From the IMG/VR virus record IMGVR_UViG_3300029288_000106, positions 41,264-105,263 of that record: a stretch of DNA of 64,000 nucleotides. One strand, given 5' to 3'. Positions 1 through 64,000 of the stretch are shown one piece after another; position 1 is the stretch's first letter; every line of letters begins with the position of its first letter. A model generated the notes under the pieces. The model made no database searches. It saw only the letters and a list, made by a program, of their open reading frames with translations, and was not told the DNA's origin. Origin of the DNA: a virus (taxonomy: Duplodnaviria; Caudoviricetes). A program made the translations under genes and the position numbers.

Positions 1-174
1 CATAAAATGACAGATCAAGCTCTCACAATCGCTCTTGCTATAGCAAATGGAGATAGAAACAAAGCTGCAGTAAAACTTGGTGTTTCACGAAGAACAGTAA
101 ATAGAATGATTGAAAAAAGATATAAAGAGGAGCAGAGACTTGTGCAAAAAGAAAAAATATCTCAAGCCCGTTAA
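1..174 (+). CDS. Fis-type helix-turn-helix protein (probably 5'-truncated; not in ORF track)
   Basis: Frame 1 reads ...ALAIANGDRNKAAVKLGVSRRTVNRMI..., matching the Fis HTH pattern (GN..AA..LG.SR.TL). Stop TAA at 172-174. Confidence 0.7.
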   Translation, partial: HKMTDQALTIALAIANGDRNKAAVKLGVSRRTVNRMIEKRYKEEQRLVQKEKISQAR

Positions 175-319
175 AGCAGGAATTTTTCCTAAAGAAATGA
201 TAGAAATACAAAAAGAATTACATACAGAAATAGCCAAGCATTTTTCACTTCCTTTTAGTATTTTTATTTCAGATGAATCAATAAGGACTGCGTTGGAACT
301 AAAAGGAAGACGTGCTTGA
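110..319 (+). CDS. hypothetical protein
   Basis: ORF track; GAGGAG upstream of a possible TTG start near 140. Confidence 0.4.
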   Translation: MKKDIKRSRDLCKKKKYLKPVKAGIFPKEMIEIQKELHTEIAKHFSLPFSIFISDESIRTALELKGRRA

Positions 320-327
320 ATACAAAT

Positions 328-372
328 GTATTAACCTATATGAAATCATTTAAGCACACGCGTGCTCCTAAG
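328..372 (+). repeat. degenerate copy of the intergenic GAGCACGCGTGCTC palindrome element
   Basis: GTATTAACCtataTGAaATCATTtAagcaCACGCGTGCTCCTAAG aligns to the consensus GTATTAACCAGTAGAAGATCATTAAGGAGCACGCGTGCTCYTAAG. Confidence 0.7.
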
Positions 373-426
373 TTTTTACTATGTATAATAATTAGTGATA
401 ATCATTGTTAATTAGGATTTTTTGAA

Positions 427-747
427 ATGAATATTCAAGAGATAATAAATAGCTTTAACTGGCTAGTTGAAGATTGTAAACATAGATTTGATGAAACTGA
501 AATAACTCCTGAAAACTATAGCAAAGAATTAAAAGCTGCTATAGAAATTAAAAATAATCTCTTACTTAATCAAGACAAATTCGTATTAGTAGATCAAGAG
601 TTTATACAAGCAGTTGCTACAATTGTTGAAAACAAAGAAATGCTTGATGAATTAACAAAAATTAAAAATTTTATGGAAAGCAACAAATTTGTTGATATGC
701 TCAATAGTGGAAGCAAATCGTTAAATAAGCCTACTTCTCATGAATAA
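427..747 (+). CDS. hypothetical protein
   Basis: ORF track; overlaps the helicase start. Confidence 0.6.
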   Translation: MNIQEIINSFNWLVEDCKHRFDETEITPENYSKELKAAIEIKNNLLLNQDKFVLVDQEFIQAVATIVENKEMLDELTKIKNFMESNKFVDMLNSGSKSLNKPTSHE

Positions 748-2107
748 TGATACTGTAAGTCAGCATCTACAAGATTGTTTTGTACTACTAGCAATTACTG
801 ATAATCATTTTCTTTCAATAGCTAGAAAAAGTGTTAAACCCAGCTACTTCTCTACCATTGTTACAGAAGACATAATTCAAATATGCTATAGATATCATGA
901 TCAATTCAAGACAGCACCAAACGATCATTTTCACGATGAATTAGTTCGATTTTTAGAAGGCAAAGCTCATAATGAACGAAAAAGATATGTAGACTATCTT
1001 GATGAGATTGTTAAACTTAATCTTCCAAGCAAAGAATATATTATATCTAGATTCAATACATTTATTAAAAGTCGAGAATTTACAGAGGCAGCTTTAAATT
1101 TTGTTGATCTAGTTGAAAAAGGAGAATTTGAACAAGGCCGAATGTTAATAACAAAAGCACTTAGAGCTGGTATGGGTAATACAGAAAAAATCCTTCGATA
1201 CTTATCTTCTTCAACCCCTACTTATTACAATCCAGATCATTATGAAGAACTTTTCACTGCTGGTTTTGGAGATATTGATAGATTTATAAAATTTCGACGA
1301 AAACAACTTATTTGTATTCTGGGTGGAGGAAAAGGAAAAAAGAGTTGGATATGTCATCATATATCTGTAAGAGGATTGTTGGCTGGGTTAAAAGTTTTAT
1401 ACATATCTCATGAATTATCTCAAGAAGAAGTAGAAATGAGACATGATATGATGATAGGAGGATTAACATCTTCTCCAGCTTCAGAAGAAGTAGAATTTAA
1501 TGTTTATGATAGATCTGGAGAAATTGTTAGAACAGAAATCAAAACAGTTGATTCAGTGTTTAATAGAAAAAAAATTGAAGATGCTCGGGGCATAGCTAGA
1601 AAATTTGGTGGTGAATTGATAATCAAAAAATATCCAATGGGTACGTGCACAATAGGAGAAATAGATAGACTTCTTGATCATCTGGAAGTGTTTGAAAAAT
1701 TCATACCTGATATAATTATTAATGATTATCCAGATATTATGAATATGCCTCATCCGTCAAGCACAACAAGAGATAGATTAAATGAAACATATATTGAACA
1801 CAAGAGAATAGCTGATGAAAGAAATGTTATAGTATTTGTACCATCTCAGACAAATAGAATAGCTCTTGATCGGCCGAGATTAACAAAACAAGACATTGCT
1901 GAAGATATTCGAAAATTAGCAAATGTAGATATGATTCTTGCAGTTGCCCAAAGCAGTGATTTAAAAGCAGAAGGTAAGATGCGAGCAATGATAATAGCAG
2001 CTAGAAGTTCAGATGATGGAAAAAGCTGTTTATTTAGTCAAAACCTGAAAGCAGGATTAGTGGTAGGCGAAAATTGGCTTGAAGGATATGAAAAGACACA
2101 GCATTGA
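740..2107 (+). CDS. DnaB/T4 gp41-like replicative helicase
   Basis: P-loop-like LGGGKGKKSW, VLYISHELS, IIINDYPD, SQTNR, DIAED..K motifs; near the primase gene. Confidence 0.85.
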   Translation: MNNDTVSQHLQDCFVLLAITDNHFLSIARKSVKPSYFSTIVTEDIIQICYRYHDQFKTAPNDHFHDELVRFLEGKAHNERKRYVDYLDEIVKLNLPSKEYIISRFNTFIKSREFTEAALNFVDLVEKGEFEQGRMLITKALRAGMGNTEKILRYLSSSTPTYYNPDHYEELFTAGFGDIDRFIKFRRKQLICILGGGKGKKSWICHHISVRGLLAGLKVLYISHELSQEEVEMRHDMMIGGLTSSPASEEVEFNVYDRSGEIVRTEIKTVDSVFNRKKIEDARGIARKFGGELIIKKYPMGTCTIGEIDRLLDHLEVFEKFIPDIIINDYPDIMNMPHPSSTTRDRLNETYIEHKRIADERNVIVFVPSQTNRIALDRPRLTKQDIAEDIRKLANVDMILAVAQSSDLKAEGKMRAMIIAARSSDDGKSCLFSQNLKAGLVVGENWLEGYEKTQH

Positions 2108-3521
2108 TTACAAATCATTAACACTAGATGACTTGAGAGAAATATTTCAGGGGGTTAACTTTCATGTCGAACCTTATTGGCATCAGTTTGTTACACTAGC
2201 TCATACAATAGGACAAAACCTGAATAGAATAGGATGCTTTCATCCAATAGGTTCAGGTAAGACATTAACAGGATTATGGATTAGTCAGTTATGGAAAGCT
2301 CAACGGATATTAGTTGTTTGTCCTAGATCTGCATATAGAGCTTGGCACAGAGATGTTAAACATACAAATTATAGTATCACTGAAATAGAAGGTGAAGCAG
2401 ATGAAAGAAGAGCTAAAGTTAAAGAAGATAAAAATATATTTCTCATCAGATACGAAGGATTAAGAGTATTATATGGAATTAAAAACCCAGAAGGTGGATA
2501 TAGAATAGGCCGAAACGCATTTAGAGATCTTCCAGGATTTGATACCATAATATTTGACGAAGGACATAGATTCAGAAATTACAAAGCTTTACAATCTAAA
2601 ATAGCACTTAGATTATCTGCTCAAAGCAAAAATGTTATTGTAACTACAGGAACTCCGATCGATAGACTACTTCAAGAAATCTGGAATGTAATGCGAGTTG
2701 TTGATCTTGGAGATTGTTTAGGAAGTAATCCGCTATTTTTTAGAGATAGATATTTTTTTCAAGCTGGTTATGAGTGGATACCAAGAAAACGAGCCGAAGA
2801 ACAAATACTAGATAAAATTTCTCCTGTCGTCACCACATTTAAAAGGGAAGAATGTTTTGATGTACCACAAGAAACATCTTTAGTTCGGCCTATACCACCA
2901 TCTAAAAAACAAATAGAATTATTGAATGTAATAACAGATAGTCTAAAAAATGAAGTAGATAAACCAGGAGATATACTGGTAAAAACAATAAAATTAAGAC
3001 AAGTTGCTGGAGGATTTCTTCCAGAATTTGGAATAATTAAAGACAATCCAAAGCTTGTAGTCCTCGAAGAACTTGTAGGAGAAATAAAAGGAAAGATTGT
3101 CGTTTTTCATCAATTTACAGAAGAAGGACATATTCTTGAAGATTGGGCAAGAAGTAAAAATTTAGGTTTTGCTTCTGTTAGAGGAGAGATTAAAGATAAA
3201 ACTAGAGATACTGAAATTGAAAAGTTTGTAAGTGATAAAAAAGTTGTATTTCTTTTTGCCAACACAGCTTGTGCAGGAGAATCACTTGATCTAACAGTTT
3301 CTAACACAATTGTATTTTATTCTAACGGATATTCGTTACTTCAGCGCAAACAGGCTGAAGGAAGAATATGCAGAAGAGGCCAAACAAAACCGTGTACATA
3401 TATTGATCTTGTGATTGAAGGAAGTATTGATGAAATAATAATATCTAGAATTGAAGATAAAAAAGAATTAACTAATCGTATTTTAGAATATATTAGAACG
3501 TATGGCCAGAGAAATAACTAA
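2088..3521 (+). CDS. SNF2-family (SF2) helicase
   Basis: GSGKT, IFDEGH, TGTP and QAEGRICRRGQ motifs; ATG at 2088 after GAAGGA. Confidence 0.9.
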   Translation: MKRHSIDYKSLTLDDLREIFQGVNFHVEPYWHQFVTLAHTIGQNLNRIGCFHPIGSGKTLTGLWISQLWKAQRILVVCPRSAYRAWHRDVKHTNYSITEIEGEADERRAKVKEDKNIFLIRYEGLRVLYGIKNPEGGYRIGRNAFRDLPGFDTIIFDEGHRFRNYKALQSKIALRLSAQSKNVIVTTGTPIDRLLQEIWNVMRVVDLGDCLGSNPLFFRDRYFFQAGYEWIPRKRAEEQILDKISPVVTTFKREECFDVPQETSLVRPIPPSKKQIELLNVITDSLKNEVDKPGDILVKTIKLRQVAGGFLPEFGIIKDNPKLVVLEELVGEIKGKIVVFHQFTEEGHILEDWARSKNLGFASVRGEIKDKTRDTEIEKFVSDKKVVFLFANTACAGESLDLTVSNTIVFYSNGYSLLQRKQAEGRICRRGQTKPCTYIDLVIEGSIDEIIISRIEDKKELTNRILEYIRTYGQRNN

Positions 3522-4434
3522 CAAAAAAATTATTCAAATACTTGAAAGTCTTGATATTGAATACTGGACAGCTGGGAATAATGTATCGCTTGATTCTGTA
3601 AATATTCAGTGTATATTCTGTGATGATCATTCTAACCACCTTGGTATATTCTTTCCTTCTGGTATATTTCACTGTTGGAGATGTAACAAGAAAGGGTATT
3701 TTGAGATTATAATTCAAAAAATTAAACAATGCACATATGAAGAAGCAGAAAAATTAATAACAGAAGGACAATCGTTTAAAAAATCAGCAATAGAACAAAT
3801 AAAAGAGAAAATGCAACCAAAATTAAATACCACAGAAAATAAAAAGTTTGAAATAAAAGGAATAGCACTTCCCAAAGAAGCAAAACCAGTTGGATTTTTT
3901 AAAGGCGAAGCACTGCTCGAAAACTTTCTTCGAAGAAGAAAACTTACATTAGAAACATGCACAAAATATAATTGTTATGTATGTGAAGGAGGAGAATATT
4001 GTAGTCGAATGATAATACCAGTTTTCTTTCAAGGCATAATGGTTAGCTTCCAAGCAGCTGATATGACCAAAACATCAGCAACTAAATACAAATCACTTGG
4101 AAATGTTGATTTGAATAGCTTTCTCTATAACTATGATAATATTACAGACAGAATTATAATTACTGAAGGTGTATTTGACTGCTGGCGAGTTGGAAAAGAT
4201 GCAGTTGCAACGTTTGGAACACATATAACTGAGAGACAGCTTGATCTTATTGAACAGAAAAAACCAAAAGAGATTATACTTGCTTGGGACAACGACGCTT
4301 ATGTGAAAGCATTAAAACAGGCAAGAAAACTACCTCGATGCAGTAAAATACGAGTATTGAGATTGCCTCGAGGAGAAGACCCAGATAGTTTAGGAAGTGA
4401 AGCAATGTGGAGACTTATTGATGCAGCTAACTAA
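3502..4434 (+). CDS. DNA primase (Zn finger + TOPRIM)
   Basis: CIFC..H..CWRC zinc finger; ITEGVFD, WDND and DP motifs of TOPRIM. Confidence 0.9.
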   Translation: MAREITNKKIIQILESLDIEYWTAGNNVSLDSVNIQCIFCDDHSNHLGIFFPSGIFHCWRCNKKGYFEIIIQKIKQCTYEEAEKLITEGQSFKKSAIEQIKEKMQPKLNTTENKKFEIKGIALPKEAKPVGFFKGEALLENFLRRRKLTLETCTKYNCYVCEGGEYCSRMIIPVFFQGIMVSFQAADMTKTSATKYKSLGNVDLNSFLYNYDNITDRIIITEGVFDCWRVGKDAVATFGTHITERQLDLIEQKKPKEIILAWDNDAYVKALKQARKLPRCSKIRVLRLPRGEDPDSLGSEAMWRLIDAAN

Positions 4435-4930
4435 TGCAACTAAAATAAGAATTGGTATAGTTTTTGAAGGAAGAACAAAAGAAACAGCAGAAGGATTAGC
4501 TGCCACACAAGAACTTCTTGACTATCTTAAGCTAAAATATGATATATTAGGCCTCAAAAAAGAAGTAAAAGATACTTTAAACGGAATTCAAATCATAACT
4601 AAATCTTGGCTTGAAAAAGGAGAATATCAAAACACTATTCAAAAAATACTTAAAGCACTTCAACCATATATTAACTTCGTATACACAGATATTTTGCAAG
4701 AAAAATACACAACCAAAACAAATAAAATTGCTAGAGATTTTATTGTTTATATACTTATATTCAAATTTGGATATTCAAGAACTGAAGTTGGAAGTATTTT
4801 TAATAAATCAGAAGTTTTAATTCGTCGTATATTACGTAGATTTGATACAACCGACACAGGATTATGCAAAGATGTAGAATTAAAAGATATATATAATTTT
4901 GTGAATACTAGATATAAAAATGAATGCTGA
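4421..4930 (+). CDS. hypothetical protein with C-terminal HTH
   Basis: GYSRTEVGSIFNKSEVLIRRIL resembles an HTH; ATG at 4421. Confidence 0.5.
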   Translation: MQLTNATKIRIGIVFEGRTKETAEGLAATQELLDYLKLKYDILGLKKEVKDTLNGIQIITKSWLEKGEYQNTIQKILKALQPYINFVYTDILQEKYTTKTNKIARDFIVYILIFKFGYSRTEVGSIFNKSEVLIRRILRRFDTTDTGLCKDVELKDIYNFVNTRYKNEC

Positions 4931-5714
4931 AATAATTCAAAGTCTATTAACTGCCAGATCTGATAATGATATATACATCGCTGAATGTTGTGTCAATGAA
5001 TGTCGATTAGACGGCTGGGCTATACGAAAGTCTTATTCTAATCCACTCACAATAGGTTATGAAATCAAAATAAGTAAATCAGATTTTTTGACAGATAAAA
5101 AATGGACTGGCTATTTGTCATATTGTAATGAATTGTACTTTGTTTGTCCGTCTCATCTTATACAGCCAAATGAAGTGGGAGAACAAGTAGGATTGATGTG
5201 GGTAGCATCAACTGGAACAAGAATTTATACAAAGAAAAAAGCTACCTACAGAATTGTAGAAGATAAGTATATTAATCAAATTTTGAGATCAGTACTTTTT
5301 AATAGATGTGTAGTTAGAGAAAATTATTGGGGTAATGCACAGCCAGACAAATCAACGTTTTGGAAAAGATGGTTGCAGAAAAAAGACGAAGATAAAGAAT
5401 TAGGCTGGAATGTTAGTGAAAAAGTAAGACAATTAGTTGAAGAGCGTGTTGATAAAGTGAAAAGGGAAAATAGTAGCTTAAGAAGAAAAATTGAAGAATT
5501 TAAACGCCTTGAAGAATTACTAATAAAACTTAATTTTAATCCTGAATATTTTGATTTGAATGAAGTTCAAAATCGTATTAAAGGAGCAATACCCAAAGAT
5601 TTACTTTGGACAATTGATCAAGTTATAGATAGACTTGATCGAACAAAGAAAAAACTATTACTTTTAGAAAGGACAAAAGCAGATGGACAAAACACAGATG
5701 ACCCAAGGAATTGA
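4920..5714 (+). CDS. MmcB-like PD-(D/E)XK nuclease-family protein
   Basis: RLD..A, GYEIKISKSDFLTDKKW..YLSYCNELYFVCP signature. Confidence 0.75.
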   Translation: MNAEIIQSLLTARSDNDIYIAECCVNECRLDGWAIRKSYSNPLTIGYEIKISKSDFLTDKKWTGYLSYCNELYFVCPSHLIQPNEVGEQVGLMWVASTGTRIYTKKKATYRIVEDKYINQILRSVLFNRCVVRENYWGNAQPDKSTFWKRWLQKKDEDKELGWNVSEKVRQLVEERVDKVKRENSSLRRKIEEFKRLEELLIKLNFNPEYFDLNEVQNRIKGAIPKDLLWTIDQVIDRLDRTKKKLLLLERTKADGQNTDDPRN

Positions 5715-6234
5715 GATGTTTCTTAAAGGCGCAGGAATTGATTTAACAAATGAACATTTCCAGAAAACTCCAGCTAGAGTTACTAAAGCTTTTGCTGAGA
5801 CATTTTTATCTGGATACGAAATGAATATTCAATCAATCCTCGAAACAACATTTACTGAAAATAAATATGATCAGATGGTAGTAATAAGTAATATACCATT
5901 CTGTAGTATGTGTGCACACCATTTGCTTCCTTTCTATGGTCATGCGAAGATCGGATATTTACCAGATGGTAAAGTCTGTGGCTTATCAAAATTAGCTAGA
6001 GCATTAGAAGTACACTCGCGAAGATTACAAATTCAAGAAAAGCTTACCCAAGATCTTGCTGAAGATCTAATGAAGTATCTCAAACCTAAAGGCGTTGGAA
6101 TTATTTTAGAAGCTGTTCATTTGTGCATGACAGAGCGAGGAGTGATGAAATCAGGAAGTTTAACAAAAACATCTTGTTTACTTGGTGCATTTAGAGACGA
6201 TGCATCAACACGACAAGAATTCTTGTCTTTCTAA
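5683..6234 (+). CDS. folE: GTP cyclohydrolase I
   Basis: TPARV, SMCAHHLLPF, GLSKLAR, RRLQIQE, HLCMTERGV motifs. Confidence 0.95.
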   Translation: MDKTQMTQGIEMFLKGAGIDLTNEHFQKTPARVTKAFAETFLSGYEMNIQSILETTFTENKYDQMVVISNIPFCSMCAHHLLPFYGHAKIGYLPDGKVCGLSKLARALEVHSRRLQIQEKLTQDLAEDLMKYLKPKGVGIILEAVHLCMTERGVMKSGSLTKTSCLLGAFRDDASTRQEFLSF

Positions 6235-6270
6235 AAAATATTCATAAAATAAATAAAATTCTATACTTAT

Positions 6271-6302
6271 TTTCTTGATTTTTATAAAATATATACTATA
6301 AT
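6271..6302 (+). promoter_or_regulatory. sigma70-type early promoter, copy 1
   Basis: TTGATT(6275)-16 bp-TATAAT(6297); near-identical to copies at 8181 and 11629. Confidence 0.7.
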
Positions 6303-6308
6303 ATAAGT

Positions 6309-7001
6309 ATGAATAAAAATAATAATTTTAGGGACAATAAAATGACAGAAGAAAATATACAACCAACTCAAAGATTTAAACTAGGAGATAAAGTTGTTGT
6401 TGCTGCAAGTGGAACAGGTTGGAGAAAATGGACAAAAGGCGAGGTTACAGGTCTAACTCAATCTAATGATTCTCCTCCAGTACAAATAGAATGTATAATT
6501 AAAGATATCAAAGGTAGGTATAAAAGGTTTTATCCTCATCAACTTGAACACGATCGTACTCCAGGCTTGAATGAAAAACAAGCACCAAAAAACGATCTCA
6601 AATCTTACTTTGATATTATTGAAAAACAAGGCAAAGAAAAGCAAGAAGAATACAACGTGCTTCGACAGCAGTATCAAGAATTAGAAAAAACGGCACCTGC
6701 TTTCATACTATCATCTGATGTTGATGATACTTGTAAACTGAAAGGTTTCAGAGTTAAGGGTGGTGTACATGTTATTCCACTAGTTAAGGCTAGTAATAGA
6801 CTAAACATGACCCAAATAACATCATATTCTGATGAATTTATTGAAAAGTTACACAGCTTAATTCATACAGAAGATGAACGACTTCGCAATGCATGGGAAG
6901 TATTAACAGAAGCAATACATAATAAAGAATTACCAACAAGAGATGCAACGATGACCAGAGCTTTACAAGATATAGGAGTTTATCTTGGAATTGTAAAATG
7001 A
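6309..7001 (+). CDS. hypothetical protein
   Basis: ORF track; alternative start at 6342 after AGGGA. Confidence 0.7.
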   Translation: MNKNNNFRDNKMTEENIQPTQRFKLGDKVVVAASGTGWRKWTKGEVTGLTQSNDSPPVQIECIIKDIKGRYKRFYPHQLEHDRTPGLNEKQAPKNDLKSYFDIIEKQGKEKQEEYNVLRQQYQELEKTAPAFILSSDVDDTCKLKGFRVKGGVHVIPLVKASNRLNMTQITSYSDEFIEKLHSLIHTEDERLRNAWEVLTEAIHNKELPTRDATMTRALQDIGVYLGIVK

Positions 7002-7180
7002 TTATTGAAGACTTTATGAAAAAAAGTGAAAATATTAGACTCTCTAGTATCAATCGATGGATGGTTTTTGATAGTAACTGCTGGATTGTATATGAGCACA
7101 AGCACAATGCAAAGCAAACCCAAATCCTTATTAAAACTCCTAATCTTGATGAAGCATTAACTATTTTAATAGTAGAATAA
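6998..7180 (+). CDS. hypothetical protein
   Basis: ATGA overlap with the upstream stop. Confidence 0.55.
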   Translation: MIIEDFMKKSENIRLSSINRWMVFDSNCWIVYEHKHNAKQTQILIKTPNLDEALTILIVE

Positions 7181-7235
7181 AATAGGCTAATTTACTTGAT
7201 AGATTATTTTCTTAATTAAATAAGGAGAACTAAAC

Positions 7236-7439
7236 ATGATAACCACGATTATAGCAATAACTTATAGTATAGGTTATATAATAACAGCAATCATATATAG
7301 ACGAACACTAGAAGAAGATCAAGCACAAAGAATAGAAGAAATGCTTATGGTATTTGTTGTAAGTCTTATGTGGCCAATAACACTTCTTGTTTTTATAACA
7401 AACCAAATTTCAAAATTAGGTATGAAAACAAAACAATAA
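7236..7439 (+). CDS. small two-TM membrane protein
   Basis: TAAGGAG RBS; two hydrophobic stretches, WPI motif. Confidence 0.65.
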   Translation: MITTIIAITYSIGYIITAIIYRRTLEEDQAQRIEEMLMVFVVSLMWPITLLVFITNQISKLGMKTKQ

Positions 7440-7459
7440 ACTTTTTGAAAGGAAAAGAA

Positions 7460-7951
7460 ATGTACAGAACAACTCTAAAACTTCTTAGTGTCGTTGCTTT
7501 AGCTCTTGTAATTGCAGTATTAGCTCAACACATCAACAGCAATCAAATATTAATGCAAACTGAAATACAAAATCCTCAAATCAATACTGTCTATCCTGAA
7601 TGGATAGTTGTCAAAAATGCTGTTGTTACAGCATACTGTCCATGCAGTAAATGCTGTGAAAAATATGCAGATGGTATAACAGCTAGTGGTCATAAAATTA
7701 AATATAATGACAAGCTTGTAGCTGCTAATTCTAGCTATGAATTTGGAACTCAAATTTACATACCAGGATATAGTTCAAAAGCTGTGGAAGTTCAAGACAG
7801 AGGTGGAGCTTTTGAAGAGCATACTGATCGATTTGATGTATTATTTTATGAAAAATCTCGAGATTCTAAATTAACAGATTTAGAATGGTCGCATCAGAAA
7901 GCTTTGCAATGGGGTCGAGTAACTTGTGATGTTTTTGTGAAAAATAAATAA
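7460..7951 (+). CDS. 3D-domain (MltA-like) putative peptidoglycan-active protein with N-terminal membrane anchor
   Basis: VTAYCPC..CC...DGITASG, VAAN...FGT..YIPGY, DRGG, RFDVLF, ALQWG; ATG at 7460 after AAAGGA. Confidence 0.85.
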   Translation: MYRTTLKLLSVVALALVIAVLAQHINSNQILMQTEIQNPQINTVYPEWIVVKNAVVTAYCPCSKCCEKYADGITASGHKIKYNDKLVAANSSYEFGTQIYIPGYSSKAVEVQDRGGAFEEHTDRFDVLFYEKSRDSKLTDLEWSHQKALQWGRVTCDVFVKNK

Positions 7952-7952
7952 A

Positions 7953-8165
7953 ATGCTAAATTATATAACCAGAAAATTACTTAATCGATGCACTATACAA
8001 CAAAAAAATAAGCAAAATACTAATAACTGTATTAAAATATTAGAACAAATAAAACCAACCCACTTTATTATATATTATTTTATTAAGAAAACGCGAATTG
8101 GAAAATGGCTTGAAAAAAGATGGACAAAAAATATACATAAACAAATAGCTTGCAATATAAGATAA
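7953..8165 (+). CDS. hypothetical protein
   Basis: ORF track only. Confidence 0.35.
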   Translation: MLNYITRKLLNRCTIQQKNKQNTNNCIKILEQIKPTHFIIYYFIKKTRIGKWLEKRWTKNIHKQIACNIR

Positions 8166-8180
8166 AATATTTTTAAGAAT

Positions 8181-8212
8181 TTTCTTGATTTTTATAAAAT
8201 ATATATTATAAT
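8181..8212 (+). promoter_or_regulatory. sigma70-type early promoter, copy 2
   Basis: TTGATT(8185)-16 bp-TATAAT(8207). Confidence 0.7.
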
Positions 8213-8259
8213 ATAGTTATAATCAAAAGTTAATAACAACTATATAAAGGGAAATAAAA

Positions 8260-8700
8260 ATGGAAGCTGTGAAAACGTATCTAGAAAAAAGAATTTCACT
8301 TATAGAAAGTCAAATGTGTGAAGTGAAAGAAAAGATCAATACAAATTCGTATCATTATATTTTATTCTGGAATGTAATTGAAGACGCTGCAGCACTTGAA
8401 TATGAATTAGCTTTTCTCAATAGTTGGCTTGATTATATTAAGAATAAAAAAATCATGCTTAACCTATTAACTACAGGTATTACACAGAGAATAGATGATA
8501 TTGAACGTAATCTGCTTGGAAATTGTTTCGGAACTACCTTGGGTCCAGGAGAAGGGCCTTGGAAATCAAATTCAACAAGTCCAGGATCAAATAGATGGAA
8601 TATAATTCAATGTGATTGCCAAAGACAAGAAAGATTCATACTGAAAAAAATGCTTGTAATTATTGAAGAAAACCAGGAGCCAAAATGTCAAACTGTATAA
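8260..8700 (+). CDS. hypothetical protein
   Basis: AAAGGG RBS; ORF track. Confidence 0.65.
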   Translation: MEAVKTYLEKRISLIESQMCEVKEKINTNSYHYILFWNVIEDAAALEYELAFLNSWLDYIKNKKIMLNLLTTGITQRIDDIERNLLGNCFGTTLGPGEGPWKSNSTSPGSNRWNIIQCDCQRQERFILKKMLVIIEENQEPKCQTV

Positions 8701-9074
8701 TATTTGATAATCCAATAATACAAATACCAGTAATAGCAGTTAATCTACATAAAGTTAAAGAAATACTGGCACTCGGAGATGTTACATATAAAACATCTCC
8801 TAAACAGAATGAAATTGGCACAATTGCTTATCTTGCATGGTGGTTTTTTAATTCCTCAAATGTTGATCTTGCTGTTGATAGTGTAGAAATTACGCTTGGA
8901 ATAGCCAGATCAAGCCACACTTGGCGAGATTTCAAAGGTTTGTTAGAATGTATTATTAAACCATTTATGATCAGATCATATGTTGTTACACTTGAAATTC
9001 GAGATGAATGCGATGATTTTGAACAAGTATCAAAATTAACTATTGACTTACAAAGCCCAGAGAAAAGCTTATGA
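8685..9074 (+). CDS. hypothetical protein
   Basis: AGGAG RBS; ORF track. Confidence 0.65.
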   Translation: MSNCIIFDNPIIQIPVIAVNLHKVKEILALGDVTYKTSPKQNEIGTIAYLAWWFFNSSNVDLAVDSVEITLGIARSSHTWRDFKGLLECIIKPFMIRSYVVTLEIRDECDDFEQVSKLTIDLQSPEKSL

Positions 9075-9159
9075 AAAAAATAAAATTCAAATCGTTTTCA
9101 TTGAAACCAACAAAAACCAGAAAGACAACAGTATTAAAAGTTGAATACGAAGAAATAGA

Positions 9160-9582
9160 ATGATACAAGAATATTCAAAAATTGGATTTTCTGGAACACA
9201 AGATGGAATGACATTAGAACAACGAAGCAAGTTTGTGTATTTGCTTAGTGAACTTTTTCCAGACGAATTACATTATGGTGATTGTATTGGGGCTGATAAT
9301 GAAGCTGATGATGCTGCAATGACCAGAAAAATGAAAATTGTTGTTCATCCTCCAATCAATCCAAAGAAACAAGCTTTTTGTAATTTAAAGCTTTATTCAA
9401 ATAGAATCGTCTTATCACCAAGAGATTATATTGATCGAAATCATGATATAGTTGATCAAACAGAATGCTTAGTAGCTACTCCTAAAAACAATATACAGCT
9501 TAGATCAGGAACTTGGTCTACAATTAATTATGCTAGAAAACAAAATAAAGATGTATTTGTTGTATGGCCCAATGAAAAATAA
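9160..9582 (+). CDS. SLOG-superfamily (YspA/DprA-like) nucleotide-binding protein
   Basis: IGFSGT, HYGDCIGAD, RNHDIVD, SGTWSTINYARK motifs. Confidence 0.75.
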   Translation: MIQEYSKIGFSGTQDGMTLEQRSKFVYLLSELFPDELHYGDCIGADNEADDAAMTRKMKIVVHPPINPKKQAFCNLKLYSNRIVLSPRDYIDRNHDIVDQTECLVATPKNNIQLRSGTWSTINYARKQNKDVFVVWPNEK

Positions 9583-9619
9583 CCTTGAATAGTGAAAGCT
9601 GGCACAAGGAGTACAGATA

Positions 9620-9865
9620 ATGGGAAATGGCTTATATGGACAAAATCAAGGTAATGAAAAAAGATCTTCATCTGAAGTTATAGTAGATAGGTTTGAAGAA
9701 AATCAACAAATTGAAGGAGAACATGTTGAAAAATTAAAACAGCTAATCAGTACACACAAATGGTCAGAAGTTGAAAAATATATACAGGAATTAAAAGACT
9801 TGCATTTTTCACAAGATAGAATCCAAAGTATCACAACACAAGCACAGGCATTAGCAAAGATATAG
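9620..9865 (+). CDS. hypothetical protein
   Basis: AAGGAG RBS. Confidence 0.6.
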   Translation: MGNGLYGQNQGNEKRSSSEVIVDRFEENQQIEGEHVEKLKQLISTHKWSEVEKYIQELKDLHFSQDRIQSITTQAQALAKI

Positions 9866-9889
9866 AAAGGCAAATTATGAAAAAATAAC

Positions 9890-9972
9890 CGAGTGTGATA
9901 GTCACATCAAAGTTCAATCACTTTCCTTCGCCAAGCAATAGTATTGAACACTCTTACAAGCTATCACACTCG
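9890..9972. other. long intergenic inverted repeat / structured RNA candidate
   Basis: CGAGTGTGATAG (9890) and CTATCACACTCG (ends 9972) form a perfect 12-bp IR, with an inner GTTCAAT/ATTGAAC stem. Confidence 0.6.
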
Positions 9973-9995
9973 ACCTTTTAAAAATAGAGACTTTT

Positions 9996-10145
9996 ATGAA
10001 AAATTGGAATGATTATGAAGTAGCAAAAAGATGGGGCAGATGGTCCATTCAGCACAAGAAAAATAAGCAAGTGTATTGTACGTTCGATACAGAAGAACAA
10101 GCTAACAAAGCTTTAGCTCATTATAAGGAAACGCAATATACATGA
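9996..10145 (+). CDS. 49-aa hypothetical protein (not in ORF track)
   Basis: MKNWNDYEVAKRWGRW...; stop overlaps the next ATG (ATGA). Confidence 0.5.
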   Translation: MKNWNDYEVAKRWGRWSIQHKKNKQVYCTFDTEEQANKALAHYKETQYT

Positions 10146-10846
10146 TACTCTATCACGGAACATCTGAAGTATATTTAAACAAGATTCTAGAAAAGGGTCT
10201 TGTTCCTCGAAGAGATCAGAAAATACCAAATTCAAATTGGAAAGAATATCCCAGCCAAACAGATATGATCTATCTATCCACAGCATATCCATTTTATTTT
10301 GCATATACAGCTTGCAATCAAGTAAATCAATCAAAAGGAGTTGTATTTGAACTTGATTTACCTGATGATTCTACAAGTTTTTATCCAGATGAAGATTTCA
10401 TATATCATTGTATTAAAAATCAATATAAATATAATAAGTCGAAAGAAGCACTAAAACAACTTCATGAAGATATAAAAAATAATTTGCAAAGTTACCAACA
10501 CTATTGGGGGCACAGTATAACTAAAATGGGAGTTTGTGGTTATAAAGAAACAATTACACCGGAACACATCAAACGATATTGTGTAGTTGATTTTAGAAAA
10601 ACTCCTCACATAGCTCTTAGTTGTCTTGATCCCAGCATCTCTCCAGATAACTTTGCAATTAAAGGAAAGTACTATCAAGATCTTGTGAAGTGGTTTTTTG
10701 GTGATCGAGAGTTATTACCACAGGTTGATGAAGCTAATTTAATAGTTAAACTTTTTCAAGAGAATAAAAAAGAATTTGAAAAGGGTGTGAATTTTTGGGC
10801 AGAACAATCGTATAATAGAGAATATATACAGGTGATTAATTTATAA
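10142..10846 (+). CDS. ADP-ribosyltransferase-fold (Tpt1/KptA/ART-like) protein
   Basis: LYHGTS....IL..GL.P, IYLS and VVFE motifs of the HYx ART clade. Confidence 0.6.
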   Translation: MILYHGTSEVYLNKILEKGLVPRRDQKIPNSNWKEYPSQTDMIYLSTAYPFYFAYTACNQVNQSKGVVFELDLPDDSTSFYPDEDFIYHCIKNQYKYNKSKEALKQLHEDIKNNLQSYQHYWGHSITKMGVCGYKETITPEHIKRYCVVDFRKTPHIALSCLDPSISPDNFAIKGKYYQDLVKWFFGDRELLPQVDEANLIVKLFQENKKEFEKGVNFWAEQSYNREYIQVINL

Positions 10847-10888
10847 AAATAGAAAAAATGAAAATTTTCTTAGGCACATTTTATAGGA

Positions 10889-11218
10889 ATGACAGCTAGT
10901 TTATATGTTTTAGGGCCTTTTAAAAAAGAACTTATTACGTATCTTGATGCAAATTATTGGAAAAATGTAAAAGAAGAAACAGAAATTTTTGCTAAACTCT
11001 TATACACACCAACAAATAATCTAAGCCAACTGATGGCAGATATGTTTGGTATTAATATTAACAATCCCAGTGAGTTTGTTTTTGTTCCTGATGAAGCTAA
11101 AATGGATTGGGTATTAGGCCAACCAATCAGCGCACAAAACGATATTGAAAATGTACAAGAAATGATAGAAGCTTTTAAAAAAGCAGGATATATCTTTATC
11201 TTTGATCCTTATAGTTAA
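10889..11218 (+). CDS. hypothetical protein
   Basis: ORF track. Confidence 0.55.
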   Translation: MTASLYVLGPFKKELITYLDANYWKNVKEETEIFAKLLYTPTNNLSQLMADMFGININNPSEFVFVPDEAKMDWVLGQPISAQNDIENVQEMIEAFKKAGYIFIFDPYS

Positions 11219-11220
11219 AT

Positions 11221-11280
11221 TGATTAGTAGTCTGGTATTAATCAAACTAAGATCATTGATTCTCCTGCGTGCTCTTTAGA
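11221..11280 (+). repeat. degenerate copy of the intergenic palindrome element
   Basis: TGATTAGT..TGGTATTAAtCA..AAGATCATT...GCGTGCTCTTTAGA; left half of the palindrome eroded. Confidence 0.6.
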
Positions 11281-11306
11281 TAATTTTGTAGAAGAAAGAC
11301 TAAAGA

Positions 11307-11612
11307 ATGAATGTTTATATAAAAACAAAATACACCGATGGAGAAGTAGAATTAAAATTTGGATATTACTCAAACGGAAGTATAGCTATAAAAGGATACA
11401 GTACAGATGGACTTCATGAATGTGTATTCATAGCTACAGTTGCTCTATCTACCATACCTGCTCCAGGATTTGTCTTTTTAAAAGGTTGGTCAGAAAATGA
11501 AGGACTTCCAGAAGCACTTGTTAAAGCTGGAATAGTTGAATTGACAGGAAAAAAGATACCTACAGGATATTGTGAAGCTCAAGAAGCAAAATTACTTGTA
11601 GATATTAAATAA
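11307..11612 (+). CDS. DUF4313-like protein
   Basis: ATVAL..VFLK.WSENEG....LVKAGI...TG..IPTGY pattern. Confidence 0.55.
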   Translation: MNVYIKTKYTDGEVELKFGYYSNGSIAIKGYSTDGLHECVFIATVALSTIPAPGFVFLKGWSENEGLPEALVKAGIVELTGKKIPTGYCEAQEAKLLVDIK

Positions 11613-11628
11613 AATATTTTTAAAAAAT

Positions 11629-11660
11629 TTTCTTGATTTTTATAAAACATATATTATAAT
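11629..11660 (+). promoter_or_regulatory. sigma70-type early promoter, copy 3
   Basis: TTGATT(11633)-16 bp-TATAAT(11655); ATG at 11667. Confidence 0.7.
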
Positions 11661-11666
11661 ATATTT

Positions 11667-12017
11667 ATGAATAAAAAACAACTATTAAAAAATAGTAAAA
11701 CAAGCAAAATTAAAAATAAACATTTTACTTCGCCCGGTAATACTTTTTACGGCATTCAAAATAAAACAACTAAAGTATTATTAAGTTTATCAGTATCAGG
11801 AACAGGATCAACTGAAAGTTATGAATGTAGCCTTCAAGAAGATAGATTTACTAAAACTCCTTGGCTTACTACTTCTAAAGAAATAGCCAAAAAACTTTTA
11901 GAGGAAGGAATTGATTGGTATAATTCAAATTTAGAGTGCCCAGGAAATGCTTGGATGTTTAATGATGGTAAATTTAAAAACTATGAAATTGTAGAAATAA
12001 TACTACAAATAAAATAA
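11667..12017 (+). CDS. hypothetical protein
   Basis: ORF track; start 7 nt after the -10 box. Confidence 0.6.
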   Translation: MNKKQLLKNSKTSKIKNKHFTSPGNTFYGIQNKTTKVLLSLSVSGTGSTESYECSLQEDRFTKTPWLTTSKEIAKKLLEEGIDWYNSNLECPGNAWMFNDGKFKNYEIVEIILQIK

Positions 12018-12091
12018 TTTTTAAAAATCAAATTTTTTACTTTTGTATTTTATAAAAACGTATATATTAAAAAGAAGAAAGGGCAAAACAG

Positions 12092-13114
12092 ATGATTGAT
12101 ATTACAAAAAAACTCATTACAAAAGAAACAATGCTAGAACAGGGCCAAAAGCTCCGCACACTCACGGCTGAAGATATTACATTTGGAGAACAAACCAAAT
12201 TTGCTTATGATGAAAAGCAAGGTGTAGTTCTTCAAGTGAAATCAAACGAACCTCAAACACTCGAAGCAACAGCAGTTCAACATCTTCTTCAGAATATTGG
12301 ACTGCCTCAGAAGTTCTTTAACGAAACAACATCAGATTTAGCAATACAACTTTTGAACTATTGGTATCAAGACAAACGAAATGGCCTCAAAAGCAGATTG
12401 TTAAAAGAAACAGGAAAAGTTACCGGAGTAGCTTTCAATCCAAGAGATCAATTTGTATCACTTGATCAAATGATTGAAACAATCGAAGCATCTCTTGGGC
12501 AAGCAAATATTATTGGTTATCACAATCCATATTTCGATTGGTCTCACAGCAATATCAATGTTGTGCTTAACCAGGTATTTGCAGTAAACGGAAGAGAAGA
12601 TTTACTTAACATTGGAATCAGATTTGTTCATTCTTTCAACGAAATTGAACCAACTCGAGCTTTTGCTTATGTCTTTCGTCAATTTTGCTCTAATGGAGCA
12701 ATAACAGAAGATACATTCGCTTCATTCAGTAAACGATCAAAAGGTATGCCATTTAGAAAATGGGTTGATTCAGTTGTTGTTGAATCAACAAAAGCAGCAG
12801 GCCTCGAACAACAGCGATTGCAAAAACTCTTGCAGATGCCAACAAATCAACATACATCTGATATACTTAATCATGTAATGGAAAGATCATTCTTACCAAA
12901 AGATGTACAAGAAGCAATTCGAACAGAAGCAATTGATGCTAACGCAGAAACAATGTATGATGTCTACAATATACTTACTCGAGTATCTACACATCATCCA
13001 ATCTTTTCTGATCATCCAACTGCTCTTCCGACAGTTGAAAAACTTGCAACAGGCCTTTCATTCCATTCTAGTTTATGTCCAGTATGCAAACACGAAATTG
13101 TAACAAAAGATTAA
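12092..13114 (+). CDS. DUF932/DUF945-family protein
   Basis: GI...HS......A..FRQFCSNGAI motif and C-terminal YDVYN.LT. Confidence 0.7.
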   Translation: MIDITKKLITKETMLEQGQKLRTLTAEDITFGEQTKFAYDEKQGVVLQVKSNEPQTLEATAVQHLLQNIGLPQKFFNETTSDLAIQLLNYWYQDKRNGLKSRLLKETGKVTGVAFNPRDQFVSLDQMIETIEASLGQANIIGYHNPYFDWSHSNINVVLNQVFAVNGREDLLNIGIRFVHSFNEIEPTRAFAYVFRQFCSNGAITEDTFASFSKRSKGMPFRKWVDSVVVESTKAAGLEQQRLQKLLQMPTNQHTSDILNHVMERSFLPKDVQEAIRTEAIDANAETMYDVYNILTRVSTHHPIFSDHPTALPTVEKLATGLSFHSSLCPVCKHEIVTKD

Positions 13115-13131
13115 CTAACTAGCTAATCATC

Positions 13132-13163
13132 GCCACGATCCAGACTAAAAACTGGATCGAGGC
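13132..13163 (+). terminator. GC-rich hairpin after the DUF932 gene
   Basis: GCCaCGATCCAG-loop-CTGGATCGaGGC; U-tract weak. Confidence 0.4.
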
Positions 13164-13205
13164 CTTGATTATCTTTCAGAAATAACATCAAAGTCTAAAA
13201 CAAGG

Positions 13206-13736
13206 ATGGTTATGAATAGCAGCAAGGATGTTACTCAATATCTGAGTATAATTCAGATAGAAGCGTATAAGTGTTATATGAAATTAAAAAAACCACCTAT
13301 TTATGATGTAGAAGATTTAGAACAAGAAGGGATAATTGTATGGTTGTATGCTTGTATGTTTAAACCTGATTACACAGAACTTGAGTTCAGGCCATACTTT
13401 AGAATAGCTCTTATAAATAGATTTAATGATATTCTAACAAAGTCTTATCGATATATTAATCAAGCTGGAGAAATAGATATGCCTTGTATTGGAGCATTAA
13501 AGCCCACTATATCTCCTCTAGCTAAAGCACAACTAACTGAAACATTATACACAAATCTATCTCCAGTAGAACTTAATTACATATCTACACTTTTCAACTT
13601 GTCAGAAGAAGAAAAGAAAGAACTAACAAACGACCGGCGACATAGATTTTCATTAATGCAGAAAAAAATGAATTTAACGACCGAACAAGATTTTCAAACT
13701 AGAAAAAATATTGAACGGGTTTTAACTAATGCTTAA
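13206..13736 (+). CDS. phage RNA polymerase sigma-factor-like protein
   Basis: Region-2-like DVEDLEQEG.I.W ... F.PYF...LINRFNDIL. Confidence 0.6.
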   Translation: MVMNSSKDVTQYLSIIQIEAYKCYMKLKKPPIYDVEDLEQEGIIVWLYACMFKPDYTELEFRPYFRIALINRFNDILTKSYRYINQAGEIDMPCIGALKPTISPLAKAQLTETLYTNLSPVELNYISTLFNLSEEEKKELTNDRRHRFSLMQKKMNLTTEQDFQTRKNIERVLTNA

Positions 13737-13753
13737 TTCTATATATACAAAGA

Positions 13754-13797
13754 TATTAACCAGTAGAAGATCATTAAGGAGCACGCGTGCTCTTAAG
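13754..13797 (+). repeat. intergenic palindrome element (core GAGCACGCGTGCTC 13779-13792)
   Basis: TATTAACCAGTAGAAGATCATTAAGGAGCACGCGTGCTCTTAAG. Confidence 0.9.
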
Positions 13798-13818
13798 ATC
13801 TTGATATAGGAGAATAAT

Positions 13819-14580
13819 ATGGGCAGTAGTGTAGTAGTAGTTTATTCAGGCGGATTAGATAGCACAGTATTACTAAATCATGCTGTAAAAACAATTGATC
13901 GAGTGTTAGCAATAAACTTTAATTACGGATCAAAACATAATAATAAAGAACGAGATGCAGCTAAAGCTGTTTGTGAAGAACTTTCAGTTCCACTTTTTCT
14001 TGTTAATCTTCCAACTGATATAATTTGGATTGATCCGACCTATCATTCTGAACGACTTGGGACTTTACTTAAGTCAAATCTAATGGCAAAAGGAAACGAA
14101 ATACCAGATGGTCATTATGCTGAAGATGTGATGAAAAAAACAGTTGTCCCATTTAGAAATGGTATTATGCTATCAATAGCAGCTGGATTTGCTGAAAGTC
14201 ATGATTGTAAATTTTTATGGTTAGCTAGCCATTCGGGCGATCATCATATATACTGTGATTGTAGACCAGAATTTACAAATGCTATGGCTTCTGCTGTACA
14301 TTTTGGTACATATACTAATATTGAATTGAGAGCTCCGTTCAGCAATAAAAATAAAGCAGAAATTGTGAAACAGGGAGTTGAAGAAAATGCTCCAATGCAT
14401 TTAACTTGGAGTTGTTATAAAGGTGGAAATAGACCGTGTCTAACTTGTGGCACATGCATTGAAAGAACCGAAGCATTCAAATTAGCTGGAATAAAAGATC
14501 CAACTCTATCCGATGCTGAATGGAAAATAGCATTAACTCATCTGGAAAAAACAAACAATTTGATGAAAGAACAATCATGA
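13819..14580 (+). CDS. queC: 7-cyano-7-deazaguanine synthase
   Basis: SGGLDS, YGSKH..E, VPFRN, YCDCRPEF, TWSCY..C..CGTC motifs. Confidence 0.95.
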   Translation: MGSSVVVVYSGGLDSTVLLNHAVKTIDRVLAINFNYGSKHNNKERDAAKAVCEELSVPLFLVNLPTDIIWIDPTYHSERLGTLLKSNLMAKGNEIPDGHYAEDVMKKTVVPFRNGIMLSIAAGFAESHDCKFLWLASHSGDHHIYCDCRPEFTNAMASAVHFGTYTNIELRAPFSNKNKAEIVKQGVEENAPMHLTWSCYKGGNRPCLTCGTCIERTEAFKLAGIKDPTLSDAEWKIALTHLEKTNNLMKEQS

Positions 14581-14804
14581 AGATAACAAAACAAAAAACA
14601 GAAAGACTCATAAAAAAACTCAGTCCTATTGATAATGTAGAATTTTTTCAGGCCAATCCAAAATACGTCCGGGTAAATGACTTTGCTAAAGCAAATAATA
14701 TCACTGTACAAACAGTACTAAATAAGGCACGGAATGGAAGCATTGAAGCAAGGATGTTCATGAACTTAATTGTTGTGAGAAATAAAAAGGAAAATATCAC
14801 ATGA
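14577..14804 (+). CDS. small HTH (excisionase/MerR-like) protein
   Basis: VNDFAKANNITVQTVLNKARNGSI; ATGA overlap with the queC stop. Confidence 0.55.
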   Translation: MKITKQKTERLIKKLSPIDNVEFFQANPKYVRVNDFAKANNITVQTVLNKARNGSIEARMFMNLIVVRNKKENIT

Positions 14805-14911
14805 TTGCTGTAATTCTCATAAGCCTTGCAGTATTAATGATTTACCCCCCAGCTTTTCTTCCCGTTTTACTTATACTCGGGGCGTTGTGTATAGGAGCTA
14901 AATGTAGATAA
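14801..14911 (+). CDS. 36-aa hydrophobic membrane peptide (not in ORF track)
   Basis: MIAVILISLAVLMIYPPAFLPVLLILGALCIGAKCR; AAAGGA RBS and ATGA overlap. Confidence 0.55.
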   Translation: MIAVILISLAVLMIYPPAFLPVLLILGALCIGAKCR

Positions 14912-14962
14912 ACTTCACAGTGTGTGAAGTAATAATAACTTAACTCTAGAAAGGGACAAAAA

Positions 14963-15373
14963 ATGAAGTTAGCATGGTACCGAATTATTGTATTGATCTT
15001 ACAATTACTGACTGGTAAGACTGACAGAATATTACCAAGAACAGAAATCAATTGTAAGCCAGAAGCGCTGTATTTGTTGAAGCAGCTGAAAAAAACTGCA
15101 GCAACAACAGCTAACATCGAATTCTGGATGTGGTTGGTCACGAAAATTATTGAACTTATAAAAACGATGCAGGAAGAAACAGCTACGGAAATACCTACTT
15201 TAGTTGGTTTACCAGACGTAACACTTGGTCTTGCTAAAATAGTGGGAGATCAACCTACACAACTTCCGCCAGCAATGGAAAGTATTGATGGGGCTATTGC
15301 TTTCTTACAACCAGCACCAGCTAAAACAGAAGAACCGGCCAAAACAGAAACAAATCAGCCAGAACAGTCGTAA
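14963..15373 (+). CDS. hypothetical protein
   Basis: AAAGGG RBS; ORF track. Confidence 0.65.
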   Translation: MKLAWYRIIVLILQLLTGKTDRILPRTEINCKPEALYLLKQLKKTAATTANIEFWMWLVTKIIELIKTMQEETATEIPTLVGLPDVTLGLAKIVGDQPTQLPPAMESIDGAIAFLQPAPAKTEEPAKTETNQPEQS

Positions 15374-15389
15374 TTATATAAAGACCAGT

Positions 15390-15460
15390 GGGGCTGTAGT
15401 TTAACTGGCAAAACGCTTTATTACGGTAAAGAATTATAGGTTCAAATCCTATCGGCTCCA
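15390..15460 (+). tRNA. atypical tRNA: Ala-type acceptor stem, 6-nt anticodon loop TTACGG
   Basis: Cloverleaf: GGGGCTG/CGGCTCC acceptor, GTTT/AAAC D-stem, CTTTA/TAAAG anticodon stem, ATAGG-TTCAAAT-CCTAT T-arm, A73; no encoded CCA. Confidence 0.85.
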
Positions 15461-15498
15461 GTAAATATATTAGGTAATTTCAATTGAAAGGATTCACT

Positions 15499-16374
15499 AT
15501 GGACCTCAAGTTTGGATGGCTCAAAGAACCAGATGATCCTCGTGACTACACAGAGCAAAATATTCAAACTAAAAAACCAGAGTTTGCTAGACTCAAACTT
15601 CCGTTTTTTAAACAGGAAAAAGTTATAAATAATGACCGATACGTTATAAAAGGCGTATATCAAAAACGCAATGACTGCGTTGCCCACACAGGTTATCATC
15701 TTGTTGGATTTATCTGTAAGAAGATTTTTGGTAAAGATGTTAAAATATCAAGAAGACATCTATATTACTTACTTCGATTTCTGATGCTAAATGATGAAAA
15801 ACCAGTCAACTCAGAAATTGTATATCCATCTGAAGATACAGGTGGGTGGATTCGAAAAATGATTCAATCTATCTCTCTTGGCATTGTACCTGAAGACTAC
15901 ATTCGATATGTTGCAGACAAATATAATGAAAAACCTGATCCATATCTTGTAGCACAATTCGCTGGATCTTACAAAGCTTTGAAAGCAATAAAACTCGATT
16001 ATCCTGGAATAGATAGAGAAGAACTTATTGTAAGTATGAAAAAATGGTGTGAAGCAGGTTGGCCAATTGCTTTTGGAACACTTCTTGGAAAGTCATACTA
16101 TGAAAGTTTTGAGAATGGTGGTATAATTAAAGCACCTAATTTCTTAAAAGAAGGAATACCAATAGGTGCTCACGCTATGATGATTCCGGCTGGCTTCGAC
16201 GAAAATACAAAGAGATTTCGACTTCAAAATTCTCACCTTGGTTTCGGAGATGAAAATTGTTGTGGCTATATTGATGAAGATGTATTTAGAATGAAACGAA
16301 ACCAAAAACCAATTGCTCAAGATATCTGGGTTGGAATTGACTACCAAGCTCTTATAAAAGAACAATTCAATTAA
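15499..16374 (+). CDS. papain-like C1-family cysteine peptidase
   Basis: GW..EPDDPRDY, Q...DCVAH (Gln/Cys), GAHAM (His), QNS (Asn). Confidence 0.8.
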   Translation: MDLKFGWLKEPDDPRDYTEQNIQTKKPEFARLKLPFFKQEKVINNDRYVIKGVYQKRNDCVAHTGYHLVGFICKKIFGKDVKISRRHLYYLLRFLMLNDEKPVNSEIVYPSEDTGGWIRKMIQSISLGIVPEDYIRYVADKYNEKPDPYLVAQFAGSYKALKAIKLDYPGIDREELIVSMKKWCEAGWPIAFGTLLGKSYYESFENGGIIKAPNFLKEGIPIGAHAMMIPAGFDENTKRFRLQNSHLGFGDENCCGYIDEDVFRMKRNQKPIAQDIWVGIDYQALIKEQFN

Positions 16375-16413
16375 ACTAACCCAAAAAATAATCAAAAGAC
16401 AAGAGGAAAACTA

Positions 16414-17250
16414 ATGGATACAGAAATGTGGGATCTATTATATATCGCTGATAAAAAAGATAGCCATGAAGCTGACGACTTTATAGATAACTACACAGCT
16501 ATATTTAACAGAAAGCTATGGAAAGAACGCTATCCAGATATTCCATATCCACATTATTCTCATGCTGAAAAAGTATTTCCATACCGAGCTCGTTACGCAG
16601 AATGGATTGAAAGGCACTGTGGAATTGTCATTCCAGTTGGAAATAATATATGCTTTAGTTCAACATTAAGAGACGAAGGAAAAGGAGTAAGATTTGCTGA
16701 TTTTGACATAATCACTCGAAACAAACATAGATGGGATTTATATCTTGAAATCATAACAGAAGAAGAAATGGATATTCGATTTGCTCGGGCTTGTAAAATA
16801 GTTGGTCGGCCTTATTTCAAGATTGGATTGGTTCTTGATTTTGGTTTGCCTTTCGGTAAATTAGGATGGGCAATTGGAGCTTTACTTAATCAATGGTATT
16901 GTTCGCAAGCTTGTTTTTATGTAGATACAGGAAAACGTGCCAGACAATCACCAATACGAAGAGGAATTTGGATAAGACAACAAGGACGAAAGTTTTTAGG
17001 TAATTTAGGTGAAAATGAAGTTAATTATCAGATTATAAATGATGGAAAAGTTCAAATTCAACTTCAAAAAACAGTATCAAAAATAGTAGCAACTGATTGT
17101 GAAGGAAGAAAGTGTACAGTAGTAGAATTTGAACACAATCAAGATATAAATCAGGAAATACTAGAGTTTATATTTATGAAAACTCTTATATATACAAAAA
17201 ATGTAGGAGCAGAAAATATCAAAAGTATTGATATTGAAAACAAATCATGA
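16414..17250 (+). CDS. permuted papain-like (NlpC/P60-related) protein
   Basis: YSHAE (His) precedes WYCSQ (Cys); GVRF and RWD motifs. Confidence 0.55.
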   Translation: MDTEMWDLLYIADKKDSHEADDFIDNYTAIFNRKLWKERYPDIPYPHYSHAEKVFPYRARYAEWIERHCGIVIPVGNNICFSSTLRDEGKGVRFADFDIITRNKHRWDLYLEIITEEEMDIRFARACKIVGRPYFKIGLVLDFGLPFGKLGWAIGALLNQWYCSQACFYVDTGKRARQSPIRRGIWIRQQGRKFLGNLGENEVNYQIINDGKVQIQLQKTVSKIVATDCEGRKCTVVEFEHNQDINQEILEFIFMKTLIYTKNVGAENIKSIDIENKS

Positions 17251-17394
17251 AATGGCTTTGTATAATATTTTGTGTTGCATTTATAGCATTTGGTGGAGTT
17301 AAAGTAGAGCATCATGTAATTGTTGAAGTAAATGCTAAACATGTAGTTGAATCAATCTTAAATTTCTTTAGGTTTCGAAGCAGGAGTAAACCAG

Positions 17395-17763
17395 ATGATA
17401 ATAACAAGAGAATACCTCAGAGCTAATCCAACACATATATTTGTATTTGGTGATAACATGCTTCATTCAGGATATGCTGGAGCTGCTGCTTTAAGAGATG
17501 AACCAAATGTTTTTAAATTTATAACTAAAAAAAGACCTACACAAGAAGATTCAGCTTTCTATACTCCAGAAGAATACAAAAAAATCTATTTACGAGAAAT
17601 TGGCTTGTTGATAGTAGATATACAGATGCAGCCAGATAATTTATTCTTAATATCAAAATTAGGATCTGGTCTTGCTAATAGATTTGGTATATTTGAAGCA
17701 ATAATCGAACCACACATCAAAAATGATTTAGCCAGTTATTCTAATGTAAAATTCTTATGGTAA
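17395..17763 (+). CDS. macro-like phage protein (IFVFGDN family)
   Basis: IFVFGDN...G.AGAA..R..PN...TKK and LGSGLA motifs. Confidence 0.6.
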   Translation: MIITREYLRANPTHIFVFGDNMLHSGYAGAAALRDEPNVFKFITKKRPTQEDSAFYTPEEYKKIYLREIGLLIVDIQMQPDNLFLISKLGSGLANRFGIFEAIIEPHIKNDLASYSNVKFLW

Positions 17764-17806
17764 TCCTGCAACGTATGCCCTCACCGGGTATACAACACTT
17801 TCGCGT

Positions 17807-17835
17807 AATGGCTGCTATCCGACGGCCATTTTTTT
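17807..17835 (+). terminator. rho-independent terminator of the + strand block
   Basis: AATGGCTG-loop-CGGCCATT followed by a T run. Confidence 0.75.
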
Positions 17836-17842
17836 ATCAAAT

Positions 17843-17882
17843 AAAAAAGTGGACACCACTAAAACAATCAGCAGTGCCCACT
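17843..17882 (-). terminator. rho-independent terminator of the - strand block
   Basis: Minus strand AGTGGGCAC...GTGTCCACT followed by TTTTT. Confidence 0.75.
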
Positions 17883-17908
17883 AAAGAGAAAAAAGAGTTT
17901 CTTGAAAC

Positions 17909-18790
17909 TTACTTTTTTCCTAATATCTTATTATAAGCATTAATATAAAATTGAACAAGATTTTTTGGGTGCCAATTTTGTAAAATCCATTCGCGGCTTT
18001 TTTGTTGATATTCTCTGAGCTTGTCTGTATTAACAAGTAGATTGTCCAGCACTGTATCAAGAACATTCAAATCAGCATAAACCCAAGCAGGATGAAAAAA
18101 GTTATTAATAACTGCTAAACCAAAACAAGACCCTTCTAATGATGTCCGATGAAATGTATTATTTATCACATCATCTACTAGAATGTCACTATTTCTCTTC
18201 TCTAGTAAATTATCTTCATAAGAAAAATTTGAAAAAACTTTTACTATAGCTTTATCTGTAAATTTAGATAAAATTTCACATACCTCAGGTTTTCCTTTTG
18301 TTCCAATCTGATTTACTGGAAGAGAATTGGTTGGAGCAAATGCAATTATTGGCTTTTCATTTTTCTTTAACAAAGGAGTATATTCTTCAGGATTGATAAG
18401 ATTTGGTAAGGTCATGAGTTTTGGATACTGTCTCATTTGTAGTGGTTGAGATATACAATAAACATATGGTGTAATTCGTGCATACCAATCAAGAGGCATT
18501 CTCTGTGGTACAGAATGAAGCTGAATAATTATTTTCTTTTTCCTTATCCATTCTTCTGGAAGTAAATTTATTTCATTATGAAAATGAATGATATCTGCTT
18601 CAGCAACTAAATTTTGTATTTGCTTATCTTCAGTATTGAAAATAATATCAGATGGAAATTTCCGGCCATCTCTATACTGAGTTCTATGAGCAATCCATCG
18701 AACTTTAAGATCAGTATAATTATTCAAACATTTGCAGATCTCATAAGGAGCAGCGGCCAAAGCGGTTTTTGATACATGTATTATATTCAT
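17909..18790 (-). CDS. GT-B (GT4-like) glycosyltransferase
   Basis: ADIIHFH, IAFAPT...KG, DILVDD, SLEGSCFGLAVI. Confidence 0.75.
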   Translation of the reverse strand: MNIIHVSKTALAAAPYEICKCLNNYTDLKVRWIAHRTQYRDGRKFPSDIIFNTEDKQIQNLVAEADIIHFHNEINLLPEEWIRKKKIIIQLHSVPQRMPLDWYARITPYVYCISQPLQMRQYPKLMTLPNLINPEEYTPLLKKNEKPIIAFAPTNSLPVNQIGTKGKPEVCEILSKFTDKAIVKVFSNFSYEDNLLEKRNSDILVDDVINNTFHRTSLEGSCFGLAVINNFFHPAWVYADLNVLDTVLDNLLVNTDKLREYQQKSREWILQNWHPKNLVQFYINAYNKILGKK

Positions 18791-20520
18791 TTCTTTATAA
18801 TATCCACCACGAGAGATAAAGGACGTTTTGGATTTTGAACTCTCTCATCAAAATCTGATGTTCTAGTTACCATTCCTTTTGAATAATCAATAGCTTTAAT
18901 AACTGGAGTTCCATCCATCTTATAATATTGTAGGTATTCAATTCTTGAATCAGAAAAAAGACTTTTTTGAATCAGATAATCAACACAATCAAACCTAGGA
19001 AACCATTTATGGCCTCGAGTTCCATCTGCATTTACACCTCCTACTGGATCAAATACAACATCCCCATTCTCATTTTTTACTGATCGATTTTGATAAATAT
19101 CACAACCATAATCAGGTAGAGATAATCTAAATAATCCTCCAGGCCGAAGAACTCTATATATTTCATCCATAACAGCTATTAATTTTGGATTAAAACAAAT
19201 ATGTTCAAAAACATCTTCGGATTGTATTGAATCTACTGAATTATCTGGTAGAGGAATTGGATCAGTAATATCATGATGAATACTTGTGCATGAACTCTCT
19301 TCTAATGTAAGTCCGATTAAATTATCATATTCTGGAAGAAGAGGAACAGTTCCAATATAAAGATGGATATCTTTTTTCTGTTTTATAGCAGACCAAGATA
19401 AAACAGGAAGTTTAGACCATGAATTTAAAGCCTCACAAATACAATTAATTTCATCGTCTGACATTTCAGGATAAAGAGGAAGGGTAAGGATTTGATTGCA
19501 AATTTTTTCAGTATTTACTAAATTATCACTTCCTTTTATTCTATTCAAATAGCCAGATTGAAGATGAACAGGAATAGGATAATGAATAGCAACCCCAATA
19601 TTGCAAGATTTTAGAAAGTCTATTAATTTACTCCTAGAATTACAGATATCTCTTACAACGCAGAGATGCCAAACGGGCTCAGAAAGAATATCCACTTTCT
19701 GAGGAAGTAATTTTTTAGGATCAAGAAATTTAGAATATTTATAAACTATATTTCTTCTTTTTCCATTATCTTCACTTAAATAAGTAAGTTTTGCATTAAG
19801 TACAGCAGCCTGAATTTCATCCATTCGAGAATTCCAACCAGGAAATAAACTATTTTGTTTTTCTTGCCATCCATATTGTCTTAAGCTTATTAGTTGTTTA
19901 AAAACTTCTTGATCTTTAGTAACCACAGCTCCAGCATCACCTAAAGCACCTAAATTCTTAGTAGGATAAAAACTAAAAGCCCCGGCATCCCCAAATGATC
20001 CAACTCGTCTACCATTGTATGAAGCACCATGAGCTTGACAACAATCTTCCACAACTTTTAAATTCAATCTTGAAGCAATAGCACAAACAGCTTCAATTTT
20101 ACAGGGTTGGCCATACAAATGAACAGGAATAATTGCTTTTGTCTTAGGACTAACTGCATTTTCTATTTTATTTGGATCAATAGTAAGTGTATGTTCTTCT
20201 ATATCTACAAAAACAGGAATTGCTCCAATCATTTCAATTGCAGCAACTGTAGCTACAGAAGTATGAGATACAGTTATAACTTCATCGCCGGAACAAACTC
20301 CCACAGCTTTTAAAGCAAGGGCTAAAGCTTCTGTTCCATTACTTACACCAACACAATAATTAGTGTTACAGTAATTTGCAAATCTTTCCTCAAATATTTT
20401 TACTTCTTCTCCCAGAATATACCAGCCACTATTCAAGACTTTATCAATTCGAGAATTAATAATATCCCTGTACTTATCAAAACTTGCTTTTGGACAAACA
20501 ACTGGAATAACTTTATCCAT
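18787..20520 (-). CDS. DegT/DnrJ/FdtB sugar aminotransferase fused to a class I SAM methyltransferase domain
   Basis: SGWYILG, NGTEAL, PVHLYGQ, EDCCQAHG, SFYPTKNLGALGDAG; C-terminal LPDNSVD..EDVFEHI..EIYRVLRPGG. Confidence 0.9.
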   Translation of the reverse strand: MDKVIPVVCPKASFDKYRDIINSRIDKVLNSGWYILGEEVKIFEERFANYCNTNYCVGVSNGTEALALALKAVGVCSGDEVITVSHTSVATVAAIEMIGAIPVFVDIEEHTLTIDPNKIENAVSPKTKAIIPVHLYGQPCKIEAVCAIASRLNLKVVEDCCQAHGASYNGRRVGSFGDAGAFSFYPTKNLGALGDAGAVVTKDQEVFKQLISLRQYGWQEKQNSLFPGWNSRMDEIQAAVLNAKLTYLSEDNGKRRNIVYKYSKFLDPKKLLPQKVDILSEPVWHLCVVRDICNSRSKLIDFLKSCNIGVAIHYPIPVHLQSGYLNRIKGSDNLVNTEKICNQILTLPLYPEMSDDEINCICEALNSWSKLPVLSWSAIKQKKDIHLYIGTVPLLPEYDNLIGLTLEESSCTSIHHDITDPIPLPDNSVDSIQSEDVFEHICFNPKLIAVMDEIYRVLRPGGLFRLSLPDYGCDIYQNRSVKNENGDVVFDPVGGVNADGTRGHKWFPRFDCVDYLIQKSLFSDSRIEYLQYYKMDGTPVIKAIDYSKGMVTRTSDFDERVQNPKRPLSLVVDIIKK

Positions 20521-20905
20521 TTTTATTTCCTATCATTTCTTCAAATGTCAAGTAGTCGTTAGAATCATATGAATGTGAAGCAACAACTAACAAAATTGAG
20601 TCTTCTTCAGCAAAAATTTCCTTTGTCCATACAAAAGTATCAACAAATAACGATTGTCCTCTTTCCAAGCATACCACATTATTTGATTGATTAGTTTGTT
20701 TGATTTCAATCTCAATCTTTCCACTTATACAAATATAAAACTGTTTACATAATTTATGAGCATGACCTCCTCGAGTATGTCCTTGAGGCACATTTTTTAT
20801 TATGAAAATTCTCTTTGGAATAAAAGGGATATTCGAGAATTCAATTGGAATAAGATCTCCTCCTCGAATACTATCTTGCAAGATCGGAAAAGTATGTATA
20901 TTCAT
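20513..20905 (-). CDS. FdtA/QdtA-family dTDP-4-keto-6-deoxyhexose 3,4-ketoisomerase (cupin)
   Basis: IPF.PKRIF, RGGHAHK..Q, LLVVAS..YD.NDY. Confidence 0.85.
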   Translation of the reverse strand: MNIHTFPILQDSIRGGDLIPIEFSNIPFIPKRIFIIKNVPQGHTRGGHAHKLCKQFYICISGKIEIEIKQTNQSNNVVCLERGQSLFVDTFVWTKEIFAEEDSILLVVASHSYDSNDYLTFEEMIGNKNG

Positions 20906-20920
20906 ATTATCATTCCTTAT

Positions 20921-22264
20921 CTAAACACGTTTTTGAAACATTTCTCTCCATGTTCCTTCTAGTAGTAATACCATCTCTGTTACTTCTTGATCAGACATTG
21001 CTGAAAAATTAACTTTATATTCTCTTCCTGAATGAAAGAAAATATCATAAAAGTCTCTGTGACTCTTTATCCTATGCTTTGCAAGTATGTAATCATAAAG
21101 AGGAGAACCAGGATATGGACAAGTATAAGTACAAGCAAATTGAATTCGAGGATCTATTTTAAGAATTGTTTTCAATAGTTCAAGTGAAGCTTTTGCATCA
21201 GCTTTTGTTTCAGTCAACTGACCTACCATAATGCTTGTAGTAACAAAAATTCCTATTCGAGCTAATCTTTTAATAACACTAACAACCATTTCTGTAGTAT
21301 AATTTTTTCCTATCGTTTGTAATATTCGATCTGATCCAGATTCAATACCAATACCTATAACTCTACAACCCGAATTTTTCATATCAATAAGTGTTGAATC
21401 ATCCATCCTTGACAATATATCAATTCGAGAAGATACTGAATAACCTACTTTTCTATCTAAATTTTCTATTCCTTTAACAATTTGCTTTGCTCGATTTGGA
21501 GAACACAAAACTGTATCATCAGAAAAGTACAAAACATTGCCATCAAATCTCTTCAAAGCATCTGATGCTTCTTCCATCATTATATTAACTGGCCTATAAC
21601 GAGGTTTACTGTGATGGTAACAAAAATTACAATTATATGGGCATCCTCTTCCTCCATGAACATTTATAACTCTATCTGCTTCATCCCAATGCCATTGAGT
21701 ATTTCTATAGTATTTTCCAATTGGTAACCATTTTTCAGCTGGAAACAAATCATACTGAACAGGCGGAAGTTTAGTAAGATCTTCAATATAATCTCCCACT
21801 CCTGTATTTGTAAATTTATTTCCTTCTTTTATTACAAGTCCTTTAATATCAAATATACTGTTATTTCTGCGTAAAGCTTTTACAATTCGATCAAGAGTAA
21901 TTTCTCCTTCGCCAATCACTCCTATATCAGCACCTGTAATTTCAATAGCAAATTCAGGAATAGGTGAAACCATCTGGCCACCAACAATAATTGGAAAATC
22001 TCTTCCTGCCTTATTCAACATTTCAATCATTTCTCTATTTTGTTTCAACTCAGGATATAAACTTCCAAATCCAACAACAAGGGGTTTTAATAACATAATC
22101 TGATTAACTATATTTTGTAAATTACCTTCTTTAAAGAATACTCTTACATCTTCTCCTTGTGCTATTAGATAACTAGCTAAATAAGGATAAGATAAAGGAA
22201 AAGTATAAGTAATATCACAAGATACTAAAACAACTGGTCCATTTTTGTTTTTGCTTACAATCAT
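20921..22264 (-). CDS. cobalamin-binding radical SAM enzyme (class B methylase-like)
   Basis: N-terminal B12-binding PLS..YLA, IIVGG, GEGE; RGCPYNCNFC; GIESGS; PYPGSPLY. Confidence 0.9.
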   Translation of the reverse strand: MIVSKNKNGPVVLVSCDITYTFPLSYPYLASYLIAQGEDVRVFFKEGNLQNIVNQIMLLKPLVVGFGSLYPELKQNREMIEMLNKAGRDFPIIVGGQMVSPIPEFAIEITGADIGVIGEGEITLDRIVKALRRNNSIFDIKGLVIKEGNKFTNTGVGDYIEDLTKLPPVQYDLFPAEKWLPIGKYYRNTQWHWDEADRVINVHGGRGCPYNCNFCYHHSKPRYRPVNIMMEEASDALKRFDGNVLYFSDDTVLCSPNRAKQIVKGIENLDRKVGYSVSSRIDILSRMDDSTLIDMKNSGCRVIGIGIESGSDRILQTIGKNYTTEMVVSVIKRLARIGIFVTTSIMVGQLTETKADAKASLELLKTILKIDPRIQFACTYTCPYPGSPLYDYILAKHRIKSHRDFYDIFFHSGREYKVNFSAMSDQEVTEMVLLLEGTWREMFQKRV

Positions 22265-22267
22265 ATT

Positions 22268-22972
22268 TTAAACTTTCTTAAACAGATACGAGGCGTGGTA
22301 TTCATCATTTTTTACATCTACTACATATTCTACTTTATCTACTAATTCAAGTTTATTCAATTTAAACATCTCAAGCAGCTCGTTTTCATTATAATGAATT
22401 TCAAAAACCGGAACTTCATAAGCAAGCTTCTTTAAATATTGAGTAGGTTTAGATTTACAAGCTATTGATCTATGTAATATTACATATTGTTTTGATACTC
22501 TAGTTGCTTCAGAAATATGCTGAAGTGCATTAGAAACATGAATAAGTATACTTCCTAGAATAACAAAATCAAATTCATTATCGGAAAATGGAAGATTTGC
22601 TCCGTCAGCAACAATAAAATTAGCAGTTGAATAATATTCTTTAGCTTTTTGAATCATTGCTTCTGAATAATCTACACCGGTATATTTAAGCTTTGTTTGA
22701 AAAAGTATAGATAATACCTCATAGTAATATCCAGTAGAACACCCGGTTTCAAGAATTGAAGAATCTTGAGTAAAATTTCCTTTTCTCAAGAAATCTTGCA
22801 CAATTGTAAATAATATATTTGGTTGATTTTTGTGTGCTTCTTGAATTGCTTGATCTGCAAGTACCCGCTGTCGCAATGGTATGTTCTGATTTTTCCATCC
22901 ATCTAACAAATCAAGAGGTATATTAGTTGGTTTAATTGAAGTATGTCCTGATGAAACTTTTTTCATATCCAT
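22268..22972 (-). CDS. class I SAM-dependent methyltransferase
   Basis: ILETGCSTG, GVDYS..MI, LPFSDNEFD. Confidence 0.85.
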   Translation of the reverse strand: MDMKKVSSGHTSIKPTNIPLDLLDGWKNQNIPLRQRVLADQAIQEAHKNQPNILFTIVQDFLRKGNFTQDSSILETGCSTGYYYEVLSILFQTKLKYTGVDYSEAMIQKAKEYYSTANFIVADGANLPFSDNEFDFVILGSILIHVSNALQHISEATRVSKQYVILHRSIACKSKPTQYLKKLAYEVPVFEIHYNENELLEMFKLNKLELVDKVEYVVDVKNDEYHASYLFKKV

Positions 22973-22973
22973 G

Positions 22974-23819
22974 TTATTTCCTTTGACCAATTATATATGT
23001 TAAAAGATTTCCGTATTGTGCTACTGGTATTGATTTCCAAGTATATTGACTATTCTTTGTAATTAAATTGGAAAAATATGTTTTATTATCATAACCATAC
23101 CATTCATCTTGATAACCAAGAAGAACATATTTAGTAGATTGAAAAACTTTCTTAAAAATCTCATCTCGAAGATCAAATGGACTTTCTGATATTGACCATA
23201 ATGCTATGAATAAACTATTTTCTGCAATCAATATTTCAGATGTTTGATTTCTATCCCACAAAAAATTTATATCTTTATCTTTTTGATAATGATTAAAAGA
23301 ACTTGTTTTATCTAATGTTGAACTTAAGTAATATTCTTGAAGAGCTAAAACTTCTGGAAGATCAAATATTGTATAATTTCCACAAAATCCAAATTTAAAA
23401 ATCAATTTGCAGAGCATTCCAAAACCACCACCAAACTCAAAAATAGTTTGAAGAGTATTAAAATCAAGGCCTGTTTCAACTATAAGTGTAGCAAGATGAC
23501 AAGCATGATTTACACTATTTCCACATGATTCTGACAATGGTGGATATGAAAGAGGATTACCAACTGATGATCTCGTGAGAATTGATTGTATTTTAGGCCA
23601 AAATGAAAGGGTTTTTAGAAATTGTACTGCATTTTCAGATGGCTCATATGTCATTCGTCCTACAATTACTTGCCAATTCAAAAAATTATCTATATTATCA
23701 GTTAGAATATGCTTTATAAGTTTGAGTCTGTTTTCATTCCATGTATTTGAAATTAGAAGGTTAGAATAAACATCTTGAACTCTTCTTTTCAATTTTTCTT
23801 TTAATTCATTTTGATTCAT
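22974..23819 (-). CDS. putative sugar O-methyltransferase
   Basis: FEFGGGFG, IFDLPEV..LQ.YYL, WSISE.P. Confidence 0.75.
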   Translation of the reverse strand: MNQNELKEKLKRRVQDVYSNLLISNTWNENRLKLIKHILTDNIDNFLNWQVIVGRMTYEPSENAVQFLKTLSFWPKIQSILTRSSVGNPLSYPPLSESCGNSVNHACHLATLIVETGLDFNTLQTIFEFGGGFGMLCKLIFKFGFCGNYTIFDLPEVLALQEYYLSSTLDKTSSFNHYQKDKDINFLWDRNQTSEILIAENSLFIALWSISESPFDLRDEIFKKVFQSTKYVLLGYQDEWYGYDNKTYFSNLITKNSQYTWKSIPVAQYGNLLTYIIGQRK

Positions 23820-24640
23820 TTTAGTCTAATCTTTCCTTGTAAACAACAATTTGTAAAACTATGTTTGCATTCATCGGTATTAAAAACAGCTTGTGTTTCA
23901 TCAGTAAATAAATGTTTGAATTCTAAAACAACACTCATCATAGCTTTTCCGTTTAGTCCTTTTCTTTGATTAGTTAAGTACATTCCACCCTCAGAAAATC
24001 TATGCCAATAAAAAGTATTAGGCAGTATAGCTATTCTTGATCCAGTTGCAAGCTGTCTAAACCCAAATGACCAACTACCCATTACATTTCCTTCTGGATA
24101 TCTACCAGCTTTTTCATAACTTTCTCTAGTAAATAAATAATTACCTGACGCAGGAGGAGTTTTTCCTCCTTCTTTTCCTATCATACAAGCAAGATCAACA
24201 ATATTATTTGGAGCTTTGAAAAACCACGAATTAAGATGACTATACTGACTGTTTATATTTTTGAAAAACCTCAACTCTTCAAAACAAGCAGCTTCACATT
24301 TTGTATTATCAAGATGTTCAATTAACTTATTAACCGAATCCGGCACAAGTACGTTATCTGTATCAAGGCAAAAGAAAAGATCACCTTGAGCATGAGATAC
24401 AGAAAGATTATTTGCAATACATTCTCCTCCTGATTCATCACGATAATAAGCATGAAAATTATCAACTGCATCATCCCATTTTCTCAATATTTGCTTTGTC
24501 TTTTCATCAGTTGATGCATCATCTGTACATATAACTTCAAAAGGAATAGATAAATGCTGTTTATAAATTGAAACTAAAGCCTCTTCTATTATATCTGCAT
24601 AGTTGTAACAAGGAAGAATAAAAGATAAAAAATGCTTCAT
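23816..24640 (-). CDS. GT2 glycosyltransferase
   Basis: SFILPCYN, DDASTD, LDTD. Confidence 0.85.
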   Translation of the reverse strand: MKHFLSFILPCYNYADIIEEALVSIYKQHLSIPFEVICTDDASTDEKTKQILRKWDDAVDNFHAYYRDESGGECIANNLSVSHAQGDLFFCLDTDNVLVPDSVNKLIEHLDNTKCEAACFEELRFFKNINSQYSHLNSWFFKAPNNIVDLACMIGKEGGKTPPASGNYLFTRESYEKAGRYPEGNVMGSWSFGFRQLATGSRIAILPNTFYWHRFSEGGMYLTNQRKGLNGKAMMSVVLEFKHLFTDETQAVFNTDECKHSFTNCCLQGKIRLK

Positions 24641-24642
24641 AA

Positions 24643-25506
24643 TTACCTCAGTAATTCTAATTCTTTCAAAATATACTTGCACCAATTTCCATCAGCTAAA
24701 TTTGTATCATAAAAACTTTTTGCATTAATTCCCATCTGTAATAAAAATTCATTATCAAATTCATCTATTATTCTCTCAATCTCGTTAATAGATTTTGTAT
24801 AAAAGCTTACTTGAGACCAATCTAAAAATTTCTTGAATGGTCGATGATCAATATCACCAATTAAAAAAGGTATACACCCAAGCTGCATCGCTTCATAAAA
24901 TCTGTATGAAGCTCCACCATAACCTCTTGGACACAATGCAATATAAGATTGAAGCATCATTGAAACAAAAGCTTCTGTTCCGCCACCTCCTTGAATATTA
25001 ATATCCCGTCTATGTGCTAGTTTTTGTAGCATTTCTTTTCGTGATGGATGAGTAGTTAAGCTTCCTACAAAATTTGCTTTATATACCTTATTTTCATTAT
25101 ATCTATAAGGATGTTTAGCACAAAGAAGAGGAATATCTAAACCATCTAGAGCTGTTCTGGAACCAAGAAATACAATAGTATTACCTAAATTTATTTTTGG
25201 CTGTTCTGCATACTCATATATAGTAAAAGTTTTTGAACTATCTATTATACTTCTATTTGCTTCTGCTTGTAATTTATCTAAATCTACTGTTCCAAATTTA
25301 TGATTTACCAGCCAATGAGTCCAGAGAATGGGCAGATAATGCCAATCTGCCTCTGCAGGATCTGGTGTGATTAAATTATGATGGTTTTGTAAATAGGAAA
25401 GAAACAGCTCTTCTGCATCTTTAAACCCTTTATTATGAGCTGGATATGTAACCGAAATAGTTGATGGCTGAAATTCAGATTTTACTGGTAGTATATAAAT
25501 TTTCAT
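24643..25506 (-). CDS. exostosin-like (GT47) glycosyltransferase
   Basis: FVGS..TH..R, LCPRGYG..SYRFYEAMQLGCIP. Confidence 0.8.
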   Translation of the reverse strand: MKIYILPVKSEFQPSTISVTYPAHNKGFKDAEELFLSYLQNHHNLITPDPAEADWHYLPILWTHWLVNHKFGTVDLDKLQAEANRSIIDSSKTFTIYEYAEQPKINLGNTIVFLGSRTALDGLDIPLLCAKHPYRYNENKVYKANFVGSLTTHPSRKEMLQKLAHRRDINIQGGGGTEAFVSMMLQSYIALCPRGYGGASYRFYEAMQLGCIPFLIGDIDHRPFKKFLDWSQVSFYTKSINEIERIIDEFDNEFLLQMGINAKSFYDTNLADGNWCKYILKELELLR

Positions 25507-26204
25507 TTAATTTTCCCTTCAAATACATCTAGAGAAAGAGCCGCCACAAAAATTGAATATTCAAAATTCTCGTCAGATGCTTGTAGATTATTTTTTAGTA
25601 TAAAATGAGTTTTCTCAACCTTCAAAATATGATAATCTTTACTTCGAAGAATTGAATGAATTTCAGCTAGTGTGGTATGTGAATCAATATACGTTCCACC
25701 ATATTCAAATTCAATAAAATCAATTGCTTTGTTGTTAAGAAGACTATAGGCTCCTTTTATTATATCAAATTCACTTCCTTCAGCATCAATTTTCAAGTAA
25801 TTGATTTTTGGAATTTTTCGTATTTCACAGTATCTTTCTACAGTAATTGCTGGAACATCAATAGGGGTATTTGGTAAACCAATATTGTATTTTGTTTCTG
25901 CATCAAATCGTCTGTATGTTGTATTTAGAGTAAGATTTTGTGGATAAATATAAAAAGGTCTTATTCCAATCAAATCACTCACCAAAACTTGAGAAATAAA
26001 AATTTCTGGGTAAGAAATAAATTTATTTTTCAGAACAGAAAAACAAATAGGGTTAGGCTCGAATAAGTGGATTTGACCAGCATTTTTATCTACTACTAAT
26101 TCAGTCCAATCACCTTGGTAAGCTCCAATATCAAAAACAATATCTCCCGATCTAATACAAGTATCTATTAATTTTTTTTCTTTTGCTACTTCAAATAAAC
26201 TCAT
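25503..26204 (-). CDS. FkbM-family methyltransferase
   Basis: FDIGAYQG, FEPNP, LKIDAEGSE. Confidence 0.9.
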   Translation of the reverse strand: MSLFEVAKEKKLIDTCIRSGDIVFDIGAYQGDWTELVVDKNAGQIHLFEPNPICFSVLKNKFISYPEIFISQVLVSDLIGIRPFYIYPQNLTLNTTYRRFDAETKYNIGLPNTPIDVPAITVERYCEIRKIPKINYLKIDAEGSEFDIIKGAYSLLNNKAIDFIEFEYGGTYIDSHTTLAEIHSILRSKDYHILKVEKTHFILKNNLQASDENFEYSIFVAALSLDVFEGKIK

Positions 26205-26205
26205 T

Positions 26206-27030
26206 TCAATACCTCTCATCTCTTAATACTGTATGACTGTTCCACGGATCATATGAAATTAATTTTTGCTGGGATAAACGAGGACGAAAGAACTCTTTTC
26301 CTTGTGTACTTAGCATACTAGCTACAAAAGAAAAAGAACTGTTTGATATAAGATGAATATTACATTGAGTTAATGTATAGAAATCTGGATAAAAAGAAGC
26401 TTCGGGTAATTTAATATCTTCTGTAGTAATAGGATTGTATTTTTTGAAATCACTTTTTACCTTATCTAGTTCATCACTTGCTATAAATAAAACTGGCTTA
26501 TCTAACTTTTCCCAGTTTTCATCTAACCAGCGTAAGTACCATATACTTGGAGCAACGAAAAAACACTTAGCAGAATCTCTTGTAAACGTTCCATAATCTC
26601 CTCGTCTTAAATGACATCCTATAATAGTATTTCCTTTAGTCCTAAGAATATTAATCGTCTTTCCCACAACTGATACTATTTTTGAGGTTGGATTAAAAAG
26701 TTTTCTAAAATAAGCTTGGTGCTGAGCATAGAAAGATGTATGATACTGAAAATATCCAATTATATCTATATTTCCTCGAGGATTTTTATTTCCTGCTATG
26801 GTTGATTTAGAAGCATCATATAGATGATTATTTAAACTATCGTTAACAAGTGGAAGAAATTGATCAATTGAAGGATCATTATGCCCAAACAAATACTGGC
26901 CTATCCAAGGTGGTACTTGATAGTCAAAATTATTTATTGCTACATATATTCGAAGAAAAGCATACTGAAATACTTGATTTGCAAATCTACCCCAGTGTCC
27001 TAATTTTGACATTGTAATAATTGGCTTCAT
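26206..27030 (-). CDS. GT11 alpha-1,2-fucosyltransferase-like protein
   Basis: GRFANQVFQYA, GYFQ, HLRRGDY, NSSFS. Confidence 0.85.
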   Translation of the reverse strand: MKPIITMSKLGHWGRFANQVFQYAFLRIYVAINNFDYQVPPWIGQYLFGHNDPSIDQFLPLVNDSLNNHLYDASKSTIAGNKNPRGNIDIIGYFQYHTSFYAQHQAYFRKLFNPTSKIVSVVGKTINILRTKGNTIIGCHLRRGDYGTFTRDSAKCFFVAPSIWYLRWLDENWEKLDKPVLFIASDELDKVKSDFKKYNPITTEDIKLPEASFYPDFYTLTQCNIHLISNSSFSFVASMLSTQGKEFFRPRLSQQKLISYDPWNSHTVLRDERY

Positions 27031-27653
27031 ATTTTTTCTTTCACATAAAAAGCATCACCCCAAGAAGAACATACTCTCTTTTCTTCTCTACAAACAAAGT
27101 TAAACTGAGCTAAAAATTTATCTAATTGCGTTTTGAGCACACATCCTTCATACATTTCTTCATAATTAACTTCTGTATTAATAGCATCGATATGATTTTC
27201 TAACAGATTAATAGCTCCTTGAAATGCAAGTAACTCTGCTCCTTGAATATCAATGTTAATAAAATTAAAATTGCTTGGAGCTCTGATTTTGAAAAATGTA
27301 TCTAATGTAATACAAGGAACAGTAATAATTTTTGTTTCAACAATATTAGGATATACCACTTTATGATACTTTAATGGAAGAATTGAACTACTCTGATCCA
27401 TCGATGTTACGTGAAATTTACATTCTCCTACGTAATTTGATATTGCACATTGAACTGCTTTTATATTTCCTGTGCTTTGAATTTTCTCAACTAGTCTCTG
27501 ATATACATCAGGATTAGCTTCGAACAAAACAATTTCTGGTATATTCATAGCTAAATAAATTGAGCACTCTTGTCCTTCATGAGCACCAATATGAATAACA
27601 CCTTTTTTTAATATTTTATACTTTTCATATAATTTTGGTAAATCAAAATACAT
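27027..27653 (-). CDS. FkbM-family methyltransferase
   Basis: IHIGAHEGQE, FEANP, SSSIL, IDIQGAEL, WGDAFY. Confidence 0.9.
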   Translation of the reverse strand: MYFDLPKLYEKYKILKKGVIHIGAHEGQECSIYLAMNIPEIVLFEANPDVYQRLVEKIQSTGNIKAVQCAISNYVGECKFHVTSMDQSSSILPLKYHKVVYPNIVETKIITVPCITLDTFFKIRAPSNFNFINIDIQGAELLAFQGAINLLENHIDAINTEVNYEEMYEGCVLKTQLDKFLAQFNFVCREEKRVCSSWGDAFYVKEKI

Positions 27654-27655
27654 AG

Positions 27656-28303
27656 TTAATTCCATCCCCAAATAAGATTATTCTTCTCTCTAAATATTTT
27701 GAGTTCAATATCTTGAGTTTTTCTAATCCTTGCATCTACATAAGTTAAATCTCTAAAAGTGGGCTTTTCAATTGTACATAATGAATCGATGTACAAAAAT
27801 TTCTTTTTTTCTTGCTGTTCAAGTTTTTTGCAGAACTCTGATATTTCTTGACAAGCAAAATGAAAGTATCCTGGATAATATAATTGTTTATTAGGATATC
27901 GAGATAAGAAAGTACTTCCTATCAACGGAATGGCTGTACACGAGCCTATTCCTTTAAAACTGAATGCAAATACACCATCATCATCAGGAAACTCTTCTTC
28001 AAATATTTTTACTGCCCTTTCAATTGAACCAGGATTAAACCAAATACTATCTGTTGCACAAATTACATTTCCTTCAATACATGAAAGATACTTATTTCTA
28101 CAAACAACTGTTCCACTATGTGGCTGAACAAGTTTTACTTGTATTGGTCTAAATTTTTGTTGTGATAATACTTCATATGTTTTCATATCATCATCACACA
28201 CAACAACCACAGAGATATTTTCTTTAATAGGAATACTATTAAGCATGCTAATCAATCTATCTAATCTATTTCGTGTAGGTATTAATATTGTAACGTTTTT
28301 CAT
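27656..28303 (-). CDS. GT2-like glycosyltransferase
   Basis: ILIPTRNR, VVVCDDD. Confidence 0.7.
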   Translation of the reverse strand: MKNVTILIPTRNRLDRLISMLNSIPIKENISVVVVCDDDMKTYEVLSQQKFRPIQVKLVQPHSGTVVCRNKYLSCIEGNVICATDSIWFNPGSIERAVKIFEEEFPDDDGVFAFSFKGIGSCTAIPLIGSTFLSRYPNKQLYYPGYFHFACQEISEFCKKLEQQEKKKFLYIDSLCTIEKPTFRDLTYVDARIRKTQDIELKIFREKNNLIWGWN

Positions 28304-28983
28304 TATAACAAATTTTTATACTCAAAATCTTCTGAAACACCAATATTACAAAAATCAAACCATTTTATTCTCAATTCTTCTTTAGTTGATAATAAAGTAG
28401 CTCGAGTCTGTCTAAAACCATCTAAAGAATAATCTCTCTGTGAATCTGTGGAAAATAATATTCTATTTCTATTCTGATCTTCTGATCTGCCTCTTTGATA
28501 AGAATGATGAATATGACCAATCACACCTTCAATTTTTTTGAGCTGAGCTCGTTTATTAAGTATATCATCTTCCCAACCCCAACCAAGACATAAATTACTA
28601 TATCCACCACAATCTTCAAATTGTTTTCTTGTAAAACATACAAGCCTACCAATACAATGATTTACAGATCTGTGTTTAAAAACAGTATGTTCTTCAGACA
28701 TTTCATATGAAGAAGTAAATCCTATAAATGGATGAGCTAGCGTCGACTGATAGAATTCAAAATCAATAAACTTAAGAAATCTAACATCAACATCAATAAA
28801 AATAACCATATCTCCTTTGCTTACTCTATAACCAAGATTACGAAGCTGTCCATGTTTAAATATTTCATTGTCAGCTTGACAGGATATAATAATTTCATAG
28901 TTTGTATAATATTCTCTAATAGATTTAATTAGTCCTTTTATCTGAGTATCTCTACCACGAAATGGAACTATAAAACTAAGCAT
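28303..28983 (-). CDS. GT2/GT7 galactosyltransferase-like protein
   Basis: IVPFRGR, RNLG, FIDVD, GWGWEDD. Confidence 0.85.
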   Translation of the reverse strand: MLSFIVPFRGRDTQIKGLIKSIREYYTNYEIIISCQADNEIFKHGQLRNLGYRVSKGDMVIFIDVDVRFLKFIDFEFYQSTLAHPFIGFTSSYEMSEEHTVFKHRSVNHCIGRLVCFTRKQFEDCGGYSNLCLGWGWEDDILNKRAQLKKIEGVIGHIHHSYQRGRSEDQNRNRILFSTDSQRDYSLDGFRQTRATLLSTKEELRIKWFDFCNIGVSEDFEYKNLL

Positions 28984-29788
28984 TCAAGCATTCTTTCATC
29001 CATTTAACAATATACCCTGGAGAACAAGATCTATCAAATAGCTTTTGAGCTTCACTTCCTACCTTCAAACAGATATCTCTATTCTTTTCACAAAAATCAA
29101 TCTTTTCTACTAAATCACTAAAATCATCTTTGCACTCAATATAATGTTGATTTGCAATAACATCATTTCCAAATGCTAATGTGGCATCAATTTTAGGAGA
29201 AATAGTACAACAACCAAATCCCATAAATTGTAAATGACTTCTATCCAATATGTTAATCCTTGCTCCTGGAACACTAACTAAAACCATACAATTGTATATT
29301 AGATCAAAAAATTTAGTTTGTGGAGATCTGTGATTAATTTCAGCCCTACTTTTATATACTTTTTTCAATAAATCTTGAACATACTGCCGTCTTTCTTTTG
29401 CATTTCCTCCTGGCCGATTTGTACAAATAATTTGATTTGCTACTTTATACCTAAACGTACTTCTCAAAGTATAAAAAACCACCCAATTATAAAAACTGAC
29501 TGGACCAATCGGATAAACATTTTTTAACTCTCCATTTCGTTGCTTAGAATAATGAAATTTGAAATATGGTTCTTTCTGATCATATAAATGACAAATATGA
29601 TAATGATCGCTAAAGTCAATCCAAACTCGTTGCCCATCTACAAATATATGAAAACAAACTTCACTTACGTACTTTGCATTAAACATTTCAATCTCAATAC
29701 CAGCGTAACGCAAAAGATTTAACAAATACATATAATGAGTATTATAATATTTTATATTTCCTGTATTAGCTGGAAATAATATTTTCAT
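28976..29788 (-). CDS. GT-B-fold glycosyltransferase-like protein
   Basis: VPG....DR....MGFGC, HYI.C..DFSDL.EKI C-terminal pattern. Confidence 0.65.
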   Translation of the reverse strand: MKILFPANTGNIKYYNTHYMYLLNLLRYAGIEIEMFNAKYVSEVCFHIFVDGQRVWIDFSDHYHICHLYDQKEPYFKFHYSKQRNGELKNVYPIGPVSFYNWVVFYTLRSTFRYKVANQIICTNRPGGNAKERRQYVQDLLKKVYKSRAEINHRSPQTKFFDLIYNCMVLVSVPGARINILDRSHLQFMGFGCCTISPKIDATLAFGNDVIANQHYIECKDDFSDLVEKIDFCEKNRDICLKVGSEAQKLFDRSCSPGYIVKWMKECLNA

Positions 29789-30444
29789 TTTAATACCTTA
29801 TTTATATCTTGATATTCAATTATATTATTCAACCGACTTTTATCTGACAATGAAATCACTTGAATATCTGTTTCTTGTTTTAGCTGCTGGAGACCTGAAA
29901 CAAAATATTGATAATATATTTCAAGTAATCCACTAAATTTATCTATCCTTGTTGTGTAACATCTATGGTAATGAGTACGGTTATTATCTGACATGCACAT
30001 ATCATAACCAAGAAGATAAATTGTTTTATATCCAAGCAATATAGCTAGTTGAAGAGCACAATATCCACTGTTTAAACCCGTTCGAAAATCTTTGAAAGTA
30101 TAACCAAAACCATCAACTTTTCTACTCTTGATTATCATATCAAAATTAGAAAGGTCATAAATTAATTGATGTTTAGTATCTATTATTCTTCCATCTTGCT
30201 CTTCCATAAAGTTAAAATACATAGCTGCTACAAATATCTTAGCAGTATTGATTGGTTTGATATTTATATTTTTCCTGGAGAAAAGGAAATCAGTAGTAAT
30301 AAAATAATCAGGATTAGGTACATCTACAATTGCTTTATTTACTACAATTGTCCATCGATCTTGAAGCAAGGAGAAGTTAAAATTGCTTAACGATGGTCCT
30401 CCACCAACGAGAAAAACCGAATTCTCTAATTTTTGCTCTTTCAT
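29785..30444 (-). CDS. MAF/DUF115/GT-D-like glycosyltransferase-related protein
   Basis: VGGGPSL, VNKA, NSGY.ALQLA..LG...IYLLGYD, HYH; real start is probably the ATG at 30444. Confidence 0.7.
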   Translation of the reverse strand: MKEQKLENSVFLVGGGPSLSNFNFSLLQDRWTIVVNKAIVDVPNPDYFITTDFLFSRKNINIKPINTAKIFVAAMYFNFMEEQDGRIIDTKHQLIYDLSNFDMIIKSRKVDGFGYTFKDFRTGLNSGYCALQLAILLGYKTIYLLGYDMCMSDNNRTHYHRCYTTRIDKFSGLLEIYYQYFVSGLQQLKQETDIQVISLSDKSRLNNIIEYQDINKVLK

Positions 30445-30451
30445 TCTCTTT

Positions 30452-30510
30452 TTAGTATATACTTTGGTATTAACCAGTAGAAGATCTCTTAGGAGCACGC
30501 GTGCTCCTAG
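30452..30510 (+). repeat. intergenic palindrome element (core 30493-30506; 20-bp perfect palindrome 30490-30509), inverted relative to local transcription
   Basis: GTATTAACCAGTAGAAGATCTCTTAGGAGCACGCGTGCTCCTAG. Confidence 0.9.
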
Positions 30511-31199
30511 GTTCTTAATACCTGGTCTAGAGTACTAAATCTAAAACACTTAAGATTACTGTTAAGATTTAAATTTAACACAAATTTTCCATTTTCCCTT
30601 AACGTGGGAGCAATAATATCAAAACTATTTCTAAAACTATCAAGTTTTCTCTGAAATTGAATTCTATCGTGGCCATATCCTTCATGCCAATGAGATCTAC
30701 TATCTGATTTGAAAGGATTACCTTCTACTCGCATATCATAGCCAAGAAGATAAATTGGATTGCAGCCAAGTGCTACAGCTAACATCAAAGCACCATATCC
30801 TGAATTACTAGCTGTATAAATACCTTCTTCAACAGAATTACTTAATCCCTCAACCCCTTTTCTTCGAATCACTTTAACTCCATCTAATTTTACATTTGCT
30901 CCCGGATCAACTGTTATCTGAATTCCATTAAACTCTTTCCAAGCTTTATTCATTTTCTCCCAACTATTATTTTTACTGGTTGAAAGAATACAATTATTGT
31001 AGAATTTAATATCCATAAAGAAATTAATATCTACAGAATATCTTGAAAATGCTTTGTTTGTACCAATTGTGTTCTCATTTTGAATTAAAGAAAAATCTAA
31101 GTTTAATAAACTTGGACCTCCTCCTAAGATAAAACATCTTCTACCTTTCCATTTATTTAAGTCAAAATCAGTTGATTTTAAGTAATTAAACTTACTCAT
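30507..31199 (-). CDS. MAF/DUF115/GT-D-like glycosyltransferase-related protein (paralog)
   Basis: LGGGPSL, NSGYGA..LA..LG...IYLLGYD, HWH. Confidence 0.7.
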   Translation of the reverse strand: MSKFNYLKSTDFDLNKWKGRRCFILGGGPSLLNLDFSLIQNENTIGTNKAFSRYSVDINFFMDIKFYNNCILSTSKNNSWEKMNKAWKEFNGIQITVDPGANVKLDGVKVIRRKGVEGLSNSVEEGIYTASNSGYGALMLAVALGCNPIYLLGYDMRVEGNPFKSDSRSHWHEGYGHDRIQFQRKLDSFRNSFDIIAPTLRENGKFVLNLNLNSNLKCFRFSTLDQVLRT

Positions 31200-32455
31200 T
31201 ATGATGGAATAGTCCTTAATCTAACAATAATAATTCTTCGCCAGGTACACCATAATGAGCCATTATTCTTACAATACTGTAACTTGTAGGTATGATTCCC
31301 TACTGACGGAGTAACATAACTCATAACAGGAGGTGTGCCGTGAGCATAATAACCTGATCCCATGCCAGATTCATCAAGAACAGTTGAATCTTCTAATAAC
31401 CTACATTTCCATCTCGCACCACTATGATCTGCCCACAAATCTCCTACTGAAGCATGTATAGCTGAAGCCATAGAACCTAGTATTAGCAATGATTCACCAG
31501 ATACAACTGTTATTGTTTTTGTTACACCAGACAAATCAGTCCATACTTCATCTGCAGCATTAAGATTAATTGCTGACGAAAGCACAACGTTTTCTACAGA
31601 ATGAATCATTTTTCCGGCGAAAGAAGCTAATAAAGCTAATTGTCCAGCTGTATTAAAACCAATAGTTGTCCGATCAGGAGTAAGAGCAGCAGATAAAAAT
31701 GGACGTGTATCTTTAATCATTGCTTGAGTTATCTCTGAAGTTCCAGAAGGAATAGCTATCTCTGCAATAACTTGTTTTCCAGCATACGCTGGAACACTAG
31801 TATTTCCTGCTGTATCAACTATAGCAATTGTTCCTGTAGGAGTTATATAAACAAGTCCATAAGCTGTACCAGAAGTAGGAACACTGAATGCCGATGGAGT
31901 TTGATCTGTAGCTATATATACATAACCAGAATTTGTTATCCACCACCCTGCTTTTACTCGAACTTTCAATTTATCAACCATGAAAGAATCTGGAGCTATA
32001 ACTTTTAGAAATGATTCTTGTGTATTAGGTTCGCTTCTATACAAAACAGAAGCACTACCATAACTAAATCCCCAAGTAGTAGTCCAAGTTACCTTTCCAA
32101 CAATCAGATCTGTAGCAAGAATATTAGCTGAGCTCTTTAATGATACTTCAAGATAATCATCAGCAGCCACTCCTGTATAAGTCCAACTCAACACTACATA
32201 TTTACCACTATCTCCGGCTACAACAGATATTGAAATAATATCTGCGGTTTCAACTCGTACTTGATAGCCATTCGAATCAGCTATTTCACAAACAAATTGA
32301 GATAGCTGTATTGTGGAAGCATTAATATGTTTAAGATAACCACCTCTATATATACCTACGGGCCAAACCTCATGCTGTCGTTCATTGAGATTTCTAGAAG
32401 CAGCTTCTGTGTAATACAAAAGTGTTACGGTTTGTGATCCTGTATTTGCGCCCAT
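31199..32455 (-). CDS. tail fibre / distal baseplate protein
   Basis: Position after baseplate genes; beta-rich, S/T/G-rich; IAEIAIPSGT..IT...I.D.R motif common in tail proteins. Confidence 0.55.
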   Translation of the reverse strand: MGANTGSQTVTLLYYTEAASRNLNERQHEVWPVGIYRGGYLKHINASTIQLSQFVCEIADSNGYQVRVETADIISISVVAGDSGKYVVLSWTYTGVAADDYLEVSLKSSANILATDLIVGKVTWTTTWGFSYGSASVLYRSEPNTQESFLKVIAPDSFMVDKLKVRVKAGWWITNSGYVYIATDQTPSAFSVPTSGTAYGLVYITPTGTIAIVDTAGNTSVPAYAGKQVIAEIAIPSGTSEITQAMIKDTRPFLSAALTPDRTTIGFNTAGQLALLASFAGKMIHSVENVVLSSAINLNAADEVWTDLSGVTKTITVVSGESLLILGSMASAIHASVGDLWADHSGARWKCRLLEDSTVLDESGMGSGYYAHGTPPVMSYVTPSVGNHTYKLQYCKNNGSLWCTWRRIIIVRLRTIPS

Positions 32456-32467
32456 AATTCAAATCCT

Positions 32468-33523
32468 TTATACTAAAGATTTCTTATACAACCTAACTTT
32501 AACAACCATTTCAGTACTTGAATCAAGATCTATTGAAGGAAATTCAGATAGTATTTCAAGAACATCTGGAGTTCCTGGTGTGTATAAACCTAATTCATTT
32601 AAACCTAATCCAGCTAAAGCTTTTGGTATTGTAAATTCAAATTGATAATATTCTCCTTCATCAGTTATTTTAGAAGGATCAATTGATCCTGTGAGTATAG
32701 GATTGATAATATCTGTAAAACCACTACCACCAGGTAAAATATGAGTGGTATTACCATCTCCTAATACCCATTTGGTTATTCCTTCTATATAACCTGAAAT
32801 TGATGTATCAAAATACTTTCCTTCGTCAAAATACCAATTCAAACCTGATCCTTCAGCTTCTCCATCAAGATGAAGTGTCCCTTCCGGAAAAGTTCCTACA
32901 AATTTTGTATTTATCTCCCCTTCTACTTGATATACATTCGCTGGAATATCACACCAAGGATTAATAAAAAGAATGTAGTGTGGAACAGTATGAACAGGTC
33001 GAGTTTTTTCCACATATAGTCTTAAATTATTAGCATAACTTGCATTCCAAAGATGTCTATATGCTATTGTAGCTGTGGCTTCATATACATGATTTAAATT
33101 AATCCAAGCACCAAAGTGAGGACTTTTATAATAAGAACTATCTAATCCTAAAGGATTATCTCCTCTTGATTTTCCTGAAAACCATGGAACATTTATAAAT
33201 GCTATATAATCATTAGTATACATATCATAAAATGTTATATTCAGATTTAACATCAGCCCTATAATTTGTAGTGAGCGATATGTTCCTTTTGCTTTATACC
33301 AATCAATTGTTTGAACAACTGATGATCGTAATTGAGAAACTTGAATTTCATCAGTAGAATCGTAATCACTACTGACAGGAAAACCAAGTAATTTAGAAAG
33401 ATGAGGAAGATAAGCAGCAGGGCACTTTGCTGGATCAAAGAAATTAGCAATACCATCAATCTTGTCAATCCATTCTCTTATTAATATACTTACAACGTCA
33501 TTAAAATCAGATAATAGACTCAT
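32468..33523 (-). CDS. baseplate wedge protein (P2 gpI / T4 gp7-like)
   Basis: DP.KCP..YLP.L..LLG, WYKAKGT, RPVH motifs. Confidence 0.75.
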   Translation of the reverse strand: MSLLSDFNDVVSILIREWIDKIDGIANFFDPAKCPAAYLPHLSKLLGFPVSSDYDSTDEIQVSQLRSSVVQTIDWYKAKGTYRSLQIIGLMLNLNITFYDMYTNDYIAFINVPWFSGKSRGDNPLGLDSSYYKSPHFGAWINLNHVYEATATIAYRHLWNASYANNLRLYVEKTRPVHTVPHYILFINPWCDIPANVYQVEGEINTKFVGTFPEGTLHLDGEAEGSGLNWYFDEGKYFDTSISGYIEGITKWVLGDGNTTHILPGGSGFTDIINPILTGSIDPSKITDEGEYYQFEFTIPKALAGLGLNELGLYTPGTPDVLEILSEFPSIDLDSSTEMVVKVRLYKKSLV

Positions 33524-33529
33524 AGTCAA

Positions 33530-36500
33530 TTACTCAAAAAATCTAGGTAAATAATTAGTAAGACTAATAGGTTTTCCTGCAACAGTTACATATATTGTAT
33601 CAAAACTAAAACTATAATTATTAATAACTTGAAGAGAAAGCTTGTGTCGGCCAGGGCTTAATTCAATTATAGGTGTAGCACCTAATGCAATTATTTGTCC
33701 ATTTTCATACCATATATAATCAGTTATTATACCAACTGGTGAAGAAGAAGCTTCAGCATTTAATTGTATTGAAGTTCTATCAGAATAAGCAATTTCAATG
33801 TCTTCTCCGGCATTTGCAATTGGTTGAGTTTCAGCTGTATTAGAAGCTACCTCTGAATAATCTGAATATACACCTATATCTGATTGATATTCAGAATTAT
33901 TATAAGCTCTTATCTTATAGTAGTAAATAATATCTGCTATTATATCTGTATCATCGTAAGTAGTTTCATTGGTTGTATTGATAAGGGTATATATATCTTG
34001 ATCAGTTGATCTGTATATTTCATAACCATCTGCACTTTCTGATGCTATCCAAACTAATTCATTTTTTAAAGGAGAAGTAGCAGGATAGACAATAAGATTA
34101 GAAGGTGTGGTAGGACTAGAAGGAAGAGTGTAGAAATAAAATACCTCAGACCAATCTGTTTCAATTAATGATAAACTATCTCTTGCTTTAATTCTAAATC
34201 CATATAAAGTATCAGAATCAAGACCAGAAAAATTATAAAATTTATTAGTTATCCAGCTACTAGCTTCAACATCAGAATCTATACATTCAAAATAATATTC
34301 TGGGGTATTAACAGATTCTGCTGTTGTTGCTGATATAGTAATACTACTTGAAGTTATGATAGAATCTTCTTCAGCTGTCATTGGATCAGGACTTGGAGGT
34401 AAAGCTTGAGTAACTGTATTTGAATAATCGGAGTAAGAAGTTAAGCTAGAAGAAGCACTCAAAGTGATTGTTTTAATTTTATAACTATATGTTCCACCAG
34501 GTAAAACAGTGGTATCATCATAATTATCTACTTCTCCTACTGTATCAAGCAAGGTAAACTCAGCATCATTAGCTTCTTTTCTATAAATTTGATATCCAGT
34601 TGCTTCTGCTATTTCTGTCCAAGTTAGTACTGTATGACTATTATCGTATTCATCTACAGCCAAATCTGATACTACATCAGGCACAGCGGGGTAAGTATAA
34701 GCATAGGCATAAGAAGACTGCGCAGTTTCTTCTAAAGTAACTGAATTTCTAGCTTTTACCTTAAATCCATATTGAGTATCTGAATCAAGACCAGAAGGCT
34801 GATATTCTCTAGAAGCTTGCCAAGCAGAATCAAAGCTATCATCGTCGCAGTCAAATTGATATTCAACACTATCTGGCGCAGTTGCTAATGAAGCCGTCAT
34901 AGTTATTTCATCACTGTCAACAGCAGTAGGGGCAGAGGAAAAAGTCATTGGATCTGGACTGGGTATTGTAGTAGTAGCAGCAGAAACCTCGTCGCAGTAA
35001 TCAGAATATGAAGTTAATCCAGAAGGAGCATACGTAGTTAATGCTTTCAACTTATAATAGTAAGTAACACCTGGAGTTAATCCACTATTCTCATAAGCAG
35101 CAACATCCCCAACTGTATCAAATAAACTATATGCTCCTGCTCCTACTTTTCTATAAATTTGGTAGCCAGTAGCTCCAGATGATTTAGTCCATGACAGATC
35201 TATTCTTACATTACTAATAACACTAGGAGTTAAATCAGTTGGTGCATCAGGAGTAGTAGGATAAGTATAAGCAGCAGCACCAGAAGAAGCTGTTCCTTCT
35301 ATTTGTGATACTGCTGTTCTTGTTTTAACTGTAAATGTATATTGAGTACTTGGAGATAACGTATTAGGAGTATAGGTAGGATTTGCCTGCCACGAACTAC
35401 TTTTACTTCCATCAGTAGTACAAGTAAATAGATATTCTACAGATTCAAGTGGATGTGACGCTGTCGTAGCAGTCATCGTTACAGAAGTACTACTAACTGG
35501 AGCAGGAGCAGAAGAAAACGTAGCAGGATTTGGTGTTGGTGCAGCTGTTGTGGTAGCACTAGCGAAAGGCGTTGAATAATCTGAATAAGAAGTTAAACCA
35601 GATGATGCTCCAGTTTTCTTTGATCTTATTATATAGTAATATGTAGTGTTAGACGATAATCCTGTATTATTATAAGATGCAACATCGCCCAGAGAAATTA
35701 ATAAACCCCAAGACCCACCTGAGCCTGTTTTACGATAGATATCATAACCAGTAGCGCCAGAAGCTTTTGTCCAAGATAAATCTATTTGAGAAGAGCTAAC
35801 TCTAGTAGCAGTAACACTCGTCGGTGCTGCTGGAACGGATGGATAAGTATATGCATATGCGTATGATGATTGTGCAGTTTCTAATAAAGTACTTGAATCT
35901 CTAGCTTTTACTCTGAAACCATATTGAGTATTAGCTGTCAATCCAGAAGGAGTATAGATAGGATTTGCTTGCCAAGAAGAATCAAAACTATCATCGTCAC
36001 AATCAAATTGATATTCAGCTGACCCTGTATCTGGAGTAGCTGTAGTAGCAGTCATGGTAATTTCATCACTATCAACTGCAGTAGGAGCAGAAGAAAAAGT
36101 CATTGGATCAGGAGTAGGAGGAGTAGCTGCTGGTTTAATAACAAGAGTATATCCCAGATTCTCTTCAACAGCTGTTAAAGCAAACGTCGCATATCCTGTT
36201 CTTCCTGCAAGAGGCATTGCTATATAAGCAGCTCCACCAGAAACAGTATCACCAGATGATCCACTTTCATCAATAATAATACCAGTATGACTCATTGGCA
36301 AGCCTGCACCAGTGCCGGGATAAATATACACATCATCATCATCAGCAGCAAATAAACGTAAAACTATACAATTATCAACAGGAGTTAAAACACTCGGTAA
36401 AGCTACTATGGAATCAACGGTAGTGGTATATCTAGCATAACCATAAAACGTACTGTTTGACAATCGTATAATAAAACCAAACGCATCTGATGCCTCACCA

Positions 36501-36778
36501 CCCCAGACAAAAGTGCTTGATCCTTCACTGGCTGATGCATATTTATAAAGCAAGTCACAAGTAACTCCAGCAGAATCTGGAGCTGGGCTTGGATTGTATT
36601 TGTGATCTGTATGAGTAAATCCACTACAAGTTGCGGCATAGGTAGTAGATTTATTTCTAACAATGAAAGCAATTAAAAGATCCCCTTCTTCAGTACCATA
36701 TGGTACAGGTATAGTTAAATTATTATCAGCAGTACTTTGCTTTGAATAACTAAAACTTTCATAAGCTGGAGTTATCAT
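33530..36778 (-). CDS. large fibronectin type III repeat virion protein with C-terminal PKD-like domain
   Basis: Alternating PDPMTF..P...ITMTA..EY.F..W...Y...GL...T.Y.F.VK.R units and FN3 units (I.LSW....ATGY.IYR); terminal PIANAGED module. Confidence 0.85.
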   Translation of the reverse strand: MITPAYESFSYSKQSTADNNLTIPVPYGTEEGDLLIAFIVRNKSTTYAATCSGFTHTDHKYNPSPAPDSAGVTCDLLYKYASASEGSSTFVWGGEASDAFGFIIRLSNSTFYGYARYTTTVDSIVALPSVLTPVDNCIVLRLFAADDDDVYIYPGTGAGLPMSHTGIIIDESGSSGDTVSGGAAYIAMPLAGRTGYATFALTAVEENLGYTLVIKPAATPPTPDPMTFSSAPTAVDSDEITMTATTATPDTGSAEYQFDCDDDSFDSSWQANPIYTPSGLTANTQYGFRVKARDSSTLLETAQSSYAYAYTYPSVPAAPTSVTATRVSSSQIDLSWTKASGATGYDIYRKTGSGGSWGLLISLGDVASYNNTGLSSNTTYYYIIRSKKTGASSGLTSYSDYSTPFASATTTAAPTPNPATFSSAPAPVSSTSVTMTATTASHPLESVEYLFTCTTDGSKSSSWQANPTYTPNTLSPSTQYTFTVKTRTAVSQIEGTASSGAAAYTYPTTPDAPTDLTPSVISNVRIDLSWTKSSGATGYQIYRKVGAGAYSLFDTVGDVAAYENSGLTPGVTYYYKLKALTTYAPSGLTSYSDYCDEVSAATTTIPSPDPMTFSSAPTAVDSDEITMTASLATAPDSVEYQFDCDDDSFDSAWQASREYQPSGLDSDTQYGFKVKARNSVTLEETAQSSYAYAYTYPAVPDVVSDLAVDEYDNSHTVLTWTEIAEATGYQIYRKEANDAEFTLLDTVGEVDNYDDTTVLPGGTYSYKIKTITLSASSSLTSYSDYSNTVTQALPPSPDPMTAEEDSIITSSSITISATTAESVNTPEYYFECIDSDVEASSWITNKFYNFSGLDSDTLYGFRIKARDSLSLIETDWSEVFYFYTLPSSPTTPSNLIVYPATSPLKNELVWIASESADGYEIYRSTDQDIYTLINTTNETTYDDTDIIADIIYYYKIRAYNNSEYQSDIGVYSDYSEVASNTAETQPIANAGEDIEIAYSDRTSIQLNAEASSSPVGIITDYIWYENGQIIALGATPIIELSPGRHKLSLQVINNYSFSFDTIYVTVAGKPISLTNYLPRFFE

Positions 36779-36781
36779 GTA

Positions 36782-38509
36782 TTAACTTTCTCTAACAACT
36801 GATATAAAATCAGTATCATACAATTTACATATTTCATTGAAGTCTGTTACAATATTTCTATCTTCGTCTTGCTGATATCTAGCTGAAACAATATAATCAC
36901 TAACCCCCTCAGCTATATCTATAGCAATTAAACCTGTTGTATAATTAACTGTTCCTGTTACAGTATAATCAGATTCTAAAACAGTTGTAAAAGATCCAGT
37001 ACCATTTCCATTATCTGTATCAACAGAAACTTGAGTATCATCAACAAAAATTCTAACAGATCCTGGAACTATATTTGTTGCTTCAAGTGTAGCTCCAAAA
37101 TCAGTATCTGAATCATATAATGAGGTAAGCTGTTTGTAAATTTCAAAATACATATTTAGATATGATACTGAAGCAAGAGCATCAAGAGCTTGAAGCACAT
37201 TACTATATTTAATCATTGTTCCGAGTTTAGTGGTATCCCCAAGTAAAAATTGATTTGCTAACTCTGTTTCAACAGCAGATTGTCCCTCTGCTAATGAATA
37301 ACCACTTGTAACTATTAATTCAATAACAGGAATTATATTTAATATAGTTGCTGCAATAAATTCATATTTTACAGTAAGCATTGATTGATTGCGTATATAA
37401 ATAGAAACAAGTTCTTCAAAATTATCATCTGGTAATTGCCACTCTTGTAAAACTAATGAAATGTAAACTTTATTTAGTGATTCATAATCTGCATCTTCTC
37501 CAGCTGCTTCAGCTTCTTCTAGTTCGCCCCAAACATTCGAATCTGCAACTCCTGGATAATTATCAAGTATTGCCATAAAATCGTCTTTAGTTACAGCTCT
37601 ATCTCCTGTAGCAAATACTCTTGGTGCCTCATAAGCTATTTCTTCAGCTGTTTCTGCATCATCACCACCTAAAAATAAACCAGGATTAGTTACAGTAATA
37701 TTTGAAACAGCTTCATTGTCTTCATTATAGATTGTATTATTTAATATTGTTACATTATCTGTATTATATACATTTCCATCTATACCATCAGTCTTTATGT
37801 ATTTAACAATTATTGTTTCACCGGAAGTTGGTATTGCTCCTTTAATTCCATTTCCAAACCTAATTGTAATTGTATCATCAGTGTTTTGTGTTACAGTATA
37901 ATGTTTTGAAGAAGATATACTTTCAATAAATGAAGTTACAGGTGTCCATTCTTCGTTATCAATAAGTATACGTAAACTCGGATTATTTGTATCTGCTGAA
38001 TTTTCTACATCTATATCAGATATATTAAATTCTTGATCAGTTGTTCCATCCGAAACAAAATTTACTTCAGTTAATTCTCCTTGAATTGAAAGTACGTCAA
38101 CAAATGTATTACCCGGATTAATAGCACTTTCCTCATTTGTAGTATATTTTCGTCCATTTGCTGTTTGGCATTCAGTGTATTTAGGAATGTATACAATTTT
38201 TGAACTTGCAGCAGAAATTGTAAATCGAATATACCCAATTGCAGATGTCTGTCTTTTTGGTAAATAATTTATTAATTTCACGAGATTTACAATACTTGAT
38301 TTTAGTTTAGCTGTGTGAATCGTAGACTCTTCTGCTCTGCGATTTATCATGTAATTTACTAAATTTTCTATATAGCAAAAAGCTTCAATTAATTGTTGTC
38401 CTGTACCAGATCTATATGTGTCTTTCCAAGATGCTTTTGCTTTTACTAGATTTTGTAGTTGAATAACTAAAGCATCAAAATCGTAATTTGTATAATCTAA
38501 ATTAGGCAT
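36782..38509 (-). CDS. baseplate wedge subunit (T4 gp6 / baseplate J-like)
   Basis: DYT.YDFD, FGNG..G.IP, GGDDAE..EEI...AP......RAVT.DD. Confidence 0.9.
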   Translation of the reverse strand: MPNLDYTNYDFDALVIQLQNLVKAKASWKDTYRSGTGQQLIEAFCYIENLVNYMINRRAEESTIHTAKLKSSIVNLVKLINYLPKRQTSAIGYIRFTISAASSKIVYIPKYTECQTANGRKYTTNEESAINPGNTFVDVLSIQGELTEVNFVSDGTTDQEFNISDIDVENSADTNNPSLRILIDNEEWTPVTSFIESISSSKHYTVTQNTDDTITIRFGNGIKGAIPTSGETIIVKYIKTDGIDGNVYNTDNVTILNNTIYNEDNEAVSNITVTNPGLFLGGDDAETAEEIAYEAPRVFATGDRAVTKDDFMAILDNYPGVADSNVWGELEEAEAAGEDADYESLNKVYISLVLQEWQLPDDNFEELVSIYIRNQSMLTVKYEFIAATILNIIPVIELIVTSGYSLAEGQSAVETELANQFLLGDTTKLGTMIKYSNVLQALDALASVSYLNMYFEIYKQLTSLYDSDTDFGATLEATNIVPGSVRIFVDDTQVSVDTDNGNGTGSFTTVLESDYTVTGTVNYTTGLIAIDIAEGVSDYIVSARYQQDEDRNIVTDFNEICKLYDTDFISVVRES

Positions 38510-38519
38510 CGTTCAATTC

Positions 38520-38918
38520 CTATACTGCACTAATATTACTTCCGGTTAAAGAAACAGTACGCTCAAATATTTCATCATAACTCTGAATACTAAAATTCAA
38601 TTTTATATCTACAGTATTTCTATCTGGATAAGCAAAAAATGCTATTTTATTAATATTCACTCTATCATCATATAAAGTAATTGCAGTTCTAATTTCATCA
38701 GCAATCTTATCAAAAATAACACTTTGAATATTCTCAAACAGTAAACTTGATAATCTACACCCAAAACTCCTAAACATTACCCGCTCTCCAGGAGTTGTAC
38801 GAAGAATATTTATAACAGAAGATATAACTGCATCTGCATTTATTACTTTTTTTATGCCTCCTTGAGCATCTAAAATCAAATCGTGATGAAGCTCTGACCA
38901 TATTTCAGGTATAGCCAT
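38520..38918 (-). CDS. gp25/GPW baseplate wedge protein
   Basis: NIL.T.PGERV....FG..L..LLFE. Confidence 0.9.
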   Translation of the reverse strand: MAIPEIWSELHHDLILDAQGGIKKVINADAVISSVINILRTTPGERVMFRSFGCRLSSLLFENIQSVIFDKIADEIRTAITLYDDRVNINKIAFFAYPDRNTVDIKLNFSIQSYDEIFERTVSLTGSNISAV

Positions 38919-38921
38919 ATA

Positions 38922-39194
38922 TTACTCCACGTATTCTTTTCTATCAGGAGGTGTAATCTTTGCACCACATCCAGCTGTAGCATCTTCAGTTAATATTAAC
39001 TTATTATTATGATAACTCTTAGTTGTAACAGCTGTAATTGGTGTTACACCATGTCCTATAATAGGACAATCATGCAAAGCATTTTCAACAGCTATTTCAT
39101 CCCCAGCGGAAGTTCTACTACCATCTTGATTGGAAGTAATTATCGTTCCACCATGATCTGAACTATCACCAACACAAGCTATTTTCTTTCCCAT
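38922..39194 (-). CDS. PAAR-like spike tip protein
   Basis: IACVGD...HGG.I, H.CP..GHG, CGA.I. Confidence 0.85.
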   Translation of the reverse strand: MGKKIACVGDSSDHGGTIITSNQDGSRTSAGDEIAVENALHDCPIIGHGVTPITAVTTKSYHNNKLILTEDATAGCGAKITPPDRKEYVE

Positions 39195-39202
39195 ATATCC
39201 TC

Positions 39203-39748
39203 TTATGGATTTGTACTTACAGTAGCACCTTTTATCGTTATGTCTCCAGAAGCTTCAATATTAGCATTACCAGAAGTAACTAAATTTACATCTCCTGTAA
39301 TTGTAATATTTAGCTGGCCTGGACTATTTATAGCTATATTTCCATTCGAATCATCAATAGATATTTCAACACCATTCTTAGTTCTCAATACCTTTTTAGC
39401 AGGATAGTTACTTAGCCTAGAATCTGGTAGTCCTTTAGTTGCAGTTGGTGCCTCAGCAAATACAATAGGCTGATTTATATCTCCGGCCTCAAAGAAAACA
39501 AAAACAAAGGTATTAATTTCTGGTACAGAAAATGCACCATATCCAACTCCAGATCCTACAAAAAGATTAGGAGCCAAAACAGCCCAAGGAAGATCTTCTG
39601 TTTCTATTCCATCAATAGGCATCTGAGAAGCTCTGGCTGTTTCTCTACTAATCAGCATAGGATAAATTTCTACCTTCACTCGACCTAGATATAAAGGATC
39701 GTTATTATCTAAAACTTTCCCCCTATAAAAGTATTTGTACTTTATCAT
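39203..39748 (-). CDS. baseplate spike (gp5/gpV-like, OB fold)
   Basis: YRGKV.DNNDP..LGRVKV, LPWA, VP.....VFVFFEAGD...P. Confidence 0.9.
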   Translation of the reverse strand: MIKYKYFYRGKVLDNNDPLYLGRVKVEIYPMLISRETARASQMPIDGIETEDLPWAVLAPNLFVGSGVGYGAFSVPEINTFVFVFFEAGDINQPIVFAEAPTATKGLPDSRLSNYPAKKVLRTKNGVEISIDDSNGNIAINSPGQLNITITGDVNLVTSGNANIEASGDITIKGATVSTNP

Positions 39749-40992
39749 TCTTTCCTCATTCTTCTGCTAGACCGAATTAATGTTGGTGACGATCCAGTAT
39801 TAATACCACTTCGGGTAAGAAGAAGCCTGGTGAGAAACACTTTTCCAAGGATATGAATAACTCTTTCTACTAACCAGTATCCTTGATATGTATGTATATT
39901 ATTTGCACTTCCAATATATGATCTTATCATAGGAAGCTCAACAATATCTCCAGGATATAAATCATTCACTCCTATAGTAGTTATCCATATCTTAGATAAA
40001 TTAATAAGTTTACAATAATGCTCATTGATAGCTTGAGCCTTTGGAATAGCCATGAAATCATTATTTCTGCCATAATAGGGTGCTGAAATATTATTTTCTG
40101 CTTTATCTTCTATATCTATTGAAAAATATTCAGATAAAGACAAAAAATGATCAAAAGCAAAACCATCTACTTCTTCAGTCATTTGATAAGATTGTCTAAT
40201 AAATTCACCACTCATGTAATCAAAATAAGAATAATCTTTTCCTAATAAACCAGTTGTTCCTAGTAACATTCCACTGTCAAACATTCTATATTCAAGAATA
40301 GGCAGATTTATTTCACTGGATTGTAAATCTTGTTTAACTGTATTTCCAAGTATAAAACTATATTTTGAATTTTCTTGACACATATCTAATAAATTTTTAA
40401 ATACAAATACTTTATCTGATTCAACACATTTAAAGAAAGAATAAAAACCAGCTTCTCCTTTGCTACCTAGAAGATTAGTTTTTAAAAAATTAATAAATTC
40501 TCCGTTAGGCCAATTTGCTTGTAATAAGATTTTCTCAGCAGTTAAAGAAGGACTAATTTCTGATAAATTAGCTCCCAACTCTTCTCCTAGTGATGTTAAA
40601 GAATTTCTAATTACTCCTGAAAATGCTCTTACTTTACTTGGAGAAAATAAATTATCCACTTTAAGTAATCCATTAAGGATATACTGTGAATCAGAATTAG
40701 GCTTCCGTCGATATATATCAAATTCAAAAACAGTAGCATTTTCTCTACCTTTTCCTAACAAACCTGAAACTTCAATAAATAATCTACCTAAATCTCGATC
40801 AAAAGGAACTACATGAGTAAAAAATCCAGCCGAATCTTGAAGAGTAAAATCAAGAGTAGGAAGGAATCTATTGATATCTTGAGTAATGTATAACTCGTCT
40901 ATTTGATTTGCATCAATAGCAAGAGGTGTTCTATCTCGAGATTCCCTACTTCGACGAAAAGTAATTGTCAAGTAATAAGGTAAATTTGTCAT
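39745..40992 (-). CDS. baseplate hub (gp27-like)
   Basis: Position before the spike gene; PGDIV, G.WLVERVIH C-terminal motif. Confidence 0.65.
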   Translation of the reverse strand: MTNLPYYLTITFRRSRESRDRTPLAIDANQIDELYITQDINRFLPTLDFTLQDSAGFFTHVVPFDRDLGRLFIEVSGLLGKGRENATVFEFDIYRRKPNSDSQYILNGLLKVDNLFSPSKVRAFSGVIRNSLTSLGEELGANLSEISPSLTAEKILLQANWPNGEFINFLKTNLLGSKGEAGFYSFFKCVESDKVFVFKNLLDMCQENSKYSFILGNTVKQDLQSSEINLPILEYRMFDSGMLLGTTGLLGKDYSYFDYMSGEFIRQSYQMTEEVDGFAFDHFLSLSEYFSIDIEDKAENNISAPYYGRNNDFMAIPKAQAINEHYCKLINLSKIWITTIGVNDLYPGDIVELPMIRSYIGSANNIHTYQGYWLVERVIHILGKVFLTRLLLTRSGINTGSSPTLIRSSRRMRKE

Positions 40993-41297
40993 CTTCTTAT
41001 CTTGTACTTTTGATAAAATTCGGTTATATCATGTAAATTAGGTAGCATTATTATATCTCCAACTTCCAAATCATCAAAAGGAGATATTATTTTATTAGCA
41101 ACAAGTATAACTTGCCAATACCTTTCAGTATTATAATTTTTCCACGAAATCAAATCAGGAACTCCAATATCTTCTTGCACAACTCTGTAATAAGCTGGAG
41201 TTCTTCTCATCTCAAAAGAAGAGATTGGATTATCAAGAAAATCCAATTCTTTAGCACCATCAACAGTAACAATTTTATGTATTTTAGTTAAATTCAT
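40989..41297 (-). CDS. LysM-like baseplate protein (gp53/gpX-like)
   Basis: PDLISW..Y....YW..I..AN.I..P...L..G..I.LP. Confidence 0.85.
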   Translation of the reverse strand: MNLTKIHKIVTVDGAKELDFLDNPISSFEMRRTPAYYRVVQEDIGVPDLISWKNYNTERYWQVILVANKIISPFDDLEVGDIIMLPNLHDITEFYQKYKIRR

Positions 41298-42148
41298 ACA
41301 TAATTCTCATAATTCCCTGCTCCAGATGCAATGGTATCTGGTTGAGAATCAATTCTAGTATATATATTATCAAGCGTTTCTTTAGTTATTATTTCATAAG
41401 TCTGAAATTGTATAGTAGCAAGAGCTCCAATTGGCATACCACCACTCAAAAATTTATTTGGTATTTCAATAGATATATTTTTAACAATAACATTCTTAAA
41501 GGTCAAAAATCGACCAAAAAATATGTCAATTTGTTCTTCAATGGGTATACTCTGCCCTAGATTTTCTAGTACATATCCTCTTAATCCAGCATATGGAGTA
41601 GGGCCAGGAGGAGATAGTAAAGATTCAAGCAAATATTTTTTTGCATTGCTTGAATCAGAATCATGACCACTAAATGGAAGACTAAGTCTCTGTAATTCTC
41701 TGCATGGAGCAACAACTTCTCTCTCAGCATTGTTAACAGCTTTAAATTGCATAGGAATAGAGAAAGAAATTGGATCTGTGCCTGTCCATAATCGCCTTGA
41801 TGTGTACTTTCCAACAAGGGATCTATATACTCCTGCGGTTGAAAGTTCTTCAGCAAGCTTAGTTGCAACAGATGCAGCAGTAAGCGAAGACCAATGAGCT
41901 TCGGTTTGCATAGAAAGTTTATCTTGAATTAATGCTGATATGATAACAGTTTTAACACCATTTCCTATATATCCAGATGGTCTATGATCTACAACACGAA
42001 GCATATACTCAGGAGCAGCTTCAGATTCTAAAACTCCTACAAACTCTATATCACTCTTTGCTTGAATACCAGAAATAACCCCAGTTTGATTTGCCGAAGT
42101 AAATATTTTTTCCCAAGTTACAAAATCCATATTACGATAATTTGGCAC
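41294..42148 (-). CDS. baseplate / tail tube initiator protein
   Basis: Synteny between tape measure and LysM genes. Confidence 0.5.
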   Translation of the reverse strand: MPNYRNMDFVTWEKIFTSANQTGVISGIQAKSDIEFVGVLESEAAPEYMLRVVDHRPSGYIGNGVKTVIISALIQDKLSMQTEAHWSSLTAASVATKLAEELSTAGVYRSLVGKYTSRRLWTGTDPISFSIPMQFKAVNNAEREVVAPCRELQRLSLPFSGHDSDSSNAKKYLLESLLSPPGPTPYAGLRGYVLENLGQSIPIEEQIDIFFGRFLTFKNVIVKNISIEIPNKFLSGGMPIGALATIQFQTYEIITKETLDNIYTRIDSQPDTIASGAGNYENYV

Positions 42149-43975
42149 TTATATATCTCCCATCACACCAAATGTATTCAAACGATTCAACAATGGATCA
42201 GATGAATCAAATGGTGGAACTAAAAACCCTCTTCCCAAAACAGGTTGTGTAGATTGAGATTTATTGATACCTTCATTAATTTTTTCAAGTAATTGAATTT
42301 GTTTTATTGCTAAATCTTCATTTGCTTTTTCAGTTAATTTTCTTTCAGAATTGACTTTCTCAACAGTCTGAGCATAATCTGGTGAATCCAGCACTTTAAC
42401 AGCTTCTCGAATATCTCGTTGGTTAAGTAAAAATAAATCTCGTTCAGCTTGTGTAGATAAATTAGAAGGAAAAATTGTTTCTGGTACAAGTTTACTAGAA
42501 AAACTATCTTCTTCACTAGTCTTCATAAAAGGAAATTTTTGTGTTTTCTTAAACCATTGCCATAAATCCTTGATAGCTCTAAACTGCTGTTGAGTTTTTT
42601 GTATACCATCTGTTGAAGACTTTGTCATACCTAAAGATTTTTCTAAATTATCTGTCTGCTCAAAAGTTGTATTAAATACAGAATGAGTATAATAGCCGAG
42701 TCTGTTCCAAAAGCCTTTTTTGCCTTGTCCTTCTGAAGAATTTAATTTATTTGTTAATTTTTTCCAAAAATCACTGGCCCAAACTACAGTTCCTGAAGCT
42801 AAAATTGTTGCTCCTCCTACTATAGCTATTGTTGTAATTCCGGATAAAAATCTTGTTAATGATGCACCTACTGCCCCTCCAATTATTGAATCTACAATTC
42901 CACCTTCGCTTCCTCCTGTTCCTCTCCCACCACGAAGAGCTTTCAATACATCTCTTGTCCATCCAGCTGTGTATGCTCTTTTGTTAAAGAAATAAAATAA
43001 AGATTCAGTTGATTCTTCTTTTTTCCTGCGACTGAGTAATCTAAAAGGTGTTCTACCAGAAGTAGATTCAGATAAACTAGGTTGATTAAATTGTGAAGTA
43101 ACATTAGGAGAACCACCAATATCTTCCTCTAAACTTGCATCTCCTCCTGATCTACCCATAGCCCAATTATATCCTCCTGCAAAAGGTCGACCCATTGCTT
43201 TAAATGGAGCAGCTATTCCTCGACCTAGTAATCTACCAGTACTAAGTAAACCACCACCGAAAGTGCTCCAAAATCTTTTTTCTCTGAGAGGATTGATTAT
43301 TCCTCTCATTGCTCCGCCGCCTAAAGCTCCAATGCTTCTTGCTCCCAGACCTAGAATTTTAGGTAAAGCTAAACCACCACCACTTAAAACAGCAGCAGGG
43401 CCAAAAGCAGGACCAAGTAAAGGTGCGGCAATTTGAGAAGCAAGACCAGCCCCAATAGCAAATCTTGGACTTATTCCAAATGTGTGAAGAGCTGATCCTA
43501 CTAATCCAGTTGCTCCATAATGATGAGACGATACTTTTTCTTGCTTTTGTCTTGAACTTTTATTTTTCAAAGTAACTAAAAAATTTAATTGTTTTTTATC
43601 GATTTGAGAAGTTTGATGTGCTGCATCAATAATATCTAGCATAGCCTTAGCTGTAGCTGGATCATTACTAAATACTTGTTGTAGATTATCTACTTCTACT
43701 TCAATTGTAGAAAGAGTTTTGTATAACTTCTCAACATCAACTTTTCGTGGAACGTCATTTGAATCTTTAGAAAAAACAACATCAATCAAACTAAGAGCTA
43801 TTTTTATAGAAGAAAGAATTTTTTCTACTTTCTTAGCTTCTTTATTTGCATTACCCAAATGCTCAACAAAAATAGAATGTAGAGTTTCAAGAAAAGGTAT
43901 ATAAAAATTCTGTAATCGAATTTTATATACTTTTGCTTCTGCCACACCAAAATTCTTTAGTACTGTTTTTGCCAA
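42149..43975 (-). CDS. tape measure protein
   Basis: 608 aa, Gly/Ala-rich hydrophobic core, lies downstream of the tube and chaperone genes. Confidence 0.6.
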   Translation of the reverse strand: MAKTVLKNFGVAEAKVYKIRLQNFYIPFLETLHSIFVEHLGNANKEAKKVEKILSSIKIALSLIDVVFSKDSNDVPRKVDVEKLYKTLSTIEVEVDNLQQVFSNDPATAKAMLDIIDAAHQTSQIDKKQLNFLVTLKNKSSRQKQEKVSSHHYGATGLVGSALHTFGISPRFAIGAGLASQIAAPLLGPAFGPAAVLSGGGLALPKILGLGARSIGALGGGAMRGIINPLREKRFWSTFGGGLLSTGRLLGRGIAAPFKAMGRPFAGGYNWAMGRSGGDASLEEDIGGSPNVTSQFNQPSLSESTSGRTPFRLLSRRKKEESTESLFYFFNKRAYTAGWTRDVLKALRGGRGTGGSEGGIVDSIIGGAVGASLTRFLSGITTIAIVGGATILASGTVVWASDFWKKLTNKLNSSEGQGKKGFWNRLGYYTHSVFNTTFEQTDNLEKSLGMTKSSTDGIQKTQQQFRAIKDLWQWFKKTQKFPFMKTSEEDSFSSKLVPETIFPSNLSTQAERDLFLLNQRDIREAVKVLDSPDYAQTVEKVNSERKLTEKANEDLAIKQIQLLEKINEGINKSQSTQPVLGRGFLVPPFDSSDPLLNRLNTFGVMGDI

Positions 43976-44185
43976 TGTATTGGACCTTGTCTTTCCAAAT
44001 TATTTTTTTCGGTTTCTTTTTTCTTCTGCTTAATACTTACTAATTTATCAAAAATCCACCACAACTCTTTTATTGTTGTTTCTTTTATATCGGAAACAAC
44101 ATGATAATATTGAAGATAAAAATTACGAGTTTTAATATTTTCAAAATCACTATTCAGTAAGAATAAATCTGTCGAATCGAAAGGG
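43957..44185 (-). CDS. gp51-like chaperone extension, probably reached by +1 frameshift from the upstream gene
   Basis: FENIKTRNFYLQYYH....E...ELWWIFDKL pattern; no independent start after the upstream stop; CCC TTT CGA at 44185-44177. Confidence 0.55.
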
Positions 44186-44839
44186 TATAAGCACTTCGCT
44201 TTCATACTCACATTTAGGACATTCAATACTAGCTTGCATATCGGGCCCATGAGTATATTTTACTCGCCAATCTCTTATTTTCTGAATTTCTGATCCTTTT
44301 GCTTTTCTCAAGAATTCTACTCGTTCAACAACATTAAATTCAGGATCATCTGGTAAGATTGTTAATGCATAATCATATAAATGTTTAGATTTTCCTGAAG
44401 GATCGTAATCTAAAATTTCTATTTCATCCCAGAGCGTAGGCAGTCGCAATTTTAACTTCTTTCCTTCAACTACAACTTCACCAGGTGGAACAAATGTTGT
44501 TGGTAATTCAACTGAATTTATCTTGTTTAAATCAGCCGATACATCGGAAAATTTTCCACAATTCATACATGCAAATCTAAACGGATATTTATTTGAATAC
44601 GAATTTATTACTAACCATAAAGCAATAAAATTTGCATCCCCCGAAGTAAGAATTTTTGGGTCAACACCTTGTAAAACACTTTGAAATACTTGAATTAATT
44701 TTTTCTTCACATTCTGCTTTAACACAGCAATTAATTCTTCCTCAGCTCCAGTAAGAGGCTTGATCTTAACGGTAGAGGGGTTGATTCCGTAAGTTATGCA
44801 TCTCGAAGGTAGTTCAATTTGAACAAAATTTGCACTCAT
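44150..44839 (-). CDS. baseplate hub assembly / tail chaperone (T4 gp26-like)
   Basis: LPS...Y, IKPLT..EE, two CxxC motifs; AAGGAG RBS. Confidence 0.75.
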   Translation of the reverse strand: MSANFVQIELPSRCITYGINPSTVKIKPLTGAEEELIAVLKQNVKKKLIQVFQSVLQGVDPKILTSGDANFIALWLVINSYSNKYPFRFACMNCGKFSDVSADLNKINSVELPTTFVPPGEVVVEGKKLKLRLPTLWDEIEILDYDPSGKSKHLYDYALTILPDDPEFNVVERVEFLRKAKGSEIQKIRDWRVKYTHGPDMQASIECPKCEYESEVLIPFRFDRFILTE

Positions 44840-44855
44840 CTTTTTTCTCCTTGTT

Positions 44856-45440
44856 TTATTTATTTATAAGTTTACTAGCAACAGATTTTACTCCACTTTG
44901 AACATCACTTATTACTTGACCTAAAGCTTCAAAATCAAAACTAATATCATCAAATCGAAGTGTAATTTCATGCTTCTTAACATCTTCTGTAGCATAAGCT
45001 AAATCATCGTATTTTGGAAAAGTTATTGGCCAAGCTCCTTTTAGAACTATCATATTTGATGGAATGCCGGTTCTATCAAAAAGAATAACATACACACGTT
45101 TCTTATATTGACTTGCTAAGCCATAAAGTCCTTTTTTATTAATTATCAAATCCCGCCAAGTATTGAAATATAAAGAAACAACATCTGGAACAGGAGCAAC
45201 AAAAGTTAAATATGCTGGCTGAAGTACAGCAGAATCAGGAAAGAATAGATTTCGGGCTCCTCTCTTTATTTCAACACTATTCAAATCATACTGACCTACT
45301 TTTACAGACTGACAGAATCTTGAAACAAACCATCCGTCTACAAGCATGTTATATAAAGAAGGAAGAATAACCTCAAAGTTATAAGTCCTTTGTATGCCCA
45401 AGTAAGATGGATATTTAGATGTTGTCTCAAGTAAATTCAT
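44856..45440 (-). CDS. tail tube-like protein 2
   Basis: R.YNFEV, YF..W, YKK.V.V.L.D..G, L.GAWP, L.FD. Confidence 0.7.
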   Translation of the reverse strand: MNLLETTSKYPSYLGIQRTYNFEVILPSLYNMLVDGWFVSRFCQSVKVGQYDLNSVEIKRGARNLFFPDSAVLQPAYLTFVAPVPDVVSLYFNTWRDLIINKKGLYGLASQYKKRVYVILFDRTGIPSNMIVLKGAWPITFPKYDDLAYATEDVKKHEITLRFDDISFDFEALGQVISDVQSGVKSVASKLINK

Positions 45441-45952
45441 TAATCAACCTTCAACCATTCATTGAAAGCCATAACTACACTAAAATCTAATTCTTTCTCA
45501 CTACTCTGATCAAGAGTTTTCTCTTCAATGAGTTTAGGATAACTTCCAGTCATTTTATATCTCATAGCAACCACTCCAGTTGTATTCAAAAGATTAAGAT
45601 ATAGGTCTCTTCGATATCCTGGTTCCCCTTGGCTCAATCCAGTTTTGATATCAACTATCATATTCATCCACTGATAGAAAGTAAGAAAGATTGCTCTATC
45701 TTCACCTTCATGGAATGTTAATGGTAAATGATGAGAAAGATTGAGTTTACCAGGATATATCACACCAGGCCCCTGTTTAAAGGGAATAATAATATCCCCA
45801 AAATCTCTTCCTGGCAGCACAGAACTTTTACATCGAAGCAATAAGCTTTGAACACTACCAAAAGGAGGATTAGGAAAAATCATTTCAAACAAGTACTCTC
45901 TTGCTGGATTGAGAAGATTATTACTCAATGCACTTGTAGCCATTTCAGCCAT
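45440..45952 (-). CDS. tail tube protein (T4 gp19-like)
   Basis: PAR.YLFE, LPG, F.QW, G.YP, F.V..A. Confidence 0.8.
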   Translation of the reverse strand: MAEMATSALSNNLLNPAREYLFEMIFPNPPFGSVQSLLLRCKSSVLPGRDFGDIIIPFKQGPGVIYPGKLNLSHHLPLTFHEGEDRAIFLTFYQWMNMIVDIKTGLSQGEPGYRRDLYLNLLNTTGVVAMRYKMTGSYPKLIEEKTLDQSSEKELDFSVVMAFNEWLKVD

Positions 45953-45985
45953 TTTTTATACTCCTTGTATATTAAAATTTAATTT

Positions 45986-47641
45986 TTAAAACATTACACC
46001 TTTAGCTATCAATTCAGTAAACGAAGCACCAGTTGTTGTAATAATTGTTTGAAGCTGAATTATACGAGCAACTCTGATAGGCTTGACAAATATATCAACA
46101 TGTAATTCAGTTCGATCTATAACAGTTGGTGTATTATTTGTAGTATCACAAACAACTAAAAATCCTTCGTCTCCTGCTTCTACTTGGAAAGCTCCTTTAG
46201 ATGCAAGCATACTTAAATATTCATCACACACAGCTTTAACTCTAAATCGAGTCAACTCATTATTTGGCTCAAACAAGAAGTCTTCCAGTGCAATTGAAAT
46301 TGCTTTTTCCATGACAATCAATAATCTGCGTACATTGATCTGACTCAAAGCTGAAGTCTTTTTCTGTTGTGTTAACTGATCAAATATTGTTGTTCCTCTT
46401 CCTCTGAAAAATTGAATTGGATTAATACCAACAGCACACAACGAATCCATTTCACCTTGCGTAAATGGATCATCTTCTACTATCCCCAATACATCAAGCT
46501 TTCCTCTATTATGCCCAGCAGGAGCAGTCCACGGTTCTCCAACATAATCATTATAAGCAAACTGAGCTGCAATATAGCCGGAGGCTGGAACTTCAAGTAC
46601 CCTATCATTATAAGGATCGTTTATTTTTACCCATCCAGCATAAAGAGCTGTATAACTTGAATCATAAGCTTGAGTTGTATTTCTATATGTAAGCATCTTA
46701 TCAATACTATCAATTTCATCATAAGGAATATCTAGTATTCCCATGCAATCTTTTCTATACTCAGCAACTGCTTTTATTGCATCCTGTATAGTTTTGACGT
46801 CATCAGTTGTATGAGATGAAGTAAAACATCCACCAATAAGTATTCGAATATCATAGTTAGCTGGATTGTAGAATGAATACCAACCAGATCCAGATGCTTG
46901 AACACCAGCAATTTGATTAGCTGTTGGAATTGATCCATCACTACCACCGCCAAGACTTACAGCTGTAGTATTGCCTTTTGGTACTTCTGTATCTGCTCTG
47001 TTTGTATTATCTGCCACAACTATATAATCACTAGCATCATTAATTACAGATTCAAGATAGAGTTGCTTACCATTACCATCTATTTTATTCTTCTTCGATA
47101 CTTTCCATTTTTCAACCAGAGTTGTATTTCCCTCTGAATCTGTGAAATACACGTTAATAACAAAGGTGTATTGATCTGTAACAACTTCTTCTGTTCCATC
47201 TTTTATATTTGTAATTGTAATGCTAATATTCTCCCCCCAAACTCCTGGATCTTTTGCAAAAATTGAAAATAGCTCATCAGCAAAATCTGAATCCACAAAA
47301 TATGTGGGTGTTGACTGTCCGATAGAAAAGGCTTCACTATCTCCAGATGCTTCATCAGTCATAACATGCATACCTGGATATAATGCACCATTTATTACTC
47401 GCCTGCAATACAACTGAATACCTTTAGTAAGAAATGCTAGTGCAGAATAATGAAAGTAATTTCCAGGCACAGGTTCACCATATTCAGCAATAAACTGCTG
47501 TTGAGTAGTGATCAACCTAACACTCGTGCTGCCTTTTACAGAATATCCAACCAGTGCACCTGTAGTTGTGGATATTGCAGGAACAAGAGTTGACAAATCT
47601 TTTTCTTTCGAATAAACACCTGGGCTAATGTAAATTCCCAT
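45986..47641 (-). CDS. tail sheath protein (T4 gp18-like)
   Basis: SPGVY.KE.D, W.APAG..RG, INPI, INVRRL, LFEPN, VVCD.TNN. Confidence 0.95.
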   Translation of the reverse strand: MGIYISPGVYSKEKDLSTLVPAISTTTGALVGYSVKGSTSVRLITTQQQFIAEYGEPVPGNYFHYSALAFLTKGIQLYCRRVINGALYPGMHVMTDEASGDSEAFSIGQSTPTYFVDSDFADELFSIFAKDPGVWGENISITITNIKDGTEEVVTDQYTFVINVYFTDSEGNTTLVEKWKVSKKNKIDGNGKQLYLESVINDASDYIVVADNTNRADTEVPKGNTTAVSLGGGSDGSIPTANQIAGVQASGSGWYSFYNPANYDIRILIGGCFTSSHTTDDVKTIQDAIKAVAEYRKDCMGILDIPYDEIDSIDKMLTYRNTTQAYDSSYTALYAGWVKINDPYNDRVLEVPASGYIAAQFAYNDYVGEPWTAPAGHNRGKLDVLGIVEDDPFTQGEMDSLCAVGINPIQFFRGRGTTIFDQLTQQKKTSALSQINVRRLLIVMEKAISIALEDFLFEPNNELTRFRVKAVCDEYLSMLASKGAFQVEAGDEGFLVVCDTTNNTPTVIDRTELHVDIFVKPIRVARIIQLQTIITTTGASFTELIAKGVMF

Positions 47642-47663
47642 TTTAACAATCTCCTAATATTTA

Positions 47664-48380
47664 TTAAGTTACAATTTTTGTAAAAAGCTTTAACGCAGCT
47701 TCTAGTTCTATATTTTGATCTGAATCCACAACAATAATTTCTTCATAGTTTACAGTCTCTAGATCATCTTTGTCATAGCAAGAAATATGAATAGAAGTAA
47801 TCACTCCTTCTTCAGATGGAACAGTAAATACCATACCATCTAAAGATATAGAAGTTTTCTGAATATACATCCTGCCCTTCTCAAATTGTTGATCTACTGT
47901 TGACTCATCTATAATTCTATTAAAATGCAAATCGTAAGATAATGGATATATCTCTCTGTATTGCATGTACAAATTTGGATCATCTTGTTGCCAGAAGAGA
48001 TAAGTTTCAATAATGCTATTCAATTTATCTCTATCATGAGTCCAGAACCAAACATCAAAAGTTAAAGCCACTGGAATAGCTTTTATATTTGTATAAATAA
48101 TTCTTTGACCTTCATCAGTATAATTAACATCAACACCTCTTCGGGCAGCTGGCGTACTCATTCTCTTCCAATCTAAAACTACGTCGGTTCGCCAGATATT
48201 AATAAACTCAAGTTTAGTTTTATTCTTTTTCTCAGCAAGTTCTCGTAATGCAGTTTCTTTTGGATAAAATACAACACTTTTATTTACACTCTCTAGACTG
48301 AGTATATCTGAAAACTTTGTAAACAATAAAGTTCTCAATCCTACATCAATCAAACCTAATGTTGTTGTTGGCTGTGGCAT
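47664..48380 (-). CDS. tail terminator/completion protein (gp15-like)
   Basis: Synteny upstream of the sheath gene; PV.LTFDV.FW motif. Confidence 0.55.
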   Translation of the reverse strand: MPQPTTTLGLIDVGLRTLLFTKFSDILSLESVNKSVVFYPKETALRELAEKKNKTKLEFINIWRTDVVLDWKRMSTPAARRGVDVNYTDEGQRIIYTNIKAIPVALTFDVWFWTHDRDKLNSIIETYLFWQQDDPNLYMQYREIYPLSYDLHFNRIIDESTVDQQFEKGRMYIQKTSISLDGMVFTVPSEEGVITSIHISCYDKDDLETVNYEEIIVVDSDQNIELEAALKLFTKIVT

Positions 48381-48586
48381 TGTTCACTTAACATTCTAAT
48401 AAACTGATCTGAAACTCTTTTTACAAAACTTTTTGGTACCCTTGTTATCATACTTTTAATAACTTTCTCTGGAAAAGATTCAACTTCAAATACTACACCC
48501 AATTCTCTATATCCTTTATATTGAGAAAATATAGCATTAGCTAAAAGTTTTTCTGATGCTTGATTGGTATCAAATTTCTTAGCCAT
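48356..48586 (-). CDS. hypothetical protein
   Basis: ORF track; overlaps neighbours. Confidence 0.5.
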   Translation of the reverse strand: MAKKFDTNQASEKLLANAIFSQYKGYRELGVVFEVESFPEKVIKSMITRVPKSFVKRVSDQFIRMLSEQCHSQQQH

Positions 48587-48782
48587 CTATTCTCTGCTTT
48601 CCACTTGGTCTAACAATCTCATTCAGACTTGGTGTTATTTCTACACCACTCCATTTTTGATCATCAGCTATCTCAATATTCTCAGCTTGACTACCAGGAG
48701 GTAAATTTATAGTTCCTCCACTTTTAAGTGCAACTGAAACATTATCAGTTAACGATTTATTTTTTACTTTTGATGCAAACAT
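48579..48782 (-). CDS. small virion-associated hypothetical protein
   Basis: AAGGAG RBS before the ATG at 48782; ends ...SLNE. Confidence 0.6.
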   Translation of the reverse strand: MFASKVKNKSLTDNVSVALKSGGTINLPPGSQAENIEIADDQKWSGVEITPSLNEIVRPSGKQRIDG

Positions 48783-48813
48783 CTTTTTTCTCCTTGTTCT
48801 AATACTTGAATAA

Positions 48814-48872
48814 CTTAGGAGCACGCGTGCTCCTTAATGATCTTCCGCTGGTTAATACAAATACACTAATCA
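48814..48872 (-). repeat. intergenic palindrome element (core 48819-48832)
   Basis: Reverse complement TGATTAGTGTATTTGTATTAACCAGCGGAAGATCATTAAGGAGCACGCGTGCTCCTAAG. Confidence 0.9.
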
Positions 48873-48881
48873 AATTAAAAT

Positions 48882-49355
48882 TCAACTTGCTATTCTCCTT
48901 GGCACTGCTTTCCACCGCTCAACTGCTACTGCATCATGAGCATTATAAATAATCGGAGTAGTTAATATAAATTCTTCATTACCATCAAAACCAGTATTAG
49001 TCGGAATAAAAGCAATATCAACTTTAATATAGCTTTTTCTTAATATATTAATCTTCACTAGATTTCCATTATCATCTACAGCTTCAGTTGGCATCCACAC
49101 AATTAAAGGCAATTCATTTTCAACGTAAATACCTAAAGCTTCTAGTCGATGTATATTAGGAGCCCATTCAATATGAGCTTGACAGGTATAATGAATATAT
49201 TCAATATCGTCAGGTGTCTCATAAACATCATAAGCTTCGATAGTGCCTAAATTAGATGGAATATACAAGTCAATGTCTATGCCTATAGCACCAATTGAAA
49301 TGTTATTTACACCCTTCAAATAATTAATTGTTTCTCTAGGTATTATCTTTGACAT
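48882..49355 (-). CDS. head closure / neck protein (gp14-like)
   Basis: GIDIDLYIP, L..LGI, synteny; start probably MSKIIP at 49355. Confidence 0.5.
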   Translation of the reverse strand: MSKIIPRETINYLKGVNNISIGAIGIDIDLYIPSNLGTIEAYDVYETPDDIEYIHYTCQAHIEWAPNIHRLEALGIYVENELPLIVWMPTEAVDDNGNLVKINILRKSYIKVDIAFIPTNTGFDGNEEFILTTPIIYNAHDAVAVERWKAVPRRIAS

Positions 49356-49365
49356 AAATCTTTCA

Positions 49366-51312
49366 TTATAAGTAGTCTCTATCAACTGTTTTCTTTAGTT
49401 TAGCTACCGAAACTGGGTTGTTGCGACAATCAAACCCACCACCTACCTTCTGTGGACAACCTTTTAGGGTGGTTAGTTTGTTCTTGCGACAAATAAAACC
49501 ACCACCAACTTCTTGTGGACAACCTTCTAGAGTAGTGAGTTGGTTGTTGCGACAATCAAACCCACCACCTACCTTCTGTGGACAACCTTTTAGGGTGGTT
49601 AGTTTGTTCTTGCCACAATCAAACCAACCACCAACCTTCTGTGGACAACCTTCTAGGGTGGTGAGTTTGTTGTCATAACAATAAAAACTACCACCAACTT
49701 CCTTAAATTTAACTGGAAGTTTAGTTAGACCTAAATTAGATAAATCAACGTCTCCAGAACACGAATAAGTACCGTCTGAATTCTTAGTACAGCCTTCTAG
49801 TCGACGCTGGACTACTTCGTCTGTCGAAGCTGGTTTAAATAACGAATCTAAATCTGAGTCTTCGTTAACAACTTCAAATACTTTCAATAACTTGTCTATT
49901 AATTTAACTTGATGATCTGAAAAATGCCATCTGACGTCTTTCTGTTTATCAAACCACTCTCTTGCAGAATTCTTTTTTAGCTCTTCAGACATTGCTTGCC
50001 AATCAGCTATCATCTCAGCTATAGCTATATCTGGCATGGCCGAAGCATCTATACATATATCTGATTTGTTTCGATCTTTTGCACTAATATTAGCTTTACT
50101 CTTATCATCAAGCCAATATTCTGGATGATGAGAATTACCAGTAACATGATGTAATGTTGCTTGATTCTCATCTTCTTTAGCTAATAATCCAGGAGTTTGA
50201 TATCCTTTTCCATTAATTGGATCATAATTATTTTGTTCATTTTCTAATTTATGTCTCCAAGTTAGTGAAATATATGGAGTCTTTTCTGGATCTTCAAATT
50301 TAGATGCATCGTGAACTTGAACATTTGATAATAATTCTTGAAACTCTGGATAAGCCTTAACAATTTTCTCAGCTGCTTGCTGAACAAGATTAATATGTTT
50401 GTTTGTTCTTTGTACAAACCATTCATATTTTTCATCTGCAGTATTATCAACAGATGGAGTAGCAATAATAGCTTCTAGTGCTGTTGGCTGTTTAACTACT
50501 TGATGTCCTTGTCTTGTTAAATTTTTCATTACCTGCCATCCTCTACCATAAGCTTTTTTATTTGCCCATGTTTCAAGTCTTTTGGCTAAAAAATTTGGTA
50601 CATCATCAAATGCATATTCTCCACCAGAAGATGATTTTATAGTTAGATATCCAGTACTATCATAGCTAATAACTTTATAACTATAATCATCAATACTTTC
50701 ATTTCTTATTCCTACTTTCTTTTTTGTACCTGTTGTTTTTAGAATATCTGTTGGACGATCCGGATATCTTAGTTTATTAAGAACATCTAGTATTTCTTTA
50801 ACTTCAAATATTAAATCTTCAATGCCTTGAGCTTCTGTTGTATCTGGATCATCAAGAGTTTTAGAATACTCAAGCCATAAATGGTAGATAACTGGATAAT
50901 CATTATGCCATTGACCAACTGCATTATCTAAAGCTACTAACATCTGCTTTTCATCATGTGATTTAAAAGCTCTTTCTATTTCATTCTTTCGTTCAGCAAA
51001 CTCACTGGCTATAGTCAAGTACACTGTATTTTTTGTTATATAATCTGTGCCTTTATTAAGAAAAATATCTGTATGCCACTTGAGATAATTCTCATAAAAG
51101 TCTTTCATTGCATCAAGAGCAGTCCAGAGATTATTCTCGTCTATATTTGGTCTTTCAAGTAATATATCTCGATAAACCTTATAAATAGCTTTAATACCAC
51201 TACTGGTTACACTTTCAAACAAAAGATCGGGTGTATTGGTACAAGAAAATACACCCGATACCGGAGGAGGGTAATGAAAAGCTTTTATCATGTTTTCAAG
51301 CAGCTGGTTCAT
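49366..51312 (-). CDS. mosaic putative internal head protein: N-domain + KTSC-like + DUF5662/HD-like + LRR-like cassette (4 full modules + terminal)
   Basis: HDASK...HH...NSHHPEYW...EMIADW; C-terminal NEDSDLDSLFKPAS cap followed by 21-aa repeats. Confidence 0.7.
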   Translation of the reverse strand: MNQLLENMIKAFHYPPPVSGVFSCTNTPDLLFESVTSSGIKAIYKVYRDILLERPNIDENNLWTALDAMKDFYENYLKWHTDIFLNKGTDYITKNTVYLTIASEFAERKNEIERAFKSHDEKQMLVALDNAVGQWHNDYPVIYHLWLEYSKTLDDPDTTEAQGIEDLIFEVKEILDVLNKLRYPDRPTDILKTTGTKKKVGIRNESIDDYSYKVISYDSTGYLTIKSSSGGEYAFDDVPNFLAKRLETWANKKAYGRGWQVMKNLTRQGHQVVKQPTALEAIIATPSVDNTADEKYEWFVQRTNKHINLVQQAAEKIVKAYPEFQELLSNVQVHDASKFEDPEKTPYISLTWRHKLENEQNNYDPINGKGYQTPGLLAKEDENQATLHHVTGNSHHPEYWLDDKSKANISAKDRNKSDICIDASAMPDIAIAEMIADWQAMSEELKKNSAREWFDKQKDVRWHFSDHQVKLIDKLLKVFEVVNEDSDLDSLFKPASTDEVVQRRLEGCTKNSDGTYSCSGDVDLSNLGLTKLPVKFKEVGGSFYCYDNKLTTLEGCPQKVGGWFDCGKNKLTTLKGCPQKVGGGFDCRNNQLTTLEGCPQEVGGGFICRKNKLTTLKGCPQKVGGGFDCRNNPVSVAKLKKTVDRDYL

Positions 51313-51729
51313 TTAATTTGGTTTCGAATAAATAGCATTTATTGTTACTTTTGATACTAAACCACGCATATCCATATCAACTTCAAGATCTTCAATTGTA
51401 TAGGCATTTCCATTTATCCAATTGAATTCATAACTAACTTCTAACCAATCAATTTTACCAGATATAGTATTCACAACTTTATCATCTGTATCTGTAATTT
51501 CTATCTCAAAATTAACCACACCTCGAGGAACAATTGAAATATCTTTTATTCCCCAACTTCGATATTCCATTTCAATCTCAAATGAAACATTAGCTTTGAT
51601 AGAACTAACTTCATGATCCACAGGAAGATCTGTTATATTAAAGTTTAGAGGAATATTAATTCTATAAAAATTATCTTCAGCTTCTTCATTCAATTTTATA
51701 TTCATTAGCTTTTCAACTAGATCATCCAT
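51313..51729 (-). CDS. hypothetical protein with leader motif
   Basis: MDDLVEKLMNIKLNEE N-terminus. Confidence 0.65.
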   Translation of the reverse strand: MDDLVEKLMNIKLNEEAEDNFYRINIPLNFNITDLPVDHEVSSIKANVSFEIEMEYRSWGIKDISIVPRGVVNFEIEITDTDDKVVNTISGKIDWLEVSYEFNWINGNAYTIEDLEVDMDMRGLVSKVTINAIYSKPN

Positions 51730-54493
51730 TTTTATTGGCCTTCACAATAACTGCAAATTTCTTCTCGTCTGTACTATCTTTAACAACCTGTCCTTGTTTC
51801 TTTCGAGCTAATTCATCCGCATCTGCTTTGTCTTCAATACCTTGAGCAATTGTTTTGAATTGCTCTTTTTCTTCTTCATTAAGCTTAGATTCATCACACT
51901 CTCCAGCTTCCATCTTCTTAAGTTTAGTATAATACTGTGGATCTTCAGCAAGATGATCCATAGCTATCTTCTTAGCAATTTCCGGATCATCAGTATGTTC
52001 TTTTTCAACCTCAACACCCATAGCTAGTTGTTGTTCAAAACTCGACTCGAGTTTAGATAAATCAGCTTCTTCTCGAATACTATTCACATCTGTCGATTTG
52101 CAGTGTATACAAGCAGCTATGGTCGATTCAAATGTCTTAGCACAAGCATTGCAGATGTAAAGAGCTGATTTGGATTCATTTTTCTTCTTCATTAATTCAA
52201 TTTTCTTCTCTACTTCAGCAAGTTGATCTACTATATCACCTTCTTCATCTTTAGCCTGATCCCAACCACCTGATCCACTAGCTGCTATTCTCTGGCACAT
52301 TCTTTTTGCCGCTTTAAGATCTTGTTTAAGTTCTGCCTTTTGTTTTTCAAGATCTTGTAAAGTCTCTTTTCTTTCGTTTGTTTTCTTTTTCTTCTTACTG
52401 TGTTTTTTACCACACATTTCTTCAATATCTTCATCTTTCTGAACTTCATGTCCTTTAATATCAAAAGTATCAACAAGAGGTCCACCAGGGCCTGCAGCAT
52501 ACTCTATATCAACTGTACCATCATTCCAAATAGCTGTAATAACTCCTCGACCTTCATCAAATATAACTCTATCATTTTTCTTTATATCTTTTCCATAAAT
52601 ATCACGACTAACTGGTATCTCTTCTAATTCTTCTTCTAATAATACACTTCTCTTATCAATCGAAGACAAACCACCTTCTACAATTCCATTAACTCTTTCA
52701 AAAATTGATTCAAATGTATCTTTAATCTCTTCATCTTGAACCGGTATCATTGTAGAAGGTTCTTTATCGTTTGGTTTAGCTTTGAAGTCAACTGGAGCTA
52801 ATCCAACTGCAATAGCAGCTATATCTTCAGCAGGATCGTAATCTTTGTTATCTAGTGCTGGTTGATCAATCTCAGTCTTCTTGGCCGGACTGTCAGTTGA
52901 TTCGTCTGCTCTACCAACCGATTCAAGATTTGAACTATCACAATCTGGACAACAACCATTCCATGATATGGCTTGTACATCAGCTTCTTCTCCTCTACCT
53001 ACAGAGAAGATTCTATCACACGTTTTGCATTTGTATGATTCAATTACTGTTTCGTTAATTGATTCATCAGTAATATTAGAAGCATTAATTTTTGTATCCA
53101 ACATCTTTTCTATAAACTCAATTACTTCTTTGGTCCAATGATCTTGATTTAAAAAAGGCACAATTTCTTTTGCGAGTTCTTCTTTTGAATACTTTTCTAA
53201 AGCACTTCCAATAAATCTGCGCATAGTATATTTCCAAAGCTGATCATCAAGATCATCTCCTGGCTCTTTATCAACAAGACTAATATCTATTTTATTAATA
53301 ACATCTTCAGCATCACCTGCCCAATCATCTACTTCATAAGAAGCTTCATCGGCTGGATCATCAACTTCCCAGAGTTCTTTTCCTAATTTTTTAGCTAAAG
53401 CTTGCCAGTCCTTCATTTTTTTATTGTATTGTTCAATTGCATCAAGTCTACTTTTATTCAATTCCGGATTTTCCTCTTCCCATTTTCCTTCGTTGAGTTT
53501 TGATTCATCAAGAAAAAGAGAAGCTTTTATTCCAAGAGCTTTTGACACTAACTTAATATCATCAACTTCCCATCCTTCTCCTTCTTTCACTAAGCTTAAA
53601 AATTCTTGTTGTATAGCTTCTGCACCAAATTTTTTAACTGCATATTTAATAGTAGTTTGCACTATCTCCTTCTTTTTCTCTCCCCAAAACCCAGCACCTT
53701 CACCACCACTCCAAAACATATCCACAATAGTAGCAATAGCATCTACAACATCTTTTGCTTTATCTATCTCTTCTATCTCTTCTATTTCTTTCTCATTGAG
53801 CTTTGATTCGGTATACCTGCTTTTCAAAGTTATGTTAGCAATCTCTTCATCAGACATATCCTGGGCCTTTAAACTAGATTGCTTGATAGCCTCAATAAAT
53901 TTAGGTGGATTTTTATGATATAATGATCTTGGTGATCTAGATGAATTAAGATCTCTAAAATTTCTATAACCCATATACTGAGCAAAACTATCTAAATCTA
54001 CCATACCTACATCAAAAGCTTGAGCAAATTCAGCCCAAATAGATTTCCGTGGGATTGAATTAGAAAAAGTATTAGCTTCATTTAATCTCTTCTCCGTTGC
54101 ACTATCACCAACTAACGAAGCAAATATCTTTTGTGCTTCATGTTCCATACTTATTTCTATATCTTCTTCCTCTTCCTCAGGAGTCTCTTCTGTCTTCAGA
54201 GCTGGAGGAGGAGTTTGTTTAGCAACTTCTTGAGCTATAGCTAAAGCTTCATTATACTCAACTTTAAACATACTACTAGCTACTTCAGCCAATTCTTCTG
54301 AAGTCCAATGATCTCCAAATTCTTGAGCCTTCTGAGCAAAAGTTTCCATATAGCGTCTGGTTATATCTTGTGGAGTCTTGCCTTCCCCTCTCCATTCACC
54401 TTCTGTAAGTATAATAGCATTTATCTTCTCGTAAATAGTTTGATCTGCTTTTCTAGTTGCTTCTGTTATAGCTTCAAACATTTCTCTGAACAT
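51722..54493 (-). CDS. acidic modular protein with ESKLNE motifs, Zn ribbons and a DUF5661-like domain (putative processed head/core protein)
   Basis: Recurrent ESKLNE/ESINE; CxxC..CxxC pairs; MGVEVEKEHTDDPEIAKKIAMDHLAEDPQYYTKL. Confidence 0.7.
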   Translation of the reverse strand: MFREMFEAITEATRKADQTIYEKINAIILTEGEWRGEGKTPQDITRRYMETFAQKAQEFGDHWTSEELAEVASSMFKVEYNEALAIAQEVAKQTPPPALKTEETPEEEEEDIEISMEHEAQKIFASLVGDSATEKRLNEANTFSNSIPRKSIWAEFAQAFDVGMVDLDSFAQYMGYRNFRDLNSSRSPRSLYHKNPPKFIEAIKQSSLKAQDMSDEEIANITLKSRYTESKLNEKEIEEIEEIDKAKDVVDAIATIVDMFWSGGEGAGFWGEKKKEIVQTTIKYAVKKFGAEAIQQEFLSLVKEGEGWEVDDIKLVSKALGIKASLFLDESKLNEGKWEEENPELNKSRLDAIEQYNKKMKDWQALAKKLGKELWEVDDPADEASYEVDDWAGDAEDVINKIDISLVDKEPGDDLDDQLWKYTMRRFIGSALEKYSKEELAKEIVPFLNQDHWTKEVIEFIEKMLDTKINASNITDESINETVIESYKCKTCDRIFSVGRGEEADVQAISWNGCCPDCDSSNLESVGRADESTDSPAKKTEIDQPALDNKDYDPAEDIAAIAVGLAPVDFKAKPNDKEPSTMIPVQDEEIKDTFESIFERVNGIVEGGLSSIDKRSVLLEEELEEIPVSRDIYGKDIKKNDRVIFDEGRGVITAIWNDGTVDIEYAAGPGGPLVDTFDIKGHEVQKDEDIEEMCGKKHSKKKKKTNERKETLQDLEKQKAELKQDLKAAKRMCQRIAASGSGGWDQAKDEEGDIVDQLAEVEKKIELMKKKNESKSALYICNACAKTFESTIAACIHCKSTDVNSIREEADLSKLESSFEQQLAMGVEVEKEHTDDPEIAKKIAMDHLAEDPQYYTKLKKMEAGECDESKLNEEEKEQFKTIAQGIEDKADADELARKKQGQVVKDSTDEKKFAVIVKANKNG

Positions 54494-54514
54494 TTATATA
54501 CTCCTTGATATACT

Positions 54515-55291
54515 CTAAATTCTAAGTTTTGATTCGTTAGTATCGCTGCCATAGCTTTCAGCTTTATCTTTTACAGTCATTCCTTGATATCCATCTTCGT
54601 TTGCTATCTCAACATCAGATCCAGCTACACTATCTGCTTCCTTCTTGCCTTCTCCTATCGTAATCTGAGGTTCAGGATCACAAGTTAATCTATCAGAACC
54701 ATCCCCATCAAATGACATAGCAAACAATCCTGAATGACCACCATTAAAATGTAGAAATCCCAAAAAGTTTTCAAACCTCTTCATAATCATATCAGAACTT
54801 GCTGTTATCTTGAATGTCTTTGTAACCTCAGTTTTCTCTTCCTCTTCTTTAAGCTTCGATTCGTCCAGATCAGTCGTATCAATTAATTCAACTTTCTCTC
54901 CTTTAGCATCTGACCAATATCCTGACCCCGACAAATCTCTGAAGTTAATCAAATCCACAATCTTGTCAGACATCTGCTTATCAACACACCAAAATGCAAC
55001 TTCGTGCCTTCTGCCACTTTTAGTTATTGGTCTCAGATTAATAGGAAGATCTCTAAATCGTAAATTCAATAAATTAGTAATTGATTCAGGAGAAGTCTTA
55101 AGTAATATATACTCAATAATTGCTAGAGCTCTTTTGTCGCTGGGTAGTATCTTCTTACCTTGTGCAACGAGTATATCAAATAGCCTATCTACTGATGTTG
55201 CTGGTGCCTCTTCACAATATTGATTCATCGCCCGAAGAAGAGCTTTGTAAACTTTCAAATCTTTCGCTTCAAATATTGATTTTTTATGCAT
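54515..55291 (-). CDS. hypothetical protein with ESKL motifs
   Basis: DESKLKEEE and NESKLRI. Confidence 0.65.
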   Translation of the reverse strand: MHKKSIFEAKDLKVYKALLRAMNQYCEEAPATSVDRLFDILVAQGKKILPSDKRALAIIEYILLKTSPESITNLLNLRFRDLPINLRPITKSGRRHEVAFWCVDKQMSDKIVDLINFRDLSGSGYWSDAKGEKVELIDTTDLDESKLKEEEEKTEVTKTFKITASSDMIMKRFENFLGFLHFNGGHSGLFAMSFDGDGSDRLTCDPEPQITIGEGKKEADSVAGSDVEIANEDGYQGMTVKDKAESYGSDTNESKLRI

Positions 55292-55325
55292 TTTTAAATT
55301 CCTATCAATTGTACCTGCCTAAAAA

Positions 55326-55386
55326 CTTAAGAGCACGCGTGCTCCTTAATGATCTTCTATTGGTTAATACCAAAGTATATACAAAA
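55326..55386 (-). repeat. intergenic palindrome element (core 55331-55344)
   Basis: CTTAAGAGCACGCGTGCTCCTTAATGATCTTCTATTGGTTAATACCAAAGTATATAC on the + strand. Confidence 0.9.
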
Positions 55387-55418
55387 TTTACTTTTTATTC
55401 AAAATTCAAAACTTTCTA

Positions 55419-56399
55419 TCATTTTAAATAGTCTCTATTAACTGTTTTCTTTAGTTTAGCTACCGAAACTGGGTTATTGTGACAATAAAAATTACCACCA
55501 ACTTCTTGTGGACAACCTTCTAAGGTCGTGAGTTGGTTGTTGTGACAATAAAAACTACCACCAACCTTCTGTGGACAACCTTCTAGGGTGGTTAGTTGGT
55601 TGTTGGAACACCAAAAATCACCACCAACCTTCTGTGGACAACCTTCTAGGGTGGTGAGTTGGTTGTTGTGACACCTAAAACTACCACCAACCTTCTGTGG
55701 ACAACCTTCTAGGGTGGTGAGTTGGTTGGAGGAACAATCAAACTCACCACTAACCTTCTGTGGACAACCTTCTAGGGTGGTGAGTTGGTTGTTGGAACAA
55801 TCAAACCAACCACCAACTTCTTGTGGACAACCTTTTAAGGTGGTGAGTTGGTTGGAGGAACAATCAAACTCACCACCAACTTCCTGTGGACAGCCTTCTA
55901 AGGTGGTGAGTTTGTTGTTGCTACAATCAAAACCACCACCAACCTTCTGTGGACAACCTTTTAAAGTCGTAAGTTGGTTGGAGGAACAATCAAACTCACC
56001 ACCAACCTTCTGTGGACAACCTTTTAGAGTGGTGAGTTGGTTGTTGCTACAATCAAAACTACCACCAACCTTCTGTGGACAACCTTTTAAGGTGGTGAGT
56101 TGGTTGAAGGAACACCAAAAACCACCACCAACTTCTTGTGGACAACCTTCTAGGGTGGTGAGTTTGTTGCCAGAACACCAAAAACCACCACCAACTTCTT
56201 TAAACTTTACCGGGAGTTTAGTTAAACCTAAACCCGATAAGTCAACGTCTCCAGAACACGAATAAGTACCGTCTGGGTTTTTAGTACAGTTTTCTAGTCG
56301 ACGCTGAACTACCTCGTCTGTCGAAGCTGGTTTAAACAACGAATCCAGATCTGAGTCTTCGTTAACTACCGATAACATTTTTTCTAATAGTTCTATCAT
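55419..56399 (-). CDS. LRR-like cassette-array protein (11 full 21-aa modules + terminal)
   Basis: VGxxFxCxxN(Q/K)LTTL(E/K)GCPQ(K/E) tandem; MIELLEKMLSVVNE leader. Confidence 0.85.
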   Translation of the reverse strand: MIELLEKMLSVVNEDSDLDSLFKPASTDEVVQRRLENCTKNPDGTYSCSGDVDLSGLGLTKLPVKFKEVGGGFWCSGNKLTTLEGCPQEVGGGFWCSFNQLTTLKGCPQKVGGSFDCSNNQLTTLKGCPQKVGGEFDCSSNQLTTLKGCPQKVGGGFDCSNNKLTTLEGCPQEVGGEFDCSSNQLTTLKGCPQEVGGWFDCSNNQLTTLEGCPQKVSGEFDCSSNQLTTLEGCPQKVGGSFRCHNNQLTTLEGCPQKVGGDFWCSNNQLTTLEGCPQKVGGSFYCHNNQLTTLEGCPQEVGGNFYCHNNPVSVAKLKKTVNRDYLK

Positions 56400-56429
56400 A
56401 TTAAATAATTTTATTGTAATATTATATTT

Positions 56430-56654
56430 CTACTCAAAGCTGTGTTCCTCAACAATACAAAGCTTATAAAATGGTAATTTATTCAAACAAACCTCAGCAT
56501 AAGGCTTAGAAGAATATTTTATAGCTAAACTAACATTAGGAGTAAACTTATGAATAGTCTGAATACTACTATCAATACAAACTCTCTCTTCTGTTCCAGA
56601 ATAATAAAGAGGAGCCAGTAAATCTTTCAACTCTATCAGATACTTAACCTCCAT
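56430..56654 (-). CDS. hypothetical protein
   Basis: AAGGAG RBS before the ATG at 56654. Confidence 0.5.
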   Translation of the reverse strand: MEVKYLIELKDLLAPLYYSGTEERVCIDSSIQTIHKFTPNVSLAIKYSSKPYAEVCLNKLPFYKLCIVEEHSFE

Positions 56655-57531
56655 ATTGATCTCCTTGTTTGCCCAAATCTTCTTTCTCATCTATATTTTC
56701 AATCACCATCTGAATTTCTCTGAATGTAGCATTACCAAAACTGTTGCCCTGTGGAAATATAACATTCTTAACTACTTTTATATCCCTTACCTGCTCTTCA
56801 ATTGCATCTACAACGTCCTGATCATCAATCATTATTGATAATTGAGGCAAGTAAGTAAAATCAATCATAGCTTCATAAATCAGATTAATCTGATCTAACT
56901 TGCTATACAATCTTGTTCCATAAAGAAATGAATATTTCTGAAATACCTTAAATGCTGTTAAAGGTTCTTGATTTCTCAATGCATTAATAAGCATTTCAAA
57001 ATTGCCTCTAGTATCTTTGAATGACTGTTGTAACATAGCATCTAATGCTTCAATATCTTTCTCTTTATATTCTACTGAAACAGCTACTTTATTAACTGCA
57101 TCTCTCTTGACAACTCCAAAGCGAGCCTTCCAAAGATCAACATCCATATTGAGAGCTTCGAAAGGCTCACTGGAGAACATCCTAGTCAAAGCTACTTTTA
57201 GCTCTGATTGAAGCATCTGAAGATCCTTTTCAAATGCTTCAGCAAGATAACGCTGCAGGCCAACGACTGTTTTCTGGTCATTCCAATCAAATAAAGTAGA
57301 AAAATCATTCCAGCAAGTATGTGGAACATATATTGATACTGCGTCTTCAAATACAACTTTCTTTCCTTCTTTATCCTCAAGTATTTCTATGCCCCAATCT
57401 TTTTTCATCTTAGCAAGCGATTGTAAAGCAGCTTTAACTGCCCCAACACTTGATGGCAAATAAGCTATGTCAGATATTGTTGTTGCTTCGTTTAGATCTA
57501 TTTGTTCAAGTTTTGTTGCTAAGTCATACAT
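56644..57531 (-). CDS. hypothetical protein with leader-like N-terminus
   Basis: MYDLATKLEQIDLNEA. Confidence 0.65.
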   Translation of the reverse strand: MYDLATKLEQIDLNEATTISDIAYLPSSVGAVKAALQSLAKMKKDWGIEILEDKEGKKVVFEDAVSIYVPHTCWNDFSTLFDWNDQKTVVGLQRYLAEAFEKDLQMLQSELKVALTRMFSSEPFEALNMDVDLWKARFGVVKRDAVNKVAVSVEYKEKDIEALDAMLQQSFKDTRGNFEMLINALRNQEPLTAFKVFQKYSFLYGTRLYSKLDQINLIYEAMIDFTYLPQLSIMIDDQDVVDAIEEQVRDIKVVKNVIFPQGNSFGNATFREIQMVIENIDEKEDLGKQGDQYGG

Positions 57532-57544
57532 AATTTGAAGTTCT

Positions 57545-58117
57545 CTATTTATTTTCTGTCTTCAACAATTTATCAATTTTTCTCATCATTACTTCAAGCG
57601 CAGCTTTACTAGAAGTATATGTCGATCCAACTATAGAATCTGGATTCCCTTCAAATAGTTCCTTTTCTCCCACCCAACCAAGATAGCCCGCTGAACCACT
57701 GCCTACACCTACTTTTGACTCAAAAATAACAACTAGATTTTCAATTATGCCTATTGATTGTAATCCTGATTTAATAACAGCAGAAGAAGATTGCCGTGGG
57801 AAAAGTAATTTTAAAGTTAAAAATCTAATCCACTTAACACCACGCTGTTCTAATATACGTATAACTTCTCTACTAGCCTTGGCCACAGTAGGAAGCTCTT
57901 TAATTGGACTGCTAAACACATTATAATTATATCTATGAGAAAGAATTGGAGATTTTGAAGAAAACTCCATACCTTTGTATTCATAGTTATTAGTACCCAA
58001 AATTCTCTTTATTCCAAGCCTTGCTAACACTTCATCTTTACTGGCTGGTTTAAATAACGAATCTAAATCCGAGTCTTCGTTAATAATGTTTAACATTTTT
58101 TCTAGTAGTTCTTGCAT
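57545..58117 (-). CDS. leader/cap module fused to an unrelated cargo domain
   Basis: MQELLEKMLNIINEDSDLDSLFKPASKDEV shared with the LRR genes; the rest is unrelated. Confidence 0.7.
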   Translation of the reverse strand: MQELLEKMLNIINEDSDLDSLFKPASKDEVLARLGIKRILGTNNYEYKGMEFSSKSPILSHRYNYNVFSSPIKELPTVAKASREVIRILEQRGVKWIRFLTLKLLFPRQSSSAVIKSGLQSIGIIENLVVIFESKVGVGSGSAGYLGWVGEKELFEGNPDSIVGSTYTSSKAALEVMMRKIDKLLKTENK

Positions 58118-58122
58118 GTTAA

Positions 58123-60738
58123 TTATAAATTCAACATTTTTACAAATCTTTCGTACGATATTGCCTGATCAGTTTCAGTATAAACAGTTTTACTACCATT
58201 GGGGTTTACTACAACTGCATATTTCTTATTTGTTGGCTTATGAACTATATAATAGAGATTGTTTCCAGCTTTCCAATATCTTTCCCAGTGATCGGGAATT
58301 TTCATTGCTGTGCACCATTTTGTATTGGCTCCATATTTACAACTTGCTTTATGAGATTTTACATGAACAATAAAAATAGTATCATCATCTCTAATTACCT
58401 CAGATTCACCTTTAATTTCTCTTTCCACTTCAGATCTAGAAACCTTTTTACTAGCTTCACTTACTGCCTGTTCAATTTCATCAACTGTTTTATAGCTATA
58501 TATATCTTTTCTCGTTATTTTTTCTGTTCTAACATACTCATCAAATAATAAAATATTATCAATTAAATGATCTATCCTATCATAACCATCAGCAATTTGT
58601 TTCAACATCCAACCAGTGTACTTACCTTTACCAGAAGGATCACTGGAAACTAATTTATCAAACACTTCATTCGAAACTTTTCCTGTATCAACATACTGTA
58701 TTCTAAGATCTTTAATACCTTCAACTAAATCTCGCGATTCAACAGTAAATTCATCTTTAGATCTTTTATATTCTTCCCATTCATCTTCAGCAGCAATCAG
58801 TAATTTTTGAATTATAGCTTTACCTTCCTTACTTCCAGCTAATATTTCTTTAATTAATTTAGGATTAACATCACTAATAATTTTCTTTTGAATTAAAGGA
58901 AGTAGATTTTGTTTATTAGTAGGTATCATTTTTTGAATAGTTTTAAAAACAGAAGATCCTACCATCAAATCAGTTGTTTCACTCTCAACCCCTTTTCTTC
59001 TAAGCTCAGAAAATTCAGGTTTTATAGAAAACCAATCATAAATTCCTTTAACTAATTCATGTAACAGGAAGGGAAATAATATAGCTTCTGCATGAATTGT
59101 GTAGATCTTATCAGTTGGTTTAACTTGCTCAGCTCCGCCAACAGCACCACTTTTAACAGCTACCTTTTCCATACCAAACGGAGTTAACCAATAACCTAGA
59201 TATGCAATAGTAGTAGCTATTCCATATAACTTTGGTAAGTTTTTATCAATAGCTTCTAATTGTGATTCAACAAGATGAAACGAAAAACTCTTTAAAACAG
59301 CTCCACCTTGTATTAAAAGAGTTGATAATCTTTTTCTCAATGCTAAATCAGAAACTTCTAGTTTATTAGCTAAATCCATATTTAGCTTTTCATCTGGATA
59401 TAAATCGATATTCTCTTCACCAACTGGCAATTTTATAGTAGGAGTTTTCAATGCTACTTTAAGAATTAAATGCCCATTTTCAATAGCATCTTTTACCATC
59501 TCAAACTCATCTAACGAAAGTATTGTATTAACTGCTAACTGCTCTAGTTTACGTTTATTTTTTGTCTCTATATCAGTAATTTTATTAATAGTTTTAAACA
59601 TAATATCAACTAGTTGTGGAGTATTTCCATTTGTGGCGTTTATACCTGTATATCTTTCTAATTTTGCTACCAGATCAGTATATGAATCACTTGATATCAT
59701 CTCTAGGTATGATCGACCTTTTGTTGATAATTTTGGTAGTAATTGATTTATTTCATCATCTCCACTATGAATCCATTCTTCTTTTGATGGATCAATATTT
59801 ATAGCTTCTTCAAGTAAATTTTTTCGACGCTGTTTGAATAATTCTACATCTAAATTTTCGCCTTTTGGCTCAGGATCTTGATGAGGAACAGGAACTAAAG
59901 GATGTCGTACAGGTTTAGGTTTAACATCAGGCTCTGTCTCAGTATCAGGCTCTGTCTCAGTATCAGGCTCTGTTTCAACTCCTTCTCCTACTAACCTTGA
60001 ATTTGTATCTCCTTCTTTAGCTAAATCAGCTTCAGATTTAAGTGCTGGTATCTTCTTCTCTTCCTCATCTGCTTCTACTTCAACTTCCTCTTTTTTCTTG
60101 CTTAGTTCTTCTCCTGCTGCAGCAAATCTTGATGCTATCTTTTTAGCTTCTCTTTCCGCATTCTCTATCTCACGGCCCCAATTATCTTTCAACCAACTAG
60201 CCAAATCATTGATATAAAATGGATAGGCTTGCAACAAAGCATGTAAATGTTTGCAAATCATACCCAATTCGCGTGGATTTCGAATACGCGGACGTCTATG
60301 CTCTTGATCTCCAAACTTAGCATCGTACTTAGCTTTACTTGTAATATACGAAAATCCATAATACAAAAATGAAGGGCAGCTACATTCAAGCTGCAAATCA
60401 GCTTTATACAAAAATTCCTTAGCCAGCTTTCGTAAATCTATACTTGTCTTGTCTTGTGTCCATAGTCTACGATCCTTAACTAACTTATTTAACAAAGCTC
60501 CTGTATCTTTAAATCTAATATATCCATCGTACCAAACACCATTTTTTGTACCACTATGTAACTTAAAGTGCCAATATGAAGGACGTTGATCTTCTAACCT
60601 CACTCCACCTCGATTAGCTACTGCTTGTACACGATCAGGAAAACTAGGAAATAAATTAGTTATAGACCTTTGCTTGCGTTGGATACCACTATATCCAATC
60701 TCATCAAGTCTTAACATTTTTTCTAATAGTTCTTTCAT
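58123..60738 (-). CDS. large modular protein with SWIM-type Zn finger and leader motif
   Basis: MKELLEKMLRLDE; CSCPSF...CKH; ETEPDT linker; C-terminal ASCKYGANTKWCTA motif. Confidence 0.7.
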   Translation of the reverse strand: MKELLEKMLRLDEIGYSGIQRKQRSITNLFPSFPDRVQAVANRGGVRLEDQRPSYWHFKLHSGTKNGVWYDGYIRFKDTGALLNKLVKDRRLWTQDKTSIDLRKLAKEFLYKADLQLECSCPSFLYYGFSYITSKAKYDAKFGDQEHRRPRIRNPRELGMICKHLHALLQAYPFYINDLASWLKDNWGREIENAEREAKKIASRFAAAGEELSKKKEEVEVEADEEEKKIPALKSEADLAKEGDTNSRLVGEGVETEPDTETEPDTETEPDVKPKPVRHPLVPVPHQDPEPKGENLDVELFKQRRKNLLEEAINIDPSKEEWIHSGDDEINQLLPKLSTKGRSYLEMISSDSYTDLVAKLERYTGINATNGNTPQLVDIMFKTINKITDIETKNKRKLEQLAVNTILSLDEFEMVKDAIENGHLILKVALKTPTIKLPVGEENIDLYPDEKLNMDLANKLEVSDLALRKRLSTLLIQGGAVLKSFSFHLVESQLEAIDKNLPKLYGIATTIAYLGYWLTPFGMEKVAVKSGAVGGAEQVKPTDKIYTIHAEAILFPFLLHELVKGIYDWFSIKPEFSELRRKGVESETTDLMVGSSVFKTIQKMIPTNKQNLLPLIQKKIISDVNPKLIKEILAGSKEGKAIIQKLLIAAEDEWEEYKRSKDEFTVESRDLVEGIKDLRIQYVDTGKVSNEVFDKLVSSDPSGKGKYTGWMLKQIADGYDRIDHLIDNILLFDEYVRTEKITRKDIYSYKTVDEIEQAVSEASKKVSRSEVEREIKGESEVIRDDDTIFIVHVKSHKASCKYGANTKWCTAMKIPDHWERYWKAGNNLYYIVHKPTNKKYAVVVNPNGSKTVYTETDQAISYERFVKMLNL
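59926..59977. repeat. 18-bp tandem repeat (~3 copies) encoding an ETEPDT linker
   Basis: ATCAGGCTCTGTCTCAGT repeated. Confidence 0.85.
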
Positions 60739-61463
60739 TATAAGTAGTCTCTATCAACTGTTTTCTTTAGTTTATCTTCTGAAACTGGATTGTTGTGACA
60801 ATAAAAATCACCACCAACCTTCTGTGGACAACCTTCTAGGGTGGTTAGTTGGTTGTTGGAACAATCAAACCAACCACCAACTTCTTGTGGACAACCTTTT
60901 AAGGTGGTGAGTTGATTGGTGTGACACCTAAAACTACCACCAACCTTCTGTGGACAACCTTCTAAAGTCGCGAGTTTGTTGTTGTAACAAATAAAACTAT
61001 AACCAACCTTCTGTGGACAACCTTCTAGGGTGGTGAGTTGGTTGTTGGAACAATCAAACCAACCACCAACCTTCTGTGGACAACCTTCTAGGGTGGTGAG
61101 TTGGTTGTTGCTACAATCAAACCAACCACCAGCCTTCTGTGGACAACCTTCTAGGGTGGTGAGTTGGTTGAAGGAACACCAAAAACCACCACCAACTTCT
61201 TGTGGACAACCTTCTAAAGTCGTGAGTTGGTTGTTAGAACAATAAAAGCTACCACCAACTTCTTTAAACTTTACCGGGAGTTTAGTTAAACCTAAACCAG
61301 ATAAATTAACGTCACCAGAACACGAATAAGTACCGTCTGGGTTTTTAGTACAGTTTTCTAGTCGACGCTGAACTAATTCGTCTATTGAAGCTGGTTTAAA
61401 CAACGAATCCAGATCTGAGTCTTCGTTAACTACCGATAACATTTTTTCTAATAGTTCTATCAT
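60738..61463 (-). CDS. LRR-like cassette-array protein (7 full modules + terminal)
   Basis: Same leader, cap and 63-bp repeats as 55419-56399. Confidence 0.85.
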   Translation of the reverse strand: MIELLEKMLSVVNEDSDLDSLFKPASIDELVQRRLENCTKNPDGTYSCSGDVNLSGLGLTKLPVKFKEVGGSFYCSNNQLTTLEGCPQEVGGGFWCSFNQLTTLEGCPQKAGGWFDCSNNQLTTLEGCPQKVGGWFDCSNNQLTTLEGCPQKVGYSFICYNNKLATLEGCPQKVGGSFRCHTNQLTTLKGCPQEVGGWFDCSNNQLTTLEGCPQKVGGDFYCHNNPVSEDKLKKTVDRDYL

Positions 61464-61998
61464 TATAAGTAGTCTCTATCAACTGTTTTCTTTAGTTTAG
61501 CTACCGAAACTGGATTGCTGGAACAATCAAACCAATCACCAACTATTTGTGGACAACCTTCTAGGGTGGTGAGTTTGTTGGAGGAACACCAAAAATCGCC
61601 ACTAACTTCTTGTGGACAACCTTTTAAGGTGGTTAGTTGGTTGTTGTGACAATAAAAACTACAACCAACCTTCTGTGGAGACCTTTTAAGGTAGTGAGTT
61701 GGTTGCCAGAACAAATAAAACTACGACCAACCTTCTGTGGACAACCTTTTAAGGTGGTTAGTTGGTTATCGGAACAATCAAAACCACCACCAACTTCTTT
61801 AAATTTAACTGGAAGTTTAGTTAGACCTAAATTAGATAAATCAACGTCTCCAGAACACGAATAAGTACCGTCTGAATTCTTAGTACAGCCTTCTAGTCGA
61901 CGCTGAACTACCTCGTCTGTCGAAGCTGGTTTAAACAACGAATCCAGATCTGAGTCTTCGTTAACTACCGATAACATTTTTTCTAATAGTTCTTGCAT
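61463..61998 (-). pseudogene. frameshifted LRR-like cassette-array gene (4 full modules + terminal)
   Basis: MQELLEKML start at 61998; at ~61678-61683 TGTGGAGACC replaces the usual TGTGGACAACC (net 1-bp loss), splitting the frame. Confidence 0.75.
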
Positions 61999-61999
61999 A

Positions 62000-63358
62000 T
62001 TAACTACGCTGAGCAAACGCTGCCCACCTACCTTCATCTCTCAATTGTTCTTGTAATATCTTCTTTTCTTCTCGGCCTTCAGATACTAAATCTGAACCAT
62101 CTGTTTTAGCATTTATTAGCTGGGCCCCTCTTAACGTCCGACCCTCAGCTTCTTTCAAAAGAGCTAACGAATAAGCTAGTATCCAATCAAGAATATAATC
62201 ATCATCAATATTATCAGCTGCAGTTATCCTCCGAGTTCCAACTACAGCTAGTTTAGACGAATTAGTTGGTGAATGTGTAACATATAAATATCCACCCACT
62301 GCTGGATCTTGAGATCTTTGAAAATGCCATTGCATATTAGTTCCAACGTAAATCTGGTAATTTTTAAATGCTTCGGATATTAACATCAAATCACCAGTTA
62401 AATTATCTATTATTGAAATGCCCAGCAATGACCACATAGGATGATCATTCCATATTAAAGTAGTTTTATTAGCTGGATATACACTTATAACATCTTTAAA
62501 CGATGCATTTAATTGTACTCTTGTCTGAGCTGTTACAAAATCTACCATTGTAGTTGTTTTCACAGCAGAATGGGTATTCCAATATCTAACACTATTATCA
62601 ACTATTTGTTCAATTGTTCCATCTGGAGTAACTGTTCCTCTTGGCAGTAATTCAGTCTTCAGCCAGTTAACAATATCAGATTTTACCATTAACTTAGCTG
62701 AACTATGAAATGCTGCAGCTACTTCTATTTTTGAAGGAGAACCAAGTCTTGGATCTGATGTAAGAGGATCATTTCCTTCTCGATGTAAATAAACAGCATA
62801 ATAAATACCTGTACTTGTAATACTTGATAGATGATTGTTAGCATCATAATATAATCCACCACCAGCATCAGTAAGAACAATATCACAAGCATCTACTCTA
62901 GCATCATTCCAAGTTCCTATAGCTTCAAAAGCAGAAGTATCAACATTCTTTATAAATGAATCCACTCCTCTATACAATAAAGTATACAAATCCTGACCTG
63001 GCCTAAAGCTTACTAATATTTTATTAGCACTAATAATCTCATAAGTTGAACCATTCCATAGGATTGTAACTAACCCACCAATCCTATAATCGGTGGTAGT
63101 AGGAACAGATCCATCTCTAATAAAATATTGAATATGATATATTCCAACTGGAGCAGTAGTTGGAAAATCAGCTTCATATACTCCACCATTTCCTGGTAAA
63201 ACAATATCACAAGCATCTACTCTAGCATCATTCCAAGTTCCTACTACAGCTAATGTACTTGAACCAGGCTGCCAGATATAATAATTATCATCGTGCCACA
63301 TACATGCATATGCGTTATAGCCCGGCTTAAAACTAACTGATAATTTTGTTAACATCAT
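62000..63358 (-). CDS. neck/head-tail adaptor (gp13-like C-terminal half) with a duplicated N-terminal domain
   Basis: C-terminal WI..Y..AL.K..EG..., DG..L..EG.EE...L..QL; two GTWNDARVDACDIVL units in the N-terminus. Confidence 0.6.
   Translation of the reverse strand: MMLTKLSVSFKPGYNAYACMWHDDNYYIWQPGSSTLAVVGTWNDARVDACDIVLPGNGGVYEADFPTTAPVGIYHIQYFIRDGSVPTTTDYRIGGLVTILWNGSTYEIISANKILVSFRPGQDLYTLLYRGVDSFIKNVDTSAFEAIGTWNDARVDACDIVLTDAGGGLYYDANNHLSSITSTGIYYAVYLHREGNDPLTSDPRLGSPSKIEVAAAFHSSAKLMVKSDIVNWLKTELLPRGTVTPDGTIEQIVDNSVRYWNTHSAVKTTTMVDFVTAQTRVQLNASFKDVISVYPANKTTLIWNDHPMWSLLGISIIDNLTGDLMLISEAFKNYQIYVGTNMQWHFQRSQDPAVGGYLYVTHSPTNSSKLAVVGTRRITAADNIDDDYILDWILAYSLALLKEAEGRTLRGAQLINAKTDGSDLVSEGREEKKILQEQLRDEGRWAAFAQRS
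62876..63243. repeat. exact 44-bp direct repeat (62876-62919 and 63200-63243)
   Basis: AACAATATCACAAGCATCTACTCTAGCATCATTCCAAGTTCCTA occurs twice. Confidence 0.9.
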
Positions 63359-63365
63359 TTAATCT

Positions 63366-63424
63366 CTTAAGAGCACGCGTGCTCCTTAATGATCTTCTAC
63401 TGGTTAATACAAATACACTAATCA
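63366..63424 (-). repeat. intergenic palindrome element (core 63371-63384)
   Basis: Reverse complement TGATTAGTGTATTTGTATTAACCAGTAGAAGATCATTAAGGAGCACGCGTGCTCTTAAG. Confidence 0.9.
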
Positions 63425-63428
63425 TATA

Positions 63429-64000
63429 TTAATGTCCACTATATATTTTAATTGTATTTATAATATCTTCTTCTGTTTGAAGTAAAGTTGCTTCAAGTGA
63501 AATCTCGGCTAAAGCAGCTTCTAATAATACTTCCATCTCTGATTCTGACAGATTATTCAAAGCAGTTATATCACCTCTAACATTATCACTAACATCAAGC
63601 ACGGTTTGTTGTAAAGCTAAAGCAGAAACATCTGCTTTAGAAGCTGTCCTGCTTGCTGAATCTGTTGTAACTTCTTCACCGTCAAGAGTTACTTGAACGT
63701 CTGTACCGGTGAAAGTAAGTTTATCAGTTTGTGCTTTTATCCCTGTTAAGGAATCGCCGGCTTCAATATCAGCAACTATTTCGGAAGCCGTTAAAGGCTC
63801 TTCGCCGTCAATGGTTGATACATTAACTCCCGCCTTTAATATTGTTGTATCTGCCAATATTTCAGCCACGACTGTATTGAGGCCGTTAACATCTGCCTGT
63901 AACACTGACAATCTGTACTCGCGAAAGACTTCCGCCGCCAAGATAGAAACAGCTGTGACTCCATCATCTGGGTAAAAACGCAGAGTCAATTCCGCTTCAT
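63429..64000 (-). CDS. virion structural protein, C-terminal part (5'-truncated by the window)
   Basis: Frame open to the window edge; IKAQTDKLTFT and ASRTASKADVS low-complexity virion-type motifs. Confidence 0.5.
   Translation of the reverse strand, partial: EAELTLRFYPDDGVTAVSILAAEVFREYRLSVLQADVNGLNTVVAEILADTTILKAGVNVSTIDGEEPLTASEIVADIEAGDSLTGIKAQTDKLTFTGTDVQVTLDGEEVTTDSASRTASKADVSALALQQTVLDVSDNVRGDITALNNLSESEMEVLLEAALAEISLEATLLQTEEDIINTIKIYSGH

What the first reader, a model, noticed from the sequence alone, without database searches (positions are those of the whole stretch)
49366..61998. Four paralogous hypervariable LRR cassette arrays: a VLR-like binder repertoire in a phage
Seen in sequence: four loci (C-terminus of 49366-51312, 55419-56399, 60738-61463, 61463-61998) share one N-cap (NEDSDLDSLFKPAS...LTKLPVKFKE) and one C-cap (NPVS..KLKKTV.RDYL). 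Between the caps lie 4, 11, 7 and 4 full 21-aa/63-bp modules plus a terminal one, 30 in total. The framework VG..F.C..N.LTTL.GCPQ. is nearly invariant. Module positions 3, 4, 6, 8 and 9 vary widely (G/Y/R/C/D; G/S/E/W/D/N; W/D/R/Y/I; S/H/Y/G/R; G/F/N/S/T/D/K). Identical variants recur in different loci and orders (GGGFWCSFN, GGSFRCH, GGWFDCSNN, SFYCHNN, DFWCS). The caps are mosaic: the EGCTKNS form is in two loci and the ENCTKNP form in the other two. Established knowledge: in LxxLxLxxN-type repeats the x positions line the concave binding face, which is how agnathan VLRs diversify. Inference: a recombination- or conversion-shuffled library of binding proteins, possibly packaged and injected as anti-defence or host-targeting binders.
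Basis: partly seen in the sequence, partly recalled or inferred. Interest (0 to 1): 0.88.

Follow-up and report, generated by a model that had tools for sequence, protein, structure and literature searches.

The report
Hypervariable LRR binder genes in phage head block
An uncultured T4-type phage carries five copies of a small leucine-rich-repeat binding protein whose repeat arrays differ sharply between near-identical strains, and whose shared leader and head-gene position suggest, but do not prove, that they are loaded into the capsid and injected.

Summary
Four loci in the window, plus a fifth elsewhere on the same 105-kb viral contig, encode proteins with one N-cap, one C-cap and 4 to 11 copies of a 21-residue (63-bp) LRR module.

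- **Variation:** Framework codons are almost invariant, even synonymously. Module positions 4, 6, 8 and 9 vary (pN/pS 1.7 against 0.10). By register these are the concave-face positions.
- **Locus D:** It is broken by a 1-nt deletion.
- **Strain comparison:** Orthologues in strains with 98-100% identical flanking protein carry 2, 4 or 10 modules at locus A, and 4 or 11 at locus B.
- **Recombination:** The N-cap of D is a clean mosaic of B and A.
- **No programmed assembly:** There are no silent cassettes, no reverse transcriptase and no recombinase. "VLR-like" is therefore an analogy for an inherited, recombining gene family.
- **Packaging (inferred):** A short leader is shared with unrelated neighbouring genes. 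It ends in a hydrophobic-Asn-Glu site that is 4.6-fold enriched in head-block proteins. The genome has a T4 gp21-type protease. LRR genes sit in head modules in at least five phage lineages.

This scan has already found similar phage LRR arrays on other DNA. I found no paper describing them.

The parts
49366..49872 (-). Locus A, LRR part. N-cap 49699-49872, four full 63-bp modules 49447-49698, terminal module + C-cap + stop 49366-49446. Fused in frame to the upstream DUF5662 domain.
   Evidence: Orthologues have 2+1 and 10+1 modules. L031 lacks exactly 126 bp.
49873..51312 (-). N-terminal 480 residues of the same ORF. An unknown region is followed by DUF5662 (residues 299-477), which carries an invariant His-Asp and further conserved His and Asp residues.
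   Evidence: Pfam PF18907 E 2.9e-26. Homologues are fused to nucleotidyltransferase, CCA-enzyme and 2'-5' RNA ligase domains. Conserved columns. AF2 pLDDT is 85-98 for most of this domain. The fold search gave only weak HD-domain hits.
55419..56399 (-). Locus B, 326 aa. Leader + N-cap 56196-56399, eleven full modules 55503-56195, terminal module + C-cap 55419-55502.
   Evidence: P0008 carries B's unique terminal module and C-cap but only 4+1 modules.
60738..61463 (-). Locus C, 241 aa. Leader + N-cap 61260-61463, seven full modules 60819-61259, terminal module + C-cap 60738-60818. Its stop overlaps the start of the next gene by 1 nt (TAATG).
   Evidence: (AF2 model).
61463..61998 (-). Locus D, a frameshifted copy and probable pseudogene. 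N-cap 61795-61998, module 1 61732-61794, module 2 with the 1-nt deletion near 61679-61680, modules 3-4 61544-61669, terminal module + C-cap 61463-61543. The N-cap is a mosaic of B (5') and A (3').
57545..58117 (-). 190-aa basic non-LRR protein that shares the first 26 residues (leader plus acidic Phe-Lys-Pro motif) with the LRR genes.
   Evidence: Orthologue P0153 is 173/190 identical. No Pfam or PHROG family.
58123..60738 (-). 871-aa protein that begins with the same 9-residue leader helix. Its C-terminal domain recurs fused to an LRR array in P0053.
   Evidence: A weak PcfJ-like match in P0053, below the Pfam cut-off.
51313..51729 (-). 138-aa protein with a looser leader that ends in Leu-Asn-Glu at residues 13-15.
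56644..57531 (-). 295-aa protein with a looser leader that ends in Leu-Asn-Glu at residues 13-15.
   Evidence: A homologue sits in the syntenic block of L033.
51722..54493 (-). 923-aa acidic polyprotein-like gene with five hydrophobic-Asn-Glu sites. Three of them lie in a repeated Glu-Ser-Lys-Leu-Asn-Glu linker. Carries DUF5661.

Best explanation
These are an inherited multigene family of small, acidic LRR binding proteins. The repeat is the 21-residue 'cysteine-ladder' type, and the fold is closest to the target-binding LRR domains of IpaH/SspH/YopM. The family lies in the head-gene block of a myovirus that has a T4 gp21-type prohead protease.

Shown:
- The scaffold is fixed, and four solvent-facing positions per module carry the variation.
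- Arrays gain and lose modules in 63/126-bp steps.
- Paralogues exchange segments by recombination or conversion.
- One copy (D) is decaying.
- Orthologous arrays are replaced between strains whose flanking protein is 98-100% identical.

Inferred:
- The short N-terminal leader is also found on unrelated neighbouring genes, and in a relative it serves as an in-frame linker inside a polyprotein. I read it as a capsid-targeting propeptide like that of the T4 internal proteins.
- On this reading the leader tethers the protein to the scaffolding core and is cut after hydrophobic-Asn-Glu by the prohead protease.
- The mature LRR proteins would then travel in the capsid, enter the host with the DNA and bind variable host proteins, most plausibly defence proteins, through the concave face.

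My odds: diversifying LRR binder family about 0.85; packaged and ejected about 0.5; anti-defence role about 0.3.
For: Fold and family:
- Pfam LRR_4.
- AF2 pLDDT 93.9.
- Foldseek top hits are IpaH7.8, YopM, IpaH3 and SspH1.
- PDB sequence search gives InlJ at E 5.7e-18 and SspH2 at 3e-13. These alignments fix the register: Phe5 = L4, Cys7 = L6, Asn10 = N9.

Diversification:
- Codon table.
- pN/pS 1.72 at positions 4/6/8/9 against 0.10 in the framework.
- 21 distinct four-residue words among 31 modules, with recurrent words across loci.
- In the N-cap of D, 21 of 21 informative sites match B and then 14 of 15 match A.

Strain polymorphism:
- Locus A has 2+1, 4+1 or 10+1 modules, with 538/538 or 463/470 identical upstream residues.
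- The locus B orthologue has 4+1 against 11+1 modules.

Packaging:
- Peptidase_S77/phrog_207 protease.
- Locus E lies between the portal and the protease.
- The leader motif occurs in 7 of 22 block genes against 3 of 105 elsewhere, p = 1.6e-4.
- The hydrophobic-Asn-Glu tripeptide occurs 23 times in 7,432 block residues against 18 in 26,447 elsewhere, p = 2e-6. It sits at residue 12-13 of eight proteins, at residue 45 of the capsid protein, and four times in the coiled-coil tail of the protease ORF.
- LRR genes lie next to portal, protease or capsid genes in L021, L026, L033 and L042.
- In L042 an LRR domain sits inside a 1181-aa polyprotein and is followed in frame by a leader-like linker.
- T4 gp21 cuts after L/I-X-E, and a 10-residue capsid-targeting sequence suffices for loading (PMC9026906, PMC3012670).
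Against: - No virion proteomics, reads or expression data could be obtained, so cleavage, packaging and injection are untested.
- The leaders of the five LRR genes and of two neighbouring genes are related by descent, so the enrichment counts are not independent.
- A hydrophobic-x-Glu site is short and easy to find in Glu/Leu-rich helices.
- The LRR genes of relative L033 lack the leader helix and keep only the Phe-Asp-Ser-Leu-Phe-Lys-Pro motif.
- Locus E has ATA in place of the ATG start.
- Large LRR gene arrays in other phages (L015, L019) sit among non-structural genes and lack this leader.
- The concave-face assignment rests on sequence register, because no model coordinates were available.
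- Module counts come from short-read assemblies.
Confidence: 0.55

Rival explanations
1. The LRR proteins are made late in the infected cell and act there, for example as adaptors that bind host or phage proteins, and they are not loaded into capsids. On this view the shared leader is only the N-terminal cap helix of this LRR subfamily and a hotspot for homologous recombination that has spread to neighbouring genes.
For: - The leader helix plus the Phe-x-Pro motif is conserved in about 70 distinct members of the subfamily, so it could be an integral cap.
- DNA homology between paralogues starts only a few bases before the start codon, as expected for recombination modules.
- L033 LRR genes lack the helix.
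- Other phages keep LRR arrays outside structural modules.
Against: - The first 9-26 residues are shared with proteins that have no LRR.
- The motif at the leader end is enriched across head-block proteins that are not paralogues, including the capsid protein and the protease tail.
- The leader serves as an in-frame linker in polyproteins next to the protease.
- pLDDT of the first 20 residues is only 61-71.
Confidence: 0.25
2. The LRR proteins are virion-surface or tail-associated adhesins. They would widen or switch binding to host or environmental surfaces, in the way variable receptor-binding or decoration proteins do.
For: - The best sequence match, InlJ, is a surface adhesin.
- Hypervariable binding faces and strain-level replacement are typical of receptor-binding proteins.
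- One paper reports a highly diverse, weakly LRR-like gene in the tail module of a vibriophage (PMC10945359).
Against: - The loci lie in the head/neck block and not beside the fibre or baseplate genes.
- No anchoring, fibre or decoration domain is present.
- One copy is fused to an enzyme-like domain.
Confidence: 0.1
3. The arrays are diversified by a programmed mechanism during infection. This could be VLR-like copy-choice from donor cassettes, a diversity-generating retroelement, or a shufflon.
For: - Variation is sharply focused on four codons.
- Variable codons 8 and 9 are almost all NNC.
- Each module can form a stem of 7 to 11 bp around the variable codons.
Against: - All 31 modules lie inside complete genes, with no silent cassettes.
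- The 105-kb contig has no reverse transcriptase, resolvase or tyrosine recombinase, although about a third of the genome is missing.
- Trp codons at variable sites cannot arise from adenine-directed mutagenesis of AAY.
- The hairpin z-score is only -1.84.
Confidence: 0.03
4. The arrays, or their module counts and mosaics, are assembly artefacts of short-read metagenomics.
For: - Many related contigs end inside LRR arrays.
- P0007 looks like a chimera of locus E and locus C on a 1.2-kb contig.
- The 126-bp difference in L031 coincides with a 126-bp repeat unit.
Against: - The five loci have unique flanks.
- The exact 648-aa protein A occurs on two contigs.
- Independent assemblies from JGI, ENA and NCBI give the same architecture with different arrays.
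- Relatives at 50-75% identity show the same organisation.
Confidence: 0.04

Closest known systems
T4 internal proteins IPI/IPII/IPIII and Alt with their capsid-targeting sequence (PMC3012670, PMC9026906)
   Same: - A short conserved N-terminal sequence sits on otherwise unrelated proteins.
- It ends in a hydrophobic-x-Glu site of the kind cut by a gp21-type protease, which this genome encodes.
- The gene set is highly plastic between strains.
- The T4 proteins are injected, and IPI* blocks a host restriction enzyme.
   Different: - The cargo here is a modular LRR solenoid in five paralogues with a variable binding face.
- The leader is 14 residues with Asn at P2.
- Some copies are fused into polyproteins.
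- Loading, cleavage and injection are not shown here.
Listeria internalin J (PDB 3bz5), the 21-residue cysteine-ladder LRR
   Same: - It is the best PDB sequence match (E 5.7e-18).
- The repeat is 21 residues.
- A Cys occupies a core position in every repeat (31 of 31 here).
   Different: - The phage proteins have no secretion signal and no internalin cap, Ig-like domain or cell-wall anchor.
- Their second half-repeat (Leu-Thr-Thr-Leu-x-Gly-Cys-Pro) resembles IpaH/SspH repeats instead.
LRR substrate-recognition domains of the type III effectors IpaH, SspH1/2, SlrP and YopM
   Same: - They are the top structural matches.
- SspH2 matches at E 3e-13 by sequence.
- Both are short 20-22-residue repeats delivered into another cell to bind host proteins through the concave face.
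   Different: - The phage proteins have no NEL ligase domain.
- Delivery, if any, would be through the phage capsid and tail.
- They occur as many paralogues with near-identical framework DNA.
Lamprey and hagfish variable lymphocyte receptors
   Same: - LRR modules lie between fixed caps.
- Module number is variable.
- Diversity sits at the concave x positions.
   Different: - VLRs are assembled somatically from silent cassettes by a deaminase-linked copy-choice process.
- Here every locus is a complete inherited gene, and there are no orphan cassettes.
Tandem LRR gene arrays in other uncultured phages
   Same: - The same 21-residue module is used, and the same four positions vary.
- Caps are fixed within each phage, and module counts range from 2 to 11.
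- Examples are L015/L016 with 11-12 genes, L019 with 9, and L032/L034 with 7 and 9 or more.
- Earlier notes of this scan, e1-5832343 and e1-5832352, describe similar arrays.
   Different: - Here the copies are dispersed through a conserved head/cargo block and are not in one tandem run.
- One copy is fused to an enzyme-like domain.
- The modules have a codon usage foreign to the genome.

Membership tests
Leucine-rich repeat superfamily | Tandem repeats with the LxxLxLxxN core | tested here: met
   Pfam LRR_4 at E 3.5e-14 and 1e-9. 31 modules have invariant Phe5, Cys7, Asn10, Leu12 and Leu15.
Leucine-rich repeat superfamily | Curved solenoid fold | tested here: met
   AF2 pLDDT 93.9, pTM 0.85. 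All top PDB matches are LRR domains.
InlJ-type cysteine-ladder LRR class | 21-residue period with Cys at a core position in each repeat | tested here: met
   63-bp period. Cys7 is present in 31 of 31 modules. InlJ matches at E 5.7e-18.
Listeria internalin family | Signal peptide, internalin N-cap, inter-repeat Ig-like domain and surface anchor | tested here: not met
   The N-terminus is an acidic helix and the proteins end about 17 residues after the last repeat. No internalin domains in Pfam.
IpaH/SspH NEL effectors | C-terminal NEL E3 ligase domain after the LRR | tested here: not met
   No such domain in any of the five proteins. Only the LRR part matches.
VLR-type somatic assembly | Incomplete expressed gene plus banks of silent donor cassettes | tested here: not met
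   All 31 module-like stretches on the contig lie in five capped genes.
VLR-type somatic assembly | Diversity concentrated at concave-face x positions | tested here: met
   Entropy and pN/pS peak at positions 4, 6, 8 and 9, which equal x3, x5, x7 and x8 by the register of the SspH2 and InlJ alignments. No model coordinates were available.
Diversity-generating retroelement | Reverse transcriptase with template and variable repeat pair | tested here: not met
   No RVT_1 match on the contig, which is 68% of the genome. Trp codons occur at variable sites.
T4-type capsid-targeted internal proteins | gp21-family prohead protease in the genome | tested here: met
   PF03420 at 29.6 bits, over the cut-off. 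phrog_207 at E 8e-22.
T4-type capsid-targeted internal proteins | Short N-terminal sequence shared by otherwise unrelated proteins and ending in a hydrophobic-x-Glu site | tested here: met
T4-type capsid-targeted internal proteins | Leader removed by the protease, and the mature protein present in virions and ejected | not testable with these tools
No cultured relative exists: tail sheath identity to cultured phages is at most about 36%.

The most novel reading that the evidence does not exclude
T4-type phages of this clade load their capsids with a heritable, fast-evolving panel of LRR binders. Each is addressed by a portable leader that doubles as a protease-cut linker. The panel is injected with the DNA and neutralises a range of host defence proteins on entry. 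It would amount to a phage-side counter-immunity repertoire that evolves by module gain and loss and by cassette exchange between paralogues.
Probability: 0.3. Interest if true: 0.9.

Novelty: new variant of a known kind. Interest (0 to 1): 0.72.

Why it matters
If the LRR proteins are packaged, they would be a new and widespread class of injected phage proteins. Their specificity is written in four residues per module and is rewritten between strains. That would extend the T4 internal-protein idea from single-purpose inhibitors to a modular binder scaffold. It would give a direct handle on which host proteins phages need to bind in the first seconds of infection. It would also offer a natural, capsid-deliverable binder scaffold for engineering. 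Even without packaging, arrays replaced next to 98-100% identical flanks mark these genes as among the fastest-evolving in the genome. More than 5,000 related proteins were found in metagenomes, and in my searches no paper described this family.

Tried and rejected
Tools that gave nothing:
- Scans for close relatives with the 871-aa protein and with the N-terminal part of A found nothing.
- No model coordinates are returned by the structure tool, so the face assignment rests on register alone.
- Complex prediction was not used, because the scaffold partner is not identified.

Leads that did not hold:
- The fold search of the DUF5662 model gave no match at E <= 0.001, only weak HD-domain rows.
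- A PDB sequence search with the protease N-terminus gave only noise.
- The top hits of the N-cap profile search were giant cadherin/VCBS-like repeat proteins that share only a short Asn-Pro-Asp-Gly-Thr motif. I judged them spurious.
- The "7 places" in Vibrio phage SRILMA are one gene beside a helicase.
- The per-module RNA hairpin is real, but its z-score is only -1.84.
- In locus A I first read the sequence upstream of Val-Val-Asn-Glu as a retained leader. The alignment shows it is the native C-terminus of DUF5662.

Literature: six searches found no paper on phage LRR repertoires or packaged LRR proteins.
Full report
**Setting.** The window is bases 41264-105263 of a 105,263-bp linear IMG/VR viral contig, estimated 68% complete. 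It is a myovirus. Its tail sheath is at most about 36% identical to that of any cultured phage. The region 49-62 kb lies upstream of the sheath gene on the minus strand. The left end of the contig holds the head module on the same strand: portal (11465-13225), small genes, a fifth LRR gene, further genes, a 695-aa protein, a 941-aa ORF whose N-terminus is a T4 gp21-type prohead protease, and the major capsid protein. The protease matches PF03420 over the cut-off and phrog_207 at E 8e-22.

**Observation.**
- All four loci are present, with module counts of 4+1, 11+1, 7+1 and 4+1.
- Locus D carries a 1-nt deletion that is not in a homopolymer. It splits the gene into two frames, so D is probably a decaying copy.
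- A fifth locus, E (6+1 modules), lies outside the window. Its start codon is ATA.
- Among 31 full modules the framework codons are nearly invariant, even at synonymous sites: TTT 31/31, CCA 31/31, GTT 29/31.
- Positions 4, 6, 8 and 9 carry 5 to 7 different residues each, and many of their codons differ at two or three bases. Position 3 is Gly in 29 of 31 modules.
- pN/pS is 1.72 at the four variable positions, 0.38 at three two-state positions and 0.10 in the framework.
- There are 21 distinct four-residue words among the 31 modules. GWSF, WDSN, EDSS and SYHN recur, the first two in three loci. One 63-nt module is identical in B and C.

**What the proteins are.**
- Pfam calls LRR_4.
- An AF2 model of C is a confident solenoid with pLDDT 93.9.
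- Foldseek ranks the LRR domains of IpaH7.8, YopM, IpaH3 and SspH1 first.
- By sequence the best solved relative is internalin J, the 21-residue cysteine-ladder LRR (E 5.7e-18), followed by SspH2 at 3e-13.
- Those alignments fix the register: Phe5, Cys7 and Asn10 are the L4, L6 and N9 of LxxLxLxxN. The variable positions are therefore x3, x5, x7 and x8. In solved LRR complexes these face the ligand on the concave side; that is established knowledge, and I could not check it on coordinates.
- The same four positions are the most variable in four other phage LRR sets.
- The proteins are acidic (pI about 5), lack a signal peptide and are rich in Cys.

**How they vary.**
- *Recombination.* Of 36 sites that distinguish the N-caps of A and B, D matches B at the first 21, then A at 14 of 15, then B again. 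This is a conversion tract.
- *Homology boundary.* DNA homology between loci begins a few bases before the start codon, and upstream sequence is unrelated.
- *Locus A across strains.* The 90%-identity cluster of protein A holds three forms. A 606-aa form (ENA, 97-kb contig) has 538/538 identical upstream residues and 2+1 modules. The 648-aa form here has 4+1. A 774-aa form (NCBI, 17-kb contig) has 463/470 identical upstream residues and 10+1 modules, and shares no variable word with A except in the terminal module.
- *L031.* This metagenome contig is 99.7% identical over its first 643 bases, lacks exactly 126 bp (two modules), and carries a stop and a frameshift just upstream.
- *Locus B across strains.* P0008, from the same NCBI contig, has B's unique terminal module and C-cap but 4+1 modules instead of 11+1.
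- *No programmed mechanism.* No orphan cassettes exist. No reverse transcriptase, resolvase or integrase was found on the contig.
- *Codon usage.* The modules use codons foreign to this 33% GC genome: ACC 85% against 7%, AAC 98% against 16%, TCC 51% against 2%, and module GC 44.7%. LRR modules of other phages do not share this. The simplest reading is a horizontally acquired founder that was then amplified.
- *Overall mechanism.* Duplication, unequal crossing-over, conversion between paralogues and selection on four sites per module, with birth and death of copies.

**The leader and the case for packaging.**
- Loci B, C, D and E, a 190-aa basic protein, a 104-aa protein next to E and the 871-aa protein all start with the same helix-forming 9 residues. 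Most continue to a hydrophobic-hydrophobic-Asn-Glu end at residue 14.
- The motif is found in 7 of 22 genes of the head and cargo blocks against 3 of 105 elsewhere (p = 1.6e-4).
- The tripeptide hydrophobic-Asn-Glu occurs 23 times in the block proteins, where composition predicts 8. In the rest of the genome it occurs 18 times, where composition predicts 23 (p = 2e-6).
- The tripeptide lies at residue 12-13 of eight proteins, at residue 45 of the capsid protein, four times in the coiled-coil tail of the protease ORF and five times in the 923-aa protein. The paralogous leaders are not independent counts.
- T4 gp21 cuts after L/I-X-E, and the first 10 residues of IPIII suffice to load a protein into the prohead (PMC9026906). 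T-even internal proteins are a diverse set that share only that sequence (PMC3012670).
- About 70 distinct members of this LRR subfamily keep a similar helix, an acidic stretch and a Phe-(Lys/Gln)-Pro motif.
- In related contigs LRR genes sit beside head genes. In L026 the portal is followed by two LRR genes. In L021 two LRR genes are followed by head closure, protease, a 307-aa ORF with no PHROG match and capsid genes. In L033 the protease and capsid genes are followed by a block syntenic with this window, with four LRR genes of 2, 4, 11 and 9 modules. In L042 the LRR genes lie upstream of the protease.
- In L042 an LRR domain is embedded in a 1181-aa polyprotein and is followed in frame by a leader-like linker.
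- In P0053 an LRR array is joined by a similar linker to a domain homologous to the C-terminus of the 871-aa protein.
- At locus A the LRR part is fused after the native C-terminus of a DUF5662 domain, and the Val-Val-Asn-Glu site is kept at the junction.
- In three cases the stop of an LRR gene overlaps the start of a leader-bearing gene by one base.

Together these points fit a propeptide/linker that addresses cargo to the prohead and is then removed. None of them demonstrates it.

**Caveats.**
- L033 LRR genes lack the helix.
- E has a mutated start codon.
- Large LRR arrays in other phages lie outside structural modules and lack this leader.
- All arrays come from short-read assemblies.
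- Read mapping was not possible.

**Comparison and novelty.** The fold class is known, and the loading logic has a precedent in T4. New here is a modular, hypervariable LRR scaffold as the apparent cargo, in several paralogues with strain-level array replacement. Six literature searches found no description of this. One paper notes a diverse, weakly LRR-like gene in a vibriophage tail module (PMC10945359). This scan has already reported similar phage LRR arrays on other genomes, so the kind is not new to the scan.

Noticed in passing
window 49447-49698, 55503-56195, 60819-61259: LRR modules use codons foreign to the genome: ACC 85% against 7%, AAC 98% against 16%, TCC 51% against 2%, and GC 44.7% against 33.4%. 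LRR modules in other phages do not share this. It suggests a horizontally acquired founder that was then amplified.
   Followed up: partly
window 48819-48832, 55331-55344, 63371-63384 (also 13779, 30493): A perfect 14-bp palindrome, GAGCACGCGTGCTC, occurs five times, against 0 expected. Three copies sit in intergenic gaps that bracket the runs of genes holding D-C-B and A. They may be terminators or regulatory sites.
   Followed up: partly
window 49873-51312: Homologues of the DUF5662 domain fused to the LRR of locus A are often fused to nucleotidyltransferase, CCA-adding-enzyme and 2'-5' RNA ligase domains. They keep an invariant His-Asp and several His. This may be an HD-like RNA-repair enzyme, but the fold search was inconclusive.
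   Followed up: partly
G000:C1:10102-10836 (outside the window, 30.4-31.2 kb before its start): The fifth LRR locus, E (6+1 modules), lies between the portal and the protease. It has ATA where its paralogues have ATG, and it is followed by a 104-aa gene that starts with the same leader.
   Followed up: partly
window 58123-58722; P0053; many proteins: This LRR type is often fused to PcfJ-like domains in bacterial and metagenomic proteins. The C-terminal domain of the 871-aa neighbour recurs fused to an LRR in P0053, where it matches PcfJ only weakly (E 0.007, below the cut-off).
   Followed up: partly
window 55690-55878 and every module: Within each module the Gly-Gly codons and the Thr-Thr codons are complementary, giving a stem of 7 to 11 bp around the variable codons. 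The folding z-score is only -1.84.
   Followed up: partly
window 55714-56265 (+), 49418-49678 (+), 61030-61245 (+): Long antisense ORFs run through the arrays. They are most simply explained by a repeat unit that has no stop codon in that frame.
   Followed up: no
window 59926-59977: An 18-bp tandem repeat (2.9 copies) encodes a Thr-Glu-Pro-Asp-rich stretch in the 871-aa protein.
   Followed up: no
G000:C1:1810-3399 and the capsid genes of L033 and L042: The capsid proteins of three relatives share an Arg-(Ile/Leu)-(Leu/Phe)-Glu site about 75-95 residues from the N-terminus. This may be the maturation cleavage site.
   Followed up: no
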